From the NCBI RefSeq assembly GCF_003918875.1, contig NW_025767157.1:1488001-1552000 (forward strand): DNA of 64,000 nt, given 5' to 3'. The position numbers and the translations under genes were made by a program. Under the pieces are notes generated by a model. The model had not been told where the DNA came from, made no database searches, and saw only the letters and a program-made list of their open reading frames with translations. Position 1 is the stretch's first letter, and each line of letters opens with the position of its first letter. Below are positions 1-64,000 of the stretch, in pieces. The stretch comes from Haliotis rubra (lineage: Eukaryota).

Positions 1-211
1 GGACAGTGAAAGGGCACTGACATGCAGGTATATGTTGTAATACCTCTGGTGGACATTAGATGATTTAGATTAAAATGAGGCACTGTACCTAGAAGATACA
101 AATACCACATTAGAGCAACTGCCCTCAACATACTAGTAGTGGAAGAGCATTTGTCTACAGAGGGGAAGGGCAGGGGTTTAGTTACCCAGCCATGCATACC
201 ACAATACATAT

Positions 212-280
212 GGCCCGTGAAGATTCGGGTAGAATAGGTCTTTAGCAACCCATGCTGCCACAAAAGGCTGACCATGCTTG
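212..280 (+). mobile_element. 5' fragment of SINE family C
   Basis: ggcccgtgaagattcgggtagaataggtctttagcaacccatgctgccacaaaaggc matches the 5' end of the copy at 34230. Confidence 0.6.
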
Positions 281-630
281 TGACGTCCGAGTCCAGTGTT
301 TTTTCTGTCGAGGGCAAGCAAATTTGTATATCACACTGTACGGTGTCCAGTTGACTTTCCAATGTTTATCATGTTGTTTATATAAAAAATCAACAAGAAA
401 ACGGACGGTATAGTGGAAAAATTATCAGGGCAAGTGATTTTACATGTGCCACTGTACTGGAGTACACAAGCAATTTTAAAGTTATTTCCACCCTTGCCTC
501 TTTGGTGCAGTGGTTAGTGTGTTCCCCCAGAGAGCAGAAGGTCAGGCGGGTTCGATCCTCAGCTTATCCTGAACAATTTCTATATTCTATGGAGATATTG
601 CAATAGTTTGTGTTAATTGTTTTTTTACAG

Positions 631-3600
631 AGTGATGAAAAGATTGAGTTCACAGCTAGTCTTCCAACGCGTAACAGCAAAGGGCAGCTGGTATTTGCTG
701 GAGTTCCAGAGTTCCGACCTAATATGACTCCTAAAGAAGTTATGCACGCTGGCAGTTTTGGAGGAACCTATTTTCGACCAATCAAATCTGGTGCTACAAG
801 TATGTTTTGAACATGGAAAGTTATTTGTCTGAGATAATGAGTTGAGTGAGTGAGTATAGTGTTATGGTTTTCTAAGCTGTGTCCCGAGAATATCAGAGCT
901 TGTGGGAGAAGGGGGCATGGCAAACCTACAGTACTGATGTACTACTATTAGATGAGCCTCGACCTGACAAATGACCCCAATTTGCAGATATGGGACGCTC
1001 CTCCAGAACATTCATTAAAATTCCAAAAATGAGGGAAACGGGTTGTCGTCTAAAACTTGAAAAGTTCAATTTCCTCGTGCGAATCATGTTTTTATTGTTA
1101 TATCATACTAGGTATGTCTACAGCTAAGATCCTTAGAAACTGAACCAAGACAAATATAACTTTGTTTACAAAACACCCCACACCGTGTTAGAGAAAAGAA
1201 CATTTGTTATGTTTACAAGCGGATGTATAATCGCTCTACGAGACACATGTTAAACAGCTGCGGTATTGACTTCACACCACAGTCAGCATGTATTGCACAT
1301 GCTTAATCGCCAATCTACCTGTAGCAACCAAGTGTATTCGTCTAGATTCCCTGCCCCGCCTACTTGTCACAAATGCTTGTACTGCGCAGGCTCATCTAAT
1401 ACAAGCAGTAGACTCTTTATCAGGACTGGGTGGTCGGGTGGCCTAGTGGTTAAAGTGTTAAAGGTCCAGGTTCAATTCCCCACCTGGGTACAATGTGTGA
1501 AGCTCATGTCTGGTGTCTCCTGCCATGATAATGCTGGGATATTGCTAAAAGCTGAGTCAAACCAAACTCACTCACTCACTCATAGTCAGGGCAGATCTTT
1601 GTGTGAGTCCATGATCAAAGGTTTCCGGCACACCAAAAGGCTGCAACTCTGCATAGTAAATTGTGTTGTTTTAGAACACTGGGCTATACTTTGTCACCAT
1701 GTGCCATATAAAAATCATGAAGATCTTTGTTTGAAGATACACACTTCATATGTAGATAAATATACTTGAAGTGATTCCATGGCATTTGATTTGCTGAGCA
1801 AGTGATATTTTTTGCAAATTTGATTCCTTTGTTTAATGTTAATGATTAAAGAAACAGCCTGAGAAGTTATTATCTATTGATAAGAATATTCAATATTATG
1901 TTGTGTTTATACAGGTGTTCACATAACATTCAGCATGCCCACTTTACATTAATCTACTACACTGATTTTTAATACTGGACAAAAATAGTTAGGGATATAT
2001 GTAAATTTTGAAATTATGAATAATAATCTATTTATTCATTGACACACTGATAAAATATCAATCATAAAAATACCAATATCCCTAACTTATTTGACCAGTA
2101 TACTTCCACCTGCACAAGTCAGGTCTTGCATCACTTCTTGTTTTGTTGCAGAAAAGAGCTATTCAGGTGTGTGGAAGGAGCTTCCCAAGGACTGGTTGCA
2201 AGGACTCAACATAGGACAACAGGTGTGGGAAATCTGCCTGTTTGTTTCTTATTAGACTTTTGATCTGAGTATGAAACAGTCCTTGAGATCTTTTCCCCAA
2301 GAGTTTGCTTCATACTGGTCGGGGCCGTGGGGTAGCCTAGTGGTTAAAAGTGTTGGCTCGTCACGTCGAAGACCCGGGTTCGAATCCCCACATGGGTACA
2401 ATGTGTGAAGCCCATTTCTGGTGTCCCCTGGCGTGATGTTGCTGGAATATTGCTAAAAGCGGCGTAAAACCAAACTCAGGCAGTCAGTCATACTGGTCAC
2501 TGCAATAGTGTTAGGACTCTTTTTGATTTATATATACAAGTGCTGTTTCTATGCTGAAAGCACCACTGTCAAGTATGCCTGAACAAGGAGATGTACACTT
2601 TGTATTACAGTGTTGTGGGCGCCACATCACAAGAATACAAACATAACGCCTCTATGGTGGTGAACTCATGAAAGTGTCATAGAGCTGTCAATGTTTTTTT
2701 ACCAAGCTGTCTGTTTGATGTATGTGATGTTTGAAGCTGAATACAAGACAGAGGAGATGCCTTGTGCTTAATGTGTTCACTCATCTTAACAAATTTCGAA
2801 GTTTCCTTCTTCACTTCGGAACAAAATGGAGTACGTTATTGTTGTCCCCAGTTGCTTTGATAAAAGCAGGGTAATACTCTCCTGTTCTAATGTAGGCATC
2901 TTGTCTTCATCACAGCTGTCGTCATCAACATATGATGAGAAAGTCAACACATACAAGGTAAAGTGTGGTGGCAGTCTGGACATGTGGGAGTCAAGTGGCT
3001 GGATTCATAAACAAGACCCTTATGGCTGGTTCCAGTGGTACTGTAGGTGAGTGTTTGGTCAAACCTGCCTTGTGTTAGTAGTACTGTATGATCAAACCTG
3101 TCTTGTGTTAGTAGTACTGTATGATCAAACCTGTCTTGTGTTAGTAGTACTGTATGATCAAACCTGTCTTGTGTTAGTAGTACTGTATGATCAAACCTGT
3201 CTTGTGTTAGTAGTACTGTATGATCAAAACCTTGTGTTAGTAGTGCTGTATGATCAAACCTGTCTTGTGTTAGTAGTGCTGTATGGGATCAAACCTGTCT
3301 TGTGTTAGTGGTACTGTATGATCAAACCTGTCTTGTGTTAGTGGTACTGTATGATCAAACCTGCCTTGTGTTAGTGGTACTGTATGATCAAACCTGCCTT
3401 GTGTTAGTAGTACTGTATGATCAAACCTGCCTTGTGTTAGTAGTACTGTATGATCAAACCTGTCTTGTGTTAGTAGTACTGTATGATCAAACCTGCCTTG
3501 TGTTAGTAGTACTGTATGATCAAACCTGTCTTGTGTTAGTAGTACTGTATGATCAAACCTGCCTTGTGTTAGTAGTACTGTATGATCAAACCTGCCTTGT

Positions 3601-4635
3601 GTTAGTAGTACTGTATGATCAAACCTGTCTTGTGTTAGTAGTACTGTATGATCAAACCTGCCTTGTGTTAGTAGTACTGTAGGATCAAACCTGACTTGTG
3701 TTAGTAGTACTGTATGATCAAACCTGCCTTGTGTAGTTGTACTGTAGGTATTGTATGATCAAACCTGTCTTGTGTTAGTACTGTGGGTACTGTATGATGA
3801 ACCTTGCCTTGTGTTAGTAGTACTGTATGATCAAACATGCCCTGTGTTAGTAGTACTGTGCGATCAAACCTGCCCTGTGTTAGTAGTACTGTACGATCAA
3901 ACCTGACTTGTGTTAGTAGTACTGTATGATCAAACCTGCCTTGTGTTAGTAGTACTGTATGATCAAACCTGTCTTGTGTTAGTAGTACTGTATGATCAAA
4001 CCTGCCTTGTGTTAGTAGTACTGTATGATCAAACCTGCCTTGTGTTAGTAGTACTGTACGATCAAACCTGCCTTGTGTTAGTAGTACTGTACTATCAAAC
4101 CTGACTTGTGTTAGTAGTACTGTATGATCAAACCTGCCTTGTGTAGATGGTATTGTATTATCAAACCTGTCTTGTGTTAGTAGTACTGTATGATGAAACC
4201 TGCCTTGTGTAGATGGTATTGTATGATCAAACCTTGTGTAAATGATACTGTGGGATCAAACCTGATGTGTGTCAATGGTACTTTAGGTGAGTGAAGAAAC
4301 ACAACATATTTACTAAAGTTATGACTTGAGTTGATATATTTGATGTCAAATGTCATTTAAGGGAGGTTCTTTATGAATATAGGGATCCGTTATGTTTCAG
4401 GTTTTATCAAGGAGGCCGGACAGAAGATGACAAGCGTCAGATTGGGAGGTGGTTGAGGTGTGCAGGCACAACGGGACGATGGCGGAACAATCTCATCTCC
4501 AAGTGTGTGAAGAGTGGGTGTGGCTATGACAACCACAGCATCTCCCCGGTAGTCCGACAGACTCTACAGCACTGGGGGTATAAACTCAATAAGGAGGATT
4601 TCGATGCATATGCAAAAAAGAAACGTCTTTTGTGA
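631..4635 (+). CDS. Conserved uncharacterised protein (GSFGGTYFRP...QDPYGWFQWYCRFY...RQTLQHWGY), last four coding exons; 5' part lies upstream of the window
   Basis: Exons 631-799, 2152-2222, 2916-3046 and 4401-4635 (TGA). All are flanked by AG/GT and the phases join into one open frame: SDEKIEF...SGATK-KSYSGVWKELPKDWLQGLNIGQQ-LSSSTYDEKV...QWYCR-FYQGGRTEDDKRQIGRW...AKKKRLL*. Confidence 0.85.
941..1411. mobile_element. Putative MITE with terminal inverted repeats
   Basis: tattagatgagcct (946-959) is the exact reverse complement of aggctcatctaata (1388-1401). No credible coding content. Ends approximate. Confidence 0.5.
1429..1582 (+). mobile_element. tRNA-derived SINE family A, diverged copy
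   Basis: A-box and B-box like head, core catgggtacaatgtgtgaagc, (CTCA)n tail. Confidence 0.8.
1972..2101. mobile_element. Small MITE, possibly Tc1/mariner-type
   Basis: Imperfect ~26-bp TIRs: tactggacaaaaatagttagggatat / atatccctaacttatttgaccagta. Confidence 0.6.
2321..2487 (+). mobile_element. tRNA-derived SINE family A, full length
   Basis: Head ggggccgtggggtagcctagtggtt...gggttcgaatccc; tail gctggaatattgctaaaagcggcgtaaaaccaaactca; 11-bp TSD tcatactggtc at 2310-2320 and 2488-2498. Confidence 0.9.
3047..4293 (+). repeat. 33-bp intronic minisatellite, roughly 36 units
   Basis: Unit tatgatcaaacctgYcttgtgttagtagtactg repeated head-to-tail and degenerating toward the 3' end. It is the source of the spurious YDQTCLVLVVL ORFs. 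Confidence 0.97.
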
Positions 4636-6019
4636 GATGATATGTGAAAATCTTCCTGGTTTGACTGACTGAGTAAAAACAGTAAGAGGGGCACTCTACC
4701 TTCATACACAGGAAATCTGCTCAAAATACTCAACTTGATATCAACACTCAGGGAATGTTGTTGGGGTGCCTTTGTGAGCAATGAGTTACCTCCCCATTGA
4801 TGTGCAATTCCAGAAACCTATGGGTGTAACAGTGACAGTTGCAGCTTCAAAAACACTAGGGCAAGAAAAATGTGCACCCTACATGACGTTCTTGTGGTTT
4901 GGATTCTCCCTCAATGTTGCCTTAGATATTTCTTTCCAGAAGAGATCCAAAATATGTTTAAGATGTCTTTTGTCATGTGTTTGAAGCAGATACAGGTACC
5001 TTATTGCAGTCTTTTACTATAGAAAGACGTTTTTAGTATTCCTTTTTATTCAAATATAGAAACTCAGGTTAAACATGACATGTGATTCATGGTCTAAATG
5101 CTGTTATTCACAGGGGCTTGTAACGAAAAAAACTGGCGTCAAGGTATATATTGTCACTGATGGAGTCTTAACACTAGATATAAGGACTTTTGTACTGTGT
5201 TAAGACCCCGTCAGTGACAGTATATAGCTTGCTTTACAAGCCCCTGTGCTGTTATTACTGTAGTAACTGTCATGTTGTGTTTGATACTCCTGCAGATTTT
5301 GTTTGTTCACAGTTAAATTTATGAATGCTTCTGTATCCAGAGGGGTATTTGGTAAAGAGTTATCCCAACACAGGTGAATAGACAATCGATGGTTGACATG
5401 ACAACAACTTAATATGAATGAATACCTGTATCAGATTATGAATAATTAAGTCTCTATTACTCCAGACATTGGAAGTTGTAAGTTGTTGACATAATCATAC
5501 AAAGAAATTATGAGTTCTTTCTTCTCTCCTCAAAACCTATTCTTACAAACACAGTAACTGTGTATGGATGCAGCCTTTCTTCACTGACATTGTGAACCAT
5601 TCGACCATAGTGTGTGGTATAGGCCCCATAATGCAACAAACATACTGGGGAAAATGCACTTCACTCAAGGATATGAAAAAACCCACAAATCTCAGATATA
5701 TGAAACCTGTACTTTAGATATGCACCCAAATTACCATTACGATGAGGCCCTGTCAGTATTTCCATAATGCTAATTTGTTTCATATACTTATCTTTCTTAT
5801 TGTCCAACTCCAGTTCTGAACCATTTTGCTTTTTCCTTAGCACTGAATTTTGCTATGAGCAATTAAAAGGCAAAGCTGACACGTTTTTACAGTTTGAATG
5901 CATGAATGGATGGTCATTAGGATCTGCTAGCAAAGCTCAGCACAACTTTGCTGGATTCTTCTTCCTGTGCCATTATTTCCCTTTACTGCACAATGTCCAG
6001 GATATGGGGTCTGCTAACA

Positions 6020-6780
6020 TCAGGGTGTTCCAGGACTAGCACCATGGTATGATGAAACTTCAAAATCCCACATCAGATGGGCCTGCACCTCGGTCAACTC
6101 ATGGAGGAGGATCATACTTGATGAAACATCACCAGGGCCCCTTCTTGACTCCAGGTCTACCTCTGAAGTGAGGAGAAGTACGCACCATGGACCAACACCC
6201 TGATCTGTTGGCAAGCATTCCTCAACATTTTCAGCAGCAGACAATGCACATATGTACCCCAAAGAAGACTTCTTCTGAAAAAGAACAGGATGTTCCAGGA
6301 CTGTCACCATGGCAAGATGCAGCTTCAGCTCTATAAAAGCCTTGTCCCAAGAGTTGTATCATGACTTCATGCCAATCCCTGCTTGGACTTTCCTTCTTCT
6401 TTCTAATCCAGCCTTTTGCCTGGCAAAAAAGTGGGAAGAGTAGCTACAACGCTGGTGAAGTCTCGTGCAAACTTTTAATAGCAACCAGCCAACCAAAGAA
6501 GGCTGTGTTTCTGTTTTTGGAACTGCCCAACCACTGACATCAGTGATCTAGTTGGATCTGGAGCCACCCATCCTCGGACACAGTATGTCCAAGATAACAT
6601 GGTTTCTCTTTGAAGAGTTGGCCTTTTTCAGGTTTTACTTTCTGATTTTACTTGGAGCTGTTCTTTACTATGCTGAGCCATTCTATAGTTTCTTCAGTCT
6701 TTGGCTAAAATGGGAATATTGTCTTATACAACTTGGAAATTGTCTTTGCCAGAATTCTTTCCAGAAGTCTCATGGGGCTC
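6020..6780 (-). mobile_element. Highly degraded DIRS gag relic
   Basis: The translation ...DQGVGPWCVLL...ILLHELTEVQAHL resembles [11 protein letters not shown]...[13 protein letters not shown] in the DIRS gag at 38450-38590. The 6780 boundary is uncertain. Confidence 0.55.
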
Positions 6781-6933
6781 AAGTTAAACCCTTTGTCATG
6801 GAAATACAATGGTACAAGCAACCTGCTCTGATTTTGTCAATGTTTACTTCTGTAATGGCTGTCTGATTAAAACCGTGGACAAGCTCAAAATAAGAGAATT
6901 ATTTTGCATAACATTCATGACATTCTCTGTCCA

Positions 6934-7056
6934 GGTTCTAGTCAAAAGGGCGAAAAGTCAAAGGGGCACTAAAGTCAAAAGGGTCAAAAACACCCTAGTC
7001 AAAAGGGCCGCATAAAAAAGTCAAAAGGGCCTCAGACCCCTAGTCAAAAGGGCCCT
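6934..7056. repeat. Array of six (A)GTCAAAAGGG(CC) motifs, resembling a DNA-transposon subterminal end
   Basis: Motif repeated six times with short variable spacers, followed by AT-rich sequence. Confidence 0.7.
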
Positions 7057-7339
7057 ATATAAATAAAATAATAATAATAACATCTTTTTCAAAATTATTA
7101 TAGTAAAAGGTTATACATCTATACAATGTATATTTTATGCATACTAGTCCTGTTTTAATAGATATTTTTTTTCAATATTAGAAAGAAAATAATGACAAAC
7201 AATAGATGTATGTAATGGTTATATATTTCATGGTCATGTTTTTGTTGACATTTAACTTCATCTTAAACTTTCATTACTTTTTAAGTTTGATTTGATAATT
7301 TGCAGCGGGGGATTGTGTCACCTTAGTGACAATGCTTGT

Positions 7340-8430
7340 TTTCAATCCAAAAGTAGACCACACCAGGTGTGCATATTCATAATCTTCATCCGAAACAGGG
7401 CTATCTGTCAGAATATTATAAAATTCAGATGAAATTGGAAGCTTGGTCAGATGAAACTTGCTTTCATCATCCATGAAATCATAGGGATACACTCCCTTTC
7501 TAAGCAAGAGATTCAGCTGATCCTCGCTTGAAAACTCATGTGATAAACATTTGTATTTGGTTGAATCAGCCTTCTTCAAATTATGAGTTAGTTTCTCCAA
7601 GGAATCGTTTAAAAATTGAAACGAATCAATAAATTTCAAATTACCCAGACTGAATGAAATGTATTTCTCCAAATTGTTAGCTAGACAGGAGTGTTTGACT
7701 CTGAATATTTTATTTAACTCTGCTATAAGTATATGCGAGTCATAATTGCGAAGTCCATGGAAAATGATTGGAAGAAAATATTCGTTCCTGCTTTTTTCTC
7801 ATCTGTTTTAGAGCTTTTCTAAACTTATAATTGAGATTACAGCCTTGATGAGCAGCAGTGCTCTCCATGGTAATCGCCTTAGACATGGCAGTGCTCTCGG
7901 ACTTTGATACAGTGTGGAAGGCTCTCCATGGTAAGCCCCTTAGACGTGGCAGTGCTCTCCATGGTAAGCCCCTTAGACGTGGCAGTGCTCTCCATGGTAA
8001 GCCCCTTAGACGTGGCAGTGCTCTCAGACTTTGATGCATGTGGAAGTAAACTGCTGAGAGCAAATGTGACATTGAGTGGCTCTTTGGAAATCATGTTCCT
8101 GCTCGTCATGTCAGTGAGGGACATAGGCATGACATAATCTAGAACCTGTAAAATGTCCTTTTCTTCCTTGAGAAGACGCACAATAAAATGTGTAACATTG
8201 GGTCCTCTATTAACAACAGCAGGTTCGGTATAATCATGATTGACTGATACCACTTTATAACAAAAACCAGACGGTTCATGTTCTTGATACACATCAGTGT
8301 AAGAGGACGCTGGGTTTGGAGTGCAACCACTCACTTTATTGGTCAAACATTCAAAATCAGCATAGATGACAAATGGAACCCTTAGCTGTTTTTGAATGGA
8401 TTTAAATCTGACCCATCTTTCCTGATCAGT
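7340..8430 (-). pseudogene. Polinton/Maverick-type protein-primed DNA polymerase B relic (N-terminal exonuclease region with endonuclease-VII-like insert)
   Basis: Motifs VPFVIYADFECL, YQEHEPSGFCY, KVREHCH...AAHQGCNL, EKYISF, LKFIDSFQFLNDSLEKL, LLRKGVYPYDFMD and DYEYAHLVWSTFGLKT. Several frameshifts; the polymerase core is absent. Confidence 0.85.
7857..8025. repeat. 33-bp tandem repeat inside the PolB relic
   Basis: Unit ctctccatggtaagccccttagacgtggcagtg, about 4-5 copies with one interruption. Confidence 0.9.
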
Positions 8431-9479
8431 CTGTGGTAATTTTTGGTTTTTGAAGGTCATACTGGCGACAATAGGGAGGGTGACCATCCAACAGATCTTG
8501 TCTCACAAACCCATGGAGACATCTCCTACAGTACAAATATTTTCCATGATAATTGGTTCTATCTCCCATAAGTCTGAAAAAATTTCTGATCAGACAGAAG
8601 TGTCACTTTTCTCCTTTACTGATCAACAAGAGGTCAATTGTATTCAGAGATTCAGAAGAACTGACATGGAGAGGGACAATAAGAGTTGTCGTAGAGGCTG
8701 AACCCTCCAAATCTGTCCTCGTTTGACCTCCTCCATACTGTTCTCTCCTCTGTTGCCACCTCTGTCTTCGTCTCACACAGCTTGTACACCTCGACACCCT
8801 GACTGTAGAATCTCTCGGGGAGAGGGCGATGGCATTGTCGACATTCTCTCCCTTTAGTTGAGCATTGCTCGCAGAACTGTTTACCTGGTAATAAACACTT
8901 ATGGCAATAATAATAATAATATAAATTGAAACTGAGGGCTTCCTTTTTGCTGCTCAGGACTAGTCACTTCCCACTCGCAATTGCCCAAATGTGATTTTAA
9001 AAGAAAATATCAATATGAAATGTTGACTTTGCAATGAATTTACAGAGACTGTCCAACACCTTGTCAGTGGATGCCCTTCTTTAGCACAAACAGCATATCT
9101 TAAACGACATGATGGCATGGCTCGCAGCTTTTGCTACTGTCTCTGCCATGCCTGTGGCTTTGACTCCGAGGTCCAGATATTTCTAAAATGTAATAAAAAA
9201 TATTAACAAAATGTGTACATAGATACACGAAAGTGTTCACTCATACATATTTTGTTATTTACCTGGCAGTAAACCTTTAAAGCAGAGACCATATAATATT
9301 ATATGGTCTCTGTTTAAAGTGACCGCACCACTTGCAGGTATCAAAACGGGCATTGGATAACGGTTCAGTTGGGTGTTGGTGTTGGTGTTGGGGGTTCCCT
9401 GGTCGTCGACAAGGTTGCTTACTCATAGGCTGATCTGTATTCTCACTGGAACTAGCCGTCCGTTTCAGTCTGGACTGGC

Positions 9480-9644
9480 AATTGTGGGCATTAAAAAATC
9501 CAGTCTAGAGAAAGAATGACCTCACTGAACGCAATTATATTTTTGCACGCCATGTACAGTTCTCTTGTCACGATAGAGGCTGCTGGACTGTGTAAACAAT
9601 GTGCAACATATGTCACACTGGTGAGACTTCTGATAGTTTTCCAT
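9480..9644 (-). pseudogene. Two degenerate C2H2 zinc fingers, probably the N-terminus of the PolB-type element
   Basis: Minus-strand translation from ATG 9644: MENYQKSHQCDICCTLFTQSSSLYRDKRTVHGVQKYNCVQ*GHSFSRLDFL. Same strand as, and upstream of, the PolB relic. Confidence 0.55.
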
Positions 9645-9907
9645 TCTGAATAGAAAACAAAATATAATTTAAGTGTATGAAACCATTATATACGTTGAAG
9701 AAAACCTCTGTCAGACATGAGTTATAACTGAAGTTGAAACAAATCACACATAAGGCTTAGTGATGCTAATTGAATATAAAGTATATTCTTGCATTACATG
9801 TACTGCTCATCTATCATTTGAGCTTGATATCAACTATACAAGTGCTTCTATTTAAACTATGGGACGAGTTCATGTTTCTGAGTATCATGTTTCTGATTAT
9901 GTACAAA

Positions 9908-10076
9908 GGGGCGGTGGGGTAGCCTAATGGTTAAAGCGTTGGCTCGTCACGCCGAAGACCCGGGTTCGAATCCCCACATGGGCACAATGTGTGAAGCCCA
10001 TTTCTGGTGTCCCCCGCCGTGATGTTGCTGGAATATTGCTAAAAGCAGCTTAAACCAAACTCAGTCAGTCAGTCAC
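9908..10076 (+). mobile_element. tRNA-derived SINE family A
   Basis: Near-identical to the 2321 copy; (CAGT)n tail. Confidence 0.9.
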
Positions 10077-10079
10077 TGG

Positions 10080-10570
10080 AACAAATGGTACATACCGACA
10101 TTCGCCTGTCCGCAGTGATGGAAACGTACAGGGGTATATCAATGAGGGACCAGTCCACTTTGGTGCGATACACCCGCCACAGGGTAGCCTGGTGGTAGTC
10201 ATAGAACACTGTCACCATAGGTGTACGCCATGTTCACATTGCTGGCTTGATAAGTCGGTAACTCTGCCCATCTGTCAGGGTCTGTCTCACAAAGGGCCGA
10301 CATGTATCTTCCAAATGCCACATGGAATTTGTTTACTGTCAGTGATCTCAGTAACTTGGCTGAGTGTGGGCCTTTGATACATATTTTGTTTCCATCCACA
10401 TCTGATACTGTGTGAAAGTCATTGTTGTCTTGGTGGGGGTCATTTACCAGGAGAGCAAGATTTATATAACCACCCTCCTGAATCTGCTGCCGAATGGCTT
10501 CTTTTCTTTTGTTGGTTTGTTCAGTTTTCCTCTTTGAACTTAGATGACAAGGACTGGCAGATTTGGACAT
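10080..10570 (-). mobile_element. Ngaro/DIRS-group gag (ORF1) fragment
   Basis: IRQQIQEGGYINLALL...LTVNKFHVAFGRYMSALCETDPDRWAELPTYQ..NMAYTYG pattern, followed by a Cys/His-rich remnant near 10080-10140. Family assignment is from motif recall. Confidence 0.6.
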
Positions 10571-11978
10571 CTTGGCTGGATTACTTACATTGCCTTGTTT
10601 TCTTGTGTGACCCAGGGAAAATTGGCTACAGAAGTGTGATATGCATCATCTAACTGATTTATTGCTGCTTTGTAGTGTGGTGAACATGATTTTTATCTCC
10701 CCGGACTGTAATGCAGGGGATATAGTCAACGCCTCGTCCGTCTGTCCGTCCGTCCGTAATCATTTTGTTTCCAGAGCATAACTCAAAAACTTAACTAAAC
10801 CTGCAGAGGTTTCCAATTCTTTTGAAGAGAGTCGTCCTTGGGGTACATATATGCATTTTCTGCGGCTGAAAATGGCCTGTAACAGTTGTATCAATGTTTT
10901 AATAACAATATTGTGCAATAAATAAAATCTTTTTTATCTATTATACGGCCCCCACCACATGGAGTTACCTCCCTGCTACGCATGCGCAGCCAACCAGGTA
11001 AGCACCTAGGCCCATATCATCATTCCTTCTGCTGAATAAATCAGTGAACAGAATTGCGGGGAGGTGGGCGCGACCTCCAAAGAGGACTCTCTTCAAAGAA
11101 TTGGTTTAGTTAATTCTTTATCAGAGAGATCGTCCTTGGGGTACATATATGCATAAACTCAGACTCCCAAAGACCGGAGGCCAGGAAGGAGGGAATTCTG
11201 TTAAAGTACACATGAATAGCGATCGTTAGGAATAATGTAACAGAGGCCACAACACTCACCTGTCACGTGTCCCGGAGCTTCCGCGAGAGGCATTATGGGA
11301 GGGTAACCGACAGGGAGGATAAGTACTTAGAACCGACCTCGTAGGTTAAGCATAGCAAGTTGGCACACAGTGCGAAAATAAACAACCCCAGGTCGGGGCA
11401 GACCACCCGAGCCCGCAAAAAGGCTGGGAGCCAGACGAAGAGGACTGCTCCTTACCCTTACCTTTGGAGGAAACCGTGACGGGAACGCGGGGGCTAGAAG
11501 CCTGCGGATGCTCCAACAAGGCCTTAGAGTCCTTGAAGGAGATAGCTGCAGCAGCAGCCTCCCAAATGACCTGCTGAGCCCCAGGAAACAACGTCGCTCC
11601 CAGACGGAACGGAAGGGCTAGCAAGGTCTGCTGTGTTGCTGCTGAGCAATCCAGTCGACAGCCACAGCTTGCACATCCCTATAATAGCCGCATCACCGTC
11701 AGACGCTGACCCGCAAGGCAGCGAGTCCTTCGGTGTGGCCTGCACTTCGGACCACAGTCGAAGCAGAACAACATACAGGGACACGTCCCCAGTGTTCCCT
11801 TCAGCCTCCAGAGCTGACCTTTGGATAGAGGAAAGGTAGGCCTCATGGCATTCCGATAGACTTCCTCATAAGTCAGGTAAGCCTGCTGCAGGGGCTTCAC
11901 AAGGCCAAACGGTGGTACAAACGCCTTGCTTGGCAGACGGGCTGCAACAGAGGAAGCTGAGCCTCCCCAGGGCTTAAT

Positions 11979-14900
11979 CGGGGATGTGAGCACTGATTAA
12001 AAAAAAGAGAGGAAAATAATCTGCAGCAGAAAGTGTGGCCATGCCAACCCCTTAGGGTTTGCATTTGCTAGGGTGGTAAGCCCCCAGAAAATGTTAAAAT
12101 CAAAACTACATTTCCTGCAATTTGGTGCATTTCCTCATTATATTTTACCTTATTTTACCTTATCTTTACCCTCAAAATATCTACCTCTTTTGGATGTCTT
12201 TCTTTGGTTGATAACAAATTTGATAATAACTGTCAACAAACATCAATCCAAGCATTTGCAATCTTAAAGAAATTTAATGAGACAAAAGTAGTGCAGATCA
12301 TTTCCTTGCATTATCATTTAAAAGCATTATCAATTTAATAATGTAATCAATTCACAACATCCTGTACATTGTCCTGAAAGTGTCACTAAACTAATCAGCC
12401 TTCTGTGTCTCTATGTTCACAGTTCAGAGATTAAGATTTTTCCACTTCGGCAAATCATCAGAATAGACTAATCCAATTTCTTTCTTTTTTCACTAAACTG
12501 TTTCTTCCATGATGCTTCCACTTCTTGTGAAACTGTCTCCTTGTATTTTCTTTTAGATACAGGATTGGCTGGAGGTGCAACAATTCCAAAAGTCTTCTGG
12601 TTTTCTCTGACCTCTCTCTGTCTTGTTTCTTTAGACTCTTGGTTCCGCCTATATGCTGTCTGCAGATTCTTACATAAGAGTGGGTTCACTTTAGAAAATT
12701 TGGGGTCCTTGTCCACAGATGTTTGGCCTCTAGCCATCAGTTCATACTTCACAGTCTGAATGGCACTGTAAGTTTTAATCTTCATGTTGGCTGACGAATC
12801 ATCAAGGATATCACCCATGATGTTGAAACTACTTTCAACCATAGGGCCATGAAAACAGGATATGACACCCTTCACCACAGATGTCAGAAGTGGGTACCGA
12901 CCAGTTTTATGAACCCTGGCCCACCACAAGTCAAGCTTCTCCTCATCACAAGCCAGTGGTCCAGGCAAGTTCTCATCAACAGTATACCCTCTCACTTCCA
13001 TGTCAAGTTCATCCCTGGTTTCTTCAGTGGTGATGTTTGTGGCTAAGGATGGCAGTTGATTCCGATAATGTTGTGTCGTGCAATGTTGCCTCACTACAGG
13101 ATCCAGTGCTGACATTGCCTTCAGCACAGGGTTGTTGATGGGCTACTTGGACAGGATGGCAATGCTGCAGCTGATGAATGCTTCTTTGGCTTTTTCCAGG
13201 AACTGTGAAACAGTCTTGTCACTGCCATACTTTGACAAAACTCCTCTTGTTTTCCATCCAACAAAAATATCTTTCCGTGGCAAGTGGTTTGGCAGGGTCT
13301 GACACTGCAAAGTTGACCAGCTTCTTTGGTGTGATTCCCTTCAGAACCTCTGATTTGATGAAATTTGAGAGGAACCTTGTTACCAACTGTTTCTGCTCGT
13401 CATGCAGCTTGTCTACTGTGGTGTCCTTTGACCGGAACATGACAACATACTTCTTCAGTTGTCCCAGCACTGCTGTGTAGAACTGAAAAGCAAATAAAGA
13501 AAACTTAAATATAATCTAAAAGTTTAAAACATAAATGACTCATTACTGCCGGAAATATTAAGATGCAAACTGGTAAATACAAAGTGATATTACATGTATA
13601 TAATGTGTTTACTAGGCAGCACAACTATACACAAATTATCAATCATACCTGCATGATCAAAAATGTCTTGGTGCTCAGATGGAATAGATTTTCCAGGATT
13701 CTCTGTTTCCTCTCTTTTCCTTCAGTGGTCATGTTCTTTTTGAGGATAGGCTGGAGCAGTTTTTCAACTGCATTTTGATCATTTTCATGGCTCACATTGT
13801 ACTTTGCATAGATATAATTGACAATATCCCTGTAGTTGCAGGTCTCAGTTTTGAACAGGAAAGGGAAGAAGAAGAGAGTGTAGGCATCAAATAATCGAAG
13901 TGTGTCTACACAAACATTATATACAGATAACCACCTGTGAGCGATATATCTCTCGGGCACTGTGTATTTAACATTGCCAAGAATGGCACATATCATCTGT
14001 AAAGCTTCCCTGTGGTCAACAGACCACTTAAAGTCAGAATGGAGGTCACACATCAGTCCTTCAACGTGATATTCGAAAGGCTGGCAGAAACGTTTTGCTG
14101 CATTGTGGGCATGGTGACAGGTATCGCCATCTATGTCCAAAAGATGTGGAGCTCTTTTCGTCCTGATCATCTTTTCTAATCCCTTCTTTGAACCTCTCAT
14201 AACAGCACAAGAGTCCATCAATATAGACATCAAATTTGTCCACGGGATATTGTTTGATACAAACAATTTATCAAGAGCTTCAAATAGTGTTTGACTGTCA
14301 ACTTCGAGAACAGAAAGAGAGTCCAAATGGTGAACAACAACTTTCTGTTGCTCAGTTGAGAAATAGCTGACAATAACTGCCAAAACATGATGGTTATCGG
14401 AACTTGTAGCTTCATCAATGTTCAAGGAACACTTGTGTGTTCTCATGTCATTAACAAGAATTTCCCAGTAAGTATATGCAAGGCCATGGGTCATCTTATA
14501 TGAGGCTGATGTTCTATCCATAGACAGCTGGTCAAGCGCAGACTTGTCAGAAGACAAAGCCTTTGCGAGTGAGATCAACTTTGGAACTTGTGAAAATGAA
14601 AGTGAATTATCAGCTGCAAAGGACAACGACATTGCTTCAGCATTGTGAACGCGATCTTTAACTGGAGTCTTTGCTGCTATAGGTGGTAATGAACTTGAGG
14701 TTTCTGTACTACTGTTGTCTTGTCCTGAAGGAATAGGCTGTTTGAAGATACTAAACACCTTCTGCTGACCTGTAACAGAAAATAAGAAAAAAAAATTAAT
14801 GAAAATGAAGGGTTGAATTATTTGAGCTATAAGTTAACTTTTGCAGTAGTAAATATATGGGAATAGTAGGATAAATACATGTACCATAATTAACTATATA

Positions 14901-16283
14901 TTGTGTCTAATAATTCTTATAATTTGACAAAGAAATTCCAGTTGAAGATTATGTCTATTTACTGCCATCAAAATTAAAACATGCTTACAAAAAAAAATCA
15001 GACATTTAATTCATGCATGTATGTAGCTACAAACTTATAAGTTACACAAGCACAGTGGTTAGTGTAGGTACAGAACTTTAAATTGTTGTTTTAGGTGATT
15101 TACCTAACTATACTAACAATTGTCCATAGACATTATAAACAGTAAAGCAATAATCATGATAATCAAGACAATACAAAAATAGTGTGGATATAATCATAAT
15201 ATGAAGTGTTCTTGAGCGTGTCAAGGATGAGTAGAAAGGCAATGTTAAAGTCTAAAAGATGATTAATAATGAATAATAATTTGAGAAAAAGCCACAACCA
15301 TCAACAAATAAACATATATATTACCATCACCTATATATAAATATATGTATAAATATGATTACATAAGAGGCTAAGCTATATATCAATGTATATAAAAAGC
15401 TTACATGATTACATGAGCTAAGGTATATAAAATACTTACTAAGACATGCATCAGTTTATCACTGCAAAGTGGATGAAAATAAAACAAAACATGCATTATA
15501 TATACCTAAATACTACAATCCAACACTTGCCAGGGATAGTTACGGTTCTCATTTTCATATATAAAATATTACTTTATTGAACATGCTACATACATAATAT
15601 TAAACAGAAGTTTAGGCACAAGACAAATATTTAATTATCTCAATTTGCTTCCCATGTTTCTCGTCTGCATCTTAATTATTTTATGCTAAATTAACATGAT
15701 ACAGAGATTACGCGAATTATTATCAATTATAAAATACAGTTTAACTAATCAAATTATGTATGTACCTGGTAATGCATAATTTGTCTTCTGAATGAGAACC
15801 AGCTCCTTGTGTTTCGATCCAGCATATTGATCTTCGAGTGCGACACACCCACGCTTCCCATAATTTATTTCCTTTCTACAAATCTTACAATATGCAAAGC
15901 CAGGTTTATCAATCTTGTCAATCACAACACTAAGTTGTGTTTTTATCTACATTTTTCCAGCCAACCCCTGTTAGGGACTTTTAACTCCCTTATCGATTTT
16001 CGTGACATCGGACTTCCATTCAACTGTCGCCATGTTTGTCCTTTGTTTACGCTGAGCTCCCAACCTCGCGTACTACCAACAGTGCTATGAGATACGCCTA
16101 TAGGGCCTGTATGGGCTCTGGGGAAAATCAGGATCACTTCGAGGCAAGATCAAATCCGGACAATTCGCGAGATCGCGATGTGAAAATATTTGTTTGCTAT
16201 TTGAGAAAAAATCACAGAAGTGATATTTTTAAGCGAAAATTAATTTGGAAAACGCGAATTTTCCCGGAAATTTCACATCCCTG
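11979..16283 (-). mobile_element. hAT DNA transposon
   Basis: TIRs cggggatgtga (11979-11989) and tcacatccctg (16273-16283; reverse complement CAGGGATGTGA, Ac-like). Encloses a hAT transposase; DIRS gag resumes on both sides. Confidence 0.85.
12468..16033 (-). pseudogene. hAT transposase, three exons, disrupted
   Basis: Exon 1 ~16033-15766 has a BED-like finger (AYCKICRKEINYGKRG...SKH). Exon 2 14769-13649 has NIDEATS, LMDSCAVM, CHHAH and HRW. Exon 3 13482-12468 has the dimerisation domain LDLWWARV...YPLL...VESSFNIMG. Frameshifts/stops near 15970 and 13250-13140. Confidence 0.85.
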
Positions 16284-19200
16284 CTCTTCACGAGTTCAGG
16301 CAAATCGAGACCCGGGCGTGTCCCCACCAGGAGGGATCCATCCGTCCTGCACCAGGGAAGGCAAGATGAGTCCAGCCCGCCCGGCGAAGCGGAAGTCAGA
16401 TGAGTCCAGTGACTGGTGGGTACAGCGGCTTTGGGAATGAACTCGGCAATATGCTGCCGAACCTCCCGGAGAGCCGTCAAGAAATGGAAAGTGCCCTCCG
16501 GCTCCTCGACCTCCCCAACGTCCATAGACTCGGCACCCGAGCCCGAGTCAGAATCCAGGTCTCCTCGCGAAGAGGATCCGAACCCTGACCCGGTGGGAGG
16601 CCGAGCCCCAGACACCGAGGGAAGGGAAGAGCCCAAGGAACTACCCGCTCCGGCAACCGACAAAATACTCGAAACCCCGGTCCTGAGACACGGGAGGAAG
16701 ACCGGGCAGAACCGGCTCATCCGCTCTCATGGGGCAGGGCGGAGGGGCGCAGGGAGCAGAACCCCAGGAATCCTCAACAGACCCTGCGCCAACACCGCGA
16801 GGGGGACTGGGAGCAAACCCTCCCCTCCGGGATAGCCGAGGCGTCCGGACCCGAAGCCAGAGGCAACGGATCGACAGACGCCTCCAGGCTAAGGGATTGA
16901 GCCGTGCTCGGCGATCCCACCCCCGGAGTCTCTGTCCCCTGCTCAGAGTGGGCGAGGAACTCCTGACGGAGACCTCCAACAGACTCGTGAACAAGGGACT
17001 TCACTGAGTCCATATGCTGCTGGAAAAGTTGTGTAATTAAAGACATATCAAAACCACTGTGTGACTGAGGTTTCTTAGCCAGCTTAGATTTTTTAGCTTT
17101 AGACGGGGGGACCTCTTGGGTCAGGTCCCCTCCCGCCTCTCGCAACTCTTTGTAGAAGAGAAAATCCGCGGCCCTCCGTTTCTGGGCCCGGGGGGAGAAG
17201 GCCATGCAAAGTTCACAAATATCAGGGTTGTGGCCGACTTTCTCGAGACAGCACAAGCACTTGTCGTGCTTATCGGCTCTGGGGATGTTCTGCCTGCAGA
17301 CAGAACACCCAGTAAATGCCTGAAAGCAAACACGCAAGCATGTAGCTAACAGCGGAGCCAGCAGCATAAATAAACACGTACAAAACATTGAAAATTACGT
17401 GAATGTGACCGCGGGAAGAAATACTTGGCTAATAACGCACAATACCACTGGCAGCTACGCTAAACTTCCCGCCATGGAAAAGCAACACGTGCGTAAACCA
17501 CGGGAAAGCTAGCGTAAAGTTTAATACAAAGTCACATTAATGAGAAATAACAGACTGCAAAAGTCTTATAATACTGTTCTGTCAAGAACAAATAAAGACC
17601 ATACATACAGTTGAAGTCTCAGACATTATTCTTTATACAAGAGGTATTCAGCAAGGCAACTCGAAACACGTCTGAACGGTTGAGTGACAGCAGAAGGAAT
17701 GATGATACGGGCCTAGGTGCTTACCTGGTTGGCTGTGCATGCGTAGCAGGGAGGTAACTCCACGTGGTGGGGGCCGTATAATAGATAAAGATTTTATTTA
17801 TTGTACAATATTTTTATTAAAACATTGATACAACTGTCACAGGACATTTTCAGCCGCAGAAAATGCAATTATGTACCCCAAGGACTATCTATTTGAAAAA
17901 GAACGTCAAATATTTTTCAACAAAACTTGGTAGATATATCAAACAGATCCTTAAGTGGTGCCTTTTGCTATTTGCAGATTTTTGGCATTTTTATTTTTCC
18001 CTGTTTCCATGGAAACGATTCGGACTTAGTCCCAAAAGGGAGGAGTGGGTTTCGTTTACGGAGCACAACTGGAAAACTTCTTAATATCTTTCAGCAAAAC
18101 TTGGCAGATATGTGAGGCAGATGCCAAAGTGGTGCCTTTTGCTATTTAGCAAATGTTTGGCATATTTATTTTTCCCGTTTTCCATGGAAACGATTAGGAC
18201 TTAGTCCCAAAAGGGAGGGGTGGGCTTCATTTCCGGAGCACAACTCGAAAAGCGTTCAGTATCTTTCAACAGGTCTTGGCAGATATATTAGGCAAATTTT
18301 GAAATGGTGCTTTTGCTATTTACAGATTTTTGGCATTTATATTTCTCATGATTTCCATGGAAACGATTTGGACTTAGTTAATAAAAAAAGTCAAGCTGGA
18401 CTTTAAGTAACTGTCAGATGATTTGTTCTTTCAAAGATGTGGGGCTGGGGGGATATGTCATCTTCTGATGACTCTGGTATGAAATGCTGGTCAACAATAA
18501 GATCCTGGCCATGGTCAAAAGTCACTGGCCACAGACTGTCTGTGCTATCAAGATGCACAGGTCTAGGAATCTATAGGCCTGGCTTAGGACGAGTCGGGAG
18601 ATGATCGGATAATGAGTTTACCATGGGAAACAGCTATGAACAATGTTTTCAGTCTTTTCCCAAAATTATAAAAAGGACATTTAAATTTAGGCTGCGACAT
18701 GCTGTCAGTCATATACAGATTATAAAAAAAAATATGAAGTTCTATAGAAATGGACGTGCTGTTACATGTTCATGTGCGCAGTCTTGCTTTAAGCAACAAT
18801 AAAATTGTATGACAAGTTTTAGCTCCTTTACTAAATGCAGGAATGTATGTACATTTAAAACACAAGCTGTACTCATAGTCACCCAGTTACAATTGCCAGA
18901 TGATTCAATCTACACTAACAGCTCCCATTGAAAACTACTTGTAAAACAACTGATTCTGATTTGGTGACCTACTCTCAGTGAGTAGCACATGCCATATACT
19001 ACCTTGGGATGTGATATTTTGTTACTGTGCTTTATATGAAGCTATTTTGATGTGACTTCAAATATACATGTACAAGATGTTTCCTGTGACTTAATCTGCA
19101 AATTGCTGCCGCTGAAGTTGTCCAGGAACTGATGATCACCTTTCCCACCAGATAGGAGTAAAGGGGCTGACTCTGTAGTAGAATGAAATGTAGTTGATGT

Positions 19201-19676
19201 AAGCCTTATTGAAGGAAAGGTTTCAACATTCATGGAGGTCAAGTCTCAGGACCGGTTAGTCTTTTCACCATCTTTTTGTACTAGGTAAGCCTCTGTTTGC
19301 TTCACAGTTATGGCTTATCCTGATGATTTTAATCATAAATCATGTGATTGGTTGAAATTGAGACTCAAGGTCTTTCTACCAGCAGCACCTGCAAGTTTCC
19401 TTTCAAGATACTAGTAGCTGGCAACTATGATTGGAATGCGTGGACACATAATACCTCATTCTCTTCCCACAGAGGTGCTTAATGAATTTGTTTTGTGTGA
19501 GTTGCGAGTGAGTTGTCTTGCACTGGGCATTAAAGATATACTGGTATTCAGAGCATTACATGTAAAAGATGAGCATAGATAATGGTTCAGTCAACTGAGA
19601 CCTGATAGTCAAATTGTTTGTTTGTGGTAATAGCTTGGGGAATTCAGGGAAGGGAAGGGAAGTGAATTAATTAGGA

Positions 19677-20178
19677 GATAAACATCATGTGTTTGCGAAT
19701 TTCCGGGTGTTATTGAGTATATGAAGCACGGGAATTCATTTGGAACCGACGGCATCAGCCGGAGGTTTCAAATGAAATATTCCGTGCTTCAAATACTCAA
19801 TAACACCCGGAAATTCGCTAAACACATGATGTTTATCGACATTGTATAAACTAAAAGTAAACCGAAAGGTCCACACACGTTTTTGTTTCTGCACTCATTG
19901 ACATCGAAAGTACGCGGGTACAGCAATGAAATGTCATCAGCCGTCCGTTTCGGCTGTCTCCCATGGTAGCATCTGGAACTGCTCATTTGTGACGTCATTC
20001 GGACTTTACGTCACAATATGATTTTAATGACGTCATCACAGCTGACGACGTAACAATACAATGGTGTGAGCGATGTTTGTATGTATTAATACGCAGAGAA
20101 TTTCCGAGAATCAAATACCATTTGATCACGTTTTTCAACCAATCAGATTGAAGAACACAGTGACTTTTGGTTTACAAT
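19677..20178. mobile_element. Non-coding element with a 161-bp palindrome and a second inverted-repeat pair
   Basis: 19677-19837 folds with ~70-bp arms. attgtataaactaaaagt (19841) pairs imperfectly with acttttggtttacaat (to 20178). Class uncertain (possibly non-autonomous Crypton-like). Confidence 0.55.
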
Positions 20179-21697
20179 CCCCATTTTTTGCATGTACTGT
20201 GAAGATCTTTGTATTTGTTACTGTTTACTATTGATATTTATACGGTCTCAATTTTGAGATTGGGACAAATATTGTCATCTTAACTATTGAAACAATTTTA
20301 CTGTGCGACCTTGACTTAAAATGTCAGCCAATCACAAGCAAGCAAAGCAGTGTGCAGACATGTAGAATGGTGATGTGGCTTCATTAATATGCAGTCCATT
20401 GAACTCTGGGATCTGTTATGAGCTCAGTCTTGAAGAAATACAAATAAATCCTAACATATCAGTTTGAAAGTGTTTACTTCAAAACGCATACATATTAATA
20501 TATACACAAGTAAAAATACATTTTTACACTAAAAATTCTTCACAGGTGTGAGAGAAGAATAGTGATATCTGGTTGGAATCACTGACAAGCAGTCATTACT
20601 TTGATAAATAAAGGCTAACATTGATCAATAGATTATTTGTGCCTGTATGCACAATGGTGGCAGAACAAAACTGCTTGCTCATATATTAAGATATTTGATC
20701 ACATTTCTTGATGACCATGAAATCCAATATTGTCATTGGAGGGGAAGTACAGTACAGTGCTATTTTAATTCTGTAAACTTTTGAATATTTTTTCAGTAGG
20801 ACTGGTGTTTATTTAAGAAACAATTCCCTGGTGTTCTAAAGCTATGCTACTGACCAAGCATGACTGATCAATAAATAATATCAGATCACACACAAAACCA
20901 ATGTCTCTTCAACAAGAAGGCATGGCAGTATTGACAAACATCTAATATCAACCTCTGTACATGAACATTGCTGTAGTAAGCATTACAACCAACTGATGAG
21001 ACTAAACTCTTATGACTGATCATTTCATGTAAGCACATACAGACTCAACACAAAGCTTCCTTCAGTATTCATTGGGCACAGTTAGATTGTACACAGAACA
21101 GTATGAACATGTGTTCCATGGAATATAAACTAGAATATTAATAAGCATTGACATAAATCAGTGTAATACCCTAAACTGGACAAAATAAGACCTAAAAATA
21201 GACTCAAATGTGCAGAGCATAACTTAAAAGAACCAATTAGATAACATAAAATGGATTACATGAAAGATGTCTCAGAAATGTAAAAAAGGAACAAAACATG
21301 ATCGTAATGTGGAAAAGCAGTTTTGAATAATGACATTGTGAACGACCTATTTAGTTAACTGACAGTTTTATACACTGGGAACAGTTTTGTAGTCTTTACT
21401 TCTGTAACCTGACACTTTCAGGATCCTTCCTACCCAGAAGTTGAGACGGTAGTTTATGAAACTTTCCAAAGTGAATTAAAAATGTAGTTTGGAATCAAAC
21501 ATTACAATAAGGGCATGTTACAATAAGCCACCACTGTGCCAACAACACTTTTATCTTGTATGTTCGTGTTTCCATGACAAGCTACATTCAAGTTTGTCCT
21601 TGATCACATAACAGCTGTCATCACCAAGGGTTTGGCTATAGAGGGAGCTTGCCTCAAGCAATAGCTCTCTTGTATCATTCCATAGAGTCTGTCAGTC

Positions 21698-24600
21698 TCA
21701 CTGTCTCTTCAGATTATTTAACCTTGCTTCAAGATCAGCATCTGCAGCACTGACATCGGCGGCAGCAGCAGCTTGTGGTTGTTTGGAGGCTCCAGCGGAA
21801 AGAGTCTGGTTAGCAGTTGGCAGACCTACAGAACAAGACACATTGATGATCCTCAAAAATATATTAAGCTGTCAGCTGTCCAAAATTACAATTAGTACAG
21901 TGAAAGACTATTGTCTTGAGTGAGTTTAGTTTTACGCTGCTTTTAGCAATATTTCAGCAATATCAAGGGGGGGACACCAGAAACTGGAAACACACATGTA
22001 CCCATGTGGGGAATCGAATCCAATCTTCGGGGTGACGAGCAAACACTTTAACCACGAGGCCACCCCACCACCCCTGTTGTCTTGAAGTTGAAGGGACCTC
22101 CCTAAACACCTCAAGATATCAGCAGCAGTTCAACACAAATGTAAACTGATGACAAAACAAGAAATACACAGGGACCCAGCCTTACTTCAAGACAACCATG
22201 AGTTCGACACAACAGTGTTTGTGACTGTACTTTGTTAAAATCTCCTGTAGGGACATCAAAGCGTAATGATTCTAATCGTCTACACCACAATACCACCATG
22301 TGATTCGCTTGTATTACTTAGTTTCATTTCTACTACAGCAACTCAGCTTCGGATAATATTAGTGAACAGTCTTGTAAGGACAACTGCCACACTTCAAACA
22401 TAAATAGACTTCGTACTGGTCAATAAACAAGACATGACCGTTGCTAAATACCCTCTGTGTCTTTGAAAATTTAATTCTTATGAAAATTAGACTTCTTGCT
22501 GATTGACATATTGCATGAGTTAAGGAAGAAATACTATTTTCATATTTAGTTGCACACTTGTAACAAATATGAAAATTTCGTGAAGGATGGCAGTCCTCAA
22601 GATCCCAGCTCATCACAACAACCTGCAATACGACATGTCTGTTTGTTGTGTAACACCACATTCAGATATATTCTAGCTAGTTTGAGTGTGTACAACACAA
22701 TCTAGTGACTGACATCATGAACATTGACCTGCGCAATTGGATTATGAGGACGTATCAACAACATCAAGTCTGACCTGCTGATCCTATTACTTCAAGTAAC
22801 AAGCTATAAATTTCAACCAGATATTCACTGGGCTACAATGTGATATTGTATGGCAATCCATAGGCTGACACTTATTGTACAAACATCAATCCAAAGTGTT
22901 ATGGTACATGTAACCTAGGACCACCTCCGTGGTGTAGTGGTTAGAGAGTCAGCCCGGAGAGTGCAAGGTCGCGGGTTCGACCCCTGACCGTGTCATACCA
23001 AAAGATGTTAAAATATGGTACTTGTTGGTCCCTGCCTGGTGCTCAGCATTAATGGATACAACAAGGACTGGTCAGCTGGGAGTCAGTATAATGCGTCAGA
23101 GTGGAGTATTCATGCTTCACTACGGCATGGTATCTCAGTGGGCTACCACTATAAAACCAGCTTAAGTCTGGGCTAGTACAAGCAGCCGCACATACACATA
23201 CACACGCATGCACGTCGTCATATGAGCGAAATATTCTCAAGCACAACGTTAAACCCAATTTCACCTCACCTCACCTCACCTCACCTCACATGTAACCTAA
23301 GGCGGTTCCTGCAGTATGATTCACGGGCAACAGCAACTATGGAGACTTGCCCTCATAATTTCAAGTGTAGTTGCCCTCATAATTTCTCACGGTGAGAGTA
23401 AGTGTTGTTATCTGCTGCAGTATGTTATGTTCAAGCTCAGTCATGGTTGCATAGATACCAAAAGCAGAGGTTCCTGGAAACCAGTTCTCCTAATATCTCC
23501 ATGGGAAACATCTCTTGGGTATCAGACAACATGAAATATGTCATATTTGTGCATTAACCCTTCACAACTTTCAGGATATTTGGTGTTTATCTTACCTGAC
23601 AATTCATCTGCCATCTGTAAGCCGAGTTCATCCAAAACTTGAGACACAATAGCATCACTACAATAAAACAATGTCACATCATTAGTTTCCATAACAACCT
23701 AGATTAGGGTCCAATCCAGGATTCAAACCCACACTCAGAGTCAGAGTAAGTCATCAGCACAGAAAGTCAGTTCAGCCATCCCAGTCAGCCACAATGTTCC
23801 ACAAACAATGAAATCCAACAACTTGTCAAGATAAAAAAGCTAGTTATTATTTCTCTTCAGAAAGAAATCATTTACAATTTATGAAATGTGAACGCAATCT
23901 GTTGTGCTACTCTTAAAAATTTAAAGTTTCAAAGACAGCTTGTCTGATGTTTTTATCCAAAACAGTGATCACCTTACTAAACACAACACAGCAATGGTAC
24001 CATAAACACTGAACAATCCTCTCAGAATTCACATCCTACAGAATGTATCAATATTGCTAACACAGCATGACACTTAGTATGCCTGACAGCATAAAACTTG
24101 GCACAATCACATTAGATTCTGTTCTATCAAACAGAAAGTCATAATTTTCATGTTAGTCATGAAAATCCATTACCAAAAAGCTTGTAACCAATATGTTTCT
24201 GGTGAAATTTGATTGTTGCATTTTTATTTAGCACTACTTACCTCTCTTCTTCATCCTCCTCATCTCCAAGGGCATCGTCAATGGCATCACTCATCATCTC
24301 CTCCTTCATGTCCATGATCTCAGACTGCTTCTCAAACTCCATCATAATCTTCTGAATCTGGGGCAGCTTCAGCTACAACCACATCATCAATATTCACATG
24401 ACCGACCTTGTCTCAGTCTAGGATACTTCAACATATGATAGATCCAAACATGATGTCATTGCCCTGTTAGAGTAAAAACTGGTTCACAACATTTACCCAA
24501 CACATTTATTTACTCACACATTCATATTACAAGTGCCTGTCTCAGTTATTTCAAAGCTAACTTCTTCAGATCTAAAACATTTAGCCAAGGAAACCACATG

Positions 24601-25717
24601 TTAATGAACATACATGTTGACTCCACATGACCCTGAGTCAAATTAATATGATCTATACAATTTCGCTTTGGGCTAGTAAATTCAAATTTATAGTCACATC
24701 GGCAGTATTTCAGCCATACCATGACATAAACAGTTATACATTCCTGATATCCATTTTGCTTTGAGCTGACTGCTAATTTCACTTACAACCACACCTACTA
24801 CTAGTAACAAAGCTACACATCTCTGCAGCTGAGATCCAGGGAGCACTTCAAATATCATTTTTTCAAGGGAAATACAACTGAGGTGTGACAGAGATGTAGA
24901 CATAGTTGGAAGTAAAATGTCAGTCTCTACACATTCATTGTAACTGTGTTGTCCTTGTTGTTGCACCAGGCTGATCATGACAATAACAATAACATACTAA
25001 TGCCAAGATAACAGACAAGTACCTGTTTGTTCATGGTTGCCATGGCTTTCGTCACACCCTTCATTGCTTGTGCCATTGCATTGTTAGACTTGAGTGTTTG
25101 GATTTTTAGTGACACTGCCTGGATGTTTGCCCGCATTGTGATGAACTTCTTCACGTAGCGCCGGGTACGGACAAGGTCTTTGGCCATCACTTTAACCGCA
25201 TCCTGTGACATACATTATTAGGTTAAAACTGGCCATTAACATTTCTGTCTTCTTAATATTCAACTATACTTTGCAACATGTCATTTGAAATTCTAAATTT
25301 TGTACTAACATACCTGTGATGATGGCTAATTGTTTCATGAAAGAATAACACATATAATGGACAACAAATTGATGACTCCTGCAACCAATATCAAATACCA
25401 TCAACCAATGCTCAAAATATGTCTTTAGGAGAAAATAATCATTTCAACCAATTTCAACCAACTGGAGGTTGTACATAAATTTAATCTGTGCTCAAGTAAT
25501 GCCATGTTGTTATGTCTGCGTAAGGACAAATGCAACAACTTACCATTTGACCCTGTTTAGCCATCTTTTTAATGTCTGCAATGACCTTCTTCTCCTGTTG
25601 CTCCATCTTTGATCTCTCCCTATCCAGATCTCTCATGGCTTTGTTGAGAGCTCTCTGATTCTGACGCAACATCTCCTCTGGCGTCTTTTTACGCCCAAAT
25701 AACCATTCGAGAGGCAT
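21698..25717 (-). CDS. CHMP2A: Charged multivesicular body protein 2A (ESCRT-III, Vps2)
   Basis: Exons 25717-25544, 25202-25023, 24372-24242, 23657-23596 and 21825-21698, with consistent phases. Protein MPLEWLFGRKKTPEEMLRQNQRALNKAMRDLDRER...AKDLVRTRRYVKKF...C-terminal MIM1 ADADLEARLNNLKRQ*. A probable non-coding first exon ends at the donor near 29255. Confidence 0.96.
21918..22074 (-). mobile_element. tRNA-derived SINE family A
   Basis: Reverse complement of family A; TSD ttgtcttga at 21911-21919 and 22077-22085. Confidence 0.88.
22918..23287 (+). mobile_element. tRNA-derived SINE family B (Meta/MESC-domain type)
   Basis: tRNA-like head; central gtcataccaaaagatgttaaaatatggtacttgttggtccctgcctggtgctcagcattaa; (CACCT)n tail; 12-bp TSD acatgtaaccta at 22906-22917 and 23288-23299. 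Confidence 0.9.
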
Positions 25718-26013
25718 GATGAATAGTTTATAGAATAACCTGAAGACAATGGATGAAATATTGTGTAAATGTAGCTTGCTGTCCTAACGAGAAGCCAATC
25801 CTACCGTAAATATTAAAACAAAAAGGTGAAATGTACCAGTTCATCTAAAAGAAAAAGAAACCATGTTTAGGCCACAGTAATAGCTCAATGTCATTTGGCA
25901 CCAAAAACTATGTCACTGCTAGTAGTTTACATAGATGTAAGCTAACATGACAATACATCAGTAAATTAAACTTGTCAAATATGACACAATAGTTCTAAAT
26001 ATCACATTCATCA

Positions 26014-27678
26014 TAGTGGTGTAGCGGTTCATCGATAGTATCGATGTTTGCATCATCAACTACGAGATACAAGTGCATCGATACAAAACACATTTAGGCA
26101 ATATATCAGGACATTTATATCGCGAGGGTCCATGATACATCAATGTATCACCACAATATGATATATCCCGATACTACTTAAGTACTACTTAAAGGAGTAT
26201 TGCATTAGGAATAGGAACAGAGTCTCTTTGAAATTCTTCTGAATTTTAAAAACAAATTGAACTTATAGGAATTTGTTTGTATCTGTTATTTTTGTTACAT
26301 GAACAAAGGAGTTGGGGTATAAGTGAAAGAGTGTGAACATTTTTCAAACTCTGTGAACTGTAGAATACTTGTCTTCAAGTAATTTAACTATGTTTTAGTT
26401 ATTTGACAAATAACACCATTTATTAACAACTATGAAAACAAAGATAAGATCAAATTTAGAAAGCAGACTTAAAGAGTTTTTTTCAGTGATTCTGAATTCT
26501 GTTAAATTACGTTGAATTGTTTGTGAAAGACTTGGTGTAGAAACACAACTTCCTCAGGGAAACTTCAGTTTCAAATATATTTATATTAGATCAAGGTATA
26601 CTGAATGTGTTTGACTGTACTTTCTTAAGCATTAAATGCTGAAATTTTATTAGATTAACAGCTCTTTAAGTGTGTGTGAATGTAACACAAGTTCTGCTGC
26701 ATGAAAAATAGAGTTTCAGTCATTTTATCTATCTGTCGCCGACAGCCTTTTATTTCTCTATCTTTCCATCAGAAGGCTGCTTCTCCACTGTCTGATATAG
26801 GGAGTTGTACGTGCTACCCGTATTTGGCTCACCACCAAAAGCACGGGCTTCTACACCTGTGACGTATGACAATTTGAATTCACATTCAATTGTCATCCGT
26901 CAGCCATCACACATGTATGGCTGACACAACATCTTCCTAATGTTGTATTTAATTCACAGGTAAGCACCCTCTCTATATCCTTTCTCTATTTCATAGTGCT
27001 AAATATCTAATTATTATCAGTTAAGTATTTTAAGTTAGTAAACATATTGTTACCGATCGCGCATAAAGTAAACATATCTATCGCGTATCACATACTAACT
27101 TAAGCACAAGCACGTAAGACAGTGTGTGAAAGTATAATTATATTATATTTTATAAACCTTTTATTATCAACACCAACTGTATATATTTTTAGCAATAATA
27201 TGATGCATCAGCTTTATGTGACGTCATCATGTAAACAATCACCATTATTCAATTGTTATATAACTATAACATATGCCACTGTGCTATTTGATTATCAATT
27301 GAATAATTAATTTGACAATTTGAATTCACATTCAGTTGTCATCCGTCAGCCATCCCACATGTATGGCTGACACAACATCTTCCTAATGTTGTATTTAATT
27401 CACAGGCAATAAACGAGATGTTTTACACGAACGAGGGTCTCTGTTCGTTATTTTGTCTGCTTGGCAAGACTCAGGCCTGAACCCGCGACATATCATATCT
27501 GTTCTGTTTTTAGAAATTGTAAAGTATCGGGATACGTATCATATCGCCACTATTGTATCGTGATGACGATCGTCTCGCAGGTCTCTTGCCAATACATTCA
27601 TGATATATCGTCTCGCCTCATTAAACTGGTATCGGGACACATATTGTCTCGCCACTTAGGCCACGATACACTGCTCTA
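26014..27678. mobile_element. hAT-type non-autonomous element in CHMP2A intron 1
   Basis: 8-bp TSD attcatca at 26006-26013 and 27679-27686; TAG...CTA imperfect TIRs; many subterminal CGATAC/GTATCG motifs. Confidence 0.8.
26734..27490 (+). mobile_element. Solo LTR, probably Gypsy-type, nested in the hAT MITE
   Basis: TGTCGC...GCGACA termini; 4-bp TSD tatc at 26730-26733 and 27491-27494; AATAAA at 27408; internal 94-bp direct repeat. Confidence 0.75.
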
Positions 27679-29255
27679 ATTCATCATTATACATTAGATT
27701 ACTTAGTAATAACATTTACACATGTGTAAGCTTTCCACAATCTACAACATAACATTATTATAAAATCCAGTGGTTGGGTGAAGAAGATTATATAGCACTA
27801 ATTAACTTCTCCCAAGGAATAAAGCAAGCAGAGATTAGTAAGGTAAGTGGTTACTGACCGTTGTTTACGAACAACACTTCAGGACGGTCAACTTATTGTC
27901 AACCATTCTGAGCTATTATTTGTCAACGATACCCAGTAACTCTCAAGCTTATTCCACAGGAAAACTTTCTGCTCCAGTGGCCACACCATGGTGTAGACTT
28001 ATGCCTGACAACTTTAAACTTGTCAAATCATGTGACATGTTCTCCTGTTTGTAAATTAATCCACTTTTCTGAAACAAGAATGGACAGGCTTGATGCAAGC
28101 CTTTTGGTTCACTTTACATATTGCTTTGGATAATCATCTTACAACTGTAACAGTGAAATGTATGAAAAAGTAGCTTCAGATATCAATGTGACTATATTGT
28201 TAGTTTTCTGTAGGGCTTCAACAATAACACTTGGATGATGAATATGTCAACGGAAATATTTTTCCTTTTTACTATCTTTACTCAATGAAAGTAAAACATT
28301 TCATGATATATGTATATCTAAATGTGTATATTCATCCAAAATGAAACTGATAACATATACATGAGCCGAATGTGTAAGATCTAATGATGAGACAGAGGTA
28401 CTTGGCTGGTCGAAAGAAACTCTGGGTAGTAGAGTGATTGGCTTCATATTTATATCCTAATCTCAGCTTTGGTAAAAAATGGGTTGCCTTATAATCATTC
28501 AAGCAATTAGTATTTTGAAATTCATTCATATGATGAACTCATGAACTTTCTTTCGCATGTGCCTCTAACAAAAAACATGTACAACGCCATTTCACTCTGA
28601 GCAGCCATTCAGTTGTCGCCTTTGCAGTAAGGGGCACTGTTCTGATTTGAGAATTGAATGAAAAGCTAAATGTGTGGCATCTCACTCAGAAATTATTGCA
28701 TGAATGATATAAAAACACACAGAACTGTCAATGTACTCTCTCTTTAAACAACATTCCCCAATTGAGTCAAATATTGATACTATTGATTTAAGTATTCCAT
28801 CCCGTTTCTAATAGTTTTCACTTTCAGGGTTAATCAAGTTTTTCATTTGTCTATAATTCATATATTCTTATAATGTTCAACCACATTAGTAAGTGGACAC
28901 GGTTAACTAACAAAATATTGTTGTTGGTAGTCTTTTATTGTTGGTTTACAGCTATGAACCTTTTACATTTTCAGTAATTTTCAAGAATATACTTCCACCT
29001 ATAACACCTACCTCGCACTGCTCCACCTGAACTGACACTAAGGACGGATAATTTTTCAATCAGTCTATGAGTAATCGTCAGATGAAGAAGTGCGTTAGAA
29101 ATCCCATGACTGTGACTACAGACTAAAGATATGTTTGCTTGTCGGAATTTACACTGCGTTAGGTCAACAAATGTGACATCTATAATCACGACACAGAGAA
29201 TGAATAACTAAGACGATGTCCTTATAATAAGTCGTGTTCGATTCTTATGACTCAC

Positions 29256-29560
29256 GAGACTTAAAAGTATGTTCACAAAGTACACAATCACTTCTTGTGA
29301 AAGACCTCTTCCGTCTTTCCAATGTTGTTGATGATGACGTCACAAATATCGTGATGTACTCTCCAATCTCTAGCACTTACGCGTATATATCGTGGATATC
29401 TTAGATATGCTAAAATTCCCGAATTTGCAATGGCTATTAACGAGTACTAACGTAATATAATCAATATCTTACTTTCTTTGTCATTTGTTCCATCTATATC
29501 CTTTGTAAGGTCAGAGGGTACTGGTATCCTAAGATGGCGGCAATGATGCAGTGATGTGCT
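29256..29560. promoter_or_regulatory. Putative bidirectional promoter shared by CHMP2A and CSDE1
   Basis: Minus-strand donor GTGAGT at 29255-29250 and plus-strand donor GTGAGC at 29826; CRE palindrome TGACGTCA at 29335-29342; YY1-type AAGATGGCGGC at 29531-29541; local CpG enrichment. Confidence 0.6.
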
Positions 29561-30827
29561 GAATTGGGGTGCGCAAAAAATTCCAGAATGTCTTATATAT
29601 GATTGTTTTGAGAGCTTTTAGTTGGTGAAAATAGACTAAAGAGTATCTTTTGTAACTGATATGCTCGTGGAATGTCTTTTCTTACTTTTATTTATCGAAC
29701 TGTGTCGTTCAAATACCAGCTGTGTTGAAGGCCATTCTTTTGCGCAAGATATTTGGACAAATGCCAAACTCAGCAAATTTTCTTTCGCCACTTTGCTTGG
29801 TTTAAAATGGTGGCGTACAATGTGGGTGAGCGTAATTAATTCCGTTGAAACAATAGTCGCTATTTTGCTTTTTTCACAATGTTAATTTCCATACTACTCG
29901 TGTACAAAACATCAGGAGGAAGCTGGAACATCTGTGCAACAACCCATTCTCCAGCTCATGTCAAAATCATTAGTAGATAGTGTAATGACCTCCTAACCTT
30001 TGTAGATCTGAAGCAGCTAGGAGAACACTTTGTTTGCACACACTTGATCATGTTCATACCCAGTTAAATGTTGCTGAATTAGGTTCCTTGAGTTTTACCC
30101 TTGTTGTGTGGTCATGGTCCCTTTAATTTCAATGATGACATGGACCTGGGTTAGATTTACTGGGAAATGGGCCAGTAATCAGTATGCTTGAGATTTTTGT
30201 TGTCAGAGGCATTTTTGTCTCCTGTAATTTGCTAGATAAAACCCCGCAGTATTAATCGCTGTTTTATTAGAATTTGCCAACCAGACTCACTCAAATGAGC
30301 TGTAGTGTTGGTATTATTTTAACTTCACTGAGCCAAAATATTAAAATAATATATTTCATACATGTTCACATGGTGATTTATGGGAAGAGGATATGGCCAT
30401 TGACCCATGTAGTTGTAAGTGCTGATTTTGCAGAGAACAGGTGATAACAAAAATAAAAATGTTGTTGATGGTTTTGTGTGTTTGTACCATGATGATGTGG
30501 ATTAGGTTCAACTTTCATGGCCCAAGACATACATTTTCATGTTGATGTACATACTCGACCTTTGTAAATATGCATTTGTAAAATAAATACTTCTTATATT
30601 GTTTTTCCAGCACTCCTTTTGGAAAAAGGGGAAGATAAAACGTTGAGTTTAACCAAGATAACGAAAACTACGGAAAACCTTTTGATACCTAAGCTAACGA
30701 ACCAGGTGCCCAATCCGTCAAAAACTAGCACACACTGCACATCTGAGGTACTATAGAGGGACAACAGCAGGACAACAAGTGATACAGAGCATTAACACAA
30801 GAATCTTCGAACAAACTTCTTCGTCCA

Positions 30828-33800
30828 ATGTCTGTCAGAAAGATGAATAGTCCTCAGTGGAAGGTACACATAGTTCAACATACCCATATCTAAAATGTAA
30901 ATGACATCAACTCTGACAAGTGTAAAAGATGATACAGCTGTGGCAATGCTATGTTAGTTGTCTTGAATCTTTGCCCTGATTATACCTTGGTTTGTCAGTG
31001 CCATACCCGTATGTGTGGGTTTCACCACGGGGAATGTACTTCATCTTTGACTTGATGCTAATCATGGGTGGTACTGTTCAAGGTGATTGATTGCATGATT
31101 CAAATCCATTTTAATATCAAGATCATGTATAGGTCTCATATAAGCATGTTCAGAAGATCGTTATATTTATTCTTCTACAGCAGTTTGGCAGTTGCATTAG
31201 TCAAGTGGTGAATGTGTTTATACTGATGGCCTGGCTTTGATTCCTGCCTTGGGTATAAATGTATTAAGCCCTTTTCAGGTCTCCTGCTATAATATTGCTT
31301 GAATATTGTCAAATGTGTAAACCTTCACCATTGCCAAGGAGGACTCTCACATTGAGCTGACACGCCTTGATATAACTGGAATACTGTTCAAAGTGGCGTT
31401 GACCCAACTCACTCTCCAGGAGTAAGCTGTCATTATGGTTCTTATTTGTGCTGATGTTTCTTCTTTTGTTTTGCATGTCAGTTTGCTACCACTGTTTTCT
31501 GTTTCTCATGACTATTAGAAATTCCAGCCGCCAGCCCAAGATCCCGCCATCATGTCTTTCCATCAGGGTCCCAACATAGTTTCATCGTACAATAATATTC
31601 CAACATCAGGCAACAATGGTCTTAGGGAAACAGGGATAATTGACAAACTTCAGGTGAGAAACCAGCTGTAGACAGGTTAGAATATATCCTGCTAACACAA
31701 TTACAAATTTAGTAACGAATTGAAACACAATAAAAAATATTGTTATTAATAGACTTATCATGCATATACAATGATACATAAACTGATGGCATATGATATG
31801 TGTACATTTCTGTGTATTGACAAAAAGACAGCACTGTAGTATATTGCTATATGTTGCTTGGAAGTTGAGTGTTTGACTTTGATAGTGATTGTACAGGAAG
31901 TCTCTGTTTTGTACATACTAGAGTAAATATTATGCAACATTGTCAGTTGTTGATTATGCAGATTCTAATGTTTAGAAATATAAAGTAACAAGCAATGTTG
32001 CACTAAAACATCCAAACTTGTTAGTAATTAAGTGATGATTTTAGCATTAATGTGGGAGAGATGTAACCTGTGAAGTGTGTGTAATAATACCTGAACATAT
32101 GCATTGTTTGTTCCAGCATTCCTATGGATTTATTCAGTGCTGTGATAGAGAAGCCAGGCTCTTTTTCCACTTCAGTGAATATAGTGGTGATATAGACACC
32201 ATGAAAATAGGAGGTACCTACATTTTCTATGTAAAACTTGAGAACCTAATTAATTGTAATTTATCAGTGAGATTATGATAGTGCTGATTCAGCTGTTCTG
32301 GAAACCTGACCATCTGACAAGATAACTTCAATATTTGTTTTCTGTTGTGTTGCAGATGCAGTGGAATTCCAAATGTCTTATGACAGGAGGACAGGGAAAC
32401 CTATCGCTGTGACTGTGGTCAAGGTTGACAACAGCATGGTTACCACAGAGATTCTCAGTGATGAGCGCTTTGTTGGCAGCATAGTTCAGGTGGCTAAACC
32501 ATCGCATGCAAAAAATGTAAGATAAATTATGTCTAAAGATGTCACTTTTTGCATTTTGGCAAATGTATACATGGCAGTTACTATTTCGGAACCAGATGCT
32601 GGTCTTGCAAAATTTGGATTGGTCAGTTATCCCAGCACTTTGGTTACAAAACTTGCCACTGTGTTGCAGTTATAGAAAATGACTGCCCTTCAAAAATGTC
32701 AAATTAGGTAAGGTCATATGTATCAGTAACAATGATAACAATGTTTAATGACAAGCAGAATTTGAAGTTAAGAGCTTTTCAAAGAACATGCTACAGATAC
32801 AATGGATGATTTGTGAAGTGTACTTGAACAAAGACAATCTTAGACACATGCTATATATGTGGTATATCCTTGTACAGGGAACAGTTGTTAACAGTCAGGA
32901 TGGACTTGGTCGAGTCACTTATGAACATAATGGGGAATGCTTCTTCCTTCCCTATGGTCTGGAGGATTTGTCTGACAGTAGTGTGAAACTCAAACCGGGT
33001 GACCAGGTCATGTTTCACATAGCCACAGATAAAAGGTAACACCCTCAAATATACCTATAACTTTCGAATTATTCTTTCTGGTGCAGAAAAAACGTATTAG
33101 GTAGTAAAGTTAAAAAGCCTTTCTCTTCTTGATATTATAAGGTGGTGTAGCCCAGTGGTTAAAGCATAAATTTGTCATGGAGATGAAATTAGTTTGATTC
33201 CCTACATAGAAACGTGGTTTGAAGCTTTTACTGGTGTTCCTTGACATGATGCTGCTGTATTATTTGCTGAACAATCTTACACAGCTGAACATATTAAAAC
33301 CACACTTATGTTTATAGAACCCACAGACTATTCCGGGGGCAGTGGGGTAGCCTAGTGGTGAAAGCGTTCGCTCGTCACGCTAAACATCCGGGTTCGATTC
33401 CCCACATGGGCACAATGTGTGAAGCCCATTTCTGGTGTCCCCCGCCATGATATTGCTAGAATATTGCTAAAGGCGGCGTAAAACTAAACTCTCTCACTCA
33501 CTCAGACTATTCCGTGTTACAAAATGTGCTTTCTTTATTCCGTGCTGCAGGAATGGTAACATACGTGCAAGGCAGATTGAGATGCTGCAGCCACCGAGCC
33601 AGCAGAGGTTCCAGGGAGTGGTGTGTTCCATGAAAGAGACGTTTGGCTTTATTGAGAGAGCCGATGTAGTGAGGGAGATATTCTTTCACTACAGTGAATT
33701 CAAGGACAACATCAATGAGCTAATACTCGGGGATGACGTGGAATTTAGTGTTCAGAATAGAAATGTAAGTGATAAGCAAAGATCATAAGAACTAGGTCTA

Positions 33801-36800
33801 TGTCCTCCATGCATGTGAAATACTAAATATGTCTTGTCACCATCTGTTGTGTGTTAGATGATGGGTGGCTCCTTTGATCTTGACTCCCAACCATAACATA
33901 AAAATTCAACTTTCAAGTGTTTATTGGACCCTCATATTGTCCTGGCTAGACACATTTTTGCACACTATTGCTTGTCACATGAGGTCATTGAGGACAATCC
34001 AGGGATCAGACTGGGCGTCCTGGTTGATTGCCTCTCATGGTCCCTCAAAAGCATTGGTTATTTGCTCATGATATCAACCTTTCTTTTGTCTTGTTAAGAC
34101 CTGATTGTGCACATACTGATGTGATATACCTGGAATATTGCTGTCTGTTATTTCAAATACCACTTGCTCAGTTTTTGACATATTCAGTTCAAAAGCATCA
34201 TCTGTTTATGGTATTGTTCATGTTTAGTGACCCGTGAAGATCCAGGGTAGAATAGGTCTTCAGTAACCCATGCTTGCCACAAAAGGCGACTATGCTTGTC
34301 GTAAGAGGCGGCTAACAGGATCGGGTGGTCAGGCTCGCTGACTTGGTTGACACATGCCATCGGTTCCCAATTGCTCATGCCGTTGATCACTGGATTGTCT
34401 GGTCCAGACTCGATTATTACAGACCGCCGCCATATAGCTGGAATATTGCAAAGTCTGGCGTAAAACTAAACTCACTCACTCATGTTTAGTGGGTGCGGTA
34501 TGGTAGCCTAATGGTTAAAGCATTTGCTCGTCATGCCGAAGACCCAGGTTCGATTCCCCACATGGGTACAATGTGTGAAGCCCATTTCTGGTGTTCCCCA
34601 CTGTGATATTGCTGGAATATTGCTGAAAGTTTGGTGTCATTCTATTCAAGTGTTTGTGATGTTGTATGTTGTTACTTTTCATATGTGCATAAGCACTGAA
34701 ACCATTTATGTTGTGTTAATCCAGATTGTGTTTATGATGAATGTGACATTTCCTTGCAGGGCAAAGAAGTTGCTGTAGATATATCTCGCTTACCAGAAGG
34801 AACTGTGATATTTGAGGATATTGGTCTGGATATGATAAAAGGAAAAGTGCTAAAAACCTTAAAGAATGGCAACAATCGTCGACAGAGTGACCCTCTTGGT
34901 GGGAGAATTATATATGAAACACCTAAAGGGTATGTTTTCAATGTACTTGTTGATCTGTTGTAATTGTCTTTGTTTTGGAAATTTAGCATGGGGTCTGTAT
35001 ATTGGAGAAAACTCTCTGCTCTGTAGTGGTGGCCCTTGAGTTTTTGTCCCCCGCCGCAACGCAGAACGGGGGACTATGTATTCAGCGGCGTCCTTCCGTA
35101 CGTCCCGATTCTTGTTAACTGTTGTACCCAATGTCTTCAAATTTGGTGACAGCCTACATTGTGAGATTATGCAGACACCAGTCAATTTGGGTGACCTTGA
35201 CCTTTTAAGGTCACCACGATACTTTGACCACTTTTCAAACTCTTGGGAGAGCGGAAGGTCGCGGGTTCGATCCCCGACCGCGTCATACCAAAAAGACGTT
35301 CAAATATGGTACTTGTTGGTCCCTGCCTGGTGCTCGGCATTAATGGGTACAGCAAGGACTGGTCGGCTCGGAGTCAGTATAATGTGTCTGAGTGGGGTAT
35401 TCATGCTTCAATGCGGCATGGTATCTCAGTGGGCTAGCACTATAAAACCAGCTTAAGTCTGGGCTAGTACAAGCAGCCACACATACACACATGCATGCAC
35501 GTCGTCATATGAGCGAAATATTCTCAAGCATGACGTAAAACCCAATTTCACCTCACCTTTCAAACTCTTGTTAACGCGATATCTCATGAAATGTTGTACC
35601 CAATGTGGTCAAATTTGGTGACAGCCTACATTGGGGGATTACGCAGACACCAGTCGATTTGGGTGACCTTGACCTTATTTTCAAGGTCACCACGACACTG
35701 ACCACTTTTTAAACTGTTAACGTGATATCTCATGCACTGTTGTACCCAGTGTCGTCAAATTTGGTGACAGCCTACATTGGGGGATTACGCAGACACCAGT
35801 TTATTTTGGTGACCTTGACCTTCAAGGTCACAATGACACTTTGCATGCTTTAACTCTTGTTAACGCGGTGTTTCATGGACTGTTGTACCCAATGTCTTCA
35901 AATTTGGTGACAGCATACATTGGGGGATTTCACAGACACCAGTTTATTTAGGTGACCTTGACCTTATTTTCAAGGTCACCACGACACTTTGAACACTTTT
36001 AACTCTTGTTAATGCGATATCTCATGTACTGTTGTACCAATGTCTTCAAATTTGGTGACAGTTTACATTTGGGTATTACACAGACACCAGTTTATTTGGG
36101 TGACCTTGACCTTATCTTCAAGGTTACCACGATACTTTGACGGCTTTTTTAAGGCGATATCTCATAAAACATTGCACCCAATGTTTTCAATTATGTTGAC
36201 AGCCTACATTGGGTGATTATGCAGACACCAGTCATTTCAGGCATCTTGTATGTGACCCAAAAAATAAAAAGTAGTAAATAAAGATATTCCATTCTTTAGC
36301 GGCGGGGGACATTGCCATATCAGTGGCAAACACTTGTTGTTGTATATGTTGTGATTTTGGTTGCGTGAAGTACGTAATCTACTTGAGATACTTTAGACGT
36401 TAGATATGAATCTGAGATAACGCAAACACTTACCAGAGGTTGCAATGGATTGGATGGTCAGACTTTATGGATTGGATTGGAGTGATCTGTTTGAATGCAT
36501 GTCATCTTACTCTGACGACATCAATCACTGCACACAGTATCAGTCACTGGATTGTCTGGCAGAGACTAAAATTTCTTGAAGATCACCGTCATATAGCTGG
36601 AGTATTGCCTACTGCAGCGTTAAGCTACAAACACTTCCTCACACATACATTAGTTGGAAATTATTCTTTTTCATAGAAATCGTCCTTGGGGTCCAAATAT
36701 GCATTTTCTGCGGCTGAAAATGTCATGTGACAGTTGTATCAATGTTTTAATAAAATATTACGTAGGGTTACCTCCCTGCCACGCATGCATGGCCAACCAG

Positions 36801-39800
36801 TTAAGTACCCAGGCCCGCATCATCATTCCTTCTGCTGTCACGCATCGTGTTCACACGTGCCTTGACTGTGCTGACAATTCTATGATGTCTGAGTCTTCAA
36901 CTACTGTATGTATGGTCTTTATTCGTTCTTTAGAACACTCTTTTGACTTTGCAGTTAGTTATTTCTCATTTATATGACTTTGTAATCAACTTTTACGCTC
37001 GCTTTCCCGTCGTTTACGGACATGTTACTATTCCATGGCGGGATGTTTAGCGTGCCACGTGGTTGAAATATTGCTTTATATACTATTATCTCATCTCGCG
37101 TTGTCGTATTCACATATTTTCAATGTTTTATACATGTTATTCCTGTTTCTGTTGTATTTGGCCATTAGCTACATGCGTTGCGTGTTTGCTTTCAGGCGTT
37201 TACGGCGTGCATTACCTGTAAGCAAAAATTGCCACCACAGGACAAACACGACAAGTGTTTATGCTGCCTAGATAAAACTGGGCACAACCCAAACGTGTGC
37301 GAGCTCTGCCTTGGCTTTTCCCCCAGAACGCAAAAGAGGCGACCTGCCGATTTCCTTTTCTTTAAGGAATTGAGGGAGGTGGGAAGGGGACCCGGCTGAC
37401 GAAAGTCCCCCGTCTAAGTCTAAAAAGGCTAGGAAGCCCAGCAAACCCAAATCTTCAGGTTCTAAAGAATCTCAACCTTTTGATATGTCATTAATAAACA
37501 GATGTTTCAGCAACATATGGACTCAGTGAAGTCTCTCGCCAATGAGTCAGTTGGAGGACTCCGGCAGGAGTTTCTCGCTCGCTCTAGTCGGGTGACGGAG
37601 AGTTCGGGGGTCGAAGCGCCGAGCTCGGCTAGATCCGTCGGCCTTGAGGTACCTGTTGATCCTTTGCCGCTGGCTTCGGGTCCGGGAGCTTCGGCCACCC
37701 CGGAGAGGGAGGGCTCGCACCCAGTCTCTCTCGGTGCTTGTGCAGGGACCGTTGAGGATTCCCAGTGTTCTGGTTCCCCATGAGAGTGGAGGAGCCAGTT
37801 CTGCCTCTGCTATCTCCTACGTCTCGGGACCGGGGTCCTGGCATGCTGTCTGTGTCCGGGGCAGATGGTGTCTCAGGGTCTTCCGTTCTCTTGTAGTCTG
37901 CAACTCAGCTTTCTGCCGGGTCGGGGTTCCTCTCTTCGGGAGGATCCGGATTCTGGCTCGGGTTCGGGAGCCGAGTCGATGGATGTGGGAGAGGTTGAGG
38001 AGCACGAGGGCGCTTTCCGCTTCTTGTCAACTTTGCGTGAGGTACATCAGTGCATAGCGCAGATGTTGCCCCAATCTGTGGTGCCGACATGCCGTCAGGA
38101 TTCATCTGAGTTCGGCCTGCCAGGTGAGGCGTTTGCTACTCGGCAGCCTTCACAGACGCAGCTCTCCGCGTTCTTCCGTCACTGATCCAGGATGTAGTGG
38201 ATCCGTTGCTCGCTGGTTCTCGGCTCCGATTGACTTACCCGAACTCGTGAAGCGTTACCAGCTGGGTGATGAGTCCCTCTTCCAGGTTCCAGGTGGATGC
38301 ATGTGTTTTCACTTCGGTCGCCCTCGGGGGAGGCTCGGCTTCCTCAAGTTCAGCTCCAGCTGCCAAACAAGGGCGTTTAGTTCCACCTTTTGCTCAGTTT
38401 GGCAAGCTTACCGAACCTACAAGGAGGGTTATCGAAATGCTGTGCAGCAGATCAGGGTGGTGGTCCATGGGGCGTATCTCTCCTCAATTCAGAGGTCGGC
38501 GTTGGAGGCGGAGGGAGGCACGAGTTACGTATCACCTCATGTTGTCTTACTTTGTCAGCTCACCGACGTGCAGGCCCACCTGACCAGGGACTCATTACGG
38601 TCTGCTGCGTGGACGGTGATGTGAGCAGTTATTGGGATGCGCAAGCTGTGGTTGTCGACCTCATGTTACTCGGCGACAACCCAGCAAACCTTGCTGGCCC
38701 TTTCATTATGGCTGGGTGTGACACTGTTTTCGGGGGCGCACGGTTATACGGGAGGCTGCTGCTGCTGCCAATACTTCTTTCAAGGACTCGAAGGCCTTGC
38801 TAGAATAACCGCGGGTTTCTTGCCCCCGTGCGGGCACTTCCTCCAAGGCGCAGCCTACGCCCGAGTCTGCAGGATGGCTTCGGCCACTTGGCAGGGGAAG
38901 GAGGAGGAGCCGCCCCCCGCCAAAGGTAAGAGTAAGGAGCAGACCTCTTCGTCTAGCTCCCAGGAGCCTTTTTGCAGTTGTGGGGGTCTGCCCCGACCCC
39001 CCGTTAGACTTGCTGGCTGCTCCACCGGATACGTCCCAGCCAGTCCATCTGCAGGGGACTACTCACGCTCCCTTACCACATATCCCAGTGGGAGGCTGCT
39101 CCCTCTATTCCTTCCGGTGTGGGAGAAGGCTACTCACACCGTACGTGTCGGCCATTTACCGCTGTGGAAGAGGCCCGCCAGAGTTCACCGGCATAAGGCG
39201 CACTCCGGTGCTGTCATGTCCGATCAAGGCAGGTATACTGCGAGACGAAGTTCAGGCTTTGCTGGACAAGTCCGCAATAGAGCGCATACCACCGGGAGAG
39301 GAACAGGCGGGGGTTCTATTCCACGTACTTCCTCGTAACGAAGAAAGACGACGGATTCCGTCCCATTCTCAACCGCAAGGGGTTGAATGATAGAGGTTCC
39401 ATCCTTTAAGAGATTCTGGGCAGCCTGTCGGTGTCTGGATGCAGCAGAAGTCCGTCTTCACATCAATGTGTCGGAACTGAGAGGTGTGCGGTTGGTTTTC
39501 GAGCGCTTCCGGGAGCATGTTCAGGGCCAGGTTGTTCGTCTTCAGTTAGACAACAGCACGGCCATTCCGTACAGTGCGACTGTCAGGTGATTCCTGTCTA
39601 TCTCCCAGGGCTAGAGAACGTGCGAGCAGATGTGCTCTCTCACCAGATCCTGGCCCCGCACAAGTGGATGCTCAATCGGCAGATAAATCGGAGTTATCTC
39701 CCAGTTGTACGGATCATTCCAGGTGGATCTGTTTGTGTCCGGTGGGATGAATCAGATACCCATGTTTTGCTCTCGAATACCGGACCAGAGGACACCTTCC

Positions 39801-42800
39801 TGCTGGATTGGACGGGCAAGGTACTGTGGGCGTTTCCGCCACTACCTCTCATTCCCCGGGTCCTCTCCCAGCTGTCCACCCAGCCAGCTCGGCTACTTGG
39901 TCTTCTGGCACCACTTTGGCCGTCACAGGGCTGGTTTCCGGTAATTCTCAGGTTTCTGGCTCAGCCTCCTGTTCTATTACCCTTTCAACCGGACATTCTC
40001 ACTCAGAACGGCGCGCCACACCCCAATTCACGGATTCAGTGGGTGGCTTGGCCTCTGTCAGGTCGAGCCTCGAGGCACGGGGAATTCCTGCAGCAGTTGC
40101 AGACACAATTCAGGCTTCGAGGCTGGATTCAACAAACGTTCAGTGACTACGAGGATAGGTGGTTTTACTATGCGCGCTGGTGTTCAGATAGGGGCATTGC
40201 AGATCCCTTTTCTGCGGATTTAGTCCGAGTTTTGGAGTTTCTGCAGTCTCGTTTGGAAGAAGGTTTGGCGGCTTCGACCATTCATGGCTACTCCACCGCT
40301 ATTTCCAACTTTCACATCCCTGTCGATGGTGCTCTTCTGGGGCAGCACCCTCTTATGCAGCGCTTCTTAGCTGGCGTGGATCGGCTTCAACCTGCTCTCA
40401 GGTGTACAAACCCACTTCACTGACTGTGTTCCATCCAGATCACATCAGTACTCACCTCCCAGATAGTTACCATCCGAAGATCGATCACGCTTTCCATGTG
40501 ACAGCTCCTATCGAACTTCCCACTCTTATCCAGCCTTCTACATCGGGGACCTTTGCAACGAGCACTCACCCGTTGGATGTCCGTAAGACCCTCAAGGTCT
40601 ATATCAAACGAACACAAGGGATCCGACAGGTACCCAGCTGTTCTGCTGTTATGGTGGTGGGAAGGCTGGAACTCCTGCCAGCATAGTCAATTCCTGCCAG
40701 ACACTTTCTCGCTGGCTTGTGTCGCTTGTGTGACTTGTATTTGGAGCCGGCCTAGCACTTTAATATGGCACTATCAGCTTGATACACATTCCCGTGATCG
40801 AGCGCGCTTTGGCCGATCTGTTCTCTCCAGTGGACAGTGTCCTGCCACCCTGACCGAGTGAGTCTTGGTTATTTGGTTTCTGACGCTGAGATCAATTGTT
40901 GTGTTAATTGAAATAACTGCTGTTGAATTCTACGACAACTTTCAATTTCTCTGATGAGTTATTCGGTTGTGAGTTGTGGTTTCCCCCTTACAGTGCTCTC
41001 TAGAGATATCACTAAGTGGGCGGGGTTTTAATTACACACTATGTGATGTGTTTTATTGCTTAACATGTTGAGGTCAGTCCTCAGTACGTTTCCTCCCTGT
41101 TGGGTCACCTCCCATAATGCCTCTCGCAGAAGCTTCGGGACAAGTGACAGGTGAGTGTTATGGCGTAAGTAACTTTTCGTTTACGTGATCGTTATTTATT
41201 TGTATTGTGACAGAATTTCCTCCTCCCAAGCCTCCGGTCTTTGGGTTACGGGCCTGGGTACTTACCTGGTTGACCACGCATGCGTGGAAGGGAGGTGGGG
41301 GGCCGTATAATAGATAAAAAAGGCTTTTTATTTATTGTACAATATTTTATTAGAACATTGATACAACTGTCACATGACATTTTCAGCCGCAGAAAATGCA
41401 TGTATGTACCCCAAGGACGATTCTCTTCAAAGAATTGGAAACCTCTACAGGTTTATCTAAATTTCTTGGATATGACTGTAAAATGTCTCAGTATGTTGAC
41501 TGTCACAAAACATACTGACTTGGATCAGCAACAGTGTCAGGTTAGATTGGTGTTATAATCGATTTTGATTCAACTTTCCTATTTTCTTTCAGTACAATGG
41601 ATATTCCATTTGGTGATAAAGACCAGAAAGGTGATTATACTCTTCATCAAGGTGACATTGTGGAGTTCAATATTGCAACTGATCGTCGAGATAAACTCCA
41701 GAGGGCAACCAACATACAGCTTGTAGAAGAAACATTTGATAAAGTTGGGGAAGTCCGAGAAACGGTGGGTGGAAGACAACTTTTTATTGAAGTTTACCCA
41801 TTAATTTGTCATTTAAACACACATTGTCAATTAAACAAAACACATAAATCGGTGGCGGCGGAGGAACCCAGTACATTATACCCATCAAAATACTCATAAA
41901 CATGTCAGAATTGAATGGGATAGTCGCCAAGGGAGACCACCGATGATAGTTTCAAATTGTACCAAAAGTCAGTGGTCTTGTTCAGCCTGTATCTGGATGA
42001 CAACAGCTTTGGCAGTACAAAAGTAGTTACTGACTGCTTTCTGAAGCATCAATTGAATTTAATCAATTGAGGTGGTACAAATTAAATTGAACAATTCCTA
42101 GAAAATATTATCCATTCTCATCCATTCTGCTATCTTGGTGTTAACTGTATTCCAATCAAACCTGTACTCATCTCTACCTTTGAGTAAGATCAATAATCTT
42201 TCATTTTGTTCTCTCCAGTGTTATCATATTTCTGCTCCATGGTCCAAGAGAAATGTACTATTGTTCCCTTTTTCTATCTTCAGGGTTTAGTTGTGAGCTT
42301 GAAAGAAGGCTATGGATTTATCCAGTGTGCTGACCGCGATGCAAGAATGTTCTTCCACTTCAGTGAACTTCTTGATCCAACGTCTGCAGTCAATGTACAG
42401 GATGATCTTGAGTTTACTGTAGCTCAGGTAACTCCATACTGAATACTCACAGCAGTGTGTTGCATTTTTTTCATATTTAACAAGTACAACTCTTTATTTT
42501 CTTAGTTATTTCCATAATGATCTGCAGAAACATGAATTTACTATGTATTTTTATCCCTGACATTTGTTGACTCAAATTTTATATGCTTATGTAACAGGTC
42601 ATGATCTGAAATGAGTTAAAAAATAGTGGTATCTGGCATTGATTTTTATCCCCCCGGCATGTGATGCTGGGGGATATAGTTTATGCCTCATCCATCCATC
42701 TGTCCGTCCATCCGTCCGTAATCATTTTGTTTCCGGAGCATAACTCGAAAACCGTTCAATATTTTTTTTTAAAATTGGTAGGTACAGAACCTAAAGTGGT

Positions 42801-45800
42801 GCCTTTTGCTATTTACAGGTTTTTGTCATTTTTATTTTTCTTGGTTTCCATGGAAACTTTTTGGACTTCTCAGAAGCGAGGGGTGGACTTCGTTTCTGGA
42901 GCACATCTCGAAAACCGTTCTATATCTTTCTACAAGACTTGGCAGATATATCAAAGAGATCTTGAAGTGGTGCCTTTTGCTATTTACAGATTTTTGGCGT
43001 TTATATTATTCATGGTGTCCATGGAAACGATGTGGACTTAGTCTTTAAAAAATCAAGTTGGACAGATAATTTTTCTTTTCAAATATGTGGTGTCAGGGGG
43101 GATCTGTCGTCTTTGATGAGTCTTGTTATCAAAGTAGCCAGAGGCACAATATCTGTTTTAAAGTCGGTACAGCCTTGGGAATATGTATTCCTGAATTTGA
43201 AGTCACGTCATGAGTTAATAGCATATTAATGTTTTGAATTTCAGGATCCCTCTGCCTCCAATCGTCAGATTGCCATTCGTATCAAGCATCTTCCTAAAGG
43301 TTCTGTGTCTTTCCTGACCATTCATAATGAAAAATATATTGGAACAGTAGACAGAGAGCCTGCAACTCACAAAACACAAGGTATTCATTGTCTTCACTTC
43401 TGTCTGTATGTTAACTTACCCTTATTTTGTTATTCAGCTCTTCTTAAAAAACAGTAGGCCCTGGATGCTTAAAATTTACTTTCATAATCACAGTTACAGT
43501 GTGTTGTATGTCCATCCAGAACTTTTATCCCATTTTGAAAATGACAGCTATATTTAAGGACTGTAATAAGTGTGTCTAGTACAAGACACAATAGCAACTG
43601 TAATATTTGTATTTCTGTTCCAGCCAAGAATAAAGAACAAGAGGGTGGTAACGTTGTCTTTGACTATGAAGGCACCATCCAATCTATTACGTATTTTACC
43701 AAAGACCTTGTGGAGATGAAACAGGCTCCCCGCTATGGTGACAAGGTAGGTCAATATTGATTAACTGCATGTAATGATTAATGTGATTGAAATGTGTCAG
43801 TATTCTGGAAAAAAATATCAAGTTTGGATAGACAGGTCAAAGTGTTGTGATTAAACTGTTGTTCTATTTAATTTCCTGGACAAGAACTGCAAGAATATCA
43901 TCAATTCAATCCCTTAAACATAATCAGTGTTAAGGGTAACATACAGCTTTGACGAACCAATTACGATTTGTCACTGTTGTACTTGCTATGTATAATGGTT
44001 CCAGCTAGGTACAAATGTTATGATATGTGACTGTTGCACATTTGTACTTAACTGTAACCATTATATATATTGAGGCATGAAAATCACTTGTGAAAGCATG
44101 GCTTATGGATACTGAAGATTGAATATTTGGATTAATGGCGTCTGAACCATTTGTGAATTTAATCATCATAGTATTTACTCAGTTGCAAGGATACTCGTTT
44201 ATAACATGGTTGGTGTTTCCAAATGTTTGGCATAGTATTGGAAGCCATTTGCCCTTCTGACAATTTTCAACACTATTCCATGTGGATAATAACCCCACAG
44301 CATTTAACATTTGCAGTTTGTAGATGCATGTTCAGATTATAATGTTCAATATATTTGACGGGATGATTTTAGTATCTGTATATAAGTTGTTGAAATGTGT
44401 GTCTAAGTTTCTTGTGTATTTTATTTTTCAGGTTGAATTTCGATAGGGGAACAAAAGTCCAATAACAAGCGCCAAGCTGTGAATGTTCGAGTGGTTTTGA
44501 GGAACATCACTGGTCGCTGTCAGGGCTTTATTGCAACACTGAAAGATAATTATGGCTTCATAGAGAATGCAGAACATGACAAGGAAGTCTTCTTCCACTA
44601 TAGGTAATTCTTTTTTGTCCTACTCTTCAAAACCCCATGGACCGCCTCCGTGGTGTAGTGGTTAGAGAGTTCGTCCGGAGAATGGAAGGTCGCGGGTTTG
44701 ATCCTCAACCGCATCATACCAAAAGACGTTAAAATATGGTACTTGTTGGTCCCTGCCTGGTGCTCGGCATTAATGGGTACAATAAGGACTGGTCAGCTCG
44801 GAGTCAGTATAATGTGTCAGAGTGGGGTATTCATGCTTCACTGCGGCATGGTATCTCAGTGAGCTAGCACTATAAAACCAGCTTAAGTCTGGGCTAGTAA
44901 AGCAGCCGCACATACACATACACACGCATGCACGTCATCATGAGCGAAATATTCTCAAGCACGGCGTTAAACCCAATTTCACCTCACCTCAAAAACCCAT
45001 GCTTGTGATAAGACGGACCTTATGTGATTGGGGTTTACAAGCTCTCCGACTCGATTGATGCATGTTATCATATCACATTTCTATTGATCAATGCTTATGC
45101 TGATCACATGATTGTCCGGTTCAACCTTGAGTGATACAGACTGACATCATTCGGTTCAATTTGAATTTAGTAACATTCAAGCATGAAACATGAGTGTCTT
45201 GTGAATTGTGAATCAAATGGAAAGTTACCATGTTGATAAATTTGTAAAGGCATATATAGCTTGAGTGCACTTTACTGTAAACTGATAAGCTGTACGTATC
45301 AGTTTTTGTTGTCCCCTGCCGGAACGGGGGACTATGTATTCAGCGGCGTCCGTCCGTACCTCCCGATTCTTGTTAACGCGATATCTCATGAACTGTTTGC
45401 ACCCAATGTCTTCAAATTTGGTGACAGCCTACATTGGGGGATTATGCAGACACCAGTCGAATTGGGTGACCTTGACCTTATTTTCAAGGTCACCACGACA
45501 CTTTGACCACTTTTCAAACTCTTGTTAACGCGATATCTCATGAACTTTTTCACCCAATGTCTTCAAATTTGGTGACAGCCTACATTGGGGGATTATGCAG
45601 ACACCAGTCGAATTGGGTGACCTTGACCTTATTTTCAAGGTCACCACGACACTTTGACCACTTTTCAAACTCTTGTTAACGCGATATCTCATGAACTGTT
45701 GTACCCAGTGTCTTCAAATTTGGTGACAGCCTACATTGGGGGATTACGCAGACACCACTGTATTTAGGTGACCTTGACCTTATTTTCAAGGTCACCACGA

Positions 45801-48800
45801 CACTTTGAACACTTTATAAACTCTTCTTAACACAGCATCTCATCGACTGTTGTACCCAATGTCATCAAATTTGGTGACAGTTTACATTGGGGTATTACAC
45901 AGACACCAGTTTATTTGGGTGACCTTGACCTTATCTTCAAGGTCACCACGATACTTTGACCGCTTTTTTAAGGCGATATCTCTTAAAACATTGCACCCAA
46001 TGTTTTCAAGTATGTTGACAGCCTACATTGGGTGATTATGCAGACACCAGTCATATCAGGCATCTTGTATGTGACCCAAAAATAAAAAGTAGTAAATATA
46101 GATATTCCATTCTTTAGCGGCGGGGGACATTGCCACATCAGTGGCAAACACTTGTTGTATTTGAAATGTCAGTGTTACTGGAGATTCACACATTGTTACC
46201 TTGCAGTTCGTTCGACAAGGATGCCAGTGACCTGGAGCTAGGAGATGAAGTGGAGTATATCCTTGCCCGAAAAAGCAGCAAATTAAGTGCCGAAAATATC
46301 CGCAAGTTGCCAAAAGGAACTGTTGCACCAGAGGTATATCAGAGTAACAGTTGTTGCAATTAATTATGTTTGATGTTATATCCATGTTCAACCTCAGCAT
46401 ACCACTATAAAGTAAGAATCTTGTTCAGCGGTTATAATGCGCAATTCACCAACTGATCAAAGGTGAACTGATCACTTCATGGTTTATGTTGACAGAGGGG
46501 TAGTGGGGTAGCCTAGTGTTTAAAGCATTCAGTCTTCACACTGAAGATCTGGGTTCAATTCACCGGATGGGTACAATATTTTGTCCCAACCATGATATTG
46601 CTGGAGTATTTCTATAAGCGATAATACATACCAGTACTCAGTCAGTCCCTCACTGCTGTTTACAGGAAATGCTGCGAGATCAGGGTATCCTGCAGGGAAA
46701 GATTATCCGTCCAATGAGGATCGTCAACCCTGAACAGGATGAGTACTGTGGTCTGGTGCAGGTGAGGGAAGAGGACGACCCCAGTATGGTCACCTATCCA
46801 TACGGAATCACAAGTCTTGCAGACAAGCGAGATTTCCTGCAGAAAGGGGACATTGTTAAGTTCAATGTTGCTGTGGTGAAGTCCTCTGGATCTCACAGAG
46901 CTGTCAACATAGCAGCACTGCGGAAGTATGTTCGAGCCAGGGTGGATTCAGTCAAGGGACAGGTACAGTAAAACCTGTTTCAGTGGTATTTTTAATAGAA
47001 TTGCCTGTTAGAAAATCAGGTTCATGTAAATGAATGTTTCATGAATTGGCCATGTAGGCAAACCGCTCAGTTTGGAACACCTAATAATATTGGCCATGGG
47101 CCCCAGATACTTTCAATTTTTCCTTATCCTGACTCATGCTAATTATGCTTGTCTCCTTCCTCTTGCGAATGATAGTGGAACACTTAAAATCCCTTGAAGT
47201 TCCCTTTAAAAAACCGGACATAAAATCACTCACCCAGGAGTAGCGTCCCTTTCCTCAAATGGTCACATGATCAGCCATATTTGTCACTCTCTCCTTCTTT
47301 GCCCTTGAGGACGGTTGTGAGAGCACCTGGGTCCCTATACGGCACATATCCTTTTTTATTTTCGGACCTTACATAAAAATTATTGCTGTATACGGTTTTT
47401 AAGATTATATTCTACATTACGGTTTGAAATTTGTTCTAAATTTTTCGTTGTTTGACATGTGTTTTCTTCATGTTTACAATTGATGAAAACTTGTATTTGT
47501 TGTAGGTACCGAGTGTCTGCGGCTGACCCTCTTTTATTATGTCCTAATTGCACTGTTTCATGTTCTTTCAGCTCTCGCTGTAAGTATTGTGTAAAATTAA
47601 ATTCGGTTGAATTTAATAATTACCTTTTTTCCATCCATAGACATGCTAAGGACTGGGTACGTAGGTATTCACAAGTAATGTCTTAATCAAGTGATTGCAC
47701 TGATAACCGTGTGTTAACCATTGCTGCAGATATTCATAATTCTAGTGAATTGCTGATTGTTCTCAGGAGCAGGTCGATGTACCAGGGGTGAACGCCGGAG
47801 GCCATAAGAGATCATCGTCTACTGAGCTGACCTCATCGCAGATGAAGAAGGCTACTACCATGAAGACTTCAGCGAAATCAAAGATCAGCTCTACTCAGAA
47901 GACGAGGTCTTTCTCAGCCGAGATTGTTCCTCTGGAAGAAGCAGATGTTTATGATGATCCACCCATCCTCATACCTGAAGTCACCATCGTCAGTAAGAAG
48001 ACGAAGCCTACAGTCTACAGCTACATCGACATCGACACTGGTATCAGCGCAGACATTGACAGAAGACCTACTATCAATGCAGACATCGGGTACCAGAGAT
48101 AGCAGCAGCATCAACTCTTCACGAGTGCAGCAAGCCTTAGATGACGTCTCTTATTAGTGAACGCCCACCTAGACAGCCTAGATCCGTTAATACTACCGAC
48201 AGTTTGAAACCATATCTCCTATGGTGGACTCGTTTGCGGAGGGACCTTTTTGTCAGAGCCGGTTTGCAACACTCATATCTACGTGGATGCCTCCCTACAA
48301 GGATGGGGTGCGCACTTCAACAACGAAGTGGCAGCAGGGAAGTGGTCGAGAAATGAGTCAGTTGGAGATCAGAAATCACACATCAATCTGTTGAAGATGA
48401 AAGCAGTAATCAACGCGTGGAATCTTTTACAACATTGGTCCAGCGATCATTCTAAAAAGAACACTTATTATTATTAATCGCTTTACAACTGTCCAGCTGC
48501 ACACACTCTGGTACACACGGACAACTCCACAGTGGCGTTTTACATCAACAAACAAGGGTCAACAAGATCAACAAGTCTGCTACAACTCAGCTTTCTCCTG
48601 TTCAGCATAGTCGACGACCTGAACATCTACATGAAGGCATGCCACATTCCAGGAGCAAAGAATGTCATATCAGACGCCCTATCTCGTCCACTACAACCAT
48701 CCTCGACGGAATGGATGTTGCATCCAGAAGCATTCCAGTTCATCAGACAGACTTTAGGATCCCCACTAATAGACCTGTTTGCAACAAAGTTCAACAAACA

Positions 48801-51594
48801 GCTACCAACATTCGTCTCACCGATTCCAGATCCTCAGGCATGGGCAACAGATGTTCTAAGCATATCATGGGAAGGACTACGCTTACGTGTTTCCGCCTCC
48901 TGCACTACTACCACAAGTACTACAGAAAATCAAGCAGATGACTATGTTGCAACTGATTTTGGTCGCGCCCTACTGGCCAGCGAGGGTATGGTTTCCCGTC
49001 CTCATACAAGAACTCGGAAGTCCAACCCTGAAACTACCAGAGTGGTTGAACCTACTCATCCATCCACACACAAAGAACCCGACACTGTTCCAGCTACACG
49101 CATGGAGCGTATTAAAGCTTGCCTGAAGACTAGAGGGTACTCCGCAAGAGCAGCGAAAGCAGTAACACTAGCTCTACGCAGAACAACTCGCAACTTGTAC
49201 GACGACAAGTGGCAGAGATTTGAACAATATGCAAAGAGGAAAGTCTTTACAGCGGTGAAAGTAACACATCCTCAAGTGGCGGAATACTTATGTCATCTAC
49301 GACAGACGAGACTCTTAAAAGGTTCAACACTCTCAACGTACTTAGCTTTCCTCAGTACAGTTATCACCATGAAAATGGGTATCAAGCTGACCAAAGTACC
49401 AGAGATTCTGGCACTACTACCTGCTCAAGTTGGAAGACCAACAAAAGAAATTTAAGTTGGAAGACCAACAAAAGAAATTTAAGGCTCCTGCCTGGGATCT
49501 CAATATAGTTTTATCAACATCTCACCAGTGATGCCTGGCCACTGGGCCTCTAGAGCGGACATCCTTTGAACTACTAACTCAGAAAGCCTCCAATCCACAT
49601 GAAGTCAGAGCCCTGTTCCTGATCGCAAATTGATATCTTTCTAGCAACAGCTGCAAGGATGTCAGAAATACATGCTCTAGACTCGCGAACACGCCTGGCC
49701 CATATCAATTGAGCGGTTTGTCGAGATCCGGTGTCCCAGTCCTGTCGCCGCCGTTAACGATTTGAATCAAGGGTATTTTACAGTTTTTTCGTCGAATCGT
49801 TTGGTTAGGAAATCTGCAACCAGGGAATCCAGAACGCATTGTTTGGGCCACTTGACCCACCACCGTTTCCGGCTGGAAGCGGATTCTGCAAGCATAATTA
49901 GCATGAGTCAGGATAAGGAAACGAAAATATGTAAGTTTTCTGACTAAAATTGATATTTTATACTTATCCTGACTCATGAGGTTAGCTCATGAGGTTAGCC
50001 CCTCCCAACCTCCCCTCTTATGGCACTCGAGATTTCCCTGTAAATCCGGGTGTCGGGCTTACATACGGAGAGAGTGACAAATATGGCCTATCATGTGACC
50101 ATTTGGGCGCCAAAGGGAGGAAAGGGACGCTACTCCTGGGTGAGTGATTTTACGTCCGCTTTCTTAAAGGGAACTTCAAGGGATTTCAAGTGTTCCACTA
50201 TCATTCGCAAGAGGAAGGAGACAAGCATAATTAGCATGAGTCAGGATAAGTATAAAATATCAATTTTAGTCAGAAAATTACATCTTGGTTGTTAGGACAG
50301 TTGAATTCATACAGAATTGCAGATCATGAACCTGCAATTTTCATGTGTTTTCATATAGAATGGAGAGATTTGTCAGTCAAATGTATTTCTTCTAGCAGCC
50401 TCATGCTTTGAGAGTTTGTCAGAATGTGACTGCATCAATCTGTGGTTTCTGTAATTGAAGGGTTTGGACAGAGCTTGGAAGTTAATCTCTTAAGGACTCT
50501 TTTTCTTGCCTTCTTTTTGTGCATCTATCAAGGTCAAAGTCTGATCAAGAGCTGGGTTAGTTGCTAGCTTGGTAAAACTGAATGTCATCGAATATTGGTA
50601 CTTTTAATGACCTTCAGGTATGTAATGATTTCTGGAGCCTTTAAATGTCAGTTTAGCGGGTTGCTTTTGTTTACATGTACTTACCAAGATCAATGTCCTT
50701 TGACAATGTCGAAAAGGTTATTAATTATAGCGTCTGTTTACAGTTCGGGTTTATCCAGTATGAGGTAGAAGAAGGCAAGAAGCTGTTCTTCCATATGACA
50801 GAAGTCCATGATGGAGCTGAAATTCAACCAGGGAATGAAGTGGAGTTTGTCGTCGTTCAAAACCAAAGAAACGGAAAATACTCAGCCTGCAGTCTCAGGA
50901 AAATCACGTAAGCTTATTTAAACATTTGCTAATTATATGAAAAGTACACATGATTACCACCTTTTATGGGTAACAAAGTCAGAATCTTTTACAGGGATAT
51001 AACATACAAGAGAACTGTTTTCCTTTACCATTATAGACCATGCTGACATATAATGTTGCCATTTAAAGAAGTCATTCAGATTGGTAGGGTATTGGGTAAA
51101 GCTATTGTTTGTCACTCCAGACCTGGGTTTGATACCTGTTGGGGGGGGAGTGGGTTGGGGGAATGTGTGAAGCTAGTTTGGGGGCATTATTCCTTTCTGC
51201 AGTATCCATGGAATAATGCTAAAAGTGTCATGTGACCTTTATCACTGATGCTATGATCATCCAAGTTTAGTATGGGTTCTTTGCAGGGGATTCTGATTTA
51301 TATCAAGCAAAGAAGGGTTGAAAAGTTGATGTTTATTGACAGAATTAGTTACTCAAACGGTGTATGAAGACGAAGTGCCTGATTGAAATGGTTCTACTAG
51401 GTCCACTAGTCATTCCATCATGAATGTCTGTTCTTTTCCCCAGAGACCATCAGCGCCCAGAACGCCTTATCAGTCGGCTGAAAAGTATGTCAGATGAGGT
51501 TGGGCAACGCATGATGATCATCAGAGCACCCAAAGGCCCAGATAACACAAAAGGCTTTTCTCAGCCAAGACAGCCATGGACACCAACTGTTTGA
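30828..51594 (+). CDS. CSDE1: Cold shock domain-containing protein E1 (UNR)
   Basis: Sixteen coding exons: 30828-30863, 31519-31653, 32117-32213, 32356-32516, 32878-33035, 33551-33764, 34760-34929, 41593-41764, 42284-42427, 43245-43380, 43624-43745, 44432-44603 (1 nt short), 46207-46333, 46666-46962, 50744-50907, 51444-51594. Five canonical CSDs with (Y/F)GFI...FFH motifs and a C-terminal SUZ-C motif [14 protein letters not shown]. Confidence 0.95.
33336..33502 (+). mobile_element. tRNA-derived SINE family A
   Basis: Full length; 12-bp TSD cagactattccg at 33324-33335 and 33503-33514. Confidence 0.92.
34230..34479 (+). mobile_element. SINE family C (non-tRNA-like head; V-domain/RUDI-like from recall)
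   Basis: acccgtgaagatcc...tgcttgtcgtaagaggcggctaac...tail gctggaatattgc...ggcgtaaaactaaactcactcact; 12-bp TSD tcatgtttagtg at 34218-34229 and 34480-34491. Confidence 0.85.
34491..34630 (+). mobile_element. SINE family A, tail-less copy
   Basis: Head and core match family A; the family C copy lies directly in front of it. Confidence 0.8.
35043..36338 (+). mobile_element. Helentron-associated element (HINE family Y) with ~151-bp internal satellite units
   Basis: 5' tgtcccccgccgc and 3' gcggcgggggaca subTIRs, terminal hairpin ttgccatatcagtggcaa, tandem units containing gaccttgacc...tcaaggtca. Interrupted by a SINE. Confidence 0.85.
35246..35557 (+). mobile_element. SINE family B, 5'-truncated, inserted in a HINE satellite unit
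   Basis: 13-bp TSD tttcaaactcttg at 35233-35245 and 35558-35570. Confidence 0.9.
36664..41460 (+). mobile_element. DIRS1-type retrotransposon, family 1 copy B (degenerate), in a CSDE1 intron
   Basis: ITRs 36664-36837 and 41249-41460. Cys-rich gag. RT N-terminal stub ([12 protein letters not shown]...[16 protein letters not shown]), RNase H ([26 protein letters not shown]), methyltransferase-like domain (VDLF...DW...[10 protein letters not shown]...[11 protein letters not shown]), recombinase N-terminal domain (YEDRW...[14 protein letters not shown]) and YR fragments. RT core and ICR deleted; no TSD. Confidence 0.93.
42643..43127 (+). mobile_element. HINE family X, uninterrupted copy
   Basis: tatccccccggc subTIR, (TCCR)n microsatellite, two internal units, 3' gggggatctgtc...hairpin...cttgtt. 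Confidence 0.82.
44639..44990 (+). mobile_element. SINE family B
   Basis: Full-length match to the 22918 copy; imperfect TSD caaaaccccatg / caaaaacccatg. Confidence 0.9.
45309..46156 (+). mobile_element. HINE family Y, second copy (~4.5 units of ~151 bp)
   Basis: Same termini and unit as 35043-36338; unit starts at 45371, 45523 and 45674. Confidence 0.87.
46496..46656 (+). mobile_element. SINE family A, diverged, abutting a CSDE1 splice acceptor
   Basis: Head ggggtagtggggtagcctagtg; tail actcagtcagtccctcac; flanks tgttgacag and tgtttacag. Confidence 0.8.
47108..50283 (+). mobile_element. DIRS1-type retrotransposon, family 2 (internally deleted), in a CSDE1 intron
   Basis: ITRs ~47108-47294 and 50067-50283; ICR 49889-49978 complementary to both termini. 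Cys-rich gag start, RNase H ([52 protein letters not shown]), MT-like domain (IDLFAT...FPPPALL...[11 protein letters not shown]), recombinase N-terminus and [15 protein letters not shown] missing. ITR sequence is unrelated to family 1. Confidence 0.93.
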
Positions 51595-53629
51595 GTTTGA
51601 AGCTAAAGTCGATGTCAGTTTTGCTGTCTTATGCAGATGAACAAAAAAAAATATAAGTTATAAAAAATAGTCACTAACTGTCAAAGTGTCTTTCATTTCT
51701 ACATTTTTGTGCCTCAAAAATGCCTATCCTATGTCTTTGATTCCTCTACGGAGGCCAATGGCTCCCCTTATTGTATGTGTGCATGTATGTATGTATGTTT
51801 GAATGTATGTGTGTGTCAGCTGTCCAAGTGAGAGACCCAAATCCTGATGTAGTAGACAGAAATGAAATCCTTGTTTGGCTGTTGCTTTTGAATGTGACAC
51901 AATTTTATGAAAAAAAGGTTCAACAAAACCAAAAAAATATTTAAAAAACTTCCCAGTTGTTAAATGTGTAAAAGATGTTTTCTTGCCTGTGAAAGGCTTT
52001 AGATACTTTTCCTTGTGTTTTGTTTTTTCTTCTCCAATTTTTTTATCATTTACCCTGCCTTATAAGGCTAAAATGGGCAATTTTCAGGTGGCGTTTTTAT
52101 CATGAAGTTTTTTGAATTTGTGGAGTTGGTGAGCTGACGAAGGAAGCACTAATTTCATGTTTGGTTTCATGCATAAGTTTGGGCCAGACTTTTACCATCA
52201 TTGTTGTGTACAGATTAACCATAGTTCGCTGCAATGCTGAGACAACTGTGCATAATGTATAATGTGACATTAACTAATGTATGCCATACCTGTAATAACA
52301 CATTACAATCATGAGTATCATCTGTGTAAACAGCATATTGTTAAGCAATTTATGATGGAACAATGAAAGATTTGTAACACTGATTGCAGCTATTTATCAT
52401 CATGTAGAGGATCACATATCAGCATTGATAGATTGCTAATCACATGCTCACTTGACTACCGACGGACTGTGTTCCTGTAGACAAAGTGCTGGCTTTGTGA
52501 TGCTGTTGTTACATTGTGCCTGCTTATGATTTAATATCCAAGAAACAAGTTCACTATGCTCATGAACCCTCCATAACGTCCAAATAAGCCTGCCTAATAC
52601 TGGTCTTGGAGGAAGCAACAATGTTATGGCTCACCAAAAAAAAAAAGGAGAAAAAAAAAGATTGGTTCTCAGGCAATGACTTTTGGAAAAGATGGTCCAG
52701 GCAGGCTAATTTGTTGGGTTTTTGGGGTGGGGTGGGGGGTGAGGTGGTGGTGCTATGTCCAAACTAGTATGTTACTAATTAAACGGATATCAAACCAACC
52801 AACCCGGGAAGGTATCTCCGTACATTATTTCAGTTGTTGATGGGAAAATACTGACAAATCAGTTGTCTTTTGTCAAATTTGAGCAGTTTGAGGCCTCCTT
52901 AGTAATTCTTCAAGCAGGAGCCATATATTCTGTGAATGTGCTCCTATCATTGCATTAGAAAGAATTCAGGCATTTATAACAAGATAATTACACAGTAAAT
53001 GTCATTTCTCCACATAAACAATGCAAATAAATACAGAAAATAAAGGCAACTATAAATCATGATACCCCATCATGTTAAGCTGTGCTTTGTCAGCAATTTC
53101 ATTCACATTGACCAAGTTTGCAAATGGCAAAACAAGCACACAAACTCTCCCTACCACCATGAATGTAACACTAAGTATGCATTGTAGCAATGTAAAAATA
53201 AAGGGGTAACTGTGTATTATATTGTGTTATTTTAATACTGCAGCATGTCACTGCTGAGGCCATCTGTTCGACACAGAATATTTACAAGTTGGGTTTTTTC
53301 AAATTAGAAGCAAAAATGAAATGTATAGTAGTGCCTGAGAACCAAGACTGGGGTTTTTTTAGCCTTAAAAGAAACTATTTATTGAAACTACTCCCTTTCT
53401 GTTATTATTCTTTGATTTTGGCAATCTGAAACCTTTAGATACTAATTTATATGTAATAACCATGAAACTGTCTGCTCAATGGCTGAGATTATGTTGCATA
53501 TTGAGGCAACAGCACTGAGCCATTCTGCGCAGGACTACTTAGGTCCTTGATGGAAAGACTGCGATACTTGTTACGTTTTCTTGTATTGCAACTAAATGCA
53601 ACAAGATCATCTGCCAGGCTTGCCTGAGA

Positions 53630-53640
53630 AATAAAATAAA
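53630..53640 (+). terminator. Overlapping AATAAA poly(A) signals, probable end of the ~2-kb CSDE1 3'UTR
   Basis: aataaaataaa followed ~15 nt later by the GT-rich ggtgtttgtggtt. Confidence 0.55.
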
Positions 53641-54747
53641 TCAACCAAACAGGTGTTTGTGGTTAATTTCATGGATGGATTGCATATGATATCCCACATA
53701 TGTAAAGCAATGCACACATACTCGTAACCCATTATTGGACAAGAAAATTAAAAATTACATGCATCTGTTATTGTGACCATCATGAGAAGTTAGGTTCAGT
53801 AGATCTGGTCAGTACGTATAAATGTTAGTGGCAGTTAAATAGATGTGAAGCTGCCAGCACAACATTGGTATTATATACAAGAGAAGCCTGTGTTACGTGT
53901 GGATTCCCATGTCAAATAAGTAAAGAACCACACATGATCAATGATTAATCTACAAATCATATTGCAACACATGAGGAAATGGGTCAGATATGTGGCAACA
54001 GCAAAATATAACCAGTCCTCTTGGTATTACTAATGTCTCGATGCACATAATCCCTTCAACTCGGGGCAAGTAGAGGTCTTGGACGGTCTCAAATTACCCT
54101 GATCTCACTCTTGCTTTCTTGAAACTGTTACCTTGCTGAACAACCAAATCAGTCAAGTGAATATCTCCTTGAGATGTAACACAACCCACCCCCACCCCCA
54201 TGCAAAATCAAAGTATTTTTTAAAACATATCCTTTTACTTAGAATATGCAGTGTAAAACACTTGTATACACACTAAGAGGACCAGTCTCACTTTAATTTG
54301 AAATGCCTAGCACATTTTAACATGGGGTGAGTGAGTATTTTACTATTCAGACCACTTGTATACACACTAATCTCAAAGTTGCCTATATCTTGTAGAGCAG
54401 GCAACAAATGAATGACCTTTATACATTGTATATTTCAATAGACACCTGATGTTTTCTAGTGGGTATTGTGACACCTAGCCTTCCAATTGTTGTATTCTCA
54501 GACTTGCTTTGAGTGGTACAGTTTACACCACAACAATCCTCAAAGTGGTGAAATGACGTAATTTCAGCCATAATTTCAGTCTCCTGATGTGGTCAACCAT
54601 CAAGTAACATGCCTTCTTATCACCTAACCTCAAATGTCGATGGAAGTAGATCTGAAACAATGGCACAACACTCTCAACCTCTTGAATCCACTTTTGAGGT
54701 TCTCACAAGGATTCAAGTATGTTTACAAAGTTAGTCGCCTCTTGCAG

Positions 54748-55130
54748 TGTGTGAGTGAGTTTAGTTTTACGCCGCACTCAGCAATATTCCAGCTATATGG
54801 CGGAGGTCTGTAAATAATCCAGTCTGGACCAGACAATCCAGTGATCAACAGCATGAGCATCGATCTGCGCAATTGGGAACCGATGACATGTGTCAACCAA
54901 GTCGGCGAGCTCGATCACCCGATCCCATCAGTCGCCTCTTACGACAAGCATACTCACCTTTTGTGGCAAGCATGGGTTGATGAAGACCTATTCTACCCCG
55001 GATCTTCACAGGAGTTGCCTCTTACAACAAACGTGGGTTACTGAAGACCAATTCTAACCCGATCCCGTTAGTCGCCTCTTACAACAAACATGGGTTACTG
55101 AAGACCTATTCTAACCCGGATCTTCATTGG
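54748..55130 (-). mobile_element. SINE family C with adjacent partial head duplications
   Basis: Reverse complement of the 34230 copy over 54748-55012, then two repeats of the head segment. Confidence 0.85.
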
Positions 55131-55528
55131 TTGTTCAGAAAGCTGATTCAGTTGGAATATGAAAACAAGTGGTGAATAATGTACATATAGAGAATCAGAA
55201 TTAGTTCTTCCAGTTTATTGCAAGTCCTGCTTGATCAGCAAAATATTTACCTTGTTTCAGTTATAATTGGCAACAAAACTGAAGCATTGACAACTGGTTC
55301 TGAATTGCAGCACTCAAATGCTTGTCTGACAAAGTAATAATAATAATATCACAATATAACACAAACTTTGCATCACGCTTGACAGGCCAGGTCAGCTATT
55401 TAAAGGTTAGTATTAGGAAAGTTATATTTTAAGCCATCATTGTATCTAGTTTCCCACCTGTAGAGGAATGTCTTACCTCACATACTGAACATTAAATGAT
55501 GCAAGCCTTCACAAACTAACCTGAATTA

Positions 55529-56770
55529 TCAGTCAATCTGAGAAAAACATAAATATTTGATTAATGAAGGTGGCAAGGGCAAATTAGACTCGCTGAACTT
55601 ACTCCTTGCTAAAGCGTGTTTAATAACTGATCGACAAATGGACTTGAGATTGATTGGTTTTGGTACATTACACGTAAATAATTGAGTGAATTCATCTTGA
55701 TCTCGTTCCATCAACCAGAATGTCACTTTGGAGTCGCAGACTGTGAAGATTGGCACAATTAGTTCATGTTTTTTCAATTGCAGCAAGCCACAGCTGAATT
55801 CTTTACAGCCTACAAGCTTCAAAGTTGTTGAACTGAAAAAATACACGTTGAAGAAAACATTTGAGGAATTGTCAATTACTCTGCAAGAAATGAGCATGGT
55901 GTCTCCACTTTGGCAGTATGTCATAGAGCAGTCTTGAAGGAACAGATATCTCAACTCCTCATCCTCACTATCTGAATCTGAATCTGTCCCTTTCTCCTGT
56001 ACTGTCAGATCAAGTTTTCTGGAACACTGCAGCACTTCCTTCTTAACTTGAAAATCGTACATACTAAACTTACATTTGGAGCAGTAGCTATCGAGCAATG
56101 CTGTCAGTAATTTGCAAGGGTGCTGTGGATCGAAAGCCATAAGCTGGAATTTCCGATCTCTGAAACTGCTCGGTGATGTTCCTATGATAGGATTCAGGTC
56201 TCCTATAGGGACGTGTTCCTGTGCTTTCTTACAAATGAGAAGTTTGGACCATTTCTTTGGGCTGAGTATTGTCTGAGGGAGCCTGAGTAGACACACCATT
56301 TTGTCTGGGCTGAGGAGACATTCTAGAGGCGACACTGCTGCGGAGTCCCGGAGGAAAAAGTGCTGAGTATCTTCGAAAGAGGTCACCTGCTCGGAACCTC
56401 GGTCAATCAAAACAAATTTTACATAACGTGCTTGCTTGTCGCTGGTGACGTATTGAGCAATACATATATCGCCAACACATCCTATGCAAGTCATCTGACC
56501 CAGCATTCGCCCAATCTCAAATTCACCAGGCAGTGAGAAGTAATGACAATGTTTATCAACCAAATGTTTCCGTGAAATTATTTCAGATTCACAATTGTTT
56601 TTGGCCTCAAATTCCCTCAACACAAACTTTCTCTCCTCACAATAGACGTGAATATTAATGAAACGCCCTGAACACATTCTGGCTTTGTCCCCATAAACAT
56701 GAAATGAGCATTGTCTCCTTCGGCTGACATTATTTCCGATAGAAGACTTTCTCGTCTCGAACTTCTGCAT
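55529..56770 (-). CDS. Intronless SOCS-box protein, 413 aa from the first ATG
   Basis: 1.24-kb uninterrupted ORF. The C-terminus PINLKSICRSVIKHAL...NLPLPPSLIKYL fits a BC-box plus LPLP cullin-5 box. Minus-strand AATAAA at 55219-55214. Start codon uncertain. Confidence 0.85.
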   Translation of the reverse strand: MQKFETRKSSIGNNVSRRRQCSFHVYGDKARMCSGRFINIHVYCEERKFVLREFEAKNNCESEIISRKHLVDKHCHYFSLPGEFEIGRMLGQMTCIGCVGDICIAQYVTSDKQARYVKFVLIDRGSEQVTSFEDTQHFFLRDSAAVSPLECLLSPDKMVCLLRLPQTILSPKKWSKLLICKKAQEHVPIGDLNPIIGTSPSSFRDRKFQLMAFDPQHPCKLLTALLDSYCSKCKFSMYDFQVKKEVLQCSRKLDLTVQEKGTDSDSDSEDEELRYLFLQDCSMTYCQSGDTMLISCRVIDNSSNVFFNVYFFSSTTLKLVGCKEFSCGLLQLKKHELIVPIFTVCDSKVTFWLMERDQDEFTQLFTCNVPKPINLKSICRSVIKHALARSKFSESNLPLPPSLIKYLCFSQID

Positions 56771-56826
56771 CTGTTCCGTCAACCTTCACCTTAAAAACAT
56801 TGACGACCTTCACCTTGTCAACAACC

Positions 56827-63762
<6,936 letters not shown>

Positions 63763-64000
63763 GTATGTAGGACACCATTAGCATGATGGAAGACATCTTA
63801 ACTAATGTAGAGGCATTTTAACTGTGGTGTGAAATCATTTTGACTGGTGTGGAAGTATTGGGACTGGTGTGGAAGTATTGTGACTGTGGTATGGCGAGGG
63901 TGACAGCTGCACACAACAGTTTTGAGTTTTGATGGAAACAAGAAACTCTGAACCATAGTTCTGTTTAAATACAGCTGCTGAAAGACTAATAACTAATAAC

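Follow-up and report, generated by a model that had tools for sequence, protein, structure and literature searches.

Two copies of a retrotransposon, A and B, lie in the window analysed here, a stretch of 64,000 nt from Haliotis rubra (contig NW_025767157.1, positions 1,488,001 to 1,552,000). In both, the gag start codon appears to stand on a mini-exon of a few codons, apart from the zinc finger with which the rest of gag begins. This raises the question whether the intervening stretch is a true intron and, if so, how the element makes its proteins and still hands the intron on to new copies.

A DNA search of the genome gave 1033 candidates, of which 40 were scored, and the distant gag P0002 led to copies whose gag frame is open over 640-654 codons. 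The terminal inverted repeats (ITRs), which are also present in A and B, are about 215 nt long and 96-99% alike in most intact copies. The ICR matches both outer termini, over 43 nt on the left and 54 nt on the right (L061, L065, L071 and others); it is kept in A and lost in B. An ORF of 719 codons encodes RT, RNase H and Dam methylase (RVT_1 at E 3e-20; RNase H at E 7e-4 and Dam at E 2e-3, the last two short of the curated cut-offs). It is overlapped by an ORF of 1133 codons (YR) that ends in a recombinase-type domain, in which R...HxxR...Y-type motifs were recognized by eye. The Pfam match of the YR ORF was weak (Phage_int_SAM_1, E 0.09), NCBIfam and the PDB gave no match to it, and no DDE integrase was matched in the domain search of the element. 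The gag of intact copies resembles LAP2alpha (E 4e-4, below the curated cut-off), and its profile matches include reptile DIRS-type ORF1 models. The nearest named proteins are Haliotis rubra models, and a search among proteins of near length gave no match. Judged by its ITRs, ICR, RT-RNase H-methylase, overlapping YR ORF and DIRS1-type gag, the element is a DIRS1-like retrotransposon. A Ngaro- or PAT-like identity was rejected because the termini are inverted and matched by an ICR instead of forming split direct repeats. The same five features are found in Dictyostelium DIRS-1 and DIRS1-like elements (PMC3266345). The gag start codon on a separate mini-exon sets the element apart from those in this overview, and the mollusc elements described there have no long ORF overlap, whereas the Haliotis rubra elements have one.

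Copy B is a degenerate DIRS1-like element on the plus strand (36663..41464), delimited by blastn and tblastn against the intact natural copy L071 and by its ITRs (left, 36663..36837; right, 41247..41464). Its gag frame is broken, and the RT core and the ICR are gone. Copy A, on the minus strand (10787..17903), retains ITRs and ICR, lacks RT and YR through internal deletion, and carries a hAT-like insertion in gag at about 12000-16280. Both window copies are broken, non-autonomous relics, and the material for testing the intron was therefore drawn from other copies in the genome.

In copy B, the coding part of gag exon 1 is a 21-nt ATG mini-exon in phase 0 (36885..36905, MSESSTT), preceded by an additional in-frame ATG at 36882. 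It is followed by a predicted spliceosomal intron of 290 nt (36906..37195, GTATGT...TTTGCTTTCAG, 37% GC, 44% T), and the zinc-finger codons GCG TTT ACG come directly after the intron end at 37195. Exon 2 (37196..39007, from tblastn) comprises the zinc finger, a basic region and a LAP2alpha-like C-terminus in a broken frame. In copy A, all on the minus strand, the coding part of exon 1 has 18 nt (17609..17626, ATG at 17626, MSETST), the predicted intron has 289 nt (17320..17608, GT at 17608, end at 17320), and the 5' part of exon 2 occupies 16286..17319. The TTTCAG acceptor is common to both copies. Mini-exon, GTATGT donor, acceptor and phase 0 had all been reported in a preliminary description of the window, and re-reading the coordinates showed them to be correct. 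The same description had also taken intron length to be conserved. This is true of A and B, but not beyond the family, as introns measure 277-300 nt in family 1 and 400-483 nt in a sister family. As a further correction, copy A does have in-frame ATGs, 16 and 23 codons upstream of the acceptor.

A search of the genome with the pattern ATG-W-S-T-N{4,26}-TGTATGTATGGTYY, which leaves the length of exon 1 free, gave 704 matches, versus 10 for a reversed control, so the layout does not arise by chance. Among the 100 matches listed, exon 1 had 18 nt in 20 cases, 21 nt in 29 and 24 nt in 46, that is, one of these three lengths in 95, and a length that is not a multiple of 3 in 5. The codon-multiple spacing was examined further in 71 family-1 copies, a set filtered for the presence of both motifs (99 sequences minus 28 with a missing motif, a length outside 270-302 or no ITR anchor). 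The only exon-1 lengths common to at least three of these copies were 18 and 21 nt, unlike the leader and five of six intron segments, which occurred in two or three phases. In all 71, the unspliced frame from the ATG runs into a stop before the acceptor.

Distinct copies picked by their gag protein gave a similar picture. Both sites were present in 24 of 29, with GTATGT in 24/24 and AG in 23/24, bearing out the GT/AG conservation across genomic copies that the preliminary description had proposed to examine; the copies are related by descent, and such counts are not counts of independent events. The remaining five are deleted or truncated in the splice-site region. All three phases are represented among the intron lengths of the gag-picked copies. 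The family-1 site tallies include false fuzzy matches in deleted copies (L003 and L093 for the acceptor; L004, L030 and L043 for exon 1).

The boundary at the acceptor is sharp. In 50 copies chosen without any sequence pattern, internal-branch changes per column were 0.07 in the 30 nt before the AG; beyond the AG, they were 1.32, 0.78 and 3.64 for codon positions 1-3, so that third positions are variable from the first codon onward (3.64 vs 0.07). The sites also agree with those of a U2 intron in having a GT donor consensus, a pyrimidine-rich YAG acceptor and phase agreement. An invariant TTAGCTAC about 25-30 nt upstream is a branch-point candidate, as is CTAAC in one subfamily, with no clean consensus. 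The RefSeq Haliotis rubra gene model P0001, which is a model only, has a join exactly at this gag acceptor. In other DIRS gags (P0027, P0032, P0035), the protein begins 3-13 residues ahead of the zinc-finger F-x-x-C, and the spliced family-1 form would match them. Among gag models from reptiles and fish, several have M as their first residue. In family 2 of the window, gag starts with M-K-T-C and needs no intron, and the Met is present in 18 of 18 readable loci out of 20.

Splice sites at the same positions recur in sister lineages. The gag of the sister family, found with P0007, is 51% identical to that of family 1 over 436 residues. At 16 of 20 loci, it has a 24-nt exon 1, GTATGT and an intron in the length range given above, and its zinc finger is immediately preceded by TGCAG or TACAG. 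Local alignment of its intron with the family-1 intron scored at about shuffle level. Sister DIRS1 lineages have introns of 400-520 nt and keep the donor, phase 0 and the acceptor at the start of the zinc finger. At 20 further loci with other exon-1 peptides, a zinc finger was found in 16; the AG lies exactly at the boundary in 9 of these, and at most 13 nt from it in the other 7, which are indel-bearing copies. Across species, the comparison consists of the protein starts of two relatives, P0008 (M-Q-S-F) and P0024 (M-F-Q-G-F), which are the starts to be expected from gene prediction at a TTG-CAG acceptor. Gag alignments against viral and metagenome contigs found no relative. Together, these patterns make it very probable that the stretch between the mini-exon and the zinc finger is a true spliceosomal intron.

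Could Gag instead be made without splicing? The preliminary description had regarded a conserved, unspliced in-frame ATG ahead of the zinc finger as evidence against an intron. An in-frame ATG occurs in the last intronic stretch of 29/57 family-1 and 8/16 sister-family copies. It is most frequent in young gag-picked copies, where 19/27 have one and 16/27 share a single conserved ATG. Some young subfamilies thus have what was described. In others the feature is missing, since the shared ATG is out of frame in 38/56 copies and absent from whole subfamilies, including that of copy B. Family-1 introns contain 4-12 ATGs, so an intronic Gag start lies behind several upstream ATGs. Some lineages could start Gag in this way despite the ATGs ahead of it.

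Generalized, this would mean that the region is a long structured leader from which nothing is spliced, with Gag starting at an ATG near its 3' end or at a non-AUG codon and the mini-exon serving as a regulatory uORF. Such a leader would account for conservation across the whole intron. Exon 1 is also predicted to pair with the acceptor region, and the donor with bases upstream of the acceptor, which could explain why those sites are invariant; the changes in these pairings are one-sided only and weak, and the same register was not seen in the sister family. However, 7 of 9 exactly mapped sister-lineage loci lack an in-frame intronic ATG. A uORF also gives no reason for its codon-multiple spacing to GTATGT, or for the constant presence of a YAG where the zinc finger begins, in sequences that cannot be aligned. 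As whole subfamilies lack the intronic ATG or have it out of frame, and as it stands behind other ATGs, we consider a general lack of splicing highly improbable. Trans-splicing was rejected as well, as exon 2 has no conserved ATG.

Upstream of the mini-exon, a core promoter is predicted. The inner end of the left ITR has TCATTC or TCACTT, which we take to be Inr-like. The motif RGWYG, presumably DPE-like, is found at +28 in 25/90 family-1 and 23/35 sister-lineage sequences; no other offset between 18 and 44 has it in more than 3. In copy B, the predicted promoter spans 36823..36857 (plus strand), with TCATTC, +1 at 36825 and a degenerate +28 site, and the left ITR ends at +13 from the Inr-like A. 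In copy A, it spans 17669..17702 (minus strand), with +1 at 17700 and AGACG at +28. These motifs suggest an Inr/DPE-like promoter just upstream of gag exon 1. In a young clade, 17 of the 20 copies with an ATG in the leader have one that reads in frame into exon 1 without a stop, at seven different codon-multiple distances.

Conservation is not confined to the splice sites. In the same 50 copies, internal-branch changes per column were 0.69 in the intron interior and 0.25 at the donor, versus 2.70 in the leader. It had been suggested that splice signals no more conserved than their neighbours would argue against an intron, and this applies in part. Because the interior is itself strongly conserved, donor and acceptor (0.25 and 0.07 vs 0.69) are only modestly more conserved than the intronic sequence around them, and conservation alone does not single them out. 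We take the conservation of the intron to reflect a further function and not to speak against splicing.

A candidate for such a function is a hairpin around the motif ATGGCGG. In copy B, it is predicted by alifold at 36994..37054 (plus strand), with ATGGCGG on the 3' arm, and could be an RNA signal or a YY1-like DNA site. The hairpin was predicted in 20/20 sequences from all lineages, with modest z-scores from -4.1 to +0.2, and other intron windows sometimes fold equally well. Within family 1, alifold detected no two-sided covariation in it, and the intron had 0 matches in Rfam at E 1. The motif stands at a near-fixed distance from the donor, about +100 to +140, in all lineages. We therefore regard the hairpin as a candidate copying signal, while ATGGCGG could instead be a DNA element; we take ATGGCGG to be YY1-like and CACGTG to be E-box-like.

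Whether spliced RNA is ever copied can be judged from intronless copies, which the preliminary description had suggested looking for. Three junction patterns, covering three lineages and thus a part of the 704 matches, gave 0 matches in the genome. The lack of intronless copies in these three lineages suggests that spliced RNA is rarely if ever copied. A related observation has been made in Dictyostelium DIRS-1, where cDNA still contained a marker intron that had been inserted between the left repeat and ORF1; this was attributed to competition between splicing and retrotransposition factors (PMC7192593).

The main rival to a signal within the intron accepts the intron as real and explains its retention by the kind of RNA that is copied. 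Reverse transcription would use RNA that never meets the spliceosome, either nascent nuclear RNA or antisense RNA from the right ITR, and the conservation of the intron would be that of a promoter or enhancer. The missing intronless copies are explained equally well in this way, and the near-fixed position of ATGGCGG would fit a DNA element. DIRS-1 is reported to make both sense and antisense RNA (PMC5633606), and the retained 5' intron of Penelope overlaps an internal promoter (PMC8557442). Nascent nuclear RNA has been discussed as a template for Penelope-like elements. Against this, the right ITR has an Inr-like site but lacks the +28 element in the three copies checked, and the hairpin around the motif is predicted in lineages that differ in sequence. 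Moreover, tagged DIRS-1 is reported to copy sense RNA and to lose a marker intron placed at the 3' side (PMC7192593). We consider copying of nuclear or antisense RNA, with the intron acting as a promoter, unlikely, and continue with the reading in which the intron marks the RNA to be copied.

The same donor had been proposed to splice to the RT or YR frames downstream as well, and both frames seem to invite this, as neither has a conserved Met and none precedes the RT domain. For RT, a different route is likely. Near the end of gag, both families have the slippery site G-CCT-TTT with a hairpin 8 nt downstream, at the same site and spacing (5/5 family-1 and 11/20 sister loci have the motif), and two stem pairs of the hairpin are changed on both sides between the families. 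In copy B, the degenerate slippery site and hairpin (38966..39003) overlap the start of the RT/RNase H/methylase remnant (38986..40220, RT core deleted), and both lie on the plus strand. These signals point to a -1 frameshift, rather than splicing, as the likely way to RT. In family 1, the gag stop is followed by a phase-0 CAG in the RT frame, which could serve as an acceptor. It is out of phase in the sister family, which keeps the slippery site and the covarying hairpin, and splicing of exon 1 to RT was rejected on these grounds; the proposal made in the preliminary description is not upheld for RT.

For YR, the remnant of whose domain lies at 40030..40858 on the plus strand of copy B, the evidence points in two directions. 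The YR frame has 0 stops over the 628 and 629 codons that overlap RT, versus 14 and 17 expected from 2000 synonymous shuffles, in which the minimum was 5 and 8. An open frame across RT would not be needed for a splice directly before the YR domain, so YR is likely to be entered near the gag end. On the other hand, both families have a phase-0 AG in the YR frame, AATTCTCAG|GTT, ahead of the YR domain. It lies in a patch of low synonymous change (2/23 four-fold sites) and has a weak pyrimidine tract, and we list it as a candidate for an optional splice into YR. A mid-intron cassette resembling a micro-exon, seen in several sister lineages, could change the phase. Nevertheless, given the frameshift signals at the gag end, the open YR frame and the weak tract, we think it quite unlikely that exon 1 is also joined to downstream acceptors for RT, the recombinase or both.

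These elements can be combined into a model of expression. Transcripts would begin at the Inr/DPE-like promoter, where the left ITR has its inner end. Exon 1, which has 6-8 codons and more in one young clade, would be spliced in phase 0 to the zinc finger, and a -1 frameshift at G-CCU-UUU, aided by the hairpin near the gag end, would then lead into RT. Since Gag would receive its start codon through the splice, its production and that of Gag-RT would require splicing. RNA that retains the intron would be unable to make Gag from this ATG and would serve as the template, and the conserved hairpin region of the intron would be the likely signal by which unspliced sense RNA is selected for copying. 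The packaging signals of retroviruses likewise lie downstream of the major donor. We favour the full model, with Gag and the predicted Gag-RT made from spliced mRNA and unspliced RNA being copied, as the probable explanation of the sequence patterns. The preliminary description had already proposed that Gag comes from spliced RNA and that the template is unspliced. This proposal gains from the phase-locked exon 1, the identical sites around unalignable introns and the lack of intronless copies, but the making of Gag from a spliced RNA has precedents in Ty1/copia elements and BARE.

More tentatively, and with somewhat more doubt than confidence, we suggest that the replication RNA may have become non-coding in a whole animal DIRS1 clade. 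Gag, Gag-RT and probably YR would be cut off from their sole start codon by a single 5' intron, which would also carry the copying signal, so that the spliceosome would set the ratio of mRNA to template. Such an acceptor at the gag body would also explain why mammals twice acquired DIRS1 gag as an alternative last exon, in LAP2alpha and ZNF451.

Spliced Gag RNAs are known from other elements. Arabidopsis EVD (PMC5580714) and barley BARE (PMC3735527) are reported to make Gag from a spliced subgenomic RNA. These Ty1/copia elements resemble the present one in the spliced Gag RNA, the separate pools for translation and copying, and the inherited intron. They differ in the position of the splice, which comes after the start codon and yields a gag-only RNA, with the polyprotein still encoded by the unspliced RNA; in the present element, the start codon itself would be brought in by splicing. 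Penelope-like elements likewise keep a 5' intron overlapping promoter sequence (PMC8557442). The intron described there lies in the UTR and does not split the ATG from the ORF, and order and mechanism differ from those of the DIRS1-like element.

Introns are also not foreign to YR retrotransposons. Fungal Ngaro elements, which have split direct repeats versus the ITRs and ICR found here, reportedly bear spliceosomal introns (Goodwin and Poulter 2004). For DIRS1-like elements, a word search of the main text of the overview for "intron" and "splic" had no hits (PMC3266345), and papers on nematode and kinetoplastid YR elements make no mention of introns in them. No description of a native DIRS1 gag intron was found in the literature searched, which did not include older subscription papers, Repbase and supplements, and a prior report may exist. 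The closest precedent is the origin of the LAP2alpha and ZNF451-L2a exons from DIRS1 gag, for which the colonising sequence was inferred to carry a splice acceptor (Abascal et al. 2015, PMC4495291). In the available part of that paper, the acceptor is inferred and a native intron is not described; the gag acceptor reported here would be a natural example of it.

With the intron, an animal DIRS1 clade would join the few retroelements that pass introns on to new copies, through a family present hundreds of times in the genome. The finding also bears on how DIRS elements express ORFs without a start codon and divide their RNA between translation and copying. In addition, ORF-based annotation truncates these Gags, as P0002-P0004 and P0006 start inside or after the zinc finger.

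Several sister lineages of family 1 carry a micro-exon-like cassette within the predicted gag intron, at approximately +220 to +250 of the intron (L170, L177, L179, L185, L187, L190, L193-L195, L197, L200, L201 and L203). As identified by pattern match, the cassette comprises a pyrimidine tract, CAG, 6-11 nt and then GTAAG or GTGAG. Some cassettes have an in-frame stop at the start or shift the frame, and these resemble poison exons. No cassette with the same pattern was detected in the MS.SETAT lineage.

Near the end of gag, the motif G-CCT-TTT is followed 8 nt downstream by a hairpin, an arrangement of frameshift type that is present in L065 (family 1) and L168 (sister family) and, in degenerate form, in copy B (motif and hairpin together at 38966-39003). 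The hairpin exhibits compensatory pairs between families, and the QPFR motif is retained in distant gags. Speculatively, a -2 shift at this site would reach the tyrosine recombinase (YR) frame. In L065, L168 and L071, an intact family 1 copy, more than 620 codons of the YR frame run over the reverse transcriptase region without any stop. Amino-acid conservation across this stretch is low, and comparison of the three copies revealed no common Met.

Pieces of gag are joined to host genes in two RefSeq Haliotis rubra models, P0001 and P0016, the partners being a Tudor/BRCT protein and a second uncharacterised protein. These fusions possibly represent exonisation or a model artefact.

Within the window, the gag of copy A (minus strand) contains a hAT-like DNA transposon (~12000-16280; Dimer_Tnp_hAT, E 0.013). 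In a short, decayed family 1 fragment at 6065-6286, mid-gag directly adjoins the left terminus. The second DIRS family (3167 candidates, of which 40 were scored, at 89-100%) is represented by an internally deleted copy at 47117-50256, whose gag begins M-K-T-C (ATG at 47483) after an AT-rich leader.

Other features of the window include a 418-codon ORF on the minus strand (55529-56785), whose product ends in a SOCS box (E 8e-5), and dispersed tRNA-head-like SINE copies of repeat families D6/D7 (2317, 9903, 33331, 34487, 46492 and 59096). Tandem repeats of a 33-nt unit occupy 2925-4260, and ~150-nt arrays lie at 35563-36288 and 45366-46088.
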